Made by a program: the position numbers and the translations under genes. The notes below the pieces were generated by a model. It worked only from the letters and a program-made list of their open reading frames with translations. It searched no databases and had not been told where the DNA came from. A DNA stretch of 32,000 nt from Candidatus Saccharimonadota bacterium. GTDB taxonomy: Archaea; Nanobdellota; Nanobdellia; Pacearchaeales; GW2011-AR1. Where the stretch lies: contig JAFCEL010000001.1 of NCBI GenBank assembly GCA_017609205.1, forward strand, positions 330,001-362,000, given 5' to 3'. Numbering within the stretch: the stretch's first letter is position 1; the number at the start of each line of letters is the position of its first letter. Shown here one piece after another: positions 1 to 32,000 of the stretch.

Positions 1-1394
1 GTATATGGACAAACGGAATTTACATTACCAAAGATATAAGGATTTTGGGAAGCGGAATCAACTCAACCATACTGACAATGGGTTTTGCGGATAATTCTGT
101 TGAAGAAGCGTTCTTTAAATTCGTTCCAGATGCCATCTCAAGGATTAGCCTTGACTCGCTGAATGATACACATACATTTGAAGTATCAGGGATATCATTT
201 GTTTCCCATGAGAGGTTATCAAACAAGTTCGGGATATGGATACAGAATTACAATCTCCCTGTGATAAAGAGGGTTAGTATTCACAGCAATGAGTTTATCA
301 ATATTCATAGAGCAACCCAAGTAAAGGGATATGTTCATGGGGTTTTTCATCATAATGTCTTAGTAAACACAAACGGGGCATATCCGCAGGGTGCGGGGTA
401 TAGGTCATTTGAGAATGATCGCATGGAACTTGGCTCTGGTTCGGGGTGGTATATTGAAGACAACGTATTCTCTTTTGATGGTGTTGATGGTCTTGTGTGC
501 GGAGCTGGAAATGATGGTGGCGGCTATGTAGTTAGATATAATGATGTTAAAGGAACCCTTCTTGGCGGTTCTACTTATGTTGAAACACACGGTAACCAGT
601 TAAGCTACATATATGGGCCACAGATCACAGAAGTATATGGCAACGATATGCGTGCTACAGGGGTAGGAAAGGTGACTAATGTAAGGGGAGGAAAAAATCT
701 CTACTTTTTCAATGCATTTGCTGATAGTGATATGGAAATATGGGAAGAGTATAGCGACCTTGCAACATCTCCTACGAATCCAGTAGGAAGATGCCCTGAG
801 AATCAGGGCATTGAGAGGCAGACCTGCACTGAGGATTGTATATGCCAAAAAGTTCATGACTCATATTTCATAAACAACCGCTTCAATAGCAATATAATCA
901 ATGCAGTTGTTACAATGGACTTTGAGAACAGAAATGAGAATATACTAAATGAGCCACCTGAAGTAACAGAAAATATAGAATTTTTCAATTATATCGAGAG
1001 CGGTTTTGATGGATCAGAAGGTGTGGGTTGCGGAACACTTGCTGAAATGAATGAGATAACAAATTGTTCAAATGGTGTTGGTTTCTGGGTAACAAACCAA
1101 GATTGTGAAAGGGTTAGTCCAGATAATATGGGAGTAGAACCTGGTAATCCTATTAATGGCGCTTTGTATAAGTGCAAAAACAATGAATGGAAACTCTTCT
1201 ATAAACCATATATATACCCGCACCCATTAACAGTCGCACCTTTTGGCACAGAAATCTGCGGAGAAGGACAAATAACTTCGCCCTGCTGGTGTGAAGGATC
1301 TATGAGAACATCGGGTGAGTGTAATCATGGATATTATTCTGCTGGAGCGCAATGCGTCCATAAAGCAGACAGCAACTGCGACGGAACTTCATAA
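1..1394 (+). CDS. Secreted right-handed beta-helix (pectate-lyase-fold-like) protein, 5' partial
   Basis: Frame 3 has no stop between nt 3 and the TTG at 45 used by the ORF track, so the gene most likely begins upstream of the window. Gly/Asn-rich turn motifs (GSGSGWYIEDN, GAGNDGGGYVVRYND, VETHGNQ), a YIYPHPL motif and a Cys-rich C-terminus ending ..ADSNCDGTS. Fold assignment is by pattern only. Confidence 0.55.
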   Translation, partial: IWTNGIYITKDIRILGSGINSTILTMGFADNSVEEAFFKFVPDAISRISLDSLNDTHTFEVSGISFVSHERLSNKFGIWIQNYNLPVIKRVSIHSNEFINIHRATQVKGYVHGVFHHNVLVNTNGAYPQGAGYRSFENDRMELGSGSGWYIEDNVFSFDGVDGLVCGAGNDGGGYVVRYNDVKGTLLGGSTYVETHGNQLSYIYGPQITEVYGNDMRATGVGKVTNVRGGKNLYFFNAFADSDMEIWEEYSDLATSPTNPVGRCPENQGIERQTCTEDCICQKVHDSYFINNRFNSNIINAVVTMDFENRNENILNEPPEVTENIEFFNYIESGFDGSEGVGCGTLAEMNEITNCSNGVGFWVTNQDCERVSPDNMGVEPGNPINGALYKCKNNEWKLFYKPYIYPHPLTVAPFGTEICGEGQITSPCWCEGSMRTSGECNHGYYSAGAQCVHKADSNCDGTS

Positions 1395-1513
1395 AAAAGT
1401 GGAAGAAGGGTGAGGTAACAATCAGAGATGTGATTGGGGCAATGAAAAGGTGGAGGTCTGGATGATATTTTGATTTTTAAAAATTTTTTAAACTCTTTTT
1501 TTTAAGTACTTTT

Positions 1514-2314
1514 ATGTTTATCGTTAAAGTTCCTGGAATCAATGGGTTGGGGAAGACAAAAGGTTGTGAAAAAGCGCCTAATTTGATTATAGAATTTTTA
1601 AAACAGATTTATTCTAATGAGCAGAATAAAACTATTGATCCTCAACTTTTAGAGTTAGAAGAGATTCATCTTGATAATGAAGATATTGAGAAAAGTAACT
1701 ATTTGATTTATAAGAATGCTTTTGAGATATTCGAGGAAAAGCCAAAGACTGTTTTTTTAGGAGGAGACCATTCTGTAAGTTATTCATTAATTCGTGCTTT
1801 TTTTGATTTTTGTGATAGTTCTGGAAAAGAACCTTGTTTGATTGTTTTTGATGCTCATGCAGATTGTATGCCTCCAATGAAAGAGCCTACACATGAAGAA
1901 TGGTTGAGAAAGCTTATTTCAGATGGCTTTCCTACTGAGAATATTTTATTAGTTGGAAATAGGAATCTATGGAAAGAGGAAATTATCTTTTTGAATGAGA
2001 AGAAAATAAAGAGAATGTCTGTTAACCAGCTTATTGAGGATTTAGAGGAAATGTGTGAAGTAATAATGGAGTTTGCGGATGGTAAGGAACTTTATGTTTC
2101 TATTGATATAGATATGATTGATCCTGCATTTGCTCCAGGAACAGGTTATCTTGAGCCAGGAGGTTTATCTTCGAGAGAGTTTCTTTATCTAATTCAGAGA
2201 ATTAACAGAATGAAAAATTTAAGGGCAGTTGATATTATGGAAATTAATCCAGAGAAAGACGAGAAGGGTAAGACAATTAAATTAGGATCTAAGATTTTGA
2301 GCGAATTAGTATGA
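1514..2314 (+). CDS. Arginase/agmatinase-family ureohydrolase
   Basis: 266-aa ORF with the family's metal-binding motifs GGDHS, DAHAD, SIDIDMIDPAFAPGTG and EPGGL. Agmatinase versus arginase cannot be separated by eye. Confidence 0.85.
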   Translation: MFIVKVPGINGLGKTKGCEKAPNLIIEFLKQIYSNEQNKTIDPQLLELEEIHLDNEDIEKSNYLIYKNAFEIFEEKPKTVFLGGDHSVSYSLIRAFFDFCDSSGKEPCLIVFDAHADCMPPMKEPTHEEWLRKLISDGFPTENILLVGNRNLWKEEIIFLNEKKIKRMSVNQLIEDLEEMCEVIMEFADGKELYVSIDIDMIDPAFAPGTGYLEPGGLSSREFLYLIQRINRMKNLRAVDIMEINPEKDEKGKTIKLGSKILSELV

Positions 2315-2847
2315 CGAGGTGTTTTATTTCTGTTGATCTTCCAAGAGGGGTTCAGAAAGAAGTGGAAAAGATTCAGGATAATCTTCCTATGTTTTATGGA
2401 AAATTAACTAAGCCAGAAAATTTGCATTTGACTTTAAAATTTCTTGGAGAAATTGATGAAGAAAATATTGAAAAGACCAAAGAAAAATTAAGAGCAATCA
2501 AATTTCCAAAATTTAAAATTACTCTCGGTAATATTGGTGTTTTTTCTGAGAAATTTATTAGGATTGTTTGGTTGCATTTGAATGGAGTAGAGGAATTGCA
2601 AAAGGTAATTGATGAAAGATTAAAAGATTTGTTTGAGCCTGAAAGGAGATTTATGAGTCATTTGACAATTGCAAGAATTAAAAAAATTCCTAATAAAGAT
2701 AATTTTTTAGAAAAATTGAGAGAACTCCAAATACCTAATGTATCTTTTATTGCAGATACTTTTAAATTAAAATCATCTCTTCTAACTTCAGAAGGGCCTG
2801 TATATAATACTATTGAAGAATATTCCTTATCTGAAGAAAAACAATAA
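2311..2847 (+). CDS. thpR: 2H phosphoesterase (RNA 2',3'-cyclic phosphodiesterase / 2'-5' RNA ligase family)
   Basis: 178 aa with the two H-x-T-x motifs (HLTLKFLG and HLTIARIK). ATGA overlap with the upstream ureohydrolase gene (2311-2314) implies translational coupling. Confidence 0.8.
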   Translation: MTRCFISVDLPRGVQKEVEKIQDNLPMFYGKLTKPENLHLTLKFLGEIDEENIEKTKEKLRAIKFPKFKITLGNIGVFSEKFIRIVWLHLNGVEELQKVIDERLKDLFEPERRFMSHLTIARIKKIPNKDNFLEKLRELQIPNVSFIADTFKLKSSLLTSEGPVYNTIEEYSLSEEKQ

Positions 2848-2933
2848 CCCTATTTAGAATGGTTTGTATAATTAAATAATTTTTGTTTAACCTATTCTTT
2901 GTATTTTAGATTTTTTTAAAAAGAGGTTTTTTT

Positions 2934-3212
2934 ATGTTCTTCTTAATGGAGAGAGAAATACTTGAAGAATATTTGTTAAGATGTTCTGAAATATGCGAGC
3001 GTGGGGGTTATACAGCATTGTCTTCTAGTTTTGATAGAATAAAAGGTTTTCTGGTTATTTCTTTTCCTTTTGAGAAAATTGAAAAATTGCTCGATTCTTA
3101 TTTAAGAGTGACTTTGGAGTATTGTGAGGAGCTAATGAAAGATGGAACAAGAATTTTTGGTTGGGATGATATTAATGAGTCGATGTTGAGAGAAAGGCTA
3201 AAAAAGATTTAA
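2934..3212 (+). CDS. Hypothetical small protein
   Basis: 92-aa ORF with ordinary composition and no recognisable motif. Its stop lies 1 nt from the stop of the convergent nuclease gene. Confidence 0.4.
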   Translation: MFFLMEREILEEYLLRCSEICERGGYTALSSSFDRIKGFLVISFPFEKIEKLLDSYLRVTLEYCEELMKDGTRIFGWDDINESMLRERLKKI

Positions 3213-3213
3213 T

Positions 3214-3897
3214 TTAATATTTTTCTTCAAGCAACATAAAGATCTCTGCTTTTTTTCCAATTATTTTTTTTAATTCTTCTTGTGGAGCAGAAAAAATGTT
3301 CTGGAGGGTTTCTAATTTTTCCAAAAGTTTTTTTGCTGTTTTTGGACCAATTCCAGGAAAACCTTCTAAAATGAACTGTATCTGCTCTTTTTTATCAGCT
3401 GTTTTTTTCTTGACTTTCATTGATATTTCTTTTTTTCTCTTTTTTGCAAGAATTGAAATAAATTTCGAAGTATCTTCTGAATTCTTGGTAAATATTATTG
3501 GGATTTTATGATTTAATACAATCGAAAGTAAAAAACTTCTTAGGGCATTCCCATTTATTCCCTCATTTGAATCGTTGTAAATCTCTTCCTGTTCAATTCC
3601 CTCGATAATTAATAATTTATTTTCATATTGTTGCAGTTCTTCTAGTTGTTTCACTAATCTTTTATTTATCATGGAAATTTTAAAATCTGAAATCGTTTTT
3701 CTTTCAATTGCGATATCTTTTACAATATAGTCTGCTACTTTTAGTTCTTTGAAATCAATTTCAAACCCTAATTTTTTGAGATGTGCGGGGACAAGTGAGT
3801 TTTTCTCACGATAATCAATTAAGATTTTTTGATTTTGTTGTTCTGTTATTTTTCTTTTCTTTTTTAATTGGAATATGTCGTGAAATGTGGGATTCAT
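3214..3897 (-). CDS. ERCC4-type nuclease (XPF/Hef nuclease domain) with C-terminal HhH2
   Basis: ERCC4 signature (IDYREK ... ADYIVKDIAIERKTISDF) followed by a helix-hairpin-helix pair (GFPGIGPKTAKKLLEKL...). Lies 4 nt downstream of the Hef-like helicase gene. Confidence 0.85.
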   Translation of the reverse strand: MNPTFHDIFQLKKKRKITEQQNQKILIDYREKNSLVPAHLKKLGFEIDFKELKVADYIVKDIAIERKTISDFKISMINKRLVKQLEELQQYENKLLIIEGIEQEEIYNDSNEGINGNALRSFLLSIVLNHKIPIIFTKNSEDTSKFISILAKKRKKEISMKVKKKTADKKEQIQFILEGFPGIGPKTAKKLLEKLETLQNIFSAPQEELKKIIGKKAEIFMLLEEKY

Positions 3898-3901
3898 TCT
3901 A

Positions 3902-5452
3902 TTATAACTCTCCTTGAATTTCTTTTTTATTCAATTTTCCATTATCGAGATCCTCTTTAACTTCATCAATTACTTTTTGCATTTTTTTCTCCCTACTTCG
4001 CGACGCATAATAGAATGTTTGATCACGTGTTCCTTTTGTTATTAAAATTATTAATTTCCCTTTCATTAGTCTTGCTGTTCGTCCTGCACGTTGAATTGCA
4101 CGAATTGCTGATGGAATTGGTTCATAAAAAATCACAGCATTAACTTCTGGAATATCAAGACCTTCTTCTGCAATGCATGTTGCTACTAAAATATTTATTT
4201 TATTTTCTGAGAAATCTTCAATTATTCTTTTTTGTTCTTTTTGACTCAAACCTGTTCCTGATTTTTTTGCTTGCCCCACAAAAACCTTTGCTTTTATTCC
4301 TTCAATTTTATTCAATTCTTCAGCGATTTTTTTTGCACTGTCTCTAAATTGTGTAAATATAATTGTTTTTGAATTCTTTTCCCTATCTTTTTCTCGTCGA
4401 ATAATCTCTATTAATTTTTTTAATTTAGGATGTTCTTGATTTTTTGCAAGAAGTTCATTTGATTGCATGAATACGTAGTTGAATTCAGGCTTTGCTACTA
4501 GTCTAACAATGCCTCTGCTTTTTTTCTTTGCTGCTTCGTCAAATAGTTTTTTAAGATATTTGTTAAAACTCTTTAATGTTTGAGTTTCTAACAATTCTAG
4601 TGCATGTTGAATTTTGATTGCTTGTGCACATGCACTTACTCCTAGAAAATAATTGAAGTTTTTATTCCCTCTGACGATTCCCCTCATCATTTCATTCTGC
4701 AATTGAATAAGTTTTATTTTTGAAGCAGGCCCAAATAAGACTTTTCTATTTCTTAACTCTTCTACATATCTGTTAAATAATTTTATAAGAACATGTTTCA
4801 TTTCTTCAAATTCTGGAGGGAAAAAGACATTTATTTTTTCAAATTCTATTTCTTGGAGGTATCTCTTTACATCATCGCTGTTTCTTGTTCTTAATTCAAC
4901 TTTTTCTATTGAAAGATTCTTGCAGATTTCTTTTATTTTTGTTGAATCGCTTCCTGGCGACGCTGTTAATCCTAAAATTCTGGGATGAATTGCTTGTTCT
5001 TTATATTTTTTCGCGACATAATTATAATCATAATTTCTTATACATCTATGTGCTTCATCTTCAATCAAGAGGCATACTTCTTTAAGGTTATAGAGTCCTT
5101 TTTTCAAGTCATTTGCAATACATTGGGGTGTTGATAGGATTATATCTGCAGTTTCCCAGATTTTTTTCCTTTGATTTGCGTTTATTGCTCCTGTAAATAA
5201 TTGAATACTCCCAAATAATTCAGGAAGGTATTTTTTGAAGGATTCAAGATGCTGTTCTGCAAGAGGTTTTGTTGGAGCTAGGAAAATTACTTTTTCTCTT
5301 GGAAATTTTTTTATTCTGTCAATTGTGAGCATAATTGCAATAAGGGTTTTTCCAATCCCTGTAGGAAGCACTACAAGACAATTATATTTAGAGCAGGTTT
5401 CGAAGATTTTTTGCTGATATTCTCGTGGTTCAATATCTTTTAGAAATTCCAT
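3902..5452 (-). CDS. hef: Hef/FANCM-like SF2 DEAH helicase (helicase part only)
   Basis: Walker A LPTGIGKT, DEAH box (IEDEAHRC), motif III GLTASPG and motif VI IQRAGRTAR. Synteny with the ERCC4 nuclease immediately downstream. Confidence 0.85.
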   Translation of the reverse strand: MEFLKDIEPREYQQKIFETCSKYNCLVVLPTGIGKTLIAIMLTIDRIKKFPREKVIFLAPTKPLAEQHLESFKKYLPELFGSIQLFTGAINANQRKKIWETADIILSTPQCIANDLKKGLYNLKEVCLLIEDEAHRCIRNYDYNYVAKKYKEQAIHPRILGLTASPGSDSTKIKEICKNLSIEKVELRTRNSDDVKRYLQEIEFEKINVFFPPEFEEMKHVLIKLFNRYVEELRNRKVLFGPASKIKLIQLQNEMMRGIVRGNKNFNYFLGVSACAQAIKIQHALELLETQTLKSFNKYLKKLFDEAAKKKSRGIVRLVAKPEFNYVFMQSNELLAKNQEHPKLKKLIEIIRREKDREKNSKTIIFTQFRDSAKKIAEELNKIEGIKAKVFVGQAKKSGTGLSQKEQKRIIEDFSENKINILVATCIAEEGLDIPEVNAVIFYEPIPSAIRAIQRAGRTARLMKGKLIILITKGTRDQTFYYASRSREKKMQKVIDEVKEDLDNGKLNKKEIQGEL

Positions 5453-5483
5453 CTAAATTAAACTTTTTTTGAGTTAAATAATT

Positions 5484-6122
5484 TTAGATAATTAAAAACA
5501 CTGCTGCTAGAAGAACTGCTGCTGAAACTGCCCATAGGGTTTGATGTGCGAAAAATATTTTTGTTCCGTCTAAATCTGAGATAGGGATTGTGTTATAAAA
5601 TGCGTACAAAATGTTTAGTTTTGCAAATTCGTAGAGTCCTATTTTCATCCCAATTATTCCAGCGGCAAGGTTTGCAGCAAGCCCAACTATAGCAATTATG
5701 CCTGTTTGCCACTCTGTTATTTCTGAAAAACTATAATTTGTTTTATCATGCCTTCTTGCTGCTTTATAAATTGGTGTTTTTGGGTCAAAAGTTAAGCAAG
5801 CCATCCATTTTATCCATCCGAGACTAAATACAGTTGTTATTATTGGGAAAATAATCCCTATGGGAAAGGGTTTCTGAAAATAAAAATGTGCTTTATACCA
5901 ATATCTTTTAATTTCCCATAATTTTATTTCTATTTCTGAGTCATAATAATATGCTGCAATTTTTTTTCCTAAAATATTGATTGATATGATAATGAAAATT
6001 GCTAAAAGAGTGTAAAGAAAGATTTCTAATGTTTCTAGGAGGCTTATCACGAATGACAAAATAAGAGATGCGGCGAGAATTGAACCTATTTCTTTCTTTT
6101 TTATCTTTATTCTTTTTAACAT
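5484..6122 (-). CDS. Polytopic membrane protein, M50/site-2-protease-like but lacking HExxH
   Basis: Multiple hydrophobic helices. C-terminal NTIPISDLDG matches the N-x2-P-x3-LDG motif of S2P proteases. The region where HExxH is expected reads NILGKKIAA. Confidence 0.5.
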   Translation of the reverse strand: MLKRIKIKKKEIGSILAASLILSFVISLLETLEIFLYTLLAIFIIISINILGKKIAAYYYDSEIEIKLWEIKRYWYKAHFYFQKPFPIGIIFPIITTVFSLGWIKWMACLTFDPKTPIYKAARRHDKTNYSFSEITEWQTGIIAIVGLAANLAAGIIGMKIGLYEFAKLNILYAFYNTIPISDLDGTKIFFAHQTLWAVSAAVLLAAVFLII

Positions 6123-6228
6123 CTATTATTAGTTAAAATTTTTTTATAAATATTCCCTTATGTATTGTATTTTAAAATAACTATTAGATAAAGGAAAACT
6201 ATTTAAATATGTTACAATATTTTTACCT

Positions 6229-6507
6229 ATGAGGATAAAAAGGATTACAGATACTCTTGGAACAAAAGTTTATACTGATTCAGGAGATTTTTTTGGAGAG
6301 GTCGAAGAATTGAATTTGCAGGAGAATCGAATTGTTGGGTGGAGAATTAAAGTCGGAGGAAAAATTATGTCTTTGATTGGTGGTGCTAAAGGAGTGATTA
6401 TCCCCCACCATTTTGTAAAAGCAATTAGTGATATTTTAATAATAAATAAGTCTGCTATTCCAAGTCATGATTCAGATGTGGAAAATCTTTCAGAGGATTT
6501 GGCTTAG
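6229..6507 (+). CDS. PRC-barrel domain protein
   Basis: 92 aa. LGTKVYTDSGDFFGEVEELNLQENRIVGWRI...GVIIPHHFV matches the usual small archaeal PRC-barrel pattern. TATA-like atttaaatat at 6201-6210. Confidence 0.7.
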   Translation: MRIKRITDTLGTKVYTDSGDFFGEVEELNLQENRIVGWRIKVGGKIMSLIGGAKGVIIPHHFVKAISDILIINKSAIPSHDSDVENLSEDLA

Positions 6508-6540
6508 AAAATTATTAAAAGAGATTAAATTTAATTAAAT

Positions 6541-7035
6541 ATGGCTGAAACTACAATTTTGCAACATTGGTTGTTTACAAAATTTGCTTTTCCTTTTCTG
6601 CTAGTATTTTTTATCTTATTCGCGATTCTTGAAAAAACAAAAATCTTTGGAGAAGATAAAAAACAACTTAATGCTCTTTTATCTTTTGTTGTATCTCTTA
6701 TTTTTGTAGGTGCTGTTTTTCCAAAGCTTGTTGTTGAAAATCTGATTCTGTTTTTGACTGTTGCAATTGTGATTGTTTTTGTAGGATTACTTTTGTGGGG
6801 GTTTATAATTGGTGGTGACGCTAAAATTAGCAATGACGCAGTAAAATGGGTTTTTGGAGTTGTTCTTGTATTGATTCTTATTGGGGCTGTCTTGTGGGCA
6901 ACTGGTGTATCTGGTACTGTATTTAATTTCTTTACAGGAGGAATTCTTGGAAAATCTTTTTGGACCAATCTTATTTTTATAATTGTAATTGCGGCTGCAT
7001 TAGCTGTTGTGCTGAAGGCTGGAAAGGGTAGTTAA
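6541..7035 (+). CDS. Integral membrane protein (paralogue of 7074-7604)
   Basis: Four or five hydrophobic helices. Shares the block FPFLLVFFILFAILEKTKIFGEDKKQLNALLSFVVSLIFV with FFSYILPFLLIFAIVFGVLSKIKALGENKAVNAIIALVVGLIAV of the next gene. Confidence 0.7.
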   Translation: MAETTILQHWLFTKFAFPFLLVFFILFAILEKTKIFGEDKKQLNALLSFVVSLIFVGAVFPKLVVENLILFLTVAIVIVFVGLLLWGFIIGGDAKISNDAVKWVFGVVLVLILIGAVLWATGVSGTVFNFFTGGILGKSFWTNLIFIIVIAAALAVVLKAGKGS

Positions 7036-7073
7036 GCAGAAACATATTTAAAGAATATTTCTTAATTTATCTT

Positions 7074-7604
7074 ATGCTTGAAATATTAAATCTTGTTTCA
7101 TACGGTGCTTATGGGGGGGCTGTTGGAGAGTTGTTTCAGCAATGGGAGCAGATGGGTTTCTTTTCTTATATTCTTCCTTTTCTTCTAATTTTTGCAATTG
7201 TGTTTGGTGTTTTGTCTAAAATAAAGGCTCTTGGAGAGAATAAAGCAGTCAATGCAATTATTGCTTTGGTGGTTGGTTTGATTGCAGTGAATATTGATTT
7301 TGTTCCGTTATTTTTTTCAACAATTTTTCCTCAGTTGGGGGTTGGTCTGGCAATTATGCTTGTAGCAGTGATTTTATTGGAGTTCTTTTTTGTTAGGGAA
7401 GATGCGAATAAGAATTCTTGGGTAAATTATGTTTATTTTGGTATTGGAGCAATTATCTTTTTAGTTATTTTATCTAAATCTTCTGATTATTTTGGAGGTT
7501 TTGGTTCTTCTTGGTGGAGTGAATATTGGCCTTTAATTATAGGGGTGGTATTTATTATTACTGTTATTTCAATTATTGCTCGTTCTGGAGAACAACAATC
7601 TTGA
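7074..7604 (+). CDS. Integral membrane protein (paralogue of 6541-7035)
   Basis: Same helix-LxK-x-x-x-G-E-[DN]-K-helix block as the preceding gene. Polytopic. Confidence 0.7.
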   Translation: MLEILNLVSYGAYGGAVGELFQQWEQMGFFSYILPFLLIFAIVFGVLSKIKALGENKAVNAIIALVVGLIAVNIDFVPLFFSTIFPQLGVGLAIMLVAVILLEFFFVREDANKNSWVNYVYFGIGAIIFLVILSKSSDYFGGFGSSWWSEYWPLIIGVVFIITVISIIARSGEQQS

Positions 7605-8297
7605 TTAATTCGCTTTTTTTGAAGAAGCCCTCTTTTTGACTTTAGGATTTTTGATTTGTGTTGAAGGAGTATTATTTAAGGGTGGTTTTTGGTAATTTTG
7701 TATTTGGGAAGTCTTATCTGCAAGTTGATTAATTGATTTTCCAAAAGTGTCCTGCATCATTTGCATTTCGTTTTTGATACTTTGAAGATTATTCCCGTAT
7801 TCACCTATCTTTTCGAGAATAGCTGATTGTAGTTTATCAATTGTTAATTCAATTCTTTTTAGTCTTTCGTTGATATTTTCAATTCTTGATTGACTTAAAT
7901 TTTTAAATTCATTCAGGATATCCATTTGTTTTTGGATTGTTTTTATCTTCTCGAGGAATATTTGTTCTGCTATTTCTATGATTGTGTCTGTGTCAACCCC
8001 ACTACTATAACTACCATATTGCTCTTGTGGATAATATTCTTCTTGAGGAAAATATGTTTCTTGTTGCTCTTGTGGATAATATTCTTGAGTTTCTTCTTGT
8101 GGTTGGGGATTATAGATGTCTTCGTTTCTTTCCTGAAATTTTTCTTTTTCATTTGATACAGCATTTTTTATTCTAGACTGGTCTAGCGCATCATTAATCT
8201 CTTTGGGGGTGATGCCTTTTTCTTTTAATGCTTTTATTATTTCGTTGTCGGTTTTTCCCTGTTTTTTCATTTGCATAACTTCATCTAGTGTTGTCAT
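7605..8297 (-). CDS. Coiled-coil protein with a Q/E/Y/P-rich repeat linker
   Basis: 230 aa. Small N-terminal helical domain (MQMKKQGKTDNEIIKALKEKGITPKEINDAL), then the linker QEYYPQEQQETYFPQEEYYPQEQ, then a long heptad-like region (ENINERLKRIELTIDKLQSAILEKI) and a basic tail. No family recognised. Confidence 0.6.
   Translation of the reverse strand: MTTLDEVMQMKKQGKTDNEIIKALKEKGITPKEINDALDQSRIKNAVSNEKEKFQERNEDIYNPQPQEETQEYYPQEQQETYFPQEEYYPQEQYGSYSSGVDTDTIIEIAEQIFLEKIKTIQKQMDILNEFKNLSQSRIENINERLKRIELTIDKLQSAILEKIGEYGNNLQSIKNEMQMMQDTFGKSINQLADKTSQIQNYQKPPLNNTPSTQIKNPKVKKRASSKKAN
8019..8086 (-). repeat. Intragenic 45-nt-period direct repeat (ttgctcttgtggataatattctt x2)
   Basis: About 23 nt are identical at 8019-8041 and 8064-8086. 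On the minus strand this encodes the EEYYPQEQ / QEYYPQEQ linker of the 7605-8297 protein. Confidence 0.8.
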
Positions 8298-8298
8298 T

Positions 8299-8643
8299 TT
8301 ATATTAAATTCTTTAATTCAGATTTTCTTACGAATTCGAGGGGTTGGAACATTTTTGCCTGTTTTTTTAGAATTTCTAAATCTTCTTTTTTTGCAAATTT
8401 GGAAAACTCTTTTGAGGCCGTTTCTAAAAAAGAAATTAACCTTTCCATATTTTTTTGTATTGTTTCTATTTGTTTTTTTAATTCTATTATCTCTTGTTCT
8501 TGTTTTTCTTTTATTTCAATAAGATTCTCACCTATTAAAAGAAGGCGATTTTTTAGAATTTTCTGTTTTTCTTCTACATCTTTTATACGGGAATTTATCT
8601 CATTAAAGTATTGTCCAGAATAATCTACCTCTTCTTTAGCCAT
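8299..8643 (-). CDS. Small coiled-coil protein
   Basis: 114 aa, K/E/I/L-rich heptad-like sequence. Sits 1 nt upstream of 7605-8297 on the same strand. The overlapping + strand ORF is F/S-rich, typical of an antisense shadow. Confidence 0.6.
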   Translation of the reverse strand: MAKEEVDYSGQYFNEINSRIKDVEEKQKILKNRLLLIGENLIEIKEKQEQEIIELKKQIETIQKNMERLISFLETASKEFSKFAKKEDLEILKKQAKMFQPLEFVRKSELKNLI

Positions 8644-8736
8644 AATTGATTTAAGTTAAGAGGGTTTAAATTTGTTTCCACAATTCTTATAACCTAACTA
8701 CACAAAATAATTTAAACTTCTTCAACGTTTTTTTTT

Positions 8737-11025
8737 ATGCAGTTTGAAAAAGGTGAGAGATTATATTCTTCAAGGGTTCAAAGAGAGAGCGGTGAAGATG
8801 TATTGTATATTAATTATTTAGGGGCTCCTTATGTTCCGAGTCTTGAAAATTCCGAGGAGGTAATGGAGAGAACTATTGAGGCTTTAATTGAGAATCCGAA
8901 TGTTTCAAGAGTTGTTTTTGTTCAGCAGAAAAATTATAATTATGATTTTGAAGAGGTTTCAATGCTTCTTGAGATTTCTCATTTGTATGTTCATTTAATG
9001 AAACAGGAAAAGATTTTGTCGCATAATAAGTTAGTAACTAATTGTGAGCAGTTTTTTAATGAGAGATATAATGATATTTTTTCTTTTTTGCTATTATTGA
9101 AGAGAGACCCTGTTGCAGCTTATTTCGAGCTTAAGAAGCTTATTTTAGAAGCAAAGATTTTCCTTGAAAAAGTTGATGTGCATTGCAGAACAGATCAAGC
9201 TAATTACATTTCCCTTCTTGAGAAAGTTCTTAGGTTATTACAGAATACAAAGCTTATTCAAAAAGCAAGCAAGTATTTAGAGAATTATCGAAAAGGAGAG
9301 AGGCTTATCTATGAGAGATTATTTAATGCAGATGTTATACCCAATTTTACTTTTACCCGTCTTGTTTCTGATTTGCCAAAAGACGCAGAAATTATTGACC
9401 AGTATAAAATTCATGGAGAGGATTATGATGAGTCGATTGTAACTATTCTTAAAAAAAAGGATGAATCAAAAGTAATCTATCATATTGTTCCTCCGGAAAA
9501 TTCCCTTGAAGAAGATGCTAATTATTTATTGAATACTGCTAAAAGTGTTTTGATTGAACATCAGCCTAAAGCAGAAGAATATACTGATACTGAAAGAACA
9601 AGGCAGGTTTTTTTTAATATTTCTAAAGATTTATTGAGAGATTTGGCGAATAATAAAGGGATTAAATTGAATTATGATGAGTTAAATAAGTTAGCTATGA
9701 TCTTGGTCAGGCATACTGTTGGTTTTGGGATTGTTGAGGTTTTATTACAGGATAAAAAAATACAAGATATCTCCTTGAATGCCCCAATTCCTATGACGCC
9801 AATTTTTTTAAGGCACGAGAAGTATGGCGAATGTTTTACAAATATTCTTCCTAGCCAAGAGGATGCTAATTCATGGGCAGCTAAATTCAGAATGATTTCT
9901 GGAAGGCCTCTTGATGAGGCGAATCCTATTTTAGATACTCAGTTAGAAATTGGAAATGTAAGAGCGAGAATAGCGATTATTCAAACACCTCTGTCCCCTG
10001 GTGGGTTAGCTTATGCTATAAGAAGACACCGAGAACAACCATGGACGCTTCCACTTTTTATAAAGAATAGGATGGTCAATGATTTTACTGCTGGTTTGTT
10101 GAGTTTTTTGATTGATGGGTCAAGAACTCTTCTTGTAGCAGGAACTAGAAGTTCTGGTAAAACCTCTTTATTGGGAAGCCTTCTTTTAGAGATAATACCC
10201 AAGCATAGAATAATTGTTCTTGAAGACACTCTTGAATTGCCTGTTGAATCTTTAAGAAAATTAAATTATGATGTTCTAAGGATGAAGGTTCGTTCTGCCT
10301 TATTGAAAACCACCACAGAAGTTTCTGCTTCAGAAGGGATCAGAACTTCATTAAGATTAGGGGATAGTTCTTTAATCGTCGGTGAAATTAGAAGTGAGGA
10401 GGCAACTGCGTTGTATGAAGCAATGAGGGTTGGTGCTTTAGCAAATGTTGTTGCTGGCACAATTCATGGAGCATCACCTTATGCTGTTTTTGATAGGGTG
10501 GTTAATGATTTAAAAGTTCCGACGACAAGTTTTAAGGCAACTGATTTGATTATTGTATGCAATCCAATTAAATCTCCTGATGGACTACATTCTTGGAAGA
10601 GAGTCTTGCAGGTTGCTGAGGTCAGAAAACATTGGAATAAAGACCCTCTTGAAGAAAGGGGTTTTGTGGATTTGCTTAAATATAATGTGGATAAGGATGA
10701 ATTAGAGCCTACGGATGATTTGATTAATGGTGATAGTGAGATTATAAAAGATATTGCGGCGAATGTTAAAGGGTGGGCAGGAAATTGGGATGCTGTTTAT
10801 GATAATATTCTGCTAAGGGCTAGAATTAAAAAAGAAATTGTGGATGTTGCTGAGAAGACTAAAAATGAGAAATTGCTTGAGGCAGAATTTAATGTTTTAT
10901 CTAATCATATGTTTCATAAGATTTCCGATGATATCCGAAGAGAGATTGGTTTGCCTTTGAGGGAGAGGGTTTTTCCTGAATGGCAGAAGTGGTTGAATGA
11001 AGAGATTAAAAAAAAGAGGATTTAA
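8737..11025 (+). CDS. Type IV pilus/archaellum-family secretion ATPase (FlaI/PilB/GspE/VirB11 superfamily)
   Basis: Walker A AGTRSSGKTS, Walker B-type IIVLEDTLEL and His-box AGTIHG. Has a long N-terminal extension and is followed directly by a polytopic partner gene. Confidence 0.9.
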   Translation: MQFEKGERLYSSRVQRESGEDVLYINYLGAPYVPSLENSEEVMERTIEALIENPNVSRVVFVQQKNYNYDFEEVSMLLEISHLYVHLMKQEKILSHNKLVTNCEQFFNERYNDIFSFLLLLKRDPVAAYFELKKLILEAKIFLEKVDVHCRTDQANYISLLEKVLRLLQNTKLIQKASKYLENYRKGERLIYERLFNADVIPNFTFTRLVSDLPKDAEIIDQYKIHGEDYDESIVTILKKKDESKVIYHIVPPENSLEEDANYLLNTAKSVLIEHQPKAEEYTDTERTRQVFFNISKDLLRDLANNKGIKLNYDELNKLAMILVRHTVGFGIVEVLLQDKKIQDISLNAPIPMTPIFLRHEKYGECFTNILPSQEDANSWAAKFRMISGRPLDEANPILDTQLEIGNVRARIAIIQTPLSPGGLAYAIRRHREQPWTLPLFIKNRMVNDFTAGLLSFLIDGSRTLLVAGTRSSGKTSLLGSLLLEIIPKHRIIVLEDTLELPVESLRKLNYDVLRMKVRSALLKTTTEVSASEGIRTSLRLGDSSLIVGEIRSEEATALYEAMRVGALANVVAGTIHGASPYAVFDRVVNDLKVPTTSFKATDLIIVCNPIKSPDGLHSWKRVLQVAEVRKHWNKDPLEERGFVDLLKYNVDKDELEPTDDLINGDSEIIKDIAANVKGWAGNWDAVYDNILLRARIKKEIVDVAEKTKNEKLLEAEFNVLSNHMFHKISDDIRREIGLPLRERVFPEWQKWLNEEIKKKRI

Positions 11026-11039
11026 GGAAGATTTATTAA

Positions 11040-13235
11040 TTGTTTTCTCTTTTTATTTCTGAAAAGATGGTGTCAAATAAGAAATCTGTTCAAGATATCC
11101 TGAGGGAGCATTCTGCAAGAATCGAGAAGCAAATTAATACAAGTAATATTAATGAGTCGAGTTATAGTGGAGATTATTTAAGGTTTAAGCAGGAGAGAAT
11201 ACCTGAATTAACAAGGTATGAGAAATGGTGTAAAAGTCTTGGGAATATTTTTAGATTAAAAATATCAGAGAAGGATAAATCACGGGTAAGAAAAAATCTG
11301 AACATCGCACATTTGGATGTTGAACCAGAGCAAGCACTTACACTTAGTATTGTGTCCTTTGTAGGAATTCTTCTTTTTGGATTGTTAATCTCTGTTGCAG
11401 TTGTTTTAATTAGAGGAGATCTGTCTTCTTTTCCTATTTTATTTTTTATTCTTGTAATTATTTTGTCTTTGTTTATCTTTTACTTTACGAAAAATTATCC
11501 TGCGAGACTTGCGAATAAGTGGAGACTAAAAGCTTCGTCGCAGATGGTTCCTGCAATCTTGTACATTGTTGTTTATATGAGGCATACACCTAATCTTGAA
11601 AAAGCGATTGCTTTTGCTTCAGAGCATCTTCAGCCACCTTTGGCACTTGACTTAAAGAAAGTTTTTTATGATGTTTCTATCGGAAGGTTTTCAACAATAA
11701 AGGAAAGTCTGGATTTTTATCTTGAGACTTGGAGGGATTATTCCCCTGAGTTTATAGAATCCTTTCACTTGATTGAAAGTAGCTTATTTGAACCAGATAA
11801 TAACAGAAGAATCTTGATTCTTGAGAAATCCTTGCAGGTTGTTCTCGACGGAGTTTATGATAAGATGTTGAAATTTACTCATAATGTTCGCTCTCCTTTG
11901 ACAAATGTTTATATGTTAGGTGTTGTTCTTCCAACGTTGGGGCTTGCTCTTCTTCCTCTTGCTTCTGCAATGATTGGAGGATTGATTAAATGGCATCATA
12001 TTTTTCTTTTGTTCAATCTTATTGTTCCTTTTTTTGTTTTTTACCTCACAGATAAGATTATGTTTTTAAGACCAGGAGGTTATGGAGAGACGACTTTATT
12101 AGAGAGGAATCCTCTTTATCCAAAATATAAAAGTAAGAAACCTTATCTCATTGCCTTTTTTGTTTGCCTGCCTTTTTTAGTTTTAGGGTTTCTTCCTTTT
12201 ATTTTTCAGTATACCCCTATTCCTTCTTTAGTAGGGCTTCAGAAGGATTATACTCTTGAACAGGTAGGTCTTGGGTTTTTTGGAAAGGATTACCTTTTTG
12301 ATTTTAAGGAATCATCTTCAGGGGTTGTAGGACCTTTTGGTATTCTTGCACTTATTCTTAGTTTTTTTATTCCAATAGGAATAGCTTTATTTTTTGCGAT
12401 TTCTTTTAAGATGAAAACAGAGGAATTGATTGTTGAAAGAGAAAAAACTCGTGAATTAGAAAAAGAATTTAATAATTCTCTTTTTCAGTTGGGAAATAGA
12501 ATTGGTAATGGAATTCCCCCTGAATTAGTATTTGGAAAGGTTGCTGAATCTGCAAAAGGCCTTAGAACAGAGGATTTATTTCGAAGAATTAATTACAATA
12601 TTCAACAAATGGGTATGAGTGTTGAGAAAGCTGTTTTTGATAAAAATCGTGGGGTCTTAATTTATTATCCTTCTGATTTGATTGCAACTTCTATGAGGAT
12701 TCTTATTGAATCTTCTAAAAAAGGATTAAATATTGCTGCAGTGAGTTTGATGAGCATTTCTCAATATGTTAAGAATATCCAGAAGATTACTGAGAGATTA
12801 AAGGATATGCTTGCAGAAATTGTTTCTGATATGAAAAGCAATATGACTTTTCTTGCTCCACTTCTTTCTGGAATTGTCGTAGGGTTGGCTATGATGATGA
12901 CATCGATTCTTAATAAGCTTAATTTTTCTACTCTTGGTGGAGGAGAAGGTTCTCTTGGAATTGGGAGTCTTGGGACGATTCTTCAGATTTTTGATGTAAC
13001 GAGGATGATTCCCCCTTATTATCTTCAAATTATTGTGGGTATTTATCTTATTGAAATCATATTTATCCTAACAGGAGCCCTTGTTACAATTAACTCGGGT
13101 GAAGATAAACTTGAGAGAACAAACAAAGCAGGAGGAAATTTTATGAGGGGAATTTTATTATATTCTCTTACAGCCTTTTTTGCATCAATTGCTCTTTTTG
13201 CTTTAACTTCAATTGTTCTTGGAAATTTATTCTAG
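11040..13235 (+). CDS. FlaJ/PilC/TadC-like polytopic platform protein
   Basis: 731-aa ORF with two clusters of transmembrane helices separated by soluble regions. It sits directly after the ATPase, as in archaeal type IV pilus loci. The start is TTG 11040 or ATG 11067. Confidence 0.7.
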   Translation: MFSLFISEKMVSNKKSVQDILREHSARIEKQINTSNINESSYSGDYLRFKQERIPELTRYEKWCKSLGNIFRLKISEKDKSRVRKNLNIAHLDVEPEQALTLSIVSFVGILLFGLLISVAVVLIRGDLSSFPILFFILVIILSLFIFYFTKNYPARLANKWRLKASSQMVPAILYIVVYMRHTPNLEKAIAFASEHLQPPLALDLKKVFYDVSIGRFSTIKESLDFYLETWRDYSPEFIESFHLIESSLFEPDNNRRILILEKSLQVVLDGVYDKMLKFTHNVRSPLTNVYMLGVVLPTLGLALLPLASAMIGGLIKWHHIFLLFNLIVPFFVFYLTDKIMFLRPGGYGETTLLERNPLYPKYKSKKPYLIAFFVCLPFLVLGFLPFIFQYTPIPSLVGLQKDYTLEQVGLGFFGKDYLFDFKESSSGVVGPFGILALILSFFIPIGIALFFAISFKMKTEELIVEREKTRELEKEFNNSLFQLGNRIGNGIPPELVFGKVAESAKGLRTEDLFRRINYNIQQMGMSVEKAVFDKNRGVLIYYPSDLIATSMRILIESSKKGLNIAAVSLMSISQYVKNIQKITERLKDMLAEIVSDMKSNMTFLAPLLSGIVVGLAMMMTSILNKLNFSTLGGGEGSLGIGSLGTILQIFDVTRMIPPYYLQIIVGIYLIEIIFILTGALVTINSGEDKLERTNKAGGNFMRGILLYSLTAFFASIALFALTSIVLGNLF

Positions 13236-13271
13236 CAGAAGTTTTATTAATAACAGATTTGTTTTAGAGTT

Positions 13272-13436
13272 ATGAAGTTTTTTTGTAAAAAAGGTGATGT
13301 TGAGACTAGTCAGCTAATAGGATGGGCCATTGCTATTGGCGTCTTTATTATTTTCTTCCTTTTTTTTATTAAGGGTGGAGAATGGGGGAAAGGAGCTGTT
13401 GATTTTGTAAGAAATCTTGTGAGGTTTGGAAGATGA
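13272..13436 (+). CDS. Mini prepilin-like protein (54 aa), not in ORF track
   Basis: MKFFCKKG|DVETSQLIGWAIAIGVFIIFFLFFI...: basic N-region, Gly, then a hydrophobic helix. Its TGA overlaps the next gene's ATG (ATGA at 13433-13436). Similar to the 42-aa ORF at 15104. Confidence 0.6.
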   Translation: MKFFCKKGDVETSQLIGWAIAIGVFIIFFLFFIKGGEWGKGAVDFVRNLVRFGR

Positions 13437-14194
13437 AATGTAAGAAAGCGAGTATTGCAACTGATAAACCAATTATTTTGATAATAGGGCTTGTTGTTCT
13501 TGTGATTATTCTTAGTTTTATTTTCTTATTTGATCCTGACAAGGTTTTTGCCTTTTTTCCTGATTTTTCTTCTGCAAATGAGGATGTGGATGCAGATATT
13601 GGAAATATAGATTATTATTTATCTGAGTCTGCTTATATTGGTGTAGAATTCTTGGATTTTAAGGAGAGGAGTGAAGAGGAACTTTTAGAAGAAATGGATT
13701 ATGGGGAGAATGTGTTAAAAAAATGTTTTTGTGGTAAGGATTGTGAAGATTATGCAATGTGGATTGTGAAGTATTCTAAAGAGAATGATATCCCTGATCC
13801 CTTGCTTTTGTTGTCTATTATGATGCAGGAGAGTTCTTGCAAAAAAGACGCTTCTTCAGGAAGTTCTTTTGGCCTAATGCAAGTGAATTTAGTTCATTGT
13901 GGAAATTATGGTTTACCTGAAGATAAGGAAGAATGCAAAAAAATTCTTTTGGAAAATCCTGAGCAAAATATCAGGGTTGGTGCAAGGATTTTGAGAGATT
14001 CTTATAATATTTATCATAAAGGAAAGGTCTTTTCTAATGCATGTACAAAGGAATATCAAAAAGTTTTTTACAATGATTGGAAAGCAGCGATTAGAGGTTA
14101 TAATGGATGGGGGTGTGATAAGAATTATCCTCAGCAAGATAAATATGTGGAGGAGGTTGTTGCAAAATATAATCTTTTGTATAATATAAAATGA
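13433..14194 (+). CDS. Prepilin-like N-terminus fused to a lytic transglycosylase (SLT) domain
   Basis: N-terminus MKCKKASIATDKPIILIIGLVVLVIILSFIFLF. SLT motifs SIMMQESSC (catalytic E-S), FGLMQV and AAIRGYNGWG. Confidence 0.8.
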   Translation: MKCKKASIATDKPIILIIGLVVLVIILSFIFLFDPDKVFAFFPDFSSANEDVDADIGNIDYYLSESAYIGVEFLDFKERSEEELLEEMDYGENVLKKCFCGKDCEDYAMWIVKYSKENDIPDPLLLLSIMMQESSCKKDASSGSSFGLMQVNLVHCGNYGLPEDKEECKKILLENPEQNIRVGARILRDSYNIYHKGKVFSNACTKEYQKVFYNDWKAAIRGYNGWGCDKNYPQQDKYVEEVVAKYNLLYNIK

Positions 14195-15093
14195 ACAATC
14201 ACGGTGATATAACATTAAAAGAATTTCTTGGAATAGCCATATTTATTATTGCAACACTTGTATTCTTTTTCCCCTTAGTTGGGAAATCCTGGGCAGTATT
14301 CAAAGGTGTTTCTGACAAGGAAAAATCAGATGTGAAACTTAATTTAATTTTTGAGAAGGTAGAGAAGATGGTTAGCGAGAATATTTCAGAGGATAGAAGC
14401 ATTCTCCTTGATTCTCCTAGAAATTGGTTTTTAGTGGGTTCTGGGGATAAGTTGTGTATTTGTAAAAATCTTGCAAAAGATGATGAGAATCAAGAGGAAG
14501 TTTGTAAAAGATATGGGGGAGTTTGTTCTGAGATGAGTTATGCTTTTAAAGTCGATTCTTATGAAGTGGATAATTCTAGAATGCAGGCAATTGTTGGGCG
14601 ACAATACGCTATAAAATTCGAAGTAAATAATTTTCTTGTAATAAGAAAAGATAAAAATAATTCTTTTATTTTTAGACCAAGTTCTGCTGAAACTGAACTG
14701 AATGATTTGTTGATGGATTATTTAGGTTCTAAGATTATTTACAACGGAAAACAGCAGACAATAGGTGAGTTTGTTAAGGACGCTTGTGAGAATCCAGAAT
14801 TATTCTATGAGAAATTATTTGAAAAGCATTTTTATAGTTTTTTTAATAGTGAAAAAATCCCTGAAGGGGAGCATATTAGAGTTGAATTTGGAAATCGATT
14901 GAGTCTTGGAAGCGAGAACTATGGGTTAATAAGTTCAGTTACTCTTCGAGAGATAAATTATCCTAAGGATTCACAATTTTCTAATAATTTTGTTCCTAAT
15001 GGAAAGTTTTCCACTAAACTTCCAACGACTTATGAGATTTTAAATGATGATTGTGTAGTTTATTTAACTTCCACAACAGGCAATCTAAATTAG
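14191..15093 (+). CDS. Prepilin-like protein (300 aa)
   Basis: MNNHG|DITLKEFLGIAIFIIATLVFFFPLV. ATGA overlap with the upstream gene. No other domain recognised. Confidence 0.6.
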   Translation: MNNHGDITLKEFLGIAIFIIATLVFFFPLVGKSWAVFKGVSDKEKSDVKLNLIFEKVEKMVSENISEDRSILLDSPRNWFLVGSGDKLCICKNLAKDDENQEEVCKRYGGVCSEMSYAFKVDSYEVDNSRMQAIVGRQYAIKFEVNNFLVIRKDKNNSFIFRPSSAETELNDLLMDYLGSKIIYNGKQQTIGEFVKDACENPELFYEKLFEKHFYSFFNSEKIPEGEHIRVEFGNRLSLGSENYGLISSVTLREINYPKDSQFSNNFVPNGKFSTKLPTTYEILNDDCVVYLTSTTGNLN

Positions 15094-15103
15094 AAAAAAT
15101 AAA

Positions 15104-15232
15104 ATGGTAAAAAAATTAGATAGAAAAGGTGAAATTTCAGAAATTCATTTTATTGACTGGTTATTATGGCTTGTTTTAGGCGTGATCCTTTTTGCAATAG
15201 TTTTTTATTTAAAAAAAAGGTTGTTTAATTAA
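15104..15232 (+). CDS. Mini prepilin-like protein (42 aa), not in ORF track
   Basis: MVKKLDRKG|EISEIHFIDWLLWLVLGVILFAIVFYLKKRLFN. Its stop is 1 nt before the next ATG (15234). Pattern KG-[DE]-[VI]-x-[ET]-x3-I-x-W is shared with the 13272 ORF. Confidence 0.55.
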   Translation: MVKKLDRKGEISEIHFIDWLLWLVLGVILFAIVFYLKKRLFN

Positions 15233-15233
15233 G

Positions 15234-16121
15234 ATGGAGAAGAGAGGATCGATTGTTGCAAACAAATTTGTGGGGATAGCTCTTTTAATTGCAGGGGCTA
15301 TGTTGATTATAGGATTTTTTTATTTTATAGATTGGGAAAAAGAAATTAGTCGCGAAGCATGTCACGAGTCAGTTATTGTTAGGGGAACACTACCAGACAC
15401 TTTTGAGTTTAAGAATCTTCCTTCGTTAAATTGTCAGACAAAAAGAATTTGTATTACTGATAAGCTGTTTGGGAAAGGAGATTGTGGTTATACTTCTTCA
15501 GATAATCCTGAGACAATAAGGGTTTCAAGTATTGCAGAGAAACAGGATAAAGAGATAAATAAAATCTTTGCAAGGGAAATGGCTGACTGCTGGGCAATGA
15601 TGGGTGAAGGAAAATTACAGATATTTACAAGGAATACTATTACAAAAAAGAGATGTTCTATTTGTACAATAATCTCTTTTGATGATGATTTAAGGAAAAA
15701 ACGAGATGTTATCTATGGTTTAGGTGATTATCTTATGACAAAACAGGTTCCTGGGAAAGAGCAGTCTTATGCTTTATTTTTAAAATTAAATAGAACTGAC
15801 TTAGAGAATCTGAATGGGATAACGACTAAAAGAAAGGCAATTTTATTCTTTGAAGTAGATAAATCTGATTTTTTAGAAAAAGGAGGCTTTGTTGTTGGGG
15901 GCATTGCTGGTTTTGTATTGGGAAAATTTGGAGGAAAACTTGCAAGTGTTGTAACAACAAAAACACTTTTTGCCATTGGGACTCTTGTTGGATATTCTGC
16001 GGGAGGTGTTGTTCAGGAAAAGATTTCTGAAGCAGATTATCTTTCTGGACATTCTCTTATTGATTATGACGAGGAACACTTAAAAGGGTTAGAGTGCGAT
16101 TCTATGGAAAGTCTCTCTTAG
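15234..16121 (+). CDS. Prepilin-like protein with a C-terminal glycine-zipper hydrophobic segment
   Basis: MEKRG|SIVANKFVGIALLIAGAMLIIGFFYF at the N-terminus. GGFVVGGIAGFVLGKFGGKLASVV...GTLVGYSAGGVV lies near the C-terminus. Several Cys in between. Confidence 0.6.
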   Translation: MEKRGSIVANKFVGIALLIAGAMLIIGFFYFIDWEKEISREACHESVIVRGTLPDTFEFKNLPSLNCQTKRICITDKLFGKGDCGYTSSDNPETIRVSSIAEKQDKEINKIFAREMADCWAMMGEGKLQIFTRNTITKKRCSICTIISFDDDLRKKRDVIYGLGDYLMTKQVPGKEQSYALFLKLNRTDLENLNGITTKRKAILFFEVDKSDFLEKGGFVVGGIAGFVLGKFGGKLASVVTTKTLFAIGTLVGYSAGGVVQEKISEADYLSGHSLIDYDEEHLKGLECDSMESLS

Positions 16122-16155
16122 TTAAATTTATAACTTTTCATTATTTATTGTTCTT

Positions 16156-16545
16156 ATGAAAAATAAAAGAGGGGATTTTGTTTTTGGCTATATTGTTACT
16201 ATTGCTGTTACTATAATCTTTTTTGTTATTTGTTTTGTTTTTTTATCAAGGGCATCAAGTGGGGCTGCAGTTTATGAGCAGGCATATTCAAAACAAATCG
16301 CTTTGATTATTGATAATGCAAGACCAAACACTATTTTTGAAATAGATTTTAGTGAAGGTATTGAATATCTTGAAAAAGAAAGAAAAAAGACACTAAGTAA
16401 TTCTGAAAAAAATTCTCTTGTTAAGATAGAAAATAATGAGGTAATTGTATCCCTCTCACAAGAAGGTTATTCCTCTGTTTTTTTTAGTGATTATGACGTT
16501 AGTTCCTCTTTTAATGAAAATAAACTTGTTTTGGTTGTAACATAA
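16156..16545 (+). CDS. Prepilin-like protein (129 aa)
   Basis: MKNKRG|DFVFGYIVTIAVTIIFFVICFVFL followed by a small soluble domain. Confidence 0.65.
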   Translation: MKNKRGDFVFGYIVTIAVTIIFFVICFVFLSRASSGAAVYEQAYSKQIALIIDNARPNTIFEIDFSEGIEYLEKERKKTLSNSEKNSLVKIENNEVIVSLSQEGYSSVFFSDYDVSSSFNENKLVLVVT

Positions 16546-16546
16546 A

Positions 16547-17038
16547 ATGAACAAAAAAGGAGAGAGAATTTTTTCAGTATGGTGGGTTCTTAGCATTGTC
16601 TTTATTAGTGTTGTTTTTGCAGGTGCAGTTTATATGATTTATTCAACAGACGTTAACATTCGTGATGAAGAATCAAAGATTCTGTATGAGAGAATTTATG
16701 ATTGTATTATTGAAAATGGTTATGTTTCTGAGGATTTTTTGAAGAATGATTTTGATATTTTTTCTGTGTGTAAATTGAATAAGAATCTTTTTTCAGAAGG
16801 ATTATTTGCATTTAGTATTTCTCTTTATGATGAAAATGATAATCTTGTTCAGGATAAATTCACAACTGGTTTTTCTGATATCTCTGAGAGATGTGTTTAT
16901 TCGAGAAGTTCAAAAAATTCTCCCACCTGCTTTGATAAAAAGTCTCTTGTTTTCTATTTTGATTCAAATAAAATCAGAAAGGGTTATCTTGAGATTCTTA
17001 CTGTTTCGAATAATTTTGAAAAGGGAGGTAGCAGATGA
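16547..17038 (+). CDS. Prepilin-like protein (163 aa)
   Basis: MNKKG|ERIFSVWWVLSIVFISVVFAGAVYMIY. Starts 1 nt after the previous stop. Confidence 0.65.
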   Translation: MNKKGERIFSVWWVLSIVFISVVFAGAVYMIYSTDVNIRDEESKILYERIYDCIIENGYVSEDFLKNDFDIFSVCKLNKNLFSEGLFAFSISLYDENDNLVQDKFTTGFSDISERCVYSRSSKNSPTCFDKKSLVFYFDSNKIRKGYLEILTVSNNFEKGGSR

Positions 17039-17577
17039 TATTGAGAAATAAGTGCGGTGGAATTCCGGAATCATTTTCTTGGTTTGTTGGTTTTTTAATA
17101 ATAATCTTTTTTTGTATTTTATTTCTTGCAGGAGTTTCATATTCAAAAGCAAAAAGTATTCCTCTTTCTTTTGGGGTTGGGGGCAATAATGTTGAAGGAT
17201 TTGGTGAAGGGGGTTGTGAGAAGGCCCTGAGTGAAGCCCTTATTAAGTTTGTCAATTATCCAGTAGCCCTTGAAAACGATTATAAGACTATTAAGGAATT
17301 TATTTCTGAAGATAATTTGTCGGATAATTTGTTCAAGGATTCTTCTGACGAGGTTTTTTCATCTTCCTTTCCAAAAAGTAGTTGGAAAGGTGGAGAGCCT
17401 CCTTGGTGGATAAAGGTTTATGGGTCTGATGGAAAAGAGATTTTTAGTAATGGGGGACGAATCTGCGAGTCAAAAGAGGAAGGTATTTATGAGCCAAGAG
17501 AAGATATTGTTTATGAGGTTTTAATTAAAGATAAGAAGGTTGTTGCGTGTTTGCTTAGAACATATTGTTCAGACTAA
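17035..17577 (+). CDS. Prepilin-like protein (180 aa)
   Basis: MILRNKCGG|IPESFSWFVGFLIIIFFCILFLAGV. ATGA overlap with the upstream gene. Confidence 0.6.
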   Translation: MILRNKCGGIPESFSWFVGFLIIIFFCILFLAGVSYSKAKSIPLSFGVGGNNVEGFGEGGCEKALSEALIKFVNYPVALENDYKTIKEFISEDNLSDNLFKDSSDEVFSSSFPKSSWKGGEPPWWIKVYGSDGKEIFSNGGRICESKEEGIYEPREDIVYEVLIKDKKVVACLLRTYCSD

Positions 17578-17578
17578 G

Positions 17579-18043
17579 ATGAAATCAAAAAATAATGCAG
17601 GAGTGATTGATGTTGTTGTAGTTGTTATGCTTTTTTTCGCATTAGTAGTTTCTTCTTTATTTGTTTTTTCAATGAGTTTTTCAAAGGCAAAAGTGAAAAT
17701 TTATGATTATCAGTTTATTGACGGTTTTTATGCAAAAGAGAAAATTGCAAAATATTATATTTTAGATGCAGGTCAAAAAGCAAAAAAGAAGATAAAAACT
17801 TTTTCTGATAAAGATGCTGTGAGAATTAATTTTATTTCTTATTTTAAGACTATTTTTTCTAACTATTCTTTTGATGAAGATTATTTAATCGAGCTTCAGA
17901 ATTCTGTGGAAAAAGATAATTTTGAGGTCGTTGTTGACGACGAGAAAATAATTATCAATGTTTATATGGAAATAAGTGGTTCGACAAGGAGTTTGAAAAT
18001 TATTTATCGTCCTGTGATTATAGAAGAATTTTATCTAGATTAA
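17579..18043 (+). CDS. Prepilin-like protein (154 aa)
   Basis: ATG at 17579 gives MKSKNNAG|VIDVVVVVMLFFALVVSSLFVF, 1 nt after the upstream stop. The track's alternative (non-ATG) start at 17540 would overlap the upstream gene by 38 nt. Confidence 0.6.
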   Translation: MKSKNNAGVIDVVVVVMLFFALVVSSLFVFSMSFSKAKVKIYDYQFIDGFYAKEKIAKYYILDAGQKAKKKIKTFSDKDAVRINFISYFKTIFSNYSFDEDYLIELQNSVEKDNFEVVVDDEKIIINVYMEISGSTRSLKIIYRPVIIEEFYLD

Positions 18044-18057
18044 AAACATTTATAAAT
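18042..18057 (+). promoter_or_regulatory. BRE/TATA-like promoter element of the Cys-rich prepilin-like gene (aaaaacatttataaat)
   Basis: Same 16-mer as at 27896-27911, ending about 21 nt upstream of ATG 18078. It lies in the only spacer over 30 nt inside the pilin gene string. Confidence 0.5.
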
Positions 18058-18077
18058 CTTATCTAATTAATAGAGAT

Positions 18078-18737
18078 ATGATAATAAAAAGGTGTGATAA
18101 ACATGGAGAAACTCAAGCATGGATTATTGGAATTATTCTTGCGATTGTTATTGGGGGATTAATATTATTTTTTGCTTCTAATGCATTCAGTAAAGTTGAG
18201 GGAGTTATAAATAAAGCTGATTTGGATATAGGGTTGATTTCACAAAAGTGTGATATTCAAATTGATATTTCAAAAGGAGAGGCTTATTGTGCTGAAAAGA
18301 TTCCTATTGGAGAAAGTAACAATTACATCACCTGCCCATATGCTAAGAAAAAGTTTGGCGTTACAACGGAGAGAGATATGCCTGAATGTGATATTGATGA
18401 GGGAGCAAAGGCTGTTTGTAGGAAATTGCTTGCAGAAGATAGCACAATTAAACCTGAGAAAATTTATGTTAATGAAAAACCTTGTTATAAGGCAGGGGGA
18501 ACAATAGGAAAGGATCATTGGGGGATTAATAGAGGAAGCTTTTGTGATGGGAATGCGATTGCTTGTGATAAATTGAGTTTATCAAATGACCCTCAGAAAG
18601 CAAAAAATGAGTGCGAATCCCAAAAAGGATGCGAATATAAAGAGAGTAAATGTGTTGGGACAGTCACTGCTTGTATAACTTTTGATGAATCACCCGAATG
18701 CGAATCCCAAAAAGGATGCTCTTGGATTGAAGTATAA
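18078..18737 (+). CDS. Cys-rich prepilin-like protein (219 aa)
   Basis: MIIKRCDKHG|ETQAWIIGIILAIVIGGLILFF, then a soluble region with about 15 Cys (hand count). It includes a duplicated ECESQKGC-x-[YW] unit. TATA-like box at 18049-18056. Confidence 0.65.
   Translation: MIIKRCDKHGETQAWIIGIILAIVIGGLILFFASNAFSKVEGVINKADLDIGLISQKCDIQIDISKGEAYCAEKIPIGESNNYITCPYAKKKFGVTTERDMPECDIDEGAKAVCRKLLAEDSTIKPEKIYVNEKPCYKAGGTIGKDHWGINRGSFCDGNAIACDKLSLSNDPQKAKNECESQKGCEYKESKCVGTVTACITFDESPECESQKGCSWIEV
18612..18719 (+). repeat. Intragenic 87-nt-period direct repeat (tgcgaatcccaaaaaggatgc x2)
   Basis: A 21-nt perfect repeat at 18612-18632 and 18699-18719 encoding CESQKGC twice within the 18078-18737 ORF. Confidence 0.85.
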
Positions 18738-18767
18738 ATATTTAAATTCTAATAAGTTTAATTTTAT

Positions 18768-18884
18768 ATGGCTCGTGGGGATGCTGAGCGACGGAATAAA
18801 GCAAAGAACAAAAGAAAAGAAAAGAAAAAACACCCTTATAGAAAAGGTGGTAAATATCGCTCTACAGGTTTAAAGCAGAAGTAA
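18768..18884 (+). CDS. Very basic 38-aa ORF, not in ORF track
   Basis: MARGDAERRNKAKNKRKEKKKHPYRKGGKYRSTGLKQK. TATA-like atatttaaat at 18738-18747 lies about 21 nt upstream of the ATG. Coding status is uncertain. Confidence 0.3.
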   Translation: MARGDAERRNKAKNKRKEKKKHPYRKGGKYRSTGLKQK

Positions 18885-18914
18885 TTTTATAAAGTTATCT
18901 TGTTTTTTTTATGA

Positions 18915-19739
18915 ATGTATAATGTGATTTTTTTGAGTGTTTTGACTATCTGTTGGATGATTGTTGCGAGTATTCAGGATATTAGGAAAAGAGAAATTGC
19001 TAATTGGCTTAATTTTTCTCTTATTATCTTTGCTCTTGGTTTTAGGTTTTTTTATTCTTCTTTTACTCATAATTTTGGGTTTTTTTATCAAGGGTTAATT
19101 GGATTAGGGATTTTTTTTGTTATTGGAAATATTTTTTATTATGGAAAGGTCTTTGCTGGGGGTGATGGAAAATTAATGGTTGCTCTCGGAGCAGTTCTTC
19201 CTTTTTCTGATAATTTTTTAACAAATATATCTGTTTTTATTGCTTTTATTTTTATTTTTTTAACAATTGGGGGGTTGTATGGTCTAGTCTGGAGTTTTGT
19301 TTTGGGAATTAAGAATTTTAAAAAATTAGAAAAAGAGTTTATTATCCAATTCAAGAAAAATAGAAAAGTTATTTTTTTAGTTTTAATTCCTGTATTCTCA
19401 ATGTTTTTGATATCTAGTCTAGTCTGGAGTTTGTTTTTTTATTTTGCTATATTAATCCTTGTTTTTGCTATTTTGTTTTTGTATGCAAGAAGTATAGAGG
19501 AAGTTTGCATGGTTAAAAAGATCTCAGTAGATGATTTAACAGAAGGAGACTGGCTTTATCGAACTGTTAGGGTTGGAAGGAAAGTTGTGAAGTCTAAGTG
19601 GGAAGGTGTTAATAAAGAGGAAATTAAATTGATAAGAAAATACCATAATAGGGTTAAGGTAAAATATGGAATCCCTTTTGCTCCGGTTTTTTTGATTAGT
19701 TTTCTGTTTTTGGTCTCTTTTTGGTTTGTGGTATTTTAA
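18915..19739 (+). CDS. A24-family prepilin/preflagellin peptidase (FlaK/PibD/EppA-like)
   Basis: Polytopic. First catalytic Asp context ASIQDIRKREI in TM1 and second Asp in a GxGD-type motif (FAGGDGKLMV). Extra soluble segment VDDLTEGDWLYRTVRVGRKVV before the last helix. Confidence 0.85.
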   Translation: MYNVIFLSVLTICWMIVASIQDIRKREIANWLNFSLIIFALGFRFFYSSFTHNFGFFYQGLIGLGIFFVIGNIFYYGKVFAGGDGKLMVALGAVLPFSDNFLTNISVFIAFIFIFLTIGGLYGLVWSFVLGIKNFKKLEKEFIIQFKKNRKVIFLVLIPVFSMFLISSLVWSLFFYFAILILVFAILFLYARSIEEVCMVKKISVDDLTEGDWLYRTVRVGRKVVKSKWEGVNKEEIKLIRKYHNRVKVKYGIPFAPVFLISFLFLVSFWFVVF

Positions 19740-19740
19740 T

Positions 19741-20349
19741 TTAAGGGATCCTTGGATTAATCCAAATGTCTTTTGCACTAATTTGTTTTATTGATGATTT
19801 TCCTTTTTTTTCAGTTAATTTTTTTTGGAGTTTTTTTAATTCTTCTTGTTCTGCAGATTTTCTTGGAGAATTTATATCTTCTTCTTTGTAAATCGGAAGG
19901 ATGTTAATGATTTCATGGCCTAGAATATTCTGGGTTGATATTTCAACTTCTTTTGGTTTTAGCTTTTCTTGTATTTTTTCCTTAACTTTTTTAGCTAAGA
20001 CAAAAATTTCCTCTGAAAATTCTTTTCTTGAGGATAAATGCTTTTTAGGAACTATTAGGGTATGTCCTTTTGAAATAGGGTTTATCTCTAATATAGCAAC
20101 TGCTTCTTCATTCTCGTCTATTTTATAGGAGGGAGTGTCTCTAGAGATAATTGAACAAAAGATACATTTTTGTCGAGAGGTATCTCGATTTTTTATTAAG
20201 CCGTTTTGTATTACAAATTCCTCAAGTTTTTCATTATTCATTTCTTTGAGTTTAGTTATTGCCTCTTCTTTTTTTTCTTCAGGAAATGTAGAATTAATTT
20301 GTTGAATTAATTTTTTTTTGATTTCTTTAATTTGTTCCTGTGTTAACAT
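19741..20349 (-). CDS. HIT-superfamily-like protein with a degenerate histidine triad
   Basis: CIFCSIISRD..., ILEINPISKGHTLIVPKKH match the HIT fold. Where H-x-H-x-H-x-x is expected the sequence reads GHEIINILP. About 60-aa K/E-rich N-terminal extension and a K-rich C-terminal tail. Confidence 0.65.
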   Translation of the reverse strand: MLTQEQIKEIKKKLIQQINSTFPEEKKEEAITKLKEMNNEKLEEFVIQNGLIKNRDTSRQKCIFCSIISRDTPSYKIDENEEAVAILEINPISKGHTLIVPKKHLSSRKEFSEEIFVLAKKVKEKIQEKLKPKEVEISTQNILGHEIINILPIYKEEDINSPRKSAEQEELKKLQKKLTEKKGKSSIKQISAKDIWINPRIP

Positions 20350-20408
20350 TAAATAAAGATGCTCTTTTCTATAAAAACTTTTATATATCTTTTAGTCTTG
20401 TTTTTTTA

Positions 20409-20666
20409 ATGAAAAAGATTATTGGATTGGTTCTTATTGTTGTGGGGTTTATTTTATTATTAGCTAATTTCAGTTTTATTGGGGAAAATCTTTCTAAGTT
20501 TATTCCTTTTATTAAAATTTTTCCAAAGAATTATATTCTCGGAGCAGGAGTTGTTCTTGTTTTGCTTGGATTGTTTTTTATGAAAAAGAATAATATCCCT
20601 GGTAAGAATTCTTTGGTCCCAATTTTCGAGGGTAAGAAAATTATTGGATATCAGAAAAGAAAATAA
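20409..20666 (+). CDS. Small two-helix membrane protein
   Basis: ATG 20409 gives MKKIIGLVLIVVGFILLLANF... The track's earlier (non-ATG) start at 20340 would overlap the divergent HIT gene's start. TATA-like ttttatatat about 21 nt upstream of 20409. Confidence 0.5.
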   Translation: MKKIIGLVLIVVGFILLLANFSFIGENLSKFIPFIKIFPKNYILGAGVVLVLLGLFFMKKNNIPGKNSLVPIFEGKKIIGYQKRK

Positions 20667-21416
20667 TTAGTTTTTTCTTATTGCTTTTAATTTTCTCTGA
20701 AGCCTGCGGATCATTTTTCTATATTGATGTAAGGATATAACATTTTTATCTAGGTCTTCCTTTGTTTGTATGATTTGCCTTCTAATATCTGTTTCAAATT
20801 TTTCTTTGTTTTGATGGCCTAATTGTTTCATTTCTTGGTTAATTATGGCTCTTCTAATTGTTCCGTCGAATAAAAGAAAGAAGAAAGCAAGAATCCCTGT
20901 GATAAGATATATCCATGCAAGGTTTCCTAATTCTGGGTATCTCATCTTCCATAATCCTAGGAATATAATCACAAAAAATATCCACGAGATTTTTCTTATT
21001 ATTGATGATTCAAATGATTGTGTAAAAATGAAGAATATTATCAGCGGGACTATTGCAGAAAGGGCTACCCCAAGGATGCTGTATGGAAGTAAAATGTTTT
21101 CTATTATTTGCCTATCTGATAGGAATCTTGTTGCAAGTAATGAAACTGCAAAAGCAATTATCATAAGGATCTTTGGGTCGCTTCCGAATAATTCTGTCTT
21201 GGATAGAGTCACTTTTATTAATGAGACAATTATTATAAATAACAAGATTTTTTCAAAGAGAATACCACTTTCACCTCCCAGGAAAGGAGCAATTAAAATT
21301 CTTGAAGCATCCTGGACTCCTTGGACTGCTTGTTCGAGCGTGTTTCCTAGATTATATGCAGAAATAAAATTTATGAATGTAAGTGTAATGACAAATATTA
21401 AAAATATCTTCTTCAT
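20667..21416 (-). CDS. Signal-peptide-bearing polytopic membrane protein, paralogue family member 1
   Basis: N-terminal signal-like MKKIFLIFVITLTFINFISA, blocks ILLPYSILGVALSAIVPLIIFFI, IRKISWIFFVIIFLGLW and FDGTIRR, and a basic coiled C-tail. All are shared with 21454-22251. Confidence 0.75.
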   Translation of the reverse strand: MKKIFLIFVITLTFINFISAYNLGNTLEQAVQGVQDASRILIAPFLGGESGILFEKILLFIIIVSLIKVTLSKTELFGSDPKILMIIAFAVSLLATRFLSDRQIIENILLPYSILGVALSAIVPLIIFFIFTQSFESSIIRKISWIFFVIIFLGLWKMRYPELGNLAWIYLITGILAFFFLLFDGTIRRAIINQEMKQLGHQNKEKFETDIRRQIIQTKEDLDKNVISLHQYRKMIRRLQRKLKAIRKN

Positions 21417-21453
21417 GGTTATCTGAAATTAAAGAAGTTTTTAAAATTTAGGT

Positions 21454-22251
21454 TTATTTGCTGAATCTTGCTATTCTCTTTTTGTATTCTTTTTCTCTTT
21501 TCTTAGCTTCTTTTTGAGATATAACGTCCTCTTGAATTAACTCTGGGAGCTTTGCTAGTTTTTGTTTATAGAAATCAATAGCATTCCTTTTTGTTTGGAC
21601 CCCTACTTTTTCTAGTTCCATTTTCAAGAAGAATTTTTGGATTGTTCCGTCGAACCATGCTATTAAAAATGCCAGTAGTGCTGTTATAGGGTAGATAAAT
21701 CCTGCTTTTGAATTTTGTGCAAGCAATTCAGGTCTTCTTGAAATCCATAGACCAATAAATACAACCGAGAAAAATATCCATGCAATTCTTCTAATTGTTT
21801 TATTTTTTGGTCCTGAAAATCCTTTGTTAATTATAATAAACCAAAGAATAAAGGGAATTCCTGCTGAGAGTACAATTCCCATTACAGAATATGGAAGGAT
21901 GATTGTTTGGATAATCGCTTTTGAACCGAGCCATCTTATTGCGAGGAGGGATGTAGAAATTGCAATTAACCAGTGAACGCCTTCATGTTCACTGATAAAA
22001 TCAATCTGCTCTAGGGATTTCCATATTATGGAGATAATGATTATAAAAAATAAGATCTTTGCAAATAAAAGTTCTCCTGAAATATTGTCTTTTCCTCCAA
22101 ATAAAAATCCTGCAAGAGGTTTTAAGACTCTATTAAAGATTTCTGAAGAGTATTCTGTTGCATCTGTAATTAAATCTGCTGAAATAAAATTCATTAGAAA
22201 GAGGAATAAAGTAAATGTTGTTAAACTTAATCCAGTTACTTTTTTATTCAT
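21454..22251 (-). CDS. Signal-peptide-bearing polytopic membrane protein, paralogue family member 2
   Basis: Blocks IILPYSVMGIVLSAGIPFILWFI, IRRIAWIFFSVVFIGLW, FDGTIQK and a basic C-tail (KEAKKREKEYKKRIARFSK). Clearly homologous to 20667-21416. Confidence 0.75.
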   Translation of the reverse strand: MNKKVTGLSLTTFTLFLFLMNFISADLITDATEYSSEIFNRVLKPLAGFLFGGKDNISGELLFAKILFFIIIISIIWKSLEQIDFISEHEGVHWLIAISTSLLAIRWLGSKAIIQTIILPYSVMGIVLSAGIPFILWFIIINKGFSGPKNKTIRRIAWIFFSVVFIGLWISRRPELLAQNSKAGFIYPITALLAFLIAWFDGTIQKFFLKMELEKVGVQTKRNAIDFYKQKLAKLPELIQEDVISQKEAKKREKEYKKRIARFSK

Positions 22252-22345
22252 TTTTTATAATGGATAAATTCTTTTTAAATATTCTGTTTTGTAAATTGCA
22301 TTTTATTTTAGAAATATTTAAAAATAAAAAAAGCATGACTAACCT

Positions 22346-23062
22346 ATGAAAAAGAGTGTAATAGGCTTATTTATTATTGGTTTGTTATTTGTTGGTCTAA
22401 TAATTGGTTCTATTGGTATTACGAGTGCTAGTCAATTTTCTGAGCCAGTCGGTGTGGTTAAATCTCTTTGGGATGCTCTTTTTGGAGGGTTGTTTGAGAG
22501 TGGAAGCTTTAATTTACATGGCAGTAAGATTGAGATATCAAGAATTCTTTTGATGTTTTTGGTTGTTCTTATGATTTATTCTGTCTCAGATTTTCTGCCT
22601 TTTTTCCCTCAAGATAAGGATTATCTTAGATGGCTTTTTGCAGGTGTGATTGCTGTTCTTTCATTCTTATTTGTTGATGGAGAAGATATCAGATTAATAC
22701 TTACTAACTACGAAGTATTAGGAGTTATGTTGACCTCTATTATTCCTCTGGCAATTATTTTAGCATTTACCTTTAAAATGCATGAACGCAATAAGAAATA
22801 TGCTAATATAATTAATACTCCTCTCCTTATTGGTTTTGCTATTTATACTCTTTTCAAATGGGCAACTTTTGAAGGTAGTGTTTTAAGAAATGTTTATCTT
22901 ATTACGCTAGTGATTGTTGGGCTTTTGTTTTTATTTCAGAAAAAAATTTTCAAATGGGTTGAAAAAGAAAAAATAGAGGGAGAGATAGATGAATTTGAAG
23001 GTCAGGTTAAAAGACAGGATGCTAAGAGAAAAATAGAATCAGAGTCACTCAAACATTCATAA
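22346..23062 (+). CDS. Signal-peptide-bearing polytopic membrane protein, paralogue family member 3
   Basis: MKKSVIGLFIIGLLFVGLIIGSIGITSA signal. Block ILTNYEVLGVMLTSIIPLAIILAF aligns with the I-L-P-Y-S block of members 1 and 2. Charged C-tail. Confidence 0.7.
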   Translation: MKKSVIGLFIIGLLFVGLIIGSIGITSASQFSEPVGVVKSLWDALFGGLFESGSFNLHGSKIEISRILLMFLVVLMIYSVSDFLPFFPQDKDYLRWLFAGVIAVLSFLFVDGEDIRLILTNYEVLGVMLTSIIPLAIILAFTFKMHERNKKYANIINTPLLIGFAIYTLFKWATFEGSVLRNVYLITLVIVGLLFLFQKKIFKWVEKEKIEGEIDEFEGQVKRQDAKRKIESESLKHS

Positions 23063-23106
23063 TCATTAATCCTAAATCTTAAAAACTCTTTTTGTTTTAG
23101 TTTTTT

Positions 23107-23796
23107 ATGTTTCGAAAAGCTGGTGTGTTTTTTTTATTATTGCTTTTATTTTGCAATTTTGTTTTAGCCTTGGATTCAGATTCTTTGCAAAAGAAAATAA
23201 GAGATGTTGAGGATAAATATGAACAAGCAAAGGAATTTACAGAAGAAGATAAATGGGATTATCTTGGGGAGAGTTGGAAGGAGGTTTTGTTAAAGAATAG
23301 GTTTTTTTCTGCAATAGATTCTTTCTTTAGAGAATTAAATCCTGTTTTTGTTTTTTTATTTGGGGAGGATTATAATTTTTCCTTAACTCTCTTTTTTGTT
23401 ATTCTCTTTTGGGTTTTTTTATTAAGTGTAATTTTCTTTTTGATAAGGGACTATTTTGGTGTCTTTGATAAAGCATGGATTGCGTTTTTAGTTTCTGTAA
23501 TTGTTTCATCTTTAATTGCTCATTCCGGGGTGTATAGGAAGATTGCTGAGAATACATTTAAGTTTTTATTCTTTAAGGGAGGTTTTTTTGATTATGTTTT
23601 TGTTATTTTGTTTTTATTAGTTCTTTTTTTAATTTGGGATTTAATTAGAGGCTTTGGTAAAAGGATTAAGGCAGAAAGAGAACAAATTGATAAGGAACAA
23701 GCAAAGCAAGATAGATATATTCTTCATAGAATTGTTAAGATTCTTTCAAGATCGCTTACGAGTGAAGATAAAAAGATTAAATATGTTTTTTATTGA
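23107..23796 (+). CDS. Signal-peptide-bearing membrane protein with similar architecture (divergent, possible family member 4)
   Basis: MFRKAGVFFLLLLLFCNFVLA signal, acidic ectodomain, hydrophobic helices and a basic C-tail (KRIKAEREQIDKEQAKQDRY). Similar in architecture; sequence similarity to members 1-3 is weak. Confidence 0.6.
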   Translation: MFRKAGVFFLLLLLFCNFVLALDSDSLQKKIRDVEDKYEQAKEFTEEDKWDYLGESWKEVLLKNRFFSAIDSFFRELNPVFVFLFGEDYNFSLTLFFVILFWVFLLSVIFFLIRDYFGVFDKAWIAFLVSVIVSSLIAHSGVYRKIAENTFKFLFFKGGFFDYVFVILFLLVLFLIWDLIRGFGKRIKAEREQIDKEQAKQDRYILHRIVKILSRSLTSEDKKIKYVFY

Positions 23797-23805
23797 TTAG
23801 CTTCT

Positions 23806-24081
23806 TTATCCAAAAGCCCTTCGCATATCAATAACTTCAACAGAACTAACGTCTTCAATCTCTTTTAGTGAATTTTCAATAGGTTCAAGCTCTCCCTCAT
23901 TTTCGTCTTGCTCAAATCCTATGATTAAAGCTTTTAGTCCAAAAGCAATCGGTTGTTCTTCAAACATAGGGTGTTTTCCTTTGTTGTTTTCAATTATCTT
24001 TTTTGCCTTTTCTTTTATCTTTTCTAAATTTGTTTCAGGTGATGAAGGCATTAATTTCATTTTTATTAGTGTAATTCCCAT
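23806..24081 (-). CDS. Archaeal translation elongation factor 1-beta (aEF-1beta)
   Basis: 91 aa. MGITLIKMKLMPSSPETNLEKIK..., PIAFGLKALII and VSSVEVIDMRRAF match the conserved aEF-1beta pattern. Confidence 0.85.
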   Translation of the reverse strand: MGITLIKMKLMPSSPETNLEKIKEKAKKIIENNKGKHPMFEEQPIAFGLKALIIGFEQDENEGELEPIENSLKEIEDVSSVEVIDMRRAFG

Positions 24082-24199
24082 TTGTTTTTTAATGAATTGT
24101 CTTTTTAAAATTTGTCTTTGTTTGTTTTAATTGCTATAATAATTTATTTTAATTCTTTTGGACAACAATACTTATAAATCATCTAGGATTTTTTTCTTT

Positions 24200-25141
24200 A
24201 TGGAGGGGAATTATGAGAGGATTGTAAGAAAAATTGCGTCTTCTTCAGGATTAGGTGAGGATGAAATTGAGAGAAGGGTTGAGGCAAAAAGAGCAAAACT
24301 TGCTGGATTAATTAGTAGGGAAGGCGCTGCACAAGTTATTGCTGCTGAATTAGGAATTAATTTTGATAATGAAAGATTAAAGATAAATGAACTTCTTCCT
24401 GGAATGAGAAGAGTTAATGTCGTTGGGAAGATAATTAATCTTTCTCCTGTAAGAACTTTTACTACTAAAAATGGGGAGGAAAGCAAGGTTTGTAACTTTC
24501 TTCTTGCTGATGATACTTCTAATGTGAGGGTTGTTTTATGGGATACTAATCATATTGAGTTAATAGAAAAAGGAGAGATTTCTGAGGGCAGTATGGTTGA
24601 GTTGTCTAATGGGACTATGAGAGATACAGAAATTCACTTAGGAAGTTTTTCTGAATTAAAGAAAAGCGAGGAGTCAATCGAGGATGTTAAAACAGAAAGA
24701 GTGGTTGCAGAAAAACAAATTTTTGAATTTAAAAACGGACAGAGTGTTTCTGTTAGAGCATTTATTGTTCAATCATTTGAACCTAGATTTTTTTATGTTT
24801 GCCCTGAATGCAGAAAAAAAGTTGTTTCTGGTTCAGAAGGCTTTGTTTGTGCAGAACATGGAAAAATAAATGCTGAGAAAAGAGCATTGATTAATTTTGT
24901 GATTGATGATGGAACCGAGACGATTCGTTCTGTTGTTTTTAGTGATGCTCTTTCTTCCTTGGGGATTACAGAATTAGAAAACCCTGAATTGCTTATTCAA
25001 CAGAGAGAAGATCTTTTGGGGAAGGAAATGGTATTTGTCGGGAATGTTAGAAATAATAAATTTTTTAACAATAGCGAATTGATTGTTGATGATATTAAGG
25101 AAGTTAATCTGGATGAATTAATTAATAGATTGGAGGATTAA
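24200..25141 (+). CDS. RPA-type single-stranded DNA-binding protein (replication factor A)
   Basis: OB-fold block VNVVGKIINLSPVRTFTTKNGEESKVCNFLLADDTSNVRVVLWD, a second OB with an embedded zinc ribbon (CPECRKKV...CAEHGK). ATG 24200 is preferred over TTG 24158 because ttataaat at 24172-24179 lies about 21 nt upstream of it. Confidence 0.8.
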   Translation: MEGNYERIVRKIASSSGLGEDEIERRVEAKRAKLAGLISREGAAQVIAAELGINFDNERLKINELLPGMRRVNVVGKIINLSPVRTFTTKNGEESKVCNFLLADDTSNVRVVLWDTNHIELIEKGEISEGSMVELSNGTMRDTEIHLGSFSELKKSEESIEDVKTERVVAEKQIFEFKNGQSVSVRAFIVQSFEPRFFYVCPECRKKVVSGSEGFVCAEHGKINAEKRALINFVIDDGTETIRSVVFSDALSSLGITELENPELLIQQREDLLGKEMVFVGNVRNNKFFNNSELIVDDIKEVNLDELINRLED

Positions 25142-25537
25142 ATGGTTTCTAAATTATTGAAGTTTGCTTCTTTTTTTATTTTTCCGTTTGTAATTTTATT
25201 CCTTGCTTTCTTTTTCTTCTTTTTTGGAATTTATTCTCTTTTTCCCTGGCTGGATAATCTCTTACATTTTATGGGGGGAATCTCTATTGCTTATACTTCT
25301 ATTTTGTTTCTTAGGGAATTTGAAGAAGAAATCGAGATCAGGAATAAGGTTATTTTTATAATTATTATTGCCTCAATTGTTAGTTTGGCTTCTGTACTTT
25401 GGGAGTTGTGGGAATTTACTTTTGGAAAAGTTTTTTCTGAGTCTTTTTTTGTACAGGAGGGTTTAGAAGACACTATTCTTGATTTATTTTTTGGGGTACT
25501 TGGTGGTGTTTGTGGAGGGGTTTTCAGTAAGATTTAA
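25142..25537 (+). CDS. Small integral membrane protein
   Basis: 131 aa with four hydrophobic segments. The ATG abuts the RPA stop. No family recognised. Confidence 0.5.
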   Translation: MVSKLLKFASFFIFPFVILFLAFFFFFFGIYSLFPWLDNLLHFMGGISIAYTSILFLREFEEEIEIRNKVIFIIIIASIVSLASVLWELWEFTFGKVFSESFFVQEGLEDTILDLFFGVLGGVCGGVFSKI

Positions 25538-25560
25538 ATTAAGGTTTGATTTTACAATCC

Positions 25561-26016
25561 ATGTTAATACGAACTCATCTTGCAATAACTTTATTTTTTG
25601 CGTTAATCTTTATTGATTTAATTAATCATAAAACAATTTTTCTTTTAGTTGCTTTGGTTGCAACTTTTATTCCAGATGTTGATTCGCGATTTTCTACACT
25701 TGGGAGAAGAAAGACAGCGAGGATTTTGCAATTTTTTACAAAGCATAGGGGATTTATTCATAGCTTTACTTTTCTTTTCTTAATTGTTCTATTCTTTATT
25801 TCATTCTTTCCTATTCTTGCTTTTCCTTTTTTTCTTGGCTATGGCTTGCACCTTTTTCTAGATGCCTTTACTCCTGAAGGAATTAAACCTTTTTATCCTT
25901 GGAAGAAAAAATCAACTGGTTGGATAAGGACGGGTAGTAGAAGTGAGATTCTTCTTTTTGTAGTCTTTATTGTGGGGGATTTGTTCTTGGCTTTTTTGAA
26001 GATTTTTCTTTCGTAA
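25561..26016 (+). CDS. YdjM/DUF457-like membrane-bound metal-dependent hydrolase
   Basis: THLAIT..., IPDVDS, HRGFIHSF and GYGLHLFLDAFTPEGIKPFYPW motifs. ATG 25561 is preferred over TTG 25546. Confidence 0.65.
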   Translation: MLIRTHLAITLFFALIFIDLINHKTIFLLVALVATFIPDVDSRFSTLGRRKTARILQFFTKHRGFIHSFTFLFLIVLFFISFFPILAFPFFLGYGLHLFLDAFTPEGIKPFYPWKKKSTGWIRTGSRSEILLFVVFIVGDLFLAFLKIFLS

Positions 26017-26047
26017 ATTATATAAATGAAGTGGTGCTGGTTTTATA

Positions 26048-26266
26048 ATGGAAGAAGCAAAATATTATCTTCCAGAGATTCTTACAAGACTCATCAGAGA
26101 GGGTTTTGAGGTGAGAAACCGTTATGAAACAGCTAAAAGAGGGAAAGGTGTTTTGACTTTATGCGAAGCAGAAGAGGATTTTATTTATTGGAAGGAGAGG
26201 ATGCACAAAGTCTATGAAATGCTGGGCTGGGATTCTAAATTAGTTGATTTTTTGGTTAATAATTGA
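26048..26266 (+). CDS. Hypothetical small protein
   Basis: 72-aa ORF with balanced composition and no motif recognised. Confidence 0.4.
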   Translation: MEEAKYYLPEILTRLIREGFEVRNRYETAKRGKGVLTLCEAEEDFIYWKERMHKVYEMLGWDSKLVDFLVNN

Positions 26267-26318
26267 TTATTGTTTCCGAGACTATAAATTCTTATAAAGT
26301 CAGGAGATTTTGAAGTTT

Positions 26319-27341
26319 ATGGTTGCAAAAAAGGAAGCTGAGGAGATTAAAAAGGCTATTTCTGGAGAAGAAAAAAGTATGAAGAAGAAAGGAAATAAAG
26401 AACCCCAATTAACTGATTTGCCAGGAATTGGTCCTGCTGTTGCGGCTAAATTAGAAAATGCAGGTGTTTTTGATATGATGGGTCTGGCTGTGATGAGTCC
26501 TTCTGTTTTGAGTGATGCTGCAGGTGTAAGTTCTGCTGTTGCGAGAAAAGCAATTCAGGCAGCGAGGGATATGCTTGATTTGGGATTTACTGATGGGATG
26601 GAATTCGCGAAGAAAAGAGAGAATATTAATTATATTACAACTGGAAGTAAAAATTTAAATGAACTTCTTGGGGGAAGAGGGGTTGAAAGTAGATCCATCA
26701 CAGAAGCATTTGGTGCTTATGGTTCAGGTAAGACTCAACTTGGTTTAACACTTTCTGTTAATGTTCAACTTCCTGTGGAAAAAGGCGGTGTTTCTGGAAA
26801 ATGTGTTTTTATAGATACAGAGGGAACTTTTAGGCCCCAGAGAATAAGACAAATTGCAGAGGGTATTGGGGCAAATCCTGAGAAGGTTTTAAAGAATATC
26901 TTTGTCGCAAGAGCATTTAATTCAGACCATCAGATTTTGTTATTAGAGAAAGTTGGAGAGATGATAAGGAATGGGGAGCCAATTAAATTGATGGTTGTTG
27001 ATTCTTTAACTGCGCATTTTAGAGCAGAATTTTCAGGACGCGGGCAACTCGCAGACCGGCAACAGAAATTAAATCGTTATATGCATGATTTAATGAAACT
27101 TGCAGAAACGCATAATCTTGCAGTTTATGTTACTAATCAAGTTATGGCAAATCCTGCACAATTGTTTGGTGATCCAACAACTGCAATAGGTGGAAACATT
27201 GTTGGACACGCTTCGACGTATAGAATATATCTTCGAAGAGGAAAACAAGGTTCAAGAGTCGCAAAATTAATTGATTCGCCAAATCTTCCTGACAATGAAG
27301 CTATATTTTGGGTTACAGATAGTGGTATTGTTGATGGGTGA
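26319..27341 (+). CDS. radA: DNA repair and recombination protein RadA
   Basis: N-terminal HhH (LTDLPGIGPAVAAKLENAGV), Walker A GAYGSGKTQ, Walker B LMVVDSLTAHFR and NQV...GGNIVGHAS. ATG 26319 follows the TATA-like ctataaat at 26282-26289. The track starts at TTG 26310. Confidence 0.95.
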   Translation: MVAKKEAEEIKKAISGEEKSMKKKGNKEPQLTDLPGIGPAVAAKLENAGVFDMMGLAVMSPSVLSDAAGVSSAVARKAIQAARDMLDLGFTDGMEFAKKRENINYITTGSKNLNELLGGRGVESRSITEAFGAYGSGKTQLGLTLSVNVQLPVEKGGVSGKCVFIDTEGTFRPQRIRQIAEGIGANPEKVLKNIFVARAFNSDHQILLLEKVGEMIRNGEPIKLMVVDSLTAHFRAEFSGRGQLADRQQKLNRYMHDLMKLAETHNLAVYVTNQVMANPAQLFGDPTTAIGGNIVGHASTYRIYLRRGKQGSRVAKLIDSPNLPDNEAIFWVTDSGIVDG

Positions 27342-27357
27342 TTTTCTTGAAACACAA

Positions 27358-27846
27358 TTACATGAAAAAATCCTGGATTGTTTTATAGGAGTGTAATTCT
27401 TTTTCATTGAACCATAACTTTATCTCATGTTTTGCATCTTTTTCATCGCTTGAAGCATGGATTATATTTTTGACAGGTATGTTTTTTGCGTCAGCATAAG
27501 CAAAACTTACATGAGCGAAATCTCCCCTAATTGTTCCTGGTGGTGCAGATTTTGGTTCTGTTCCTCCGACGATTTTTCGCACATTTTCAATGGCATTAAC
27601 TCCTTCTAGGGCTATTGCAATAACAGGCCCTTCTATTATATAGTTAAGTAATTGCTCTCTTACTTTTTCCCCTCTTCTTTCTGCAATATCTTCGGTGTAG
27701 TGTTTCTTAGCAAACTCTTTATCTACCCAGACTTGTTTCATACCGACGATTTTTAAACCAGCATCTTCAAATCTAGATATAATCTTTCCAACTAAGTGCC
27801 TTTGGACTCCTTCGGGTTTGATTAAAACTAATGTTCTTTCTTGCAT
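27358..27846 (-). CDS. ndk: Nucleoside diphosphate kinase
   Basis: ERTLVLIKPEGVQRHLVGKIISRFE, GTIRGDF and NIIHASSD (active-site His) motifs. Confidence 0.9.
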   Translation of the reverse strand: MQERTLVLIKPEGVQRHLVGKIISRFEDAGLKIVGMKQVWVDKEFAKKHYTEDIAERRGEKVREQLLNYIIEGPVIAIALEGVNAIENVRKIVGGTEPKSAPPGTIRGDFAHVSFAYADAKNIPVKNIIHASSDEKDAKHEIKLWFNEKELHSYKTIQDFFM

Positions 27847-27895
27847 AATTGATTTTGTTCTGTTTTCTTTATAAAATTTGTTATTTTTTCCTTAG

Positions 27896-27911
27896 AAAAA
27901 CATTTATAAAT
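27896..27911 (+). promoter_or_regulatory. BRE/TATA-like promoter element of the giant ORF (aaaaacatttataaat)
   Basis: A purine-rich stretch followed by tttataaa, about 29 nt upstream of GTG 27939. An identical 16-mer occurs at 18042-18057. Confidence 0.5.
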
Positions 27912-27938
27912 GGGTTTTTATTAAATAAAATAATAAAA

Positions 27939-30900
27939 GTGGTGATAAGAAATAAAGAATTAGCTTTATTGGTTTTTGTTTTATTCTCTTTTCTCGCTTT
28001 TGTTATAAATTCTGTTTCTGCTGAATGGGTGGATTGTTGGCAATACGGACCAATGGATGCAAATGATCCTAATGTTTGTTCTTCTAATGGTTGTATTGTA
28101 ACCTCTTTAACAGGAAGTGTGGATAGTTCTTATGGTTATACTGGGGAAGTTGTTCAGGATTTGTGGTGTGGAACTGATATGTCTTATTGTTGTCTTCCAA
28201 AAGAATGTTGGCTTTGGGATGAGACGAATCAAACTCTTTGTGAAGAGAATGATGGTACATTAAACTGTACTTGGAATGGTTTTCCTTCAACTATGTATCT
28301 TCCAAATGGTTCTGAATATACAATGAATGGAACTTGTAATATGGATTGGGATTCTATGGGAGAAGATATCTGGGGAGGTGTTTCTGATGGTTGTTGGCAG
28401 TATGATGGAGATAAGCAGCAGTGTATAAGTAATTATCAGAAGTGTGAATGGAAACCGAATGATGCAAATCAGAATCCTTGGTGTTGGATAAAAAATTTAC
28501 AAGATGCACAAGCTCAGAATCCTCTTGCTGATTCTGATGATATTGGTTGTTGTGATATGAAGGGTTGCTGGAGTTATGATGGAAATGAGACAAGATGTCT
28601 GACAGACCCAAGCTTTGCAGGACTTTGCACTTTTGTGAATAAAACGGATGATCCTTGGTGTCCAGATCCTGTTGGCTGTTGCTATACCAAAAGCTGTTCA
28701 GAAGTGGGAAGTAATCAGACACTTTGTAATTTACTTAAAAAACAAATGATGATGCCTTGTGAATTTAATGCTACTGGAGATGGTACATGCGGTGATTTTG
28801 GTGGAAGTGGTGGGGGTTTTGCATTTTTTAATGATACTGATTCATGTATGCAGCAAGGAGGATGGTATGATATTAATGGAAATTGCATGATGCCTAATAT
28901 GACTGATGTTGGTGGTGCTTTTATGTTTGGAGGCGAGGCACATTGTTGGTTTGCAGATAATCAGCCATTTGTTTGTGGGAATATAACTGGCTGTGTTTAT
29001 TGTGTTGCTGGAAGCGGACCAAATGGGGTTGAAAATTGTACTGATGGAGATGGTAATGGTTATTCAGATAATATCTGCTGCGGTAAGCAAGTTGGATTTT
29101 GTGAGGGCCATAATTTTTGGGACAATGAAATGAATTATTCAAATTCTGATGACTCAACAAATCTTAATTGCACTCATATTAAAATTAAAAGCGCGTGCAA
29201 ATACGGACCACTTCCAAATTGTATATGGAGTAATTCAACTGCTTTAATAGGTGAATATTGTAATCCTGGAACAAGTACAGAAGCAAAAGATGCCCCTCCT
29301 GTCCCTTTTTGTGAGCATCCTGATGCAAAGAATAATGAGACAATGTGTAATAATCTGGCTATTAATTATATGATGCCTTGTAAGTGGTATGAGAATTATA
29401 CAAATGTTAATGGAGTTATGGTAGTTAATTGTTCTTTTAATCCTAATGCTGTTTTTGGTTCTGAATCCAATGCTGAAAAAGATTTCTTGGTTATTAATTC
29501 AGAATATTCCTGTATTGCTGCAGGAGGAACCTGGCAGACGTCTTATTATATTGAGAATAATATCTTGAAGCAGGATTCTTGGTGTGAAAAAGGTGCGTTA
29601 TTTGATCCTCTTGCAGGACAGGCCGCAGGAAATAAAGGAAATTGTGATATGGATTGTTGGGCTTGCGAATTCAGGTATAATGGAAGTAGGTGGGATAATG
29701 CAACCCAGGCAGAGAGTGCCTGTGTTGGTTCTGCATTGGGTTATTGTCGTTGGACAAATGATACAAATGCTCCAAATCAGCAAGGATGGTGTGATTATCC
29801 TCAAGAAATGACTTATGGGGCAGGAGATTGCAATATTAATTGTAAAGATTGTGATTTGAAGTTAGATGCATATGATGCTTGTATTAATAGTCAGGCAGAA
29901 TGTAAATGGGTAAATAATACTAACTCGAATGGAGAGTTTTTATCAACGGGTTATTGTGTATCCAAAGATAAGAAAACTTGTTTAGATGATTGTTTTTCTT
30001 GTTATAGTGAGAATGATTGTTTTGCTTCAACATTAGACTGCTTATGGGATACAACAGCTAAATTATGTAAGCCAAATAGCTTTTCAGGAGAAATTTGTTT
30101 TGATGCAGTAGATAATGATAATGATGGGTTTACTGATTGTGCAGATCCTGATTGTTCTTTTGATAATGCATGTGGAGGAAATAATTTTGCTGATTGTATG
30201 TCCATAACAAATGCCACGGTGTGTAATGCAACTGTTGCATTTGGAAATCTGAATTGTACATGGTATAATTTTACTTGGGAACCTGAAGGACATTGTGGAA
30301 TGCCTGGAGAAGATTGTTGGCAGTATGACGGAGACCCTGCAACATGTGGAGCAACACCTGGTTGCACAAACGAGTCTTCATTTGGAGGGTCAAGTGGTTT
30401 TTGTGATATTAATACTACACAAATGGATAATGCTCAGTGCTGGCAATATGGAGATAATGAAACTTATTGTTCTGCTCAGGCAAATTGTGGTTGGGTTAAT
30501 GATTCATGGTGTACTGAGCATCCAGAGGATTCATGGTGTGCTACTGGACCAGGTGGATGGTGTGATTATAAACTATTTGCTGATTGTCGTGCACTTGATG
30601 GAAACCAAACAGGGTGTGGGTTGAATCCCAATTGTACATGGCATCAAGACGAATGGATGGATACTGGTTTTTGTGATCCTGCTTGTTTTGATTGGACATT
30701 GAATTCAACAACTTGTGTACAAGGAAATTTATCAGGAATTTGTGAGTGGAGGGATTCTTCTGATATGTGCATGCCTTCGACATTTGATATTATGGCAGGA
30801 GGTTCTGGAGGTAAAATTGGTTGTCCTCAATATGATGGAAATATGACTGGATGTCAACTAAAGAATATTACATGTGTTTGGGTTAATGATTCAAATGTGG

Positions 30901-32000
30901 ATAATAGAGTCACTACTAATGTTGCTGGGCAAAATATTTCTGGTTGGTGTAATGATAAGGGAACTTATGAAATGGTTGGGGATATGAAAGGAGAACCAAT
31001 AATGTTGGGAATGGATTCGGGAAATATGATGGGTGGTGCAGAATCAGGTGTTGTTGGATGGGCTGATATAAAGGGATTTGGATTAAGAGTAACAGACAAG
31101 TCTTATGGTTTTGGTGTTGGTATTTATAATCTGACTGATGGCGCTGTTTGTAATGGATACCAAATGAAGTTCGCTGAGCTGGGGGTTGATGGGGCTACTG
31201 GTGCAGGGCAGAATATTACAAAGATGAGGTGGTATTTGGATACTGATGGAGATTCTTCTTTTGGAAGCCATTGCGGAGCTACTGACTCAAATGGTGCTTC
31301 CTGTGATTCGAGCTCGTCCAATTTATGCAATTATGAATTTTATATAGATTATATGGTGAGAAACAATACAAATACAGGGAATATAGAAACGACAAAGAAA
31401 TTATATTATTGTGTTATGAATGGAAGTACAGGATGGCAATGGGCACCTACAAATGTTTTTGTTACAGATGATAAGAAATTTACATGCTGGGATTCTGGTA
31501 TGGGGGCTCTTCTTGTAAGCATTGAAAAAGAAGCTTTTGAAAATTTTGCTTTATTTGATATTACACAACCAATGAGGATTTTTGTGGTAAGCTTTGATGG
31601 ACCTGGAAGTGGAGATGGTGCAGATGAATTAGGACCTTCATATTATACTCCTGGAACAATTGATTTTGGATTTGTAGATTGCTCTGACCCGAATACAAAA
31701 GACCCTAAATGTAAAAATTTCCAGAAATTTGGAACACAGGTTTTTGAGGATTGCAAGAATGGATATGACGATGATTCAGATGGTTATGCTGATTGTGCTG
31801 ATGCTAAATGCACTTTTACTCCTGTTTGTGCGTCAGGAACAGCTTTTAACTGGACATCTCAGTGCTCGTCCGACTATAAAGCTCCTGTTGTTGTATTTAC
31901 AAATGTAGATAAAATGGCTGATTCTGCAATTATTCAATATGATACTGATGAGCCAGCAAATGGAAGTTTGATTTGGTATAATACAAGTTCGACATGTGAG
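27939..32000 (+). CDS. Giant secreted Cys/Trp/Asn-rich repeat surface protein (putative glycosylated adhesin or S-layer-like), 3' partial; absent from the ORF track
   Basis: I translated frame 3 codon by codon from 27939 to 32000: 1,354 codons with no stop, and the last codon ends exactly at the window edge. The frame opens at 27849 (TAA at 27846-27848). GTG 27939 (or 27942) gives MVIRNKELALLVFVLFSFLAFVINSVSA|EW, a textbook Sec signal peptide. The first in-frame ATG (28053) lies beyond it. TATA-like tttataaa at 27903-27910. Confidence 0.85.
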   Translation, partial: MVIRNKELALLVFVLFSFLAFVINSVSAEWVDCWQYGPMDANDPNVCSSNGCIVTSLTGSVDSSYGYTGEVVQDLWCGTDMSYCCLPKECWLWDETNQTLCEENDGTLNCTWNGFPSTMYLPNGSEYTMNGTCNMDWDSMGEDIWGGVSDGCWQYDGDKQQCISNYQKCEWKPNDANQNPWCWIKNLQDAQAQNPLADSDDIGCCDMKGCWSYDGNETRCLTDPSFAGLCTFVNKTDDPWCPDPVGCCYTKSCSEVGSNQTLCNLLKKQMMMPCEFNATGDGTCGDFGGSGGGFAFFNDTDSCMQQGGWYDINGNCMMPNMTDVGGAFMFGGEAHCWFADNQPFVCGNITGCVYCVAGSGPNGVENCTDGDGNGYSDNICCGKQVGFCEGHNFWDNEMNYSNSDDSTNLNCTHIKIKSACKYGPLPNCIWSNSTALIGEYCNPGTSTEAKDAPPVPFCEHPDAKNNETMCNNLAINYMMPCKWYENYTNVNGVMVVNCSFNPNAVFGSESNAEKDFLVINSEYSCIAAGGTWQTSYYIENNILKQDSWCEKGALFDPLAGQAAGNKGNCDMDCWACEFRYNGSRWDNATQAESACVGSALGYCRWTNDTNAPNQQGWCDYPQEMTYGAGDCNINCKDCDLKLDAYDACINSQAECKWVNNTNSNGEFLSTGYCVSKDKKTCLDDCFSCYSENDCFASTLDCLWDTTAKLCKPNSFSGEICFDAVDNDNDGFTDCADPDCSFDNACGGNNFADCMSITNATVCNATVAFGNLNCTWYNFTWEPEGHCGMPGEDCWQYDGDPATCGATPGCTNESSFGGSSGFCDINTTQMDNAQCWQYGDNETYCSAQANCGWVNDSWCTEHPEDSWCATGPGGWCDYKLFADCRALDGNQTGCGLNPNCTWHQDEWMDTGFCDPACFDWTLNSTTCVQGNLSGICEWRDSSDMCMPSTFDIMAGGSGGKIGCPQYDGNMTGCQLKNITCVWVNDSNVDNRVTTNVAGQNISGWCNDKGTYEMVGDMKGEPIMLGMDSGNMMGGAESGVVGWADIKGFGLRVTDKSYGFGVGIYNLTDGAVCNGYQMKFAELGVDGATGAGQNITKMRWYLDTDGDSSFGSHCGATDSNGASCDSSSSNLCNYEFYIDYMVRNNTNTGNIETTKKLYYCVMNGSTGWQWAPTNVFVTDDKKFTCWDSGMGALLVSIEKEAFENFALFDITQPMRIFVVSFDGPGSGDGADELGPSYYTPGTIDFGFVDCSDPNTKDPKCKNFQKFGTQVFEDCKNGYDDDSDGYADCADAKCTFTPVCASGTAFNWTSQCSSDYKAPVVVFTNVDKMADSAIIQYDTDEPANGSLIWYNTSSTCE

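What the first reader, a model, noticed from the sequence alone, without database searches (positions are those of the whole stretch)
8737..19739. Eleven-kb type IV pilus-like operon with ten consecutive class III signal peptide proteins and its own prepilin peptidase
The ATPase (8737) and the FlaJ/PilC-like platform protein (11040) are followed by ten ORFs joined by ATGA overlaps or gaps of 1-10 nt. The exceptions are 34-nt spacers at 16122-16155 and 18044-18077.

Each ORF starts with a short basic region, a Gly (once Ala), then a hydrophobic helix of about 20 aa:
- KKG|DVETSQLIGW
- KKA|SIATDKPIILII
- NHG|DITLKEFLGI
- RKG|EISEIHFIDW
- KRG|SIVANKFVGI
- KRG|DFVFGYIV
- KKG|ERIFSVWW
- CGG|IPESFSWF
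- NAG|VIDVVVVV
- KHG|ETQAWIIG

An A24 peptidase with both catalytic Asp motifs closes the locus. There is no archaellin, FlaH or FlaF/G, so this is not an archaellum.

Two things are unusual. There are a large number of different pilin-like subunits. Most also have a polar, usually acidic, 4-8 residue spacer between the putative cleavage Gly and the hydrophobic core.
Basis: partly seen in the sequence, partly recalled or inferred. Interest (0 to 1): 0.7.

Follow-up and report, generated by a model that had tools for sequence, protein, structure and literature searches.

The report
Archaeal pilus operon carrying bacterial-wall-cutting enzymes
This is a real type IV pilus-like gene cluster, conserved across tiny Pacearchaeota/Woesearchaeota (DPANN) archaea, in which some pilin-like subunits are fused to enzymes that cut bacterial cell wall, suggesting these uncultured archaea use the filament to attach to or attack bacteria.

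Summary
Window 8737-19739 encodes a secretion ATPase, a very divergent T2SSF-type platform protein, ten consecutive small proteins with a short basic leader, Gly/Ala and a ~20-aa hydrophobic helix, and an A24 prepilin peptidase with both catalytic Asp.

The contig is archaeal. The same gene order recurs in about 50-60 of 80 Pacearchaeota/Woesearchaeota genome loci.

Eight of the ten subunit families keep [KR][GA] at -2/-1, often with Glu at +4/+5. Two families (p2, p4) normally have no leader. The "polar spacer" and the many subunits are therefore not unusual for type IV filaments.

The new point is that p2 (13433-14194) carries an SLT lytic transglycosylase module with intact ES/GLMQ/YNG motifs. 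In related operons this module sits on at least four other subunit scaffolds. Amidase_2 and Peptidase_M23 modules occur on others.

None of the subunits, nor the platform, matches a Pfam or NCBIfam family.

Best reading: a Pacearchaeota-specific type IV filament whose minor subunits display peptidoglycan hydrolases aimed at bacteria. It is a new variant of a known kind. The function is inferred, not shown.

The parts
8737..11025 (+). Secretion/assembly ATPase (762 aa) of the PilB/GspE/FlaI/TadA superfamily, with a ~220-aa N-terminal extension
   Evidence: PF00437 T2SSE 55.6 bits, cut-off 24.9. Below the cut-off of the FlaI, TadA, BasE and VirB11 NCBIfam models. Best solved relative is A. fulgidus GspE 2OAP (E=2.8e-30), then CpaF and FlaI; the match starts at residue 217. 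Walker A GTRSSGKTS, Walker B IIVLED, GEIRSEEA and the His box TIHGAS can be read. Median 74% identity in 71 related loci.
11040..13235 (+). Polytopic platform protein, a very divergent T2SSF/TadC/FlaJ-type (731 aa from TTG 11040; probable true start ATG 11067, 722 aa)
   Evidence: No Pfam or NCBIfam hit itself. More than 3200 homologues at 65-80% identity in Pacearchaeota/Woesearchaeota/Nanoarchaeota. 14 of 34 distant (23-42% id) representatives hit PF00482 T2SSF, best E=3.2e-10. The AF2 model (pLDDT 66.6) matches the EpsF/OutF cytoplasmic domain locally (Foldseek prob 0.97-1.00, TM to target 0.58-0.70; Foldseek E-values 0.6-1.6, none significant). Two-repeat architecture.
13272..13436 (+). 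p1, 54-aa prepilin-like protein; candidate major subunit (inferred)
   Evidence: MKFFCKKG|DVETSQLIGW..., first gene after the platform. The orthologous position holds ~52-aa proteins with consensus KKG|IVSEYLPWLLIA, G at -1 in 53 of 55 anchored members and Glu at +4 in 80%.
13433..14194 (+). p2, pilin-like N-terminal helix fused to an SLT (GH23 family 1) lytic transglycosylase module (residues ~94-252)
   Evidence: PF01464 E=1.4e-12, 47.7 bits, cut-off 21.3. E133-S134, G147-L-M-Q150 and Y223-N-G225 are invariant in 21 homologues. The profile matches MltC, EmtA, Slt70 and EtgA in PDB with ES and GLMQ aligned. In most loci this position holds a leaderless 54-aa protein.
14191..15093 (+). p3, 300-aa pilin-like protein (long variant)
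   Evidence: MNNHG|DITLKEFLGI. Family consensus KKG|FLLAEETLKIIIAVI, with Phe+1 and Glu+5/+6 as in bacterial type IV pilins. Present in 44 of 47 complete loci.
15104..15232 (+). p4, 42-aa membrane peptide
   Evidence: RKG|EISEIHFIDW in the window. Orthologues are 33 aa and leaderless (MNLDxLIKYLIWIVFFG); present in 38 of 47 complete loci.
15234..16121 (+). p5, 295-aa conserved Cys-rich subunit with a C-terminal Gly-rich hydrophobic segment; possibly a membrane-anchored base component (inferred)
   Evidence: KRG|SIVANKFVGI. Family consensus KKG|ELTTQQIV...CHNSV. Present in 44 of 47 complete loci. Gly-zipper-like segment GGFVVGGIAGFVLGKFGG...GTLVGYSAGGVV.
16156..16545 (+). p6, 129-aa pilin-like subunit
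   Evidence: KRG|DFVFGYIV. Family consensus KKG|NILTENIIFI with Glu+5 in 76%. This scaffold carries the SLT module in L019, L021, L027, L031 and P0293.
16547..17038 (+). p7, 163-aa pilin-like subunit with a predicted helix-plus-beta-sheet architecture
   Evidence: KKG|ERIFSVWW. AF2 with 74 sequences gives pLDDT 84.3, pTM 0.70: helix 4-33 and 38-54, then four beta strands. 410 homologues. This scaffold carries SLT (P0280/L083) or Amidase_2 (L063) in other genomes.
17035..17577 (+). p8, 180-aa pilin-like subunit
   Evidence: NKCGG|IPESFSWF. Family consensus KKA|QVGETxTWVVAT, with Gln+1 and Glu+4 in 78%. This scaffold carries Amidase_2 in L007.
17579..18043 (+). p9, 154-aa pilin-like subunit (ATG start; the alternative TTG 17540 is less likely)
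   Evidence: MKSKNNAG|VIDVVVVV. Family consensus KRG|DIPITILVIGV. This scaffold carries SLT in L012, L022, L042, L043 and P0275/77/84/85.
18078..18737 (+). p10, 219-aa Cys-rich pilin-like subunit
   Evidence: DKHG|ETQAWIIG. Family consensus KRG|QGLSTNAIILIILG; present in 40 of 47 complete loci.
18768..18884 (+). Conserved 38-aa very basic protein (..RRNKxKxKRKEKKKHPYRKGG..), function unknown
   Evidence: Called by JGI. Found in 52 loci, always just upstream of the peptidase. Core motif 84-100% conserved. Heterozygosity by codon position is 0.18/0.16/0.44, indicating protein-level selection. No Pfam or NCBIfam hit.
18915..19739 (+). A24 prepilin (class III signal) peptidase, archaeal PibD/FlaK-like
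   Evidence: PF01478 52.4 bits, cut-off 26.5. Weak PF06819 Arc_PepC hit (21.9 bits, cut-off 23.4). NCBIfam FlaK 47.9 and EppA 19.5, both far below cut-off. D22 and GGD84 are at least 95% conserved in 50 orthologues.

Best explanation
The locus encodes a complete type IV filament (T4F/TFF) machine that is specific to, and highly conserved in, Pacearchaeota/Woesearchaeota-type DPANN archaea.

Proposed mechanism (inferred unless marked):
1. The A24 peptidase cuts the short basic leader after the conserved Gly/Ala of p1, p3 and p5-p10, and in this genome probably also p2 and p4.
2. The hexameric ATPase and the platform protein pull the processed subunits out of the membrane by their N-terminal helices and polymerise them.
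3. The tiny p1 (about 46 aa when mature, essentially one helix, Flp-like) is the likely bulk subunit.
4. p3 and p6-p10 are minor, priming or tip subunits. p5 may stay in the membrane as a base.
5. The minor subunits act as carriers. In this window p2 displays an intact family-1 lytic transglycosylase. In sister operons the same module, or an Amidase_2 or M23 module, sits on p3-, p6-, p7-, p8- or p9-type carriers.
6. All three enzyme types cut bonds that exist in bacterial murein but not in archaeal envelopes. The filament is therefore most likely used to contact bacteria and locally open their wall, for attachment, feeding or killing.

Shown by computation: the gene content, conservation, motifs, domain identities and module shuffling.
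Inferred: cleavage, polymerisation, the role of p1, the position of the enzymes on the filament, and the bacterial target.
For: Core machine:
- ATPase hits PF00437.
- Platform is tied to T2SSF through distant homologues and local fold matches.
- Peptidase hits PF01478 with conserved D22/D84.

Subunits:
- Eight families have a conserved [KR][GA] site with Glu at +4/+5 or Gln/Glu/Asp at +1.
- They differ from the Sec signals of neighbouring genes.
- The p7 model has a long N-terminal helix plus a 4-stranded sheet, pLDDT 84.

Conservation:
- The same 14-gene order is seen in about 50-60 of 80 genome loci. Each subunit family is present in 33-44 of 47 complete loci.
- Platform 65-80% and ATPase ~74% identical across many MAGs.
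- The contig is archaeal: RadA, Hef/ERCC4 and RPA are present.

Hydrolases:
- p2 SLT has ES/GLMQ/YNG invariant.
- All 10 SLT modules found within +/-10 kb in the 81 loci lie inside the operon, on three scaffolds. p7-type and p3-type carriers were confirmed in operon context.
- Amidase_2 sits on p7 and p8 scaffolds (E=2.5e-17 and 3.4e-20).
- Peptidase_M23 sits on a KRG|VELPINK N-terminus (E=5.6e-19).
- 8 of 47 complete operons carry such a module.
- In p7- and p9-type carriers the module is inserted before the carrier's own C-terminal strands.

Precedents:
- Modular pilins in bacteria (PMC8179133).
- Class III-signal substrate-binding proteins of the bindosome (PMC4371748; 2026 preprint).
- SLT/GH23 genes already read as a sign of bacterial hosts for Pace/Woesearchaeota (PMC8204110, PMC9723730).
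Against: - No experiment exists. No cleavage, filament or enzyme activity has been shown for any member.
- None of the ten subunits hits any pilin family in Pfam or NCBIfam: not N_methyl, Class_IIIsignal, Flp_Fap or TadE.
- Foldseek of the p7 model found no pilin.
- Two families (p2, p4) usually lack a leader.
- p5 has a second hydrophobic region that fits a pilin poorly.
- The window's p3 and p8 lack a basic residue at -2.
- Only ~17% of operons carry a hydrolase, so wall cutting cannot be the core function of the machine.
- The hosts of these archaea are unknown.
- I did not check whether the MAGs encode a murein-like wall of their own.
Confidence: 0.6

Rival explanations
1. Same machine, but it builds a short pseudopilus or a bindosome-like surface layer rather than a long pilus. 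The class III N-termini then serve mainly to anchor and array enzymes and other ectodomains at the cell surface. Alternatively, the structure works as a T2SS-like piston.
For: - The operon has very many 'minor' subunits and one very small candidate major subunit, like T2SS and Com systems.
- Precedent exists for non-pilin proteins using class III signals in the Sulfolobus bindosome and in the 2026 census of SPIII binding proteins.
- The ATPase shows weak similarity to BasE (70.5 bits).
- p5 has a possible second membrane segment.
Against: - BasE is far below its cut-off (70.5 vs 1000).
- An archaeon with no outer membrane and no secretin has no obvious use for a piston.
- A Flp-like ~46-aa subunit is the type that builds long Tad/Flp pili in bacteria.
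- Sequence alone cannot distinguish filament length.
Confidence: 0.2
2. The SLT, amidase and M23 modules remodel the archaeon's own envelope to let the machine through, as VirB1, IagB, EtgA or FlgJ do in bacteria. They are not directed at other cells.
For: - In bacteria, specialised lytic transglycosylases are typically encoded inside secretion or pilus operons.
- p2 has weak NCBIfam similarity to IagB and MltC, and the SLT profile matches EtgA.
Against: - Archaea are not known to have murein (established knowledge).
- Family-1 lytic transglycosylases, MurNAc-L-Ala amidases and M23 endopeptidases act on bonds absent from S-layers and from pseudomurein.
- Only 8 of 47 complete operons carry a hydrolase, yet the machine is conserved in all.
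- The enzymes are fused to the subunits themselves, on changing scaffolds.
Confidence: 0.08
3. The filament is mainly a DNA- or nutrient-uptake (competence-like) pilus. The hydrolases lyse neighbouring bacteria to release DNA and nucleotides for a metabolically minimal cell.
For: - The gene order (ATPase, platform, small major pilin, string of minor pilins) mirrors the monoderm ComG operon (my knowledge).
- Pacearchaeota are thought to live on scavenged nucleotides (PMC8204110 abstract).
- RadA and RPA lie nearby in the window, though this may be coincidence.
Against: - No ComEC/ComEA-like channel and no DNA-binding module was seen in the window or in the operons.
- No retraction ATPase was found.
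- The idea overlaps rather than competes with the main explanation.
Confidence: 0.1
4. The N-termini are ordinary Sec signal anchors. The ten proteins are unrelated membrane-anchored exoproteins that merely sit next to a pilus ATPase, platform and peptidase.
For: - No pilin family hit for any of them.
- Foldseek found no pilin for p7.
Against: - G/A at -1 is conserved in eight families over dozens of genomes, with Glu at +4/+5.
- Gene order is fixed, with translational coupling, between platform and peptidase.
- Genuine Sec signals in the same window look different.
- The p7 model has a helix-plus-sheet architecture.
Confidence: 0.04

Closest known systems
Archaeal type IV pili / TFF systems (Makarova, Koonin & Albers 2016, PMC4858521; Sivabalasarma & Albers 2026 preprint 10.64898/2026.04.22.720090). 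The closest are the euryarchaeal 'clade/system 2' type with one ATPase plus one TadC-like platform, and the multi-pilin Epd 'system 1'.
   Same: - Secretion ATPase, polytopic platform, class III-signal subunits and an A24 peptidase.
- Many minor pilin-like genes in one operon, as in Epd.
- Gln+1 or Glu+5-type processing sites, as in EppA substrates.
- The closest solved ATPase is the archaeal afGspE.
   Different: - One fused ~720-aa platform, not the two platform genes of system 1.
- A small PibD/FlaK-type peptidase encoded in the operon, not EppA (19.5 bits vs cut-off 450).
- The platform and all subunits fall outside existing Pfam/NCBIfam families.
- The ATPase has a distinctive ~220-aa N-terminal extension.
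- A conserved tiny basic protein is present.
- Subunits carry murein hydrolases.
- Pace/Woesearchaeota are not named in the text of either census (term searches).
Bacterial modular type IV pilins (S. sanguinis PilB/PilC; Raynaud et al. 2021, PMC8179133)
   Same: - A small pilin-like carrier with a functional module grafted on or inserted.
- The same module appears on different carriers.
- Presentation by the filament is presumed.
   Different: - Those pilins are bacterial, defined by the IPR012902/N_methyl motif, which is absent here.
- The modules described there are mostly adhesive (vWA, lectins), with some predicted peptidases (S74, M26).
- No murein hydrolase module is mentioned in that paper.
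Sulfolobus bindosome (Bas system) and SPIII substrate-binding proteins
   Same: - Functional, non-pilin ectodomains use class III signal peptides.
- A dedicated ATPase and platform assemble them at the cell surface.
   Different: - The cargo there is sugar- or substrate-binding proteins encoded next to ABC transporters.
- Here the cargo is cell-wall hydrolases encoded inside the assembly operon.
- The ATPase is not a BasE orthologue (70.5 bits vs cut-off 1000).
Tad/Flp pili
   Same: - A very small (~45-50 aa mature) candidate major subunit.
- The p1-family motif G|xxSEY resembles the Flp G/xxxxEY motif.
- CpaF and TadA are among the best ATPase matches.
   Different: - No Flp_Fap or TadE Pfam hit.
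- TadA model scores 121 bits vs cut-off 373.
- No secretin or TadZ.
- A single platform rather than TadB plus TadC.
Specialised lytic transglycosylases of bacterial secretion and pilus systems (VirB1, IagB, EtgA, R64 PilT), and the large extracellular SLT proteins of Pace/Woesearchaeota (Castelle et al. 2021; Vigneron et al. 2022)
   Same: - A family-1 SLT domain with ES/GLMQ/AYNxG-type motifs, encoded in a filament or secretion operon.
- The archaeal SLT genes are already interpreted as tools against bacterial walls.
   Different: - Here the domain is covalently fused to a class III-signal, pilin-like helix in an organism that should have no murein.
- The papers read did not connect SLT with a pilus system.

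Membership tests
Type IV filament (T4F/TFF) superfamily | PilB/GspE/FlaI-type secretion ATPase with Walker A/B, Asp and His boxes | tested here: met
   PF00437 55.6 bits, cut-off 24.9. PDB afGspE E=2.8e-30. Motifs can be read.
Type IV filament (T4F/TFF) superfamily | Polytopic platform protein of the GspF/PilC/TadC/FlaJ (T2SSF) family | tested here: met
   The evidence is indirect. The protein has no Pfam hit of its own. 14 of 34 distant homologues hit PF00482, best E=3.2e-10. Foldseek gives local matches to the EpsF/OutF cytoplasmic domain at prob 0.97-1.0, though with non-significant E-values (0.6-1.6).
Type IV filament (T4F/TFF) superfamily | A24 aspartic prepilin peptidase with two catalytic Asp | tested here: met
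   PF01478 52.4 bits, cut-off 26.5. D22 and GGD84 are at least 95% conserved.
Type IV filament (T4F/TFF) superfamily | [quoted passage not shown] | tested here: met
   Met by motif for eight of the ten families; p2 and p4 are usually leaderless. Contrast with Sec signals. Actual cleavage is not testable here.
Type IV filament (T4F/TFF) superfamily | Pilin fold: long N-terminal helix packed on an antiparallel beta-sheet | tested here: inconclusive
   The p7 AF2 model (pLDDT 84.3) has helix 4-54 plus four strands. Foldseek against PDB returned no pilin and nothing with E<=0.001.
Archaellum | FlaI orthologue, archaellins, FlaH, FlaF/FlaG | tested here: not met
   FlaI equivalog 131 bits vs cut-off 550. 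No archaellin, FlaH or FlaF/G domain in any window ORF scanned.
Epd pili / archaeal TFF system 1 | Two platform genes, the large EppA peptidase, Class_IIIsignal (QxSxExxxL) pilins | tested here: not met
   A single ~720-aa platform. EppA model 19.5 bits vs cut-off 450. No PF04021 hit at E up to 10 or 1. Only p8 and p10 have Gln+1.
Tad/Flp pili | Flp_Fap pilin, TadE/F pseudopilins, TadA/CpaF ATPase, TadB plus TadC | tested here: not met
   TadA 121 bits vs cut-off 373. No Flp_Fap or TadE hit. There is only a motif resemblance, G|xxSEY.
Bindosome (Bas) system | BasE/BasF orthologues and class III-signal substrate-binding proteins | tested here: not met
   BasE 70.5 bits vs cut-off 1000. No substrate-binding domains in the operon.
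Family 1 lytic transglycosylases (SLT, GH23), for p2 | SLT fold with a catalytic Glu in an E-S motif, plus GLMQ and AYNxG-type motifs | tested here: met
   PF01464 47.7 bits, cut-off 21.3. E133-S134, GLMQ147-150 and YNG223-225 are invariant. Aligned to MltC, EmtA and Slt70. Activity was not tested.
Bacterial modular type IV pilins (IPR012902 plus an extra module) | N-terminal methylation motif (N_methyl, PF07963/IPR012902) followed by a non-pilus functional domain | tested here: not met
   No significant N_methyl hit. The architecture, a carrier helix or pilin-like domain plus an enzyme module, is the same.

The most novel reading that the evidence does not exclude
Pacearchaeota/Woesearchaeota assemble a lineage-specific type IV filament whose tip or minor subunits are interchangeable carriers for murein hydrolases: lytic transglycosylase, MurNAc-L-Ala amidase and M23 endopeptidase. 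The filament is a contact-dependent tool with which an archaeon breaches the wall of bacterial cells. This would be molecular evidence that these abundant uncultured DPANN archaea are episymbionts or predators of bacteria. It would be a cross-domain lifestyle not yet demonstrated for any archaeon, and the first pilus known to carry cell-wall lytic enzymes as subunits.
Probability: 0.4. Interest if true: 0.85.

Novelty: new variant of a known kind. Interest (0 to 1): 0.72.

Why it matters
1. Pace/Woesearchaeota are among the most abundant uncultured archaea, and their hosts are unknown. A conserved surface machine that carries three kinds of murein-specific hydrolases points to bacteria as partners or prey. 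It also gives concrete proteins to test: enzyme assays, antibodies, and cryo-ET targets.

2. The system is invisible to standard annotation. The platform and all subunits lack Pfam/NCBIfam hits. This probably explains the statement that type IV pilus components are 'missing in DPANN genomes', which was used to assign piliated ultra-small cells in cryo-TEM images to CPR bacteria (He et al. preprint). That assignment may need revisiting.

3. It extends the 'modular pilin / functionalised filament' idea to archaea and to lytic enzymes.

Tried and rejected
- Rfam (gathering threshold) and tRNA scans of the window found nothing.
- Pfam at E up to 10 on the ten window N-termini and short ORFs, and at E up to 1 on a typical operon (L006), gave no pilin-family hit: no N_methyl, Class_IIIsignal, Flp_Fap or TadE.
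- A profile of the platform against PDB sequences gave nothing meaningful.
- phmmer of p2 against PDB gave nothing. Only the family profile worked.
- Foldseek of the whole platform model returned only local EpsF/OutF matches with poor global E-values.
- Foldseek of the p7 model gave no pilin match.
- My first iterative HMMs for p1, p2, p4, p6 and p10 drifted across families because of the shared hydrophobic helix. I re-assigned families by position between robust single-copy anchors.
- NCBIfam on the flanking conserved genes and the tiny basic ORF gave nothing significant.
- Archaellum reading: rejected (see membership test).
- Bacterial (CPR) origin of the contig: rejected because RadA, Hef/ERCC4, RPA/DUF2240 and an archaeal-type peptidase are present.
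- I could not place the ATPase in the published clade scheme because no reference set was available. I did not analyse archaeal promoters, because the promoter tool covers sigma-70 only.

Full report
**Observation**

Gene spacing is as stated: ATGA overlaps at p1/p2, p2/p3 and p7/p8, gaps of 1-10 nt elsewhere, and 34-nt spacers at 16122-16155 and 18044-18077. Each of the ten proteins has a strongly hydrophobic 19-mer (Kyte-Doolittle mean 2.4-3.6) starting at residue 11-16. It is preceded by a few mostly basic residues and a Gly (Ala in p2).

Four corrections apply:
- p9 most plausibly starts at ATG 17579.
- The platform probably starts at ATG 11067. Homologues align from there.
- A 38-aa basic ORF at 18768-18884 was missed.
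- p2 contains an SLT domain.

**Source organism**

The window is archaeal and AT-rich (about 31% GC). It encodes RadA (PF08423, 301 bits), a Hef-like helicase plus an ERCC4 nuclease, and an RPA with DUF2240. The identical sequence lies on 57-kb JGI metagenome contigs. Close relatives of the platform protein come from MAGs labelled Pacearchaeota, Woesearchaeota or Nanoarchaeota.

**Core machine**

- ATPase (762 aa). It hits PF00437 above threshold. It falls far below the NCBIfam cut-offs for FlaI, TadA, BasE and VirB11. Its best solved relative is the archaeal secretion ATPase afGspE, then CpaF and FlaI. The match begins at residue ~217, so there is a distinctive N-terminal extension.
- Platform protein. 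It has no Pfam or NCBIfam hit and no sequence-level PDB match. An exhaustive HMMER search found 1037 cluster representatives. Of 34 representatives chosen down to 23% identity, 14 hit PF00482 T2SSF. An AF2 model (pLDDT 66.6) matches the EpsF/OutF cytoplasmic domain locally, with Foldseek probability 0.97-1.0 but non-significant E-values (0.6-1.6). I accept it as a highly divergent T2SSF/TadC/FlaJ-type platform.
- Peptidase. It hits PF01478, with a sub-threshold archaeal C-terminal domain hit. D22 and GGD84 are conserved in at least 95% of 50 orthologues.

**Conservation of the operon**

Among 80 genome loci fetched with the platform protein, tblastn and HMM searches recover a fixed order:

ATPase - platform - p1 (~52 aa) - p2 (~54 aa) - p3 (~166) - p4 (33) - p5 (~296) - p6 (~133) - p7 (~175) - p8 (~90-170) - p9 (~100) - p10 (~125) - tiny basic protein (~39 aa) - A24 peptidase.

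Each subunit family is present in 33-44 of the 47 loci that span platform to peptidase. The ATPase (median 74% identity to the window) and the platform (69%) are strikingly conserved. The subunits diverge fast, with mean pairwise identity of 0.28-0.44, as is usual for pilins.

**Are the ten proteins prepilin-like?**

I anchored on the last [KR][GA] before the hydrophobic core. Eight families show a conserved site in 77-86% of members:

| Family | Consensus around the site |
|---|---|
| p1 | KKG\|IVSEYLPW |
| p3 | KKG\|FLLAEETLK |
| p5 | KKG\|ELTTQQIV |
| p6 | KKG\|NILTEN |
| p7 | KKG\|xDKxxSVYWF |
| p8 | KKA\|QVGETxTW |
| p9 | KRG\|DIPITILV |
| p10 | KRG\|QGLSTNAI |

Glu sits at +4 (p1, p8) or +5 (p3, p6) in 71-80% of members. 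p3 even has Phe+1/Glu+5, the bacterial pilin signature. p1 resembles the Flp G/xxxxEY motif.

The p2 and p4 families are different. Most members start directly with MAELTIxQLIKII... or MNLDxLIKYLIW..., and only 18% and 14% have a leader. The window's copies (KKA|S..., RKG|E...) are exceptions.

As an internal control, four secreted proteins just downstream in the window carry ordinary Sec signals, with the hydrophobic core starting at residue 2-4.

An AF2 model of p7, built with 74 homologues, is confident (pLDDT 84.3, pTM 0.70). It shows a long N-terminal helix (4-33, 38-54) followed by four beta strands, the order expected for a pilin. Foldseek returned no pilin, however, so the fold test is inconclusive.

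No subunit from the window or from a typical operon hits any pilin family in Pfam.

Multi-pilin operons with their own peptidase are known (Epd/system 1). Polar or acidic +1..+5 residues are the norm for EppA substrates and bacterial pilins.

**What is unusual: murein hydrolases on the subunits**

p2 of the window carries PF01464 SLT (E=1.4e-12). In an alignment of 21 homologues, three motifs are invariant: the catalytic E133-S134, G147-L-M-Q150 and Y223-N-G225. By my knowledge these are the three hallmark motifs of family-1 lytic transglycosylases. The family profile aligns to MltC, EmtA, Slt70 and EtgA, with ES and GLMQ in register.

The N-termini of the homologues show that the same module sits on different carriers:
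- p2-type: P0272-74
- p9-type: P0275, P0277, P0284, P0285
- p7-type: P0280
- p6-type: P0293
- p3-type: P0290

In the 81 loci, ten carry the module. In every case it lies inside the operon:
- on p2: window, L003
- on p9: L012, L022, L042, L043
- on p6: L019, L021, L027, L031

In p7- and p9-type carriers the module is inserted ahead of the carrier's own C-terminal strands. Operon context was confirmed for the p7-type (L083) and the p3-type (L084).

Two further murein hydrolase types occur on these scaffolds:
- Amidase_2 on p7 (L063, E=2.5e-17) and on p8 (L007, E=3.4e-20).
- Peptidase_M23 on a KRG|VELPINK... N-terminus in L084 (E=5.6e-19). That operon also has an SLT subunit.

Overall, 8 of 47 complete operons and 12 of 81 loci carry such a module.

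These three enzyme classes cut the glycan strand, the MurNAc-L-Ala bond and the peptide cross-links of bacterial murein. None of these bonds is known in archaeal envelopes (established knowledge).

**Mechanism proposed**

The inferred steps are:
1. The peptidase removes the leaders.
2. The ATPase and platform polymerise the subunits.
3. p1 forms the bulk of the filament.
4. p3 and p6-p10 prime or cap it. p5, with a Gly-rich hydrophobic C-terminal segment, may remain membrane-bound.
5. Variable minor subunits display hydrolases that open bacterial walls on contact.

Only the gene content, motifs, conservation and module shuffling are shown.

The main rival is a short pseudopilus or bindosome-like surface array rather than a long pilus. 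Self-wall remodelling is disfavoured by the patchy distribution of the hydrolases and by the absence of murein in archaea, but I did not check the genomes for murein synthesis genes.

**Comparison with the literature**

- Makarova et al. 2016 and the 2026 Sivabalasarma & Albers preprint classify archaeal TFF systems. Term searches of both texts found DPANN mentioned only for system 1, 4A and Aap-like loci, no mention of Pace- or Woesearchaeota, and no mention of peptidoglycan, transglycosylase or amidase.
- Castelle et al. 2021, Vigneron et al. 2022 and others noted SLT/GH23 genes in Pace/Woesearchaeota and suggested bacterial hosts. In the passages retrieved they do not link these genes to pili.
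- He et al. (2020 preprint) state that type IV pilus components are 'missing in DPANN genomes', and used pili to call ultra-small cells CPR bacteria. The present system, with >3200 platform homologues and no Pfam signal, contradicts that premise for Pace/Woesearchaeota.
- Modular pilins are established in bacteria, without murein hydrolase modules in that paper.
- My literature search covers only the open-access library, so an existing description elsewhere cannot be excluded.

**Verdict**

The interpretation as a non-archaellum type IV filament operon is supported. The unusual feature is a conserved, unannotated Pacearchaeota filament system whose subunits serve as interchangeable carriers for murein hydrolases. 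I rate it a new variant of a known kind, with interest 0.72.

Noticed in passing
window 18768-18884 (+): A conserved 38-aa, extremely basic protein (core RRNKxKDKxKEKKKHPYKKGG) sits immediately upstream of the A24 peptidase in 52 related loci. The codon-position substitution pattern (0.18/0.16/0.44) indicates a real coding gene. There is no family hit. Its KKGG resembles a leader cleavage motif without a hydrophobic helix. Function unknown.
   Followed up: partly
window ~27900-32000 (+), runs off the 3' end: A giant open reading frame (>1380 aa within the window) encodes a Cys-rich, Asn/Asp/Trp-rich secreted protein with a Sec-type signal (..LALLVFVLFSFLAFVINSVSAEW). The ORF listing does not list it because it runs off the window end. 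It is probably one of the huge DPANN surface proteins.
   Followed up: partly
window 1-1394 (+): The C-terminal part of a 1172-aa Pel9A-like/beta-helix surface protein (JGI call on the full contig). A similar 1152-aa Laminin_G_3 plus beta-helix protein directly precedes the pilin-like gene string in L083. It may be an adhesin associated with the system.
   Followed up: no
window 7605-8297 (-) and 8299-8643 (-); 19741-20349 (-): A 230-aa protein and a 114-aa coiled-coil protein, transcribed divergently from the ATPase, are syntenic in 57 of the 82 fetched loci. A HIT-family protein downstream of the peptidase is syntenic in 48. No informative family hits for the first two. Whether they belong to the system is unknown.
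   Followed up: partly
window 20667-23796: Four consecutive ~230-265-aa secreted or membrane proteins with classical Sec signals and no family hits. Similar Sec-signal proteins occur as extra genes near the 3' end of some related operons, for example L007, L043, L048 and L081.
   Followed up: no
protein P0291 (263 aa, 3.5-kb JGI contig): A predicted protein combining the N-terminal half of the A24 peptidase with the SLT module (PF01478 plus PF01464). It may be a genuine fusion or an assembly or frameshift artefact.
   Followed up: no
related loci L007, L018, L027, L033 (p2 position, ~260-340 aa); L007, L018, L031, L071 (p9 position, ~250-290 aa); window p3 and L003/L007/L033/L039/L047 (p3, ~300-350 aa): Long variants of the subunits carry extra domains with no Pfam match. 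These may be further, unrecognised effector or adhesion modules.
   Followed up: partly
L084 (GCA_964361585.1 contig CAYIBB010000003.1): A rearranged version of the system. The platform has no adjacent ATPase. The peptidase lies ~6 kb downstream on the opposite strand. Both an M23 and an SLT subunit are present in one operon.
   Followed up: partly

What the first reader, a model, noticed from the sequence alone, without database searches (positions are those of the whole stretch)
13433..14194. Peptidoglycan lytic transglycosylase (SLT) domain carried on a prepilin-like N-terminus inside an archaeal pilus operon
The ORF has the family-1 SLT motifs: MQESSC with the catalytic Glu, then GLMQV, then RGYNGWG. 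They follow a pilin-type N-terminal helix, and the gene is translationally coupled on both sides within the pilus operon.

Bacterial secretion and pilus systems carry dedicated SLTs (VirB1, EtgA and BfpH types) to open their own murein. An archaeon has no murein, so the substrate would have to be external, for example the cell wall of a bacterial partner or prey.

Alternatively the domain has been repurposed. Delivery on or by a pilus-like filament would be a distinctive mechanism.
Basis: partly seen in the sequence, partly recalled or inferred. Interest (0 to 1): 0.75.

Follow-up and report, generated by a model that had tools for sequence, protein, structure and literature searches.

The report
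Wall-cutting enzyme on archaeal pilus subunit
A tiny DPANN archaeon, which has no bacterial-type cell wall of its own, encodes a bacterial-wall-cutting enzyme with a pilus-subunit-type N-terminus inside its pilus operon, which suggests how these archaea could breach bacterial partners.

Summary
ORF 13433-14194 (+, 253 aa) has a significant SLT/GH23 domain. Its catalytic Glu133 is invariant in all relatives and its predicted fold matches MltF, MltE, MltC, Slt and EtgA. It overlaps both neighbouring genes by 4 nt (ATGA).

The contig is archaeal (RadA, RPA, Hef, FlaK-type peptidase). All 32 related genome loci come from Woese-, Pace-, Nano- or Aenigmatarchaeota.

The N-terminus is class-III-signal-like (KKA|S, then a 22-aa hydrophobic helix). 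The operon's other small proteins share this pattern, and the operon ends with an A24 prepilin peptidase. The window protein has no pilin head: it is helix, disordered acidic linker, then enzyme.

Two new points:
- In relatives the same SLT domain is grafted onto at least five different pilin-like scaffolds of this operon type.
- In three loci a pilin-like N-acetylmuramoyl-L-alanine amidase lies beside it. This argues that the substrate is real murein.

Archaeal SLT proteins are already published, but only as giant (up to 3,000 aa) secreted proteins. I found no description of the pilin-borne, operon-embedded form.

Best reading (about 0.5): a pilus-presented murein-lytic module aimed at bacterial partners. 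Processing, filament incorporation and activity are all untested. Verdict: new variant of a known kind, interest 0.62.

The parts
8737..11025 (+). Assembly ATPase (762 aa) of the type IV pilus / Tad / archaellum FlaI superfamily; first gene of the operon
   Evidence: Pfam T2SSE 4.6e-15. NCBIfam FlaI 5.3e-38, TadA 5.2e-35, bindosome BasE 1.2e-19.
11040..13235 (+). 731-aa polytopic membrane protein, the putative TadC/FlaJ-like platform. This identity is inferred.
   Evidence: It lies directly downstream of the ATPase and is 60-80% identical across related loci. There is no significant Pfam or PDB match. Only 1 of 11 homologues gives a faint T2SSF hit, E=0.01.
13272..13436 (+). p54: a 54-aa protein with a KKG|D leader and a hydrophobic helix. 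Candidate Flp-like (major?) pilin. Its stop codon overlaps the SLT start codon (ATGA).
   Evidence: One or two tiny ORFs of 45-69 aa follow the platform gene in the operon-type loci that include it.
13433..14194 (+). The finding: a 253-aa protein made of a prepilin-like leader, a hydrophobic helix, an acidic disordered linker and a Cys-rich SLT (GH23 family-1-like) domain
13433..13531 (+). aa 1-33: basic leader MKCKKA, putative A24 cleavage site KKA|S, and hydrophobic helix (aa 12-33)
   Evidence: The closest relatives keep K-[GA] just before the helix: KKKA|L, KKA|L, KKG|M, KRG|V, KQG|S, KKG|I. AF2 predicts a helix at 12-33. A [KRH][GA] motif lies upstream of the hydrophobic segment in 104/129 small SLT proteins against 2/39 giant ones.
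13541..13618 (+). aa 37-62: acidic, predicted-disordered linker (flexible tether)
   Evidence: AF2 pLDDT is below 50 for residues 37-44 and 46-62.
13625..14191 (+). aa 65-253: globular lysozyme-like SLT domain with motifs QES(133-134), GLMQ(147-150) and YNG(223-225), and conserved cysteines C98, C100, C104, C136, C156, C168 and C228
   Evidence: pLDDT is above 90. Foldseek probability is 1.0 to MltF, MltE, MltC, Slt and EtgA. A PDB profile search gives MltC at 8.7e-10.
13829..13831 (+). GAG codon of the predicted catalytic Glu133
   Evidence: Invariant in alignments A1 (31 sequences) and A2 (29 sequences). It aligns to the E of MQ(T/I)ESS in MltC; chain 4cfo carries Q at this position.
14191..15093 (+). 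pA300: pilin-like protein (HG|D leader plus helix). Its start codon overlaps the SLT stop codon.
15104..15232 (+). p42: tiny pilin-like ORF (RKG|E plus helix)
15234..16121 (+). pB295: pilin-like protein (KRG|S), conserved in nearly all related operons
16156..16545 (+). pC129: pilin-like protein (KRG|D). In other lineages this scaffold carries the SLT domain at its C-terminus.
   Evidence: for example P0023 50% identical at E 7e-29; P0079 E 2e-17.
16547..17038 (+). pD163: pilin-like protein (KKG|E). In other lineages this scaffold has SLT or Amidase_2 grafted on: SLT is inserted between its N- and C-terminal parts in P0010 and P0018, and Amidase_2 follows a pD163-like N-terminus in L012 and L036.
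17035..18737 (+). pE180, pF (about 154-167 aa) and pG219: three further pilin-like ORFs
18915..19739 (+). Archaeal prepilin/preflagellin peptidase (A24, FlaK/PibD-like), the presumed processing enzyme
   Evidence: Pfam Peptidase_A24 7.7e-14 plus Arc_PepC. NCBIfam FlaK 1.2e-12. It is conserved at the operon end in related loci.

Best explanation
The gene encodes an extracellular family-1-type lytic transglycosylase (GH23/SLT) of a Woese-/Pacearchaeota-type DPANN archaeon. It is made with a class III (prepilin-like) signal and is co-expressed with a Tad/type-IV-pilus-like operon.

Proposed mechanism, with each step marked as shown or inferred:
1. The precursor inserts into the membrane through its N-terminal helix (inferred).
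2. The operon's A24 peptidase removes the short basic leader at KKA|S (inferred from the motif and the context).
3. The retained hydrophobic helix lets the ATPase/platform machinery place the protein in or at the base of the filament as a minor, probably tip-located, modular subunit (inferred).
4. The Cys-rich SLT domain hangs on a disordered tether of about 25 residues (predicted).
5. On contact with a bacterial partner, Glu133 cleaves the MurNAc-beta-1,4-GlcNAc bonds of its murein. This locally opens the sacculus for attachment, penetration or nutrient release (domain identity shown; activity and target inferred).

In sister lineages the same job is shared with a pilin-borne MurNAc-L-Ala amidase.
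For: **Domain identity**
- Pfam SLT 1.4e-12.
- PDB profile hits to MltC, MltE, Slt70 and EtgA, with the catalytic Glu aligned.
- AF2 model with pLDDT 86, and Foldseek hits only to bacterial lytic transglycosylases.
- E133, S134, G147, M149 and Q150 are invariant; Y223 and G225 are invariant or nearly so.

**Extracellular location**
- Seven conserved cysteines.

**Class-III-like N-terminus**
- K-[GA] is conserved just before the helix in the closest relatives.
- The same pattern occurs in nine neighbouring ORFs.
- The motif is found in 104/129 small SLT proteins against 2/39 giant ones, which have Sec-type signals.
- An A24 peptidase is encoded in the operon.

**Operon membership**
- 4-nt overlaps on both sides.
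- The SLT gene lies inside the ATPase/platform/pilin/A24 operon in about 17 independent DPANN loci.

**Selection for pilin linkage**
- The SLT domain is grafted onto at least five different pilin-like scaffolds: p110-type 69, pC129-type 17, window-type 15, pD163-type 8 and p135-type 4 sequences.
- The P0015 model shows a 50-residue alpha-1 helix, the SLT domain, then a C-terminal beta-hairpin.

**Murein as substrate**
- Pilin-like Amidase_2 proteins lie adjacent to the SLT gene in L036, L012 and L013, with E values from 1e-20 to 3e-25, on two different scaffolds.

**Literature**
- Published work already infers bacterial-wall targeting for the giant DPANN SLT proteins (PMC8204110, PMC9723730).
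Against: - There is no experimental evidence for cleavage, filament incorporation or enzyme activity.
- The window protein has no pilin head domain. A plain signal-anchor would look the same.
- The +1 Ser and the charged D5/K6 after the putative cleavage site are atypical, and the hydrophobic run starts only at +7.
- No Pfam or NCBIfam pilin model hits any ORF of the operon.
- The platform protein could not be tied significantly to T2SSF.
- The bacterial partner is unknown. In diderm bacteria the murein would be shielded by the outer membrane.
- I could not check the whole genome for murein synthesis genes.
Confidence: 0.5

Rival explanations
1. Surface-tethered enzyme that is not part of a filament. 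The N-terminal helix acts as a membrane anchor, or as part of a short bindosome-like pseudopilus at the cell surface. This holds the SLT domain at the archaeon-bacterium contact zone. The pilus supplies adhesion only, and the genes are simply co-regulated.
For: - The AF2 model shows helix, disordered linker and enzyme, with no pilin head.
- The ATPase also matches the bindosome ATPase BasE, 1.2e-19.
- From my own knowledge of Sulfolobus sugar-binding proteins: archaea put class III signals on non-pilin proteins.
Against: - The domain is repeatedly grafted onto bona fide operon subunits that have longer pilin-like parts: a 50-residue alpha-1 helix plus beta-hairpin in the p110-type, and the whole pC129 and pD163 scaffolds.
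- This pattern is more easily explained by filament presentation.
- The target would still be murein.
Confidence: 0.27
2. The domain has been repurposed for a non-murein glycan, such as chitin or chito-oligosaccharides, the glycans of an archaeal host, or pseudomurein.
For: - From my own knowledge: GH23 also contains chitinases and hydrolytic g-type lysozymes.
- The domain is a divergent, Cys-rich, DPANN-only clade with only 323 relatives among 1.84e9 representatives.
- Cultivated DPANN have archaeal hosts (abstracts of PMC8204110 and PMC11537232).
Against: - The catalytic motifs are strictly of the lytic transglycosylase type and conserved.
- The neighbouring Amidase_2 in three operons targets the MurNAc-L-Ala bond, which is specific to murein.
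- From established chemistry, not tested here: pseudomurein has beta-1,3-linked N-acetyltalosaminuronic acid and cannot give a 1,6-anhydro product.
Confidence: 0.1
3. A housekeeping 'space-making' enzyme, like VirB1, EtgA, IagB or BfpH. It would open the producer's own wall so that the pilus can pass.
For: - It is encoded inside the operon of an envelope-spanning machine, as the bacterial specialised lytic transglycosylases are.
- There are weak NCBIfam and PDB hits to IagB and EtgA.
Against: - The organism is an archaeon, and all relatives are DPANN.
- The literature treats murein transglycosylases as normally absent from archaea, because there is no substrate (PMC8204110).
- No murein synthesis gene occurs in the 32-kb window.
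- The same domain also sits at the end of 2,000-3,000-aa secreted proteins, which makes no sense for a housekeeping role.
Confidence: 0.03
4. Artefact: the contig is bacterial or chimeric, or the ORF is a mis-assembled bacterial gene.
For: One close homologue (P0079) is labelled 'Patescibacteria group bacterium'.
Against: - The P0079 locus is the same archaeal-type operon.
- The window has uniform GC.
- Archaeal marker genes lie on both sides.
- Synteny is conserved in more than 15 MAGs from independent studies, including contigs of 375 kb and 777 kb.
Confidence: 0.01

Closest known systems
Giant extracellular SLT-domain proteins of Woesearchaeota and Pacearchaeota (fam00969 of Castelle et al. 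2021, PMC8204110; 'large lytic murein transglycosylase' of Vigneron et al. 2022, PMC9723730)
   Same: - The same Cys-rich SLT domain clade: the giant protein P0141 is 57% identical over the domain.
- The same phyla.
- The same inferred target, bacterial murein.
   Different: - The giant proteins are 1,000-3,000 aa, with a Sec-type signal peptide and a C-terminal SLT domain. They are encoded outside the pilus operon, after a ~615-aa protein in 8 of the 13 giant-protein loci.
- The window protein is 253 aa, has a prepilin-like N-terminus and sits inside the pilus operon.
- The papers do not mention pili.
Bacterial modular type IV pilins (PilB and PilC of Streptococcus sanguinis; survey in Raynaud et al. 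2021, PMC8179133)
   Same: A functional module is grafted through a linker onto a pilin-type N-terminus for presentation by the filament, probably at its tip. The grafting is recurrent and evolutionarily flexible.
   Different: - They are bacterial and defined by the IPR012902 motif.
- Their modules are adhesins, lectins or peptidases. That paper names no peptidoglycan hydrolase module.
- Here the host is archaeal, the module is enzymatic and murein-lytic, and the window variant lacks a pilin head.
Specialised lytic transglycosylases of bacterial secretion and pilus systems (VirB1, EtgA, IagB, BfpH)
   Same: A small family-1 SLT domain encoded within the operon of a trans-envelope machine. There is weak sequence and fold similarity to EtgA and IagB.
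   Different: Those enzymes cut the producer's own sacculus and are Sec-exported periplasmic proteins. Here the producer is an archaeon, and the enzyme carries a class-III-type N-terminus.
Housekeeping family-1 lytic transglycosylases (MltC, MltE, MltF, Slt70)
   Same: The catalytic fold and the motifs ES, GLMQ and YNxG. These are the best PDB sequence and fold matches.
   Different: - Identity is only about 16-22%.
- The DPANN domain has seven conserved cysteines and a distinct N-terminal C-x-C-x3-C helix.
- It has no lipobox or periplasmic context.
Sulfolobus bindosome (Bas system) substrate-binding proteins with class III signal peptides
   Same: Non-pilin functional proteins in an archaeon carry prepilin-type signals and depend on a dedicated ATPase/membrane-protein pair. 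The window ATPase matches BasE at 1.2e-19.
   Different: The bindosome cargo are sugar-binding proteins used for uptake. There is no lytic enzyme and no cross-domain target. This comparison rests on my own knowledge and was not tested here.

Membership tests
Family-1 lytic transglycosylase / SLT domain (PF01464, GH23) | Significant match to the SLT profile | tested here: met
   47.7 bits against a gathering score of 21.3, E=1.4e-12. A PDB profile search gives MltC at 8.7e-10.
Family-1 lytic transglycosylase / SLT domain (PF01464, GH23) | Catalytic Glu in the E-S motif, conserved in orthologues | tested here: met
   E133-S134 is invariant in 31/31 and 29/29 sequences. It aligns with the ESS motif of MltC.
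Family-1 lytic transglycosylase / SLT domain (PF01464, GH23) | Motifs II (GLMQ) and III (A/G-Y-N-x-G) | tested here: met
   G147 and Q150 are invariant in both alignments, and M149 is invariant or nearly so. Y223 and G225 are invariant in A2. N224 is at least 90% conserved in A1.
Family-1 lytic transglycosylase / SLT domain (PF01464, GH23) | Lysozyme-like all-alpha fold | tested here: met
   The AF2 domain has pLDDT above 90. Foldseek probability is 1.0 to MltF, MltE, MltC, Slt and EtgA.
Family-1 lytic transglycosylase / SLT domain (PF01464, GH23) | Cleaves MurNAc-GlcNAc bonds with formation of 1,6-anhydroMurNAc | not testable with these tools
   This needs an enzyme assay.
Archaeal type IV pilin / class III signal peptide protein | Short basic leader ending in G/A, directly followed by a hydrophobic helix of about 20 residues | tested here: met
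   The sequence reads MKCKKA|SIATDKPIILIIGLVVLVIILSFIFLF. K-[GA] is conserved in the closest relatives, and 104/129 small proteins carry the motif against 2/39 giant ones. Atypical: charged D5/K6 precede the helix.
Archaeal type IV pilin / class III signal peptide protein | Processing by an A24 prepilin peptidase | not testable with these tools
   An A24 (FlaK-like) gene ends the operon. Cleavage itself is untested.
Archaeal type IV pilin / class III signal peptide protein | Pilin globular head packed on the C-terminal half of alpha-1 | tested here: not met
   The window protein consists of a helix at 12-33, a disordered stretch at 37-62 and then the SLT domain. The related p110-type has a 50-residue helix plus a low-confidence beta-hairpin.
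Archaeal type IV pilin / class III signal peptide protein | Match to a curated pilin family model | tested here: not met
   No Pfam or NCBIfam pilin model hits this protein or any neighbour. Archaeal pilins are poorly covered by these libraries, so this counts only weakly.
Archaeal type IV pilin / class III signal peptide protein | Incorporation into a filament | not testable with these tools
   This needs purified filaments or cryo-ET.
Type IV pilus / Tad-like operon | Secretion ATPase, polytopic platform protein, several pilin-like genes and a prepilin peptidase | tested here: inconclusive
   The ATPase, the peptidase and the pilin-like N-termini are met. The platform protein has no significant T2SSF match; only 1 of 11 homologues hits, at E=0.01.
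Specialised secretion-system lytic transglycosylases (VirB1/EtgA/IagB type) | Acts on the producer's own murein | not tested
   The producer is an archaeon. No mur genes occur in the window, but the whole genome was not available.
Giant DPANN SLT proteins (fam00969) | Very large (up to about 3,000 aa) Sec-secreted protein with a C-terminal SLT domain | tested here: not met
   The protein is 253 aa with a class-III-like N-terminus. It shares only the SLT domain with that family.

The most novel reading that the evidence does not exclude
Woese-, Pace- and Aenigmatarchaeota assemble a type-IV-pilus-like filament whose minor subunits are murein-degrading enzymes: a lytic transglycosylase and, in some lineages, a MurNAc-L-Ala amidase. 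This would be a 'lytic pilus' that drills through the wall of bacterial, probably monoderm, partners. It would be the first enzymatically armed archaeal pilus and a concrete molecular mechanism for cross-domain episymbiosis or predation by DPANN archaea.
Probability: 0.35. Interest if true: 0.85.

Novelty: new variant of a known kind. Interest (0 to 1): 0.62.

Why it matters
The hosts and lifestyle of Woese- and Pacearchaeota, which are among the most abundant uncultured archaea, are unknown. Whether they live on bacteria is an open question, argued so far only from giant SLT proteins.

A murein-lytic module that evolution has repeatedly welded onto pilus subunits, sometimes together with an amidase, ties wall degradation to the contact organelle. 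It gives testable predictions:
- processing by the operon's peptidase;
- presence in filaments;
- activity on murein but not on pseudomurein;
- partners whose murein is accessible to the enzyme.

It would also extend the 'modular pilin' principle to archaea and to lytic enzymes. The small soluble domains are easy to express.

Tried and rejected
- **Single-sequence PDB search:** no hit. A profile search was needed.
- **tblastn of the domain against phage and plasmid collections:** no match. This gives no sign of a mobile-element origin.
- **Search for a bacterial donor.** The phmmer search of 1.84e9 representatives returned only the DPANN clade. The word-indexed profile search also returned only DPANN-labelled proteins, plus one 'Patescibacteria' label that turned out to be the same archaeal operon. 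A rooted phylogeny with bacterial outgroups could therefore not be built.
- **NJ tree and nearest neighbours of 242 domains.**
  - The alignment was gappy (485 columns).
  - It was used only to show that the p110-type and window-type domains cluster by scaffold.
  - The apparent mixing of giant-protein domains with the small types is not reliable.
- **Platform protein identity.** Pfam at E<=10, a PDB profile search and Pfam scans of 11 homologues gave only one faint T2SSF hit.
- **Pilin family models:** none hit.
- **tRNA and Rfam scans of the window:** nothing found.
- **My first prepilin regex** also matched 11/49 Sec-type giant proteins. I replaced it with a stricter comparison.
- **Literature searches for pilin-linked SLT in DPANN:** nothing found. 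The library lacks most subscription journals, so absence is not proof.
- **Bacterial or chimeric contig:** considered and rejected.
- **Pseudomurein as substrate:** considered and judged unlikely on chemical grounds. It is subsumed in the 0.10 non-murein rival.
Full report
**1. Observation**

- Its translation contains ...SIMMQESSC......FGLMQVN... and ...IRGYNGWGC....
- Pfam assigns an SLT domain (PF01464, E=1.4e-12, 47.7 bits against a cut-off of 21.3, aa 116-230).
- The gene overlaps its upstream neighbour (p54, 13272..13436) and its downstream neighbour (14191..15093) by 4 nt each, as ATGA. JGI's own gene calls on the source contig agree.

**2. Where it sits**

The window is archaeal.
- It carries Rad51/RadA (5e-90), an RPA-like OB-fold protein, a Hef-type helicase with a separate ERCC4 nuclease, and a Peptidase_A24 with the archaeal Arc_PepC domain.
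- GC content is even, at about 0.31-0.33, across the operon.

From 8737 to 19739 all genes lie on the + strand with tiny gaps:
- a FlaI/TadA/BasE-type ATPase;
- a 731-aa polytopic membrane protein;
- the tiny p54;
- the SLT gene;
- eight further ORFs;
- the A24 peptidase.

Ten of these ORFs start with a short basic leader ending in [KRHCN]-G/A, followed by a hydrophobic helix: KKG|D, KKA|S, HG|D, RKG|E, KRG|S, KRG|D, KKG|E, KCG|G, NAG|V and KHG|E. That is the pattern of archaeal class III signals.

The membrane protein is the best-conserved component, at 60-80% identity between loci. I could not tie it significantly to T2SSF/TadC: there is no PDB hit, and only one of 11 homologues gives a faint Pfam hit. 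Its role as the platform is therefore inferred from position.

**3. The protein**

AlphaFold2 with 31 homologues gives mean pLDDT 86.
- A helix covers residues 12-33.
- A disordered acidic stretch covers residues 37-62.
- A confident globular domain runs from about residue 65 to 253.

Foldseek against the PDB returns, among its significant matches, only bacterial lytic transglycosylases: MltF, MltE, MltC, Slt/LtgA and EtgA, at probability 1.0. A profile search of PDB sequences finds MltC (8.7e-10), MltE, Slt70 and EtgA. Glu133 aligns to the Glu of the ESS motif, and the deposited MltC chain 4cfo carries Gln at exactly that position.

In the alignment of 31 full-length relatives, E133, S134, C136, G147, M149, Q150 and N179 are invariant. 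In the alignment of 29 domains, C104, Y107, S128, Q132, E133, S134, C136, G147, Q150, Y223 and G225 are invariant.

The domain carries seven conserved cysteines: C98, C100, C104, C136, C156, C168 and C228. This fits an extracellular protein and sets it apart from the bacterial enzymes.

The window protein has no pilin head domain. It is 'pilin-like' only in its leader and helix.

**4. Relatives and distribution**

- A scan of one genome per species found 32 loci. All come from Woese-, Pace-, Nano- or Aenigmatarchaeota.
- A profile search of 5.8 billion proteins gave 132 hits. Every organism name attached to the listed hits is DPANN or 'archaeon', except one 'Patescibacteria' label. That locus (L036) is the same archaeal operon and is probably mis-binned.
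- An exhaustive phmmer search of 1.84 billion cluster representatives found only 323 relatives at E<=1e-3.
- tblastn against the phage and plasmid collections found nothing.

So this is a compact, divergent, DPANN-restricted branch of SLT with no close bacterial donor in sight. The proposed test for horizontal transfer cannot currently be rooted.

**5. Two architectures**

*(a) Giant proteins.* These are 1,000-3,000 aa, with Sec-type signal peptides and the SLT domain at the extreme C-terminus. They are the proteins already described in the literature.

*(b) Small proteins.* These are about 170-520 aa and lie inside the pilus operon in about 17 loci. The operon itself sits in a conserved chromosomal neighbourhood: A24, HIT, EF-1-beta, RPA, YdjM, RadA.

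A [KRH][GA] motif lies within 12 residues upstream of the hydrophobic segment in 104 of 129 small proteins, but in only 2 of 39 giant ones.

**6. New evidence for pilus linkage**

I masked the SLT domain and compared the remaining parts of the small proteins with the stand-alone pilin-like proteins of these operons. The domain turns out to be grafted onto at least five different scaffolds:

| Scaffold | Sequences | Arrangement |
|---|---|---|
| p110-type | 69 | SLT inserted after the long N-terminal helix; the AF2 model of P0015 (pLDDT 77.5) shows helix 13-62, SLT, then a C-terminal beta-hairpin |
| pC129-type | 17 | SLT at the C-terminus; up to 50% identity to window pC129, E=7e-29 |
| window-type | 15 (7 distinct) | helix, acidic linker, SLT |
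| pD163-type | 8 | SLT inserted between the N- and C-terminal parts of the scaffold (both parts detected in P0010 and P0018) |
| p135-type | 4 | not characterised further |

Such repeated grafting onto subunits of one machine is what 'modular pilins' look like in bacteria (PMC8179133). It is hard to explain if the operon location were accidental.

**7. New evidence for murein as the substrate**

In L036, L012 and L013 the gene next to the pilin-like SLT encodes a second pilin-like protein that carries an Amidase_2 (N-acetylmuramoyl-L-alanine amidase) domain. The E values are 1.7e-23, 3e-25 and 9e-20. The amidase sits on two different scaffolds.

The L036 sequence contains IHYTE and IGHDEIDPGERSDPGP. 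From my own knowledge of the T7-lysozyme fold, these match its zinc-binding motifs.

A glycan-strand cutter together with a stem-peptide amidase is the classical pair for murein. Neither bond exists in pseudomurein; that point is established chemistry and was not tested here.

**8. Mechanism**

*Shown:*
- the domain identity;
- the conserved catalytic residues;
- the class-III-like N-terminus;
- operon membership and coupling;
- archaeal (DPANN) origin;
- recurrent fusion to pilin-like scaffolds;
- the associated amidase.

*Inferred:*
- cleavage by the operon's A24 peptidase at KKA|S;
- recruitment of the retained helix by the ATPase/platform machinery as a minor, probably tip-located, subunit;
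- local cleavage of a bacterial partner's murein on contact.

I put this at about 0.5. The main rival (0.27) keeps the target but not the filament: a membrane- or bindosome-like tethered enzyme at the contact zone. It is favoured by the absence of a pilin head in the window variant. Repurposing for another glycan gets 0.10, a housekeeping own-wall role 0.03 and an artefact 0.01.

**9. Comparison with what is known**

Murein-like lytic transglycosylase domains in Woese- and Pacearchaeota, read as tools against bacterial walls, are published.
- Castelle et al. 2021 describe fam00969, 'proteins up to 3,000 aa', and cite Rinke 2013 and Castelle 2015 (PMC8204110).
- Vigneron et al. 2022 describe a 'large lytic murein transglycosylase' and a 'vampiristic' lifestyle (PMC9723730).
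- The idea is repeated in PMC10936187, PMC11537232 and PMC12352652.

None of these mentions pili or pilins. The census of archaeal type IV pili (PMC4858521) does not mention transglycosylases or DPANN. Targeted searches for DPANN with pilin and transglycosylase found nothing relevant.

The general phenomenon is therefore known. What appears undescribed is the small, prepilin-type form embedded in the operon, its multiple scaffolds and the partner amidase. I classify it as a new variant of a known kind. It works like a modular pilin or a specialised secretion-system lytic transglycosylase. It is a member of the SLT family, but not of the giant fam00969 architecture. Its membership among true pilins is unproven, because the head-domain test was not met for this protein.

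**10. Verdict**

Interest is 0.62. A specialist would find the repeated pilin grafting and the paired amidase notable. The finding turns the open question of whether these archaea attack bacteria into concrete experiments.

Noticed in passing
L036:5948-7126; L012:7053-8141; L013:2369-3358: Pilin-like proteins (KNG|K, RKG|D and KKA|Q leaders plus a hydrophobic helix) carry an Amidase_2 (N-acetylmuramoyl-L-alanine amidase) domain. They lie directly next to the pilin-like SLT gene in three related DPANN pilus operons, on two different scaffolds (pD163-type and p164-type).
   Followed up: partly
window 27849-32000 (+), runs off the window end: An open reading frame of at least 1,383 aa encodes an extremely Cys-, Trp-, Asn- and Asp-rich secreted-looking protein with an N-terminal hydrophobic segment. 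It has no Pfam hit and no similarity to the giant SLT proteins or to any ORF in the fetched loci. It is probably a DPANN giant surface protein.
   Followed up: partly
L006, L011, L014, L015, L019, L020, L024-L026, L028-L030, L035: Giant proteins (1,329-2,510 aa) end in the same SLT domain. In 8 of these 13 loci they are preceded by a protein of about 615 aa with a hydrophobic N-terminus and no annotation. This partner gene was not examined.
   Followed up: no
P0021 (263 aa, single 3.5-kb JGI contig): The N-terminal half of a Peptidase_A24 is fused in frame to an SLT domain that lacks its first helices (Pfam 7.9e-14 and 1.3e-5). It is probably a deletion or an assembly chimera joining the two ends of the operon. 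It is seen only once.
   Followed up: partly
L036 / P0079: A protein that NCBI labels 'Patescibacteria group bacterium' sits in an operon whose platform and pilin-like genes are homologous to the archaeal window operon. The MAG record is probably mis-binned.
   Followed up: yes
window 11040-13235: The 731-aa polytopic membrane protein downstream of the ATPase is the most conserved gene of the operon (60-80% identity across loci). Yet it has no significant match to T2SSF/TadC/FlaJ or to any PDB chain. It may be a very divergent or novel platform protein.
   Followed up: partly
window 13272-13436 and 15104-15232: Two tiny ORFs (54 and 42 aa) consist almost only of a prepilin-like leader plus one hydrophobic helix. 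Comparable 45-69-aa ORFs follow the platform gene in the operon-type loci that include it. They are candidate Flp-like major pilins.
   Followed up: no
window 3214-5452 (-): The Hef-like helicase (516 aa; DEAD/Helicase_C) and the ERCC4-HhH nuclease (227 aa) are separate adjacent genes rather than one fused Hef protein.
   Followed up: no
window 18915-27341 and L002, L009, L012, L016, L018: The neighbourhood downstream of the pilus operon is conserved: A24 peptidase, HIT (-), EF-1-beta (-), RPA-like OB protein, YdjM, RadA. This points to a stable, vertically inherited chromosomal position for the operon.
   Followed up: partly

Follow-up and report, generated by a model that had tools for sequence, protein, structure and literature searches.

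A giant disulfide-rich membrane-anchored surface glycoprotein of a DPANN-type archaeon, a candidate envelope coat subunit

Archaeal surface coats and how the giant protein compares

The C-terminally anchored S-layer glycoproteins of archaea include csg of Halobacterium and Haloferax, MSTP MA0829 of Methanosarcina and tetrabrachion of Staphylothermus. S-layer proteins are usually poor in cysteine, and SlaA of the Sulfolobales also has few Cys. SlaA, the large acidic N-glycosylated outer subunit that accompanies SlaB, a small stalk subunit with a single C-terminal membrane helix, is built of Ig-like β domains, and rapid divergence is usual among S-layer proteins (bioRxiv 10.1101/2023.10.27.564410). 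The top-expressed transcripts of Woesearchaeota include S-layer genes, reported without assignment to a family (PMC11606122).

Here we describe a giant gene that runs off the 3′ edge of the window, the whole 32,000-nucleotide stretch of DNA that was analysed. Its product shares with csg, MSTP MA0829 and tetrabrachion a signal peptide, an acidic pI, many N-glycosylation sites, a Ser/Thr/Gly-rich linker and a C-terminal anchor, but it is 2–3 times larger, contains 6–8% Cys and is far more conserved across phyla. Pfam and PDB sequence searches gave no homology to DUF1608/MSTP or csg, and both the PGF-CTERM sorting signal and the PGF motif are absent from the protein. A functional analogy can be drawn with the Giardia VSPs and the ciliate immobilisation antigens, which coat the whole cell surface and have a signal peptide, a long ectodomain of small Cys modules, a single C-terminal anchor and a short basic tail; unlike the VSPs, the giant protein has only six CxxC motifs and no Pfam VSP match, and is single-copy and conserved instead of belonging to a large variant family. 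NEQ300, Micr_00292 and MJ1_0160 (the last of ~1,000 aa), proposed to be S-layer proteins, are likewise large secreted DPANN glycoproteins, annotated as hypothetical and containing β-sandwich domains (bioRxiv 10.1101/2023.10.27.564410), whereas by their description they are weakly inter-related Ig-like arrays, not reported as Cys-rich.

The gene and the topology of its product

The first-pass annotation had claimed an open frame of 1,354 codons, and translation of the window bore this out: frame +3 contains no stop from 27939 to 32000 on the forward strand. The other five frames carry 46–179 stops over the same stretch, and the probability of such an open frame, computed from the local base composition, is ~1e-47. 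The frame is missing from the supplied ORF track, as had been noted, because it runs off the window and the ORF lister leaves out any ORF that extends past the end of the source sequence. The short antisense and off-frame ORFs that the track does show could suggest a non-functional frame, arising by chance, as a pseudogene or as an assembly chimera, with the antisense ORFs as the real genes. However, the track omission is explained by the lister's rule, the window part is 100% identical to an 1,811-aa database protein (P0001), and an independent assembly (contig L085, 99.69% identical) carries the complete gene with its stop and without indels. The more than 100 collinear full-length orthologues with nearly invariant Cys and the confident AF2 models (pLDDT 79 and 89) also argue against a non-functional frame, which is effectively refuted; given the orthologues and the two independent assemblies, collapsed frameshifts or stops are unlikely. 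The GC3 and ENC of the gene are typical for the genome. It is near certain that the window holds the 5′ three-quarters (1,354 codons out of 1,812) of a genuine, native and vertically inherited gene for a membrane-anchored surface glycoprotein, the rest extending ~1.37 kb past the window edge. The archaeon that carries it is read as a DPANN member of Woesearchaeales type.

The GTG at 27939 was taken as the start codon. The NCBI annotation uses the GTG at 27942, and the first one is favoured because homologue N-termini read MV[IV]K... The TATA-like box that had been proposed upstream was located as TTTATAAAT; it ends 27 nt before the GTG, in the 92 nt that separate the giant gene from the divergently oriented NDK gene (minus strand), and at this distance the mRNA would be leaderless or nearly so. 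The predicted signal peptide ends in SVSA, and the site ...SVSA↓EW agrees with the conserved signal-peptide ends of the homologues, ...[FV][VI]SA↓x..DCW. Residues 5–25 are the sole hydrophobic stretch of the window part. The earlier statement that no further hydrophobic helix is present is correct within the window, but a single C-terminal membrane helix lies beyond it. The complete protein, which supplies the 3′ end and the anchor that had been sought, contains in its C-terminal part a Gly/Ser linker, a stalk domain, the membrane helix and a basic poly-Lys tail of ~40 residues; the N-terminal signal and this helix are its only hydrophobic segments, a layout common to most full-length homologues. 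By its sequence, the full protein is a type I membrane protein and not a free extracellular one.

The protein contains 55 N-glycosylation sequons, compared with 23.4 ± 4.1 in shuffles, and 45 sequon columns are shared by half or more of the family members. From this excess and conservation, the acidic ectodomain (~186 kDa, pI 4.09) would be heavily N-glycosylated. The hand count of about 108 Cys, or 8 percent, proved exact for the window part (108; 8.0%), the mature ectodomain contains an even number of Cys (114), and in an alignment of 59 sequences nearly all of them are invariant. The earlier view that the gene encodes a secreted surface protein, multi-domain and rich in Cys, in a DPANN-type archaeon with a small genome is retained.

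Table 1. Positions of the promoter element, the coding sequence and the protein features in the window
Feature	Position	Strand	Evidence
TATA-like box, purine-rich stretch before it	27903..27911	+	read from sequence; putative function from archaeal promoter geometry
Coding sequence, giant surface glycoprotein gene, 5′ part	27939..32000	+	open frame; identity to P0001; L085; 103 homologues
Signal peptide, 28 codons (basic n-region RNK, hydrophobic core, VSA↓E)	27939..28022	+	hydrophobicity; homologue ends
Disulfide-rich ectodomain region, ~950–970 aa, 94 Cys; small helix-helix-strand modules of several types	28035..30950	+	alignment, AF2, hhalign
CW module copy	28200..28274	+	module HMM 26 bits
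CW module copy	28386..28466	+	module HMM 42.5 bits; hhalign
CW module copy	28560..28646	+	module HMM 42.6 bits; hhalign
Three successive modules starting C-x3-C-x2-C (CDMDCWAC, CNINCKDC, CLDDCFSC)	29622..30089	+	motif scan; hhalign
Acidic double-disulfide repeat 1, ICFDAVDNDNDGFTDCADPDCSFDNAC	30090..30176	+	second stretch of NCBIfam NF033662
CW module copy	30309..30377	+	module HMM 31.7 bits
CW module copy	30432..30509	+	module HMM 40.7 bits
CW module copy	30579..30656	+	module HMM 41.7 bits
CW module copy, last ahead of Cys-poor region	30816..30896	+	module HMM 50.6 bits
Cys-poor β-sandwich domain, ~220 aa, conserved WYLDTDG loop	30999..31667	+	AF2
Acidic double-disulfide repeat 2, CKNGYDDDSDGYADCADAKCTFTPVC, Asp-rich, Cys-flanked	31746..31829	+	best NF033662 stretch, residues 1270–1297
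FN3-like β-sandwich start, cut by window edge	31890..32000	+	AF2 strands, model residues 338–438

Disulfide modules, acidic motifs and β domains

The AF2 model of the Cys-rich region has a mean pLDDT of 79, and its modules are related to one another with hhalign probabilities of 90–98% (97.4% for residues 561–625 against 626–676 of P0001). The CW module follows the consensus C-W-x-Y-D-G-N-x-T-x-C-x4-8-C-x-W, and none of 50 shuffles scored above 5 bits with its HMM. A tandem-repeat architecture was considered and rejected, the gene being a mosaic of several small disulfide module types; the domain order given in the first-pass annotation (module region, Cys-poor β region, Asp-rich motif, FN3-like domain) holds, except that the first region is not tandem-repetitive. 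A Foldseek search of the model against PDB and BFVD gave nothing below E 0.8, a Pfam search gave no match and a PDB sequence search nothing but a 30-residue motif. The region, about half of the protein, fits no known fold, in line with the initial failure to assign it to a named family.

The two acidic double-disulfide repeats, with the motif C-x-D-x-x-D-N-D-x-D-G-x-x-D-C-x-D-P-x-C, match each other (hhalign 98.4%) and NF033662 (48.2 bits for a cut-off of 41, E 6.6e-13). Repeat 1 also matches the C-rich domain of Teneurin-4 (7plp; E 0.005 and 0.0018) and, going by this sequence resemblance, probably binds Ca2+. Surface proteins of Myxococcota often carry this motif (L041–L080). Unlike a family relationship, the likeness to teneurin and NF033662 is one of modules, the two motifs spanning only ~60 of 1,811 residues. 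The AF2 model of P0001 residues 980–1745 has an overall pLDDT of 89, and the Cys-poor region in it is all-β (pLDDT ~90) with only generic Ig/FN3/CBM-array matches in Foldseek. The model taken as one query matched the FN3 tandems 7y6e and 2vkx with probabilities of 0.97–1.0, and Pfam fn3 gave no match to the FN3-like domain.

The three C-x3-C-x2-C motifs and the two acidic Ca2+-type motifs, together with the near invariance of the Cys and the length of the cytoplasmic tail, could point to another surface role, as a metal or Ca2+ scaffold, a redox-active Cys-rich protein or a receptor signalling via the basic tail. We consider this improbable. CxxCH haem motifs are absent from the whole protein, which has only 12 His, and in the models the Cys appear to lie in small compact modules of the kind typical of disulfide stapling; the tail varies in sequence and length among homologues and is missing from the canopy subunit of a split form (see below), and domain searches found no signalling domain.

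The family, its split form and a possible role in the envelope

The 103 homologues found are spread over MAGs of Woese-, Pace-, Nano- and Aenigmarchaeota. None of them is named as an S-layer protein, their only database name is “hypothetical protein”, and a literature search found no paper describing them; this is a conserved, so far undescribed family. Conservation is even (40–59%) over residues 150–1590 and variation is confined to the tip and the stalk, the membrane-distal tip (residues 28–150) being the most variable part of the ectodomain. Every locus examined has one copy and no tandem paralogues, and the neighbours RPA, YdjM, RadA, NDK and eIF2alpha are kept in close relatives and in the two relatives checked at 47–48% identity. 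The family is an old one and not a lineage-specific oddity. It forms only ~65–110 clusters at 50% identity among 1.84 billion representatives, so that some members of the clade may lack it. Identity across phyla is still 36%, which counts against an S-layer protein, given the fast divergence of these.

In one sublineage (L084, L001) the canopy protein ends in ...VSLGF. After a gap of 1–2 nt there follows an ORF for a protein with a signal peptide of its own, a poly-Gly stretch, the same stalk domain, an acidic helix, a TM helix and a basic tail, which shares 48% identity with P0001 1622–1706 (E 1e-21). This split form resembles the SlaA/SlaB pair of canopy and anchor, and the gene of the window is the fused form. 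Unlike in SlaA/SlaB, to which no sequence or fold similarity exists, half of the canopy consists of ~950 aa of disulfide modules, and the lattice is putative. Members from Aenigmarchaeota have a PGF-pre-PGF domain as their stalk; such domains are typical of surface glycoproteins in archaea, and this is a further likeness to the group of csg, MSTP and tetrabrachion. The stalk module is also found on other, neighbouring surface proteins, which suggests a general anchor not specific to S-layers.

Alternatively, as the first-pass annotation had proposed with its cell-cell attachment factor, the protein may serve specifically in attachment to a host, as an adhesin or contact receptor. It would then be a long membrane-anchored spike whose distal disulfide modules and Ca2+ motifs recognise the glycans or S-layer of the host cell that the small archaeon depends on, with the β block as spacer or lectin. 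The DPANN type of the organism, its AT-rich genome and the bacterial-type SLT transglycosylase and type IV pilus locus encoded in the window are features linked to episymbiosis (PMC8204110). The variable tip is consistent with attachment, as are the five amino-acid changes, small in number, that set the protein apart from that of a 99.7%-identical strain and all fall in codons 472–625 (three synonymous changes gene-wide). Teneurin, which the acidic motif resembles, is a eukaryotic cell-adhesion protein; Foldseek matches of the β region include the carbohydrate-binding or adhesion arrays Sas6/CBM74, SiiE, NCAM and contactin FN3; the neighbours of the orthologue P0004 include an integrase and further giant proteins that lack annotation; and cross-phylum conservation this strong is unusual for S-layer proteins. 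However, those Foldseek matches are generic β-sandwich arrays with TM 0.1–0.2, and domain searches recognised no domain of an adhesin, lectin, protease or toxin. Adhesins specific for a host usually vary, occur in several copies and lie in islands, whereas this gene has a single copy at every locus examined, a core conserved evenly along its length and a constant neighbourhood of housekeeping genes. The pilus locus, which had been described as adjacent, lies upstream with its end at 19739; 8.2 kb and no fewer than ten unrelated genes intervene, and functionally the two are not neighbours. A dedicated adhesin is the leading alternative, somewhat less probable than a structural role.

We favour, with a probability of roughly 0.45, a main structural envelope glycoprotein, a canopy on a stalk forming an S-layer-type coat subunit. 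Uniform conservation, conserved glycosylation sites, acidic pI, housekeeping context and the two-gene form indicate a structural envelope role at least as strongly as attachment, although Pfam, PDB and Foldseek searches gave no similarity in sequence or fold to known S-layer families. The chain would be routed via Sec and cleaved after SVSA; the sequence places the C-terminal helix in the membrane and the Lys/Arg tail on the cytoplasmic side, in keeping with the positive-inside rule. Oxidation of the 114 Cys would give ~57 disulfides; in L084, from a relative, a VKOR gene with CxxC is located 8 kb away from the orthologue. Both teneurin-like motifs may bind Ca2+. From the membrane outwards, the subunit would comprise the acidic helix, the β-sandwich stalk domain, the Gly/Ser hinge, a compact block of β-sandwich and FN3-like domains and the ~950 aa of disulfide-stapled modules, and the outermost 120 residues, the most variable, would meet the outside world, any host included. 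A structure-prediction survey described MSTP-like β-sandwich S-layer proteins in Nanoarchaeota and Aenigmatarchaeota (bioRxiv 10.1101/2024.05.28.596244). If the genomes studied here encode such a protein, the lattice would be formed by it and not by the giant glycoprotein.

The complete gene and its membrane anchor

Translation of the giant-gene stretch, from the first candidate start to the window edge, gave 1,354 sense codons and zero stops. The frame opens at 27849, directly 3′ of a stop, each of the other five frames contains 46–179 stops across the same interval, and the probability of such an open frame by chance, at the local base composition, is ~1e-47. The first-pass annotation had described this frame (+3) and its omission from the ORF track, and both observations hold: the list excludes by rule any ORF that runs off its source, and four short ORFs appear in it over the gene (see table). 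As a technical lesson, ORF lists of this kind can hide the largest gene of a window. There are two neighbouring GTG candidates for the start, 27939 and 27942; the NCBI product begins at the second, and many homologues have N-termini (MV[IV]K...) that fit the first. The TATA-like box previously noticed upstream reads TTTATAAAT and ends 27 nt before the GTG, a spacing that suggests, at the sequence level, a leaderless or near-leaderless mRNA.

The missing C-terminal quarter was found in a database protein of 1,811 aa (P0001), 100% identical to the window protein, and on a near-identical contig (L085; assembly GCA_017608185.1), which is 99.69% identical to window positions 17942–32000 without gaps and contains the entire gene, including its stop. 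This quarter comprises, in order, the remainder of the FN3-like domain, more β domains, the last of them ending at a conserved ...VSLGF, a Ser/Gly linker, a ~100-aa stalk domain, an acidic helix, a single hydrophobic helix (residues 1748–1768), and a Lys/Arg-rich tail with a terminal KKKK. The 3′ end and C-terminal anchor sought by the first-pass annotation were thereby located, the transmembrane helix and basic tail being present in both P0001 and the L085 product. The signal peptide, combined with this helix and tail, therefore makes the product a type I membrane protein. The earlier description of a secreted protein stands as regards signal peptide and export, and has to be amended in that the protein is not free in the extracellular space but anchored in the membrane. 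Within the window part, residues 5–25 are indeed the only hydrophobic stretch.

The mature ectodomain has 114 Cys and a pI of 4.09. An earlier hand count of about 108 Cys in the window part proved exact (108, 8.0%), as did the richness in G, D, N, and W. N-x-S/T sequons number 55, versus 23.4 ± 4.1 in shuffled sequences, and 45 sequon columns are retained in at least half of the family. Signal peptide, pI, and sequon excess together give, in silico, the secreted, acidic, N-glycosylation-site-rich profile of S-layer proteins. The protein is almost certainly a secreted, N-glycosylated, disulfide-stapled surface protein, which is held in the membrane by its C-terminus.

To our knowledge, ~57 conserved disulfides, the number inferred here, is unusual for one extracellular protein of a prokaryote. 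Such a number implies an active extracytoplasmic oxidation system; Woesearchaeales and Pacearchaeales are reported mostly from anoxic or low-oxygen habitats. No VKOR was found inside the window. The orthologue on L084, a contig carrying a split form of the protein (see below), has a VKOR-family gene (PF07884) at a distance of 8 kb, whose product contains loop cysteines and a CFYC motif. It is a candidate oxidase for these disulfides, and its presence fits with disulfides being formed outside the cytoplasm of these archaea.

Disulfide modules and β-sandwiches

Pfam searches found nothing relevant in the window protein or in five homologues, full-length members included; matches to RIFIN and Kre9 on two homologues (P0013 and P0028) were rejected as low-complexity or lineage-specific inserts. 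The sole NCBIfam match is to the acidic double-disulfide repeat NF033662, with 48.2 bits for the window protein and 45.8 bits for P0001 against a curated cut-off of 41, and with two stretches in each (717–745 and 1269–1296 in P0001). It corresponds to the Asp-rich, Cys-flanked motif of the first-pass annotation, which had recognised no named family for the repeat region; the HMM searches agree, this acidic repeat apart. PDB sequence searches, with the single sequence and with the family profile, returned only the C-rich domain of Teneurin-4 (7plp), over the 30-residue acidic motif. This motif is a mobile extracellular module common to bacteria and animal teneurins. By itself it occurs widely, often in many tandem copies, among surface proteins of Myxococcota, Polyangia, and other bacteria (L041–L080).

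The AF2 model of the Cys-rich half (residues 28–1010; mean pLDDT 79, pTM 0.47) is a chain of small units, in each of which one or two strands come after a pair of short helices. No Foldseek match to it in PDB or BFVD fell below E 0.8; those to HCV E2 and Pvs25 were dismissed as noise, and kinship to viral glycoproteins, EGF, or fusexins was rejected on the same ground. A CW module, C-W-x-Y-D-G-N-x-T-x-C-x4-8-C-x-W, was detected by its HMM in seven clear copies (shuffle matches 0/50). By hhalign of family sub-alignments, at least nine CW-type modules are mutually related at 90–98% probability, although module probabilities of this kind may be inflated by the Cys-rich composition. The same comparison links two of the three C-x3-C-x2-C modules to one another, segment 257–333 with 457–560, and the first acidic motif with the second. 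Self-BLAST revealed no internal repeats, and the relations required the module HMM and hhalign. The “N-terminal repeat region” of the earlier reading has to be amended to a series of small modules of several types, without tandem repetition. As modelled, the ~950-residue outer half appears to be a large disulfide-module region without a known fold match, which would extend the range of known structures by new small disulfide domains.

The following part (P0001 980–1745; pLDDT 89, pTM 0.74) was modelled entirely as β-sandwiches with a terminal helix. Foldseek matched it to generic arrays only (Sas6/CBM74, FN3 tandems, complement MG domains, and SiiE), with no S-layer structure in the best 50. 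There is no Pfam fn3 match, and the whole multi-domain β model matches the FN3 tandems 7y6e and 2vkx with probabilities of 0.97–1.0.

Several known classes of protein were considered and rejected. There is no CxxCH motif and there are 12 His in 1,811 residues, which speaks against a multihaem cytochrome or extracellular redox protein, and with just 6 CxxC the protein is not VSP-like. The SPEARE-type giant proteins of nanohaloarchaea combine, in a single chain, a serine protease with adhesion and restriction-endonuclease domains; the Pfam and NCBIfam searches found none of these domains. Finally, the PGF-pre-PGF domain (TIGR04213) is absent from P0001 and from a homologue, P0023, and P0001 has neither a PGF motif nor PGF-CTERM, so it was rejected as an archaeosortase substrate; the domain is present in the distant members P0089 and P0094.

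Family, split form, and genomic setting

A word-indexed search returned 103 relatives, mostly of 1,550–1,800 aa, labelled as archaeon, Nanoarchaeota, Woesearchaeota, Aenigmarchaeota, or Naiadarchaea, and nearly all named “hypothetical protein”. Exhaustive HMMER searching of 1.84 billion cluster representatives gave 216 matches at E ≤ 1e-3 and 65 at E ≤ 1e-30; the strong ones are all large proteins or their fragments, and the weak tail consists of the acidic motif alone. In a genome scan, true relatives were found in at least ~40 species-level MAGs (L001–L040), the majority Woese-, Pace-, or Nanoarchaeota, while Myxococcota and other bacteria among the scan matches listed have the 30-residue acidic motif in common and nothing more. 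Some family-carrying MAGs (L015, L017, L025, L030, L033, L035–L038, and L040) are labelled Methanosarcinales, Methanobacteriota, or Hydrothermarchaeaceae; these could be mislabelled or mis-binned DPANN contigs, or could indicate a wider distribution. Public databases already contain the family, but as nothing more specific than hypothetical proteins, and no description of it turned up in our literature searches. In a 59-sequence alignment, nearly all Cys are invariant. Identity to the window protein is even (40–59%) over residues 150–1590, and drops to 21–34% in the first 150 residues and to 9–32% in the linker, stalk, and anchor. Most full-length members have the signal peptide, the C-terminal helix with its basic tail, and 104–113 Cys.

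About one-fifth of the family (P0010, P0011, P0016, P0018, P0022, and others) stops exactly at ...VSLGF and is anchorless. On L084 and on a second contig, L001, the next ORF begins 1–2 nt past the stop of such an orthologue and encodes a protein that has a hydrophobic, signal-peptide-like N-terminus of its own and, beyond it, a poly-Gly linker and an acidic stretch, then a membrane helix with a basic tail; that of L084 also contains the stalk domain. Since the L084 anchor protein matches residues 1622–1706 of P0001 (48% identity, E 1e-21), as well as the C-termini of some 40 fused members, the window gene represents the fused version of a canopy-plus-anchor pair, an arrangement like that of SlaA/SlaB. 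The pair, present in one sublineage, reflects gene fission or fusion. The stalk module also terminates other large neighbouring proteins, in L081 (637 and 545 aa) and L003, and is replaced by the PGF-pre-PGF domain in Aenigmarchaeota members; it is therefore a general surface-anchoring module.

Upstream of the giant gene, beyond the NDK and RadA genes, follow genes for a member of the YdjM family, a protein with DUF2238, and an RPA-like OB-fold protein, then several genes without annotation, a gene for a HIT protein, and finally that for the prepilin peptidase. The gene had been placed next to a pilus locus, from which it is in fact separated by 8.2 kb and at least ten unrelated genes. Within that type IV filament locus there is a bacterial-type SLT lytic transglycosylase domain protein; the occurrence of such proteins in Woese- and Pacearchaeota has been described as possibly pointing to episymbiosis on bacteria (PMC8204110). 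The order A24 peptidase, HIT, RPA-like, YdjM, RadA, NDK, giant gene recurs in close relatives and in two at 47–48% identity, and downstream of orthologues there are housekeeping genes (eIF2alpha, a Cdc45-like DHH protein, RtcB, and ParA). Every locus examined has a single copy, without tandem paralogues. The close relatives and the two at 47–48% identity look like native, vertically inherited core genes. GC3 (0.224) and ENC (39.2) resemble those of the rest of the window, so the higher overall G+C of the stretch reflects amino-acid composition, and recent horizontal acquisition was rejected; in so AT-rich a genome, these ordinary values are uninformative on expression level.

The setting of P0004 (66% identity; contig L081) is different, as it adjoins an integrase and other giant unannotated proteins. 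The surroundings (L081:1–9879 and 15505–19417), with a phage-type integrase and Pfam-less proteins of 1,865, 1,499, 637, and 545 aa, look like a surface-protein island. At the other end of our window, a 449-aa ORF has no Pfam match, a Cys-rich C-terminus, and a GC3 of 0.349 and ENC of 50, versus 0.18–0.29 and 33–44 in the other window genes. It may be a foreign or a surface-protein gene; the window gave no matches in Rfam or tRNA scans, and no rRNA, tRNA, or Rfam match accounts for it.

Coordinates of the features in the window and on related contigs
Feature	Position	Strand	Remark
Cys-rich-ended ORF	45–1394	+	449 aa
Type IV filament locus	8737–19739
T2SSE-family ATPase	8737–11025		type IV filament locus
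731-aa polytopic membrane protein	11040–13235		type IV filament locus
SLT lytic transglycosylase domain protein	13433–14194		type IV filament locus
Small pilin-like ORFs, several	16156–18737		type IV filament locus; no Pfam matches
Prepilin peptidase A24	18915–19739		closes the locus
RadA	26310–27341		beyond NDK
NDK	27358–27846	−	next upstream of giant gene
TATA-like box	27903–27911
Giant gene	27939–32000	+	cut by window edge
Short listed ORF	28354–28722	−	over giant gene
Short listed ORF	30002–30367	−	over giant gene
Short listed ORF	30295–30624	+	over giant gene
Short listed ORF	30541–30783	−	over giant gene
Separate anchor gene	L084:11065–11727		downstream of ...VSLGF orthologue
VKOR-family gene	L084:18943–19344	−
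Separate anchor gene	L001:9031–9390		downstream of ...VSLGF orthologue

Possible roles: coat or host contact

Regarding function, we give a probability of about 45% to the protein being a main glycoprotein of the envelope, built as an S-layer-type canopy carried by a stalk. This reading is favoured by the existence of a two-subunit variant, by the type of anchor, by an acidic and (by prediction) glycosylated ectodomain with conserved glycan sites, by the single copy per locus in a housekeeping context, and by the evenly conserved core. Membrane anchoring is provided by the C-terminal transmembrane helix in P0001 and the L085 product and by the separate anchor subunit on L084 and L001, without PGF-CTERM. 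An S-layer role is weakened by the absence of similarity to known S-layer proteins (DUF1608/MSTP, csg, SlaA, and others) in Pfam, NCBIfam, PDB sequence searches, and the best 50 Foldseek matches, by a conservation across phyla that is unusually high, and by a Cys content that is unusual for an S-layer protein. It also counts against it that MSTP-like S-layer proteins have been predicted in Nanoarchaeota and Aenigmatarchaeota (10.1101/2024.05.28.596244). According to a preprint, DPANN S-layer proteins have yet to be determined by experiment, and the candidates that it presents are Ig-like arrays, one with a stated size of ~1,000 aa (10.1101/2023.10.27.564410).

Attachment to a host, the role originally proposed for this protein, is a strong rival that we consider somewhat less probable. 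The membrane-distal tip is variable, the acidic motifs are teneurin-like and would bind Ca2+, and the β arrays are adhesion-like. In addition, the gene differs from its L085 counterpart, from a sister strain, by 8 SNPs, three synonymous and five non-synonymous, and 5/5 of the latter fall in codons 472–625 (window 29353–29812), where the confidence of the AF2 model is lowest; numbers are small, and the clustering may hint at diversifying selection. The two roles, coat and host attachment, are compatible with each other.

A more far-reaching proposal, which we hold to be less likely than not in its entirety, is that of an ancient surface protein of several DPANN phyla, vertical at least in the Woesearchaeales-type lineages checked, whose disulfide-knotted, 950-residue outer half is a new fold class and which constitutes either the first known Cys-rich prokaryotic S-layer or the conserved apparatus with which Woese-, Pace-, and Aenigmarchaeota contact their hosts. 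If it were the latter, it would be a prokaryotic counterpart of the eukaryotic Cys-rich, Ca2+-dependent adhesion receptors, such as the teneurins.

The giant protein is an archaeal, C-terminally anchored surface glycoprotein with a large disulfide-module outer half. Few uncultivated archaea are as widespread as Woesearchaeales and Pacearchaeales, and the family, with the function inferred here, offers a concrete handle on their cell surface. Being conserved and single-copy at every locus examined, it is easily recognised, and it could serve as a target for antibodies, the fitting of cryo-ET densities, metaproteomic searches, and recombinant binding assays.

Follow-up and report, generated by a model that had tools for sequence, protein, structure and literature searches.

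A tandem array of four-cysteine CW modules in a predicted surface protein of a DPANN archaeon

The EGF-like and laminin/TNFR-type repeats of extracellular proteins are arranged in tandem, carry interleaved 1-3/2-4 disulfides and form rigid extracellular stalks that are often glycosylated and contain interspersed Ca2+ sites. The PSI domain holds eight cysteines in a knot and is marked by a C-x-W-C motif. Repeat arrays densely stapled by disulfides are typical of the extracellular proteins of eukaryotes; in archaea they are, to our knowledge, unusual, and the archaeal S-layer proteins characterised so far are, as far as we know, Cys-poor and have no array of disulfide mini-domains. The ultra-small archaea of the Pace-, Woese- and Aenigmatarchaeota are abundant and uncultivated, and we know of essentially no characterisation of their cell envelope and host-contact molecules.

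The window (the whole 32,000-nucleotide stretch of DNA that was analysed) ends within a long ORF whose frame, followed from position 27942, contains no stop codon up to the window end. The translation was identical to database protein P0001, which gave a full length of 1811 aa. The TATA box upstream of this ORF (Table 1) is its putative promoter, and the mRNA probably has no leader or only a very short one. The predicted protein has a type-I anchored layout, in which a signal peptide, with a putative cleavage site between NSVSA and EW, is followed by a module array with teneurin-like motifs, a beta-sandwich chain, a linker and a transmembrane helix; the sequence features of the C-terminal end of P0001 are a single transmembrane helix and then a basic tail. 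The Cys/Trp-rich (CW) modules make up the membrane-distal ~1000 residues of the 1811-aa protein, which has the features of a secreted protein, a large ectodomain rich in N-glycosylation sequons, and a membrane anchor at the C-terminus. Three antisense ORFs (28354-28722, 30002-30367 and 30541-30783, minus strand) and an ORF in another plus-strand frame (30295-30624) were rejected as by-products of the long ORF.

Table 1. Features of the surface-protein ORF and its upstream region; HMM scores refer to the module HMM and HHalign values are probabilities.
Feature	Position (nt)	Strand	Residues (aa)	HMM (bits)	HHalign	Remarks
Archaeal TATA box	27903..27910	+				TTTATAAA; ~30 nt 5' of start codon; read from sequence
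Surface-protein ORF, 5' part	27942..32000	+	1-1353 of 1811			GTG start; continues past window end
Signal peptide	27942..28022	+				MIRNKE-LALLVFVLFSFLAFVI-NSVSA, then EW; n-, h- and c-regions visible in sequence
M1	28035..28169	+	32-76	0.4	86-96% to M2-M4, M13-M15, M17	Long C3-C4 loop; then CC pair at aa 83/84
M2	28206..28337	+	89-132	19.6	86-97%	
M3	28392..28484	+	151-181	28.8		
M4	28566..28682	+	209-247	22.6		Inserted Cys pair aa 240/246
M5	28695..28790	+	252-283	7.0	97% to M8	Divergent
M6	28944..29102	+	335-387	-7.9	79-88%, to M13 only	Elaborated variant, marginal member; six conserved Cys
M7	29169..29261	+	410-440	17.7	75-85% to M10, 65-77% to M8	
M8	29310..29432	+	457-497	21.3	97% to M5	
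M9	29643..29792	+	568-617	24.8	94-98% to M10, M14, M15	Six-Cys form, N-terminal C-x3-C-x2-C
M10	29829..29957	+	630-672	21.6	88-97% to M9, M12, M14, M17	Six-Cys form
M11	29979..30068	+	680-709	11.5	74-87% to M2 and M12; 62-76% to M10	Six-Cys form
Acidic double-disulfide motif 1	30096..30173	+				CFDAVDNDNDGFTDCADPDCSFDNAC; domain distinct from CW module; NF033662 match
M12	30195..30296	+	752-785	28.7		Model pLDDT 80-90
M13	30315..30404	+	792-821	26.9	93-97% to M1, M3, M14, M15, M17	
M14	30438..30563	+	833-874	24.4		Inserted Cys pair aa 857/866
M15	30585..30674	+	882-911	35.5		Nearest to consensus; pLDDT about 90-95
M16	30684..30770	+	915-943	19.6		
M17	30822..30950	+	961-1003	24.9	95-98% to M1-M4	Last of array
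Cys-poor beta-sandwich (FN3/Ig-like) chain, start	30975..32000	+	1012-1598 in full protein			
Acidic double-disulfide motif 2	31752..31829	+			98% to motif 1	CKNGYDDDSDGYADCADAKCTFTPVC; best NF033662 stretch aa 1269-1296

The CW module is a genuine repeat. The motifs listed in an earlier sequence-only reading of this DNA were all found at their nucleotide positions when the frame containing position 27801 was translated. The pattern CW.[YWF] and the full three-Cys pattern each occurred six times, compared with 0.45 and 0.04 occurrences in composition-preserving shuffles. A module HMM identified 14 copies scoring at least 8 bits, against 0.00 per shuffled region, and one further copy at 7.0 bits. 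All-against-all HHalign comparison of module sub-alignments from 64 homologs gave a core set of M1-M4, M12-M15 and M17 at 75-98% probability, to which M9, M10, M16, M11, M7, M5/M8 and M6 were joined transitively by strong links; reversed profiles scored ~0 and non-module segments did not join. M1, which has a low HMM score because of its long insert, and M6 were admitted solely by profile-profile links. The proposed copy number of about 17 is borne out, since HMM and profile-profile links, set against the shuffled and reversed controls, give 15 solid and two marginal modules.

The repeat unit itself had to be redrawn. It had been described as a three-Cys unit of 25-35 aa, but a fourth conserved cysteine follows the C-x-W, in most cases within G-[WFY]-C-[DE], and the unit is therefore a four-Cys module with a core of 29-53 aa, repeated with a period of 33-115 aa. 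The consensus is C1-[WF]-x-[YW]-D-G-N-x-[TS]-x-C2-x(3-9)-C3-x-W-x-N-[DS]-[ST]-...-G-[WFY]-C4, and M9-M11 carry an additional N-terminal C-x3-C-x2-C. The modules that had been listed are real, but M5, M9 and M11 had been missed, and the array, which had been placed as far as 30896, ends at nt 30950 (C1003).

The array is old and restricted to DPANN archaea. The modules are orthologously conserved in the 64 homologs, down to 34% identity, and modules within one protein are mutually just 15-45% identical, which agrees with the proposal that the array is old and did not arise by recent duplication. The proposal that the scaffold is conserved as the rest drifts likewise holds among these homologs, in which nearly all cysteines of the array are invariant, whereas in canonical modules the positions other than Cys and Trp vary more than any others in the protein (2.1-2.5 bits compared with 1.4-1.7 for the beta domains). 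Lineages differ in the number of modules, which ranges from about 15 to about 36, and M2 was not alignable as a four-Cys module in ~17 of the 64 homologs. Modules were carried by 79 of 1.84 billion representative proteins (E ≤ 0.001), all named carriers being DPANN, and 49 species-level genomes each had one locus; the closest species-level genome was a Pacearchaeota MAG at 66% identity. The neighbours of the gene are housekeeping genes, and synteny with radA is conserved. Short matches from the large search were rejected as independent small module proteins because in them tandem modules follow a signal peptide and the end is truncated or frameshifted, which makes them N-terminal fragments. 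Literature searches on DPANN/Woesearchaeota S-layers, cysteine-rich surface proteins and the NCBIfam repeat name returned nothing on a CW-module protein family.

The modules had been described as either disulfide-stabilised or metal-binding, and of these the first is favoured. Variable cysteines were gained or lost strictly pairwise in the homolog alignment: cysteines 240 and 246 of M4 occur together in 29 homologs and cysteines 857 and 866 of M14 in 25, never one alone, and the total number of cysteines is even in 54 of the 64. C1 and C3 were jointly lost from M3 in P0024, P0031 and P0032, from M5 in P0051, P0058 and P0060, and from M16 in P0091, three independent losses (replacements A/Y, A/Y and V/F) in which C2 and C4 were retained. 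From the pairwise gain and loss and these three correlated events we infer an interleaved connectivity, C1-C3 and C2-C4. Four invariant cysteines per roughly 35 aa, in organisms that often live without oxygen, might also be taken as Cys4 knuckles in which Zn or Fe is held by the four cysteines without disulfides, but this explanation is highly improbable for an extracellular domain flanked by a signal peptide and a C-terminal transmembrane anchor. The loss of exactly C1 and C3 to hydrophobic residues in three lineages, with the remaining module kept, would wreck a tetrahedral metal site and is a classic route to losing one disulfide. The extra cysteines always occur as nearby pairs, the canonical modules have no His or CxxC knuckle pattern, and the AF2 model is confident without a metal. 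Disulfides are therefore favoured over metal on the extracellular location, the pairwise behaviour of the cysteines, their even number and the joint loss of C1 and C3. Many Pace-/Woesearchaeota-type DPANN archaea inhabit anoxic environments, in which extracellular disulfide formation needs explaining; the window ORFs that were scanned included no recognisable gene for Dsb, VKOR or AglB.

The AF2 models contained two short helices and a beta-hairpin per module, with a pLDDT of 80-95 across M12-M16 and an identical helix-helix-hairpin pattern in every module. Each module has a conserved aromatic residue after C1, a Trp two residues past C3 and an aromatic residue before C4. With hardly any hydrophobic core predicted, the disulfides and the packing of these aromatic residues would hold each module together.

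The CW module is previously undescribed, with no significant known-family match in Pfam, NCBIfam, PDB profiles, Foldseek or HHalign. Pfam gave nothing on the array at E ≤ 1 for the window protein or at E ≤ 0.1 for five full-length homologs, and the only NCBIfam match on the window protein was an acidic double-disulfide repeat, a motif other than the CW module. The PSI HMMs (PF01437, PF17205 and PF24479) had no match at the gathering threshold, 4 of 106 single modules matching below it (best E = 0.0066), and the PSI eight-Cys knot with C-x-W-C is absent, as canonical modules have four cysteines and none directly after the Trp. EGF-clan Pfam HMMs matched neither the window protein, the homologs nor single modules, and the module spacing differs; TSP_1, a domain with six cysteines and a WxxW ladder of Trp residues, had no HMM match, and the consensus lacks such a ladder. 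When the module profile was compared with PDB sequences no PSI domain was found, and the sole sequence at E ≤ 10 was the C-terminal domain of the variant surface glycoprotein (VSG; PF10659), at a non-significant E of 0.6 against 5m4t; the corresponding sub-threshold value was 0.037 for 3 of 106 modules. Foldseek searches with a six-module model gave no module match in the PDB or BFVD and no PSI, EGF or TSR chain at E ≤ 10 in the PDB. HHalign of each module profile against the verified PSI domain of MET (1ssl), a template consisting of a single sequence, gave probabilities no higher than 5%, as the reversed control did.

The sequence-only reading had called a likeness to PSI superficial and had asserted no homology, a caution that was right because no test supports membership of PSI, EGF or TSR, and the modules did not map cleanly onto any described family. 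It is improbable that they are a divergent member of a known eukaryote-type family (PSI, EGF-like, TSR, VSG C-terminal or Paramecium surface-antigen repeat) that has diverged too far for these tests. Single modules did give sub-threshold Pfam matches to Paramecium_SA in five cases (best E = 0.0038), PSI-type domains in four (best 0.0066), Trypan_glycop_C in three and Trefoil in four, but such E-values are at chance level for 106 queries. The VSG domain is the only PDB sequence within E ≤ 10, and M9-M11 have a PSI-like CxxC ahead of the C-x-W; set against this, full-length scans of five family members gave no Pfam match at E ≤ 0.1 on the array, the confident six-module model retrieved no PSI, EGF or TSR structure at E ≤ 10, HHalign against the MET PSI domain did not exceed its reversed control, and the probable 1-3/2-4 four-Cys topology and the spacing are unlike those of the PSI knot with its eight cysteines and of the EGF domain with its six.

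The acidic double-disulfide repeat matched NCBIfam NF033662 at 48.2 bits in the window protein and 45.8 bits in P0001 (cutoff 41), with two stretches in each, and other family members scored 25-45 bits. The teneurin-4 C-rich domain binds three Ca2+ through acidic residues, which stabilises the ectodomain (PMC9058538). The family profile of the acidic motif matched this domain (7plp) at E = 0.0014, and Foldseek aligned the two at 50% identity with an rmsd of 1.7 Å (E = 0.65). The archaeal motifs, the teneurin domain and NF033662 share C-x-D-x-x-D-N-D-x-D-G-x-x-D-C-x-D-P-D-C, with four cysteines in 26 aa in the archaeal motif compared with six in 38 aa in teneurin. The acidic residues align with the region of the Ca-ligating residues of teneurin-4, and by analogy both archaeal motifs probably bind Ca2+.

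The beta-sandwich chain was modelled by AF2 as almost entirely beta, with a mean pLDDT of 76. Foldseek matched it to FN3/Ig arrays, to the bacterial adhesins Sas6 and antigen I/II, and to the Haloferax S-layer protein csg, the match to the archaeal S-layer protein being generic (rank 28, E = 8e-4). N-glycosylation sequons were enriched in the Cys-rich region (38 observed, 12.9 ± 3.1 expected) and in the beta region (16 observed, 8.0 expected), with a family median of 56 per protein. The module consensus itself includes sequons, usually one or two per module, which suggests that the modules may be N-glycosylated. The PGF-pre-PGF domain (TIGR04213) was found in the Aenigmatarchaeota homolog P0089 at 95.2 bits; in P0001, P0023 and P0082 it had no match at E ≤ 0.1. 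The beta-sandwich chain, the PGF-pre-PGF domain of P0089, the acidic ectodomain (pI about 4.1), the one locus per genome and the housekeeping neighbours form the surface context for an envelope role.

It is rather likely that the CW-module array is the outer part of the main envelope (S-layer-type) protein, glycosylated and rigidified by disulfides, of a Pacearchaeota/Woesearchaeota-type DPANN archaeon. The modules, the two teneurin-like, putatively Ca2+-binding motifs and the beta-sandwich chain would together project from the membrane as a stiff stalk or canopy, resistant to proteases and coated with glycans. An S-layer role is not specifically favoured over that of other large surface proteins, because the Foldseek likeness is generic. 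The distal array may instead be mainly a ligand- or host-binding surface by which an ectosymbiotic DPANN cell recognises its host and keeps hold of it, so that the protein is a host-attachment adhesin and not a general envelope component, as in eukaryotic receptors that use PSI, EGF and TSR arrays. This is the main alternative, possible but less likely, and it is compatible with an envelope role. The membrane-distal position of the modules in a type-I protein would suit it, as would the likeness of the beta-sandwich part to bacterial adhesins and, ~8 kb upstream in this window, a cluster that resembles those of type-IV pili and includes an SLT lytic transglycosylase. Against it, the protein contained no lectin or binding domain that could be recognised. 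The exposed positions and loop lengths of the modules evolve fastest in the protein, the copy number differs between lineages and M2 is absent in a clade, and an interaction role accounts for the variable module number and fast-evolving surfaces no less well than a purely structural role would. An adhesin would nevertheless have to be reconciled with occurrence once per genome, with a location among housekeeping genes, and with a length and architecture conserved over several DPANN orders whose hosts are probably very different.

For the envelope reading, the family is large, conserved, unannotated, clearly of the surface and apparently present once per genome, and is therefore a concrete candidate for the DPANN cell cover. 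A wider claim, that the CW module is a new DPANN-specific extracellular fold evolved independently of eukaryotic Cys-rich repeats and that its carrier is the main envelope (S-layer) and host-contact protein of Pace-, Woese- and Aenigmatarchaeota, is speculative and somewhat doubtful. If true, it would provide an archaeal counterpart of the way metazoan adhesion receptors are designed, uniting arrays of disulfide mini-domains, FN3-like domains and a teneurin-type Ca2+ domain on a single-pass anchor, and would imply a dedicated extracellular disulfide-forming system in reduced, often anaerobic cells. The family raises the questions of how DPANN cells oxidise about 50 cystines beyond the membrane and of how much convergence lies behind eukaryote-like extracellular architectures. 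The module HMM and consensus could be the basis of a new domain family, by which hundreds of 'hypothetical' proteins would be annotated.

When compared with known systems, the CW module resembles the PSI domain (PF01437) as a small extracellular disulfide-rich domain of short helices and a small beta-sheet with a C-x-W, found in the arrays or stalks of type-I surface receptors; the preceding CxxC is shared by M9-M11 only, and the CW module differs in its four cysteines, probable 1-3/2-4 pairing and absence of a Cys after the Trp. The tandem arrangement, small size and probable interleaved 1-3/2-4 disulfides recall EGF-like and laminin/TNFR-type repeats, although EGF domains have six cysteines paired 1-3, 2-4 and 5-6, an all-beta fold and another spacing, and gave no sequence or structure match here. 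The VSG C-terminal domain (PF10659; 5m4t) is likewise a four-Cys mini-domain of ~30 aa in a glycosylated surface-coat protein, with the similar spacing C-x9-C-x6-C-x-aromatic-x7-C; it occurs as one or two copies adjoining the membrane, whereas the CW array is distal with ~17 copies, and as the organisms are unrelated it is at most an analogue. To archaeal S-layer glycoproteins the CW-module protein shows no more than a generic fold similarity. With csg of Haloferax volcanii (7ptp) it shares a signal peptide, a large acidic ectodomain, here predicted to be N-glycosylated, with Ig/FN3-like beta-sandwiches, a linker that is flexible, a membrane anchor at the C-terminus and, in one member of the CW family, PGF-pre-PGF.

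The CW modules (M1–M17) form an array in a long surface protein, and the module very probably belongs to a new family of extracellular, disulfide-bonded repeat domains. The frame translation of the plus strand is stop-free from 27942 to the window end and was identical to a database protein of 1811 aa (P0001), so that the window covers residues 1–1353. The gene lies among housekeeping genes, adjoining radA and ndk, with ndk on the opposite strand between radA and the surface-protein gene. The order OB-fold (RPA-like) protein, small membrane proteins (YdjM), radA and surface protein (24158–27846) recurs with a homolog of 48% identity (GCA_018653485.1; contig L001, 4159–7836) and is not kept in the Aenigmatarchaeota member (contig L002). 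ORFs of 80–122 aa overlap the surface-protein gene at 28354–28722 (-), 30002–30367 (-), 30541–30783 (-) and 30295–30624 (+, other frame); in all likelihood they are artefacts accompanying the long ORF.

Features of the window and of the encoded surface protein P0001
Feature	Window position (nt)	Strand	Residues (P0001)	Remarks
T2SSE ATPase	8737–11025			
731-aa ORF	11040–13235			no Pfam match
SLT lytic transglycosylase domain protein	13433–14194			
Several small ORFs	16156–18737			no Pfam match, possibly pilins
Prepilin peptidase A24	18915–19739			
Archaeal TATA box	27903–27910			TTTATAAA, ~30 nt upstream of start codon
Surface-protein start codon	27942	+		GTG
CW module array	28035–30950	+		
Signal peptide			1–27	
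Cys-rich array			28–1011	
Acidic D-x-D-x-D-G / four-Cys motif 1	30096–30173		719–744	matches NF033662, teneurin-4
Cys-poor region			1012–1598	
Acidic D-x-D-x-D-G / four-Cys motif 2	31752–31829		1271–1296	matches NF033662, teneurin-4
Ser/Gly linker, small β domain, acidic stretch			1599 to ~1765	
Single TM helix and basic tail			~1766–1811	

All motif strings quoted in the sequence-only reading were found in place in the ORF translation. The protein contains 8% Cys and 3.5% Trp; CW.[YWF] and the full three-Cys pattern each occurred 6 times, compared to 0.45 and 0.04, respectively, in shuffles. The 64 full-length homologs were aligned (alignment A1), each candidate module was excised as a sub-alignment and all were compared with one another using HHalign, which revealed a mutually supporting core of M1–M4, M12–M15 and M17 at 75–98% probability. 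M9 and M10 (83–98%), M16 (approximately 90%), M11 (74–87%) and, via M10, M7 (75–85%) were linked to the module set, M5 and M8 matched each other at 97%, and M6 matched M13 at 79–88%. Reversed-profile controls were essentially zero, neither the Cys-containing spacers (aa 302–334 and 524–567) nor three Cys-poor control segments were linked to the modules, and the two acidic motifs matched each other only. The pooled module HMM gave 14 copies of at least 8 bits in P0001, compared to 0.00 per region in composition-matched shuffles, with M5 scoring 7.0 bits; relatives outside the HMM training gave 9–25 such copies, and the seven largest arrays 16–25. The HHalign links and HMM copies thus bear out the earlier count of about 17, as 15 solid and 2 marginal modules. 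The feature is real and ancient.

The pooled alignment gave the module consensus [DG]-C1-[WF]-x-[YC]-D-(G)-N-[EQ]-[TS]-x-C2-x(3-8)-[NG]-C3-x-W-x-N-[DS]-[ST]-x(n)-G-[WFY]-C4-[DE]. The unit had been described as 25–35 aa with three Cys; the repeat itself stood, the length was too short and there is a fourth conserved Cys. In P0001 the module core spans 29–53 aa with a C1-to-C1 distance of 33–115 aa, and M9–M11 carry an extra C-x3-C-x2-C at the N-terminal side. An AlphaFold2 model of residues 715–1011, using 43 sequences, had a mean pLDDT of 76, and 80–95 across M12–M16. The modelled modules share a pair of short helices, one around C1 and one before C2, followed by a β-hairpin whose strands bear C3-x-W and G-W-C4.

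Nearly all Cys of residues 28–1011 are retained without change even in homologs with as little as 34% identity, and the few variable ones are strictly paired: Cys240 and Cys246 occur together in 29 sequences and Cys857 and Cys866 in 25, no member of either pair ever alone, and Cys366 and Cys380 occur in P0001 only. The Cys count of this region is even in 54 of the 64 homologs. In three independent events hydrophobic residues took the place of C1 and C3 together and C2, C4 and the aromatics stayed, namely in M3 of homologs P0024, P0031 and P0032 (A or P, and Y), M5 of P0051, P0058 and P0060 (A and Y) and M16 of P0091 (V and F). Together with the extracellular topology, the paired behavior and joint loss support a predicted connectivity of two interleaved cystines, C1–C3 and C2–C4. 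The same observations favor the first half of the earlier proposal of a "disulfide-stabilised or metal-binding" array and argue against the second.

The Cys-poor region was predicted to be a chain of β-sandwich domains (mean pLDDT 76), with Foldseek matches to FN3/Ig arrays, bacterial adhesins, complement MG domains and, as a generic match, the Haloferax S-layer protein csg. The acidic motifs, where ectodomain conservation is highest (entropy ~1.1 bits), matched the "C-rich" domain of human teneurin-4 with a profile E of 0.0014 and, in Foldseek, 50% identity and an rmsd of 1.7 Å; in teneurin-4 that domain binds three Ca2+ ions and lends stability to the ectodomain (PMC9058538). The P0001 ectodomain has a pI of ~4.1. 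The array contains 38 N-glycosylation sequons compared to 12.9 ± 3.1 expected, and the family median is 56 per protein. Sequons occupy two fixed places within the module consensus (pooled module alignment, 28035–30950), N-[EQ]-[TS]-x-C2 and either N-C3-[ST] or W-x-N-[DS]-[ST], so selection appears to act on where the predicted glycans sit with respect to the disulfide scaffold. The scaffold is invariant, and variability within the protein is highest in the module surfaces and loops, a distribution that fits an exposed position.

In the best-supported reading the CW modules would be core-less mini-domains, each held by two cystines and aromatic packing and carrying one or two N-glycans. The array would then be a distal stalk or canopy that is stiff, resists proteases and is shielded by glycans, borne by a type-I anchored major surface protein. 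A role specifically in the envelope or S-layer has roughly an even chance, and a host-contact adhesin role would be compatible with it, the two not being exclusive. Members from different lineages seem to be anchored differently: Aenigmatarchaeota P0089 carries, near its C-terminus (aa 1427–1562; L002), a PGF-pre-PGF domain (TIGR04213, 95 bits), unlike P0001 and other Pace-/Woese-type members, in which a simple TM helix is followed by a basic tail.

The module profile, run with HMMER against all 1.84 billion representative proteins, gave only 79 matches at E ≤ 0.001, and the named proteins among these are all from Woesearchaeota or Aenigmatarchaeota. The short matches were N-terminal fragments of proteins like P0104 and P0105 (~2540 aa; alignment A4), which have the central and C-terminal core of P0001 and expanded, very regular N-terminal arrays with a period of ~30–33 aa, containing 25 modules at ≥8 bits and 34–36 at ≥5 bits (module HMM). 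Large-array relatives of this type belong to Aenigmatarchaeota/Woesearchaeota. The number of modules is plastic in evolution, and M2 was not alignable as a four-Cys module in approximately 17 of the 64 close homologs. A single family locus per genome was observed in 49 species-representative genomes, labelled Pace-, Woese-, Nano- or Aenigmatarchaeota, the closest being a Pacearchaeota MAG at 66% identity. Contigs L010, L038, L042, L048 and L051 also carry clear family members under the labels "uncultured Methanosarcinales", "Methanobacteriota" or "Hydrothermarchaeaceae"; the probable explanation is faulty binning or labelling of DPANN contigs within public MAGs, with real transfer as the alternative. 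This DPANN surface protein is conserved and wholly unannotated, and is of moderate to high interest for archaeal cell biology and protein-family annotation.

Elsewhere in the window a type-IV-pilus/secretion-like cluster occupies 8737–19739. The peptidoglycan-cleaving SLT domain encoded there is a surprise for an archaeon and could indicate an interaction with the walls of bacterial cells.

Pfam gave no match at E ≤ 1 for the window protein, nor at E ≤ 0.1 for five members of the family, and NCBIfam recognised the two acidic motifs and nothing else. The sole match of the module profile among all PDB sequences at E ≤ 10 was the trypanosome VSG C-terminal domain, not significant at E = 0.6, and Foldseek of the residue 715–1011 model against the PDB and BFVD returned no chain matching the module. 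When 106 single modules were compared with Pfam, chance-level matches were obtained to Paramecium_SA (five), PSI-type (four), Trypan_glycop_C (three) and Trefoil (four) domains, sharing the theme of small Cys-rich surface domains. When each module profile was aligned by HHalign to a verified sequence of the MET PSI, the probability was ≤5%, as in the reversed control. Membership of the PSI, EGF or TSR families is therefore unsupported, and the sequence-only reading, which noted a PSI likeness without asserting homology, was aptly cautious; of the module HMM and Pfam comparison that it proposed, the HMM recovers the copies and Pfam yields chance-level matches only. The module is undescribed in the domain libraries and literature searched. 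The defining Cys patterns of PSI, EGF and TSR differ from its four-Cys design with putative 1–3/2–4 pairing, and the likeness is functional, all being small disulfide-stapled extracellular units in arrays. The CW module is not categorically new; its domain family is new but of a generally familiar kind.
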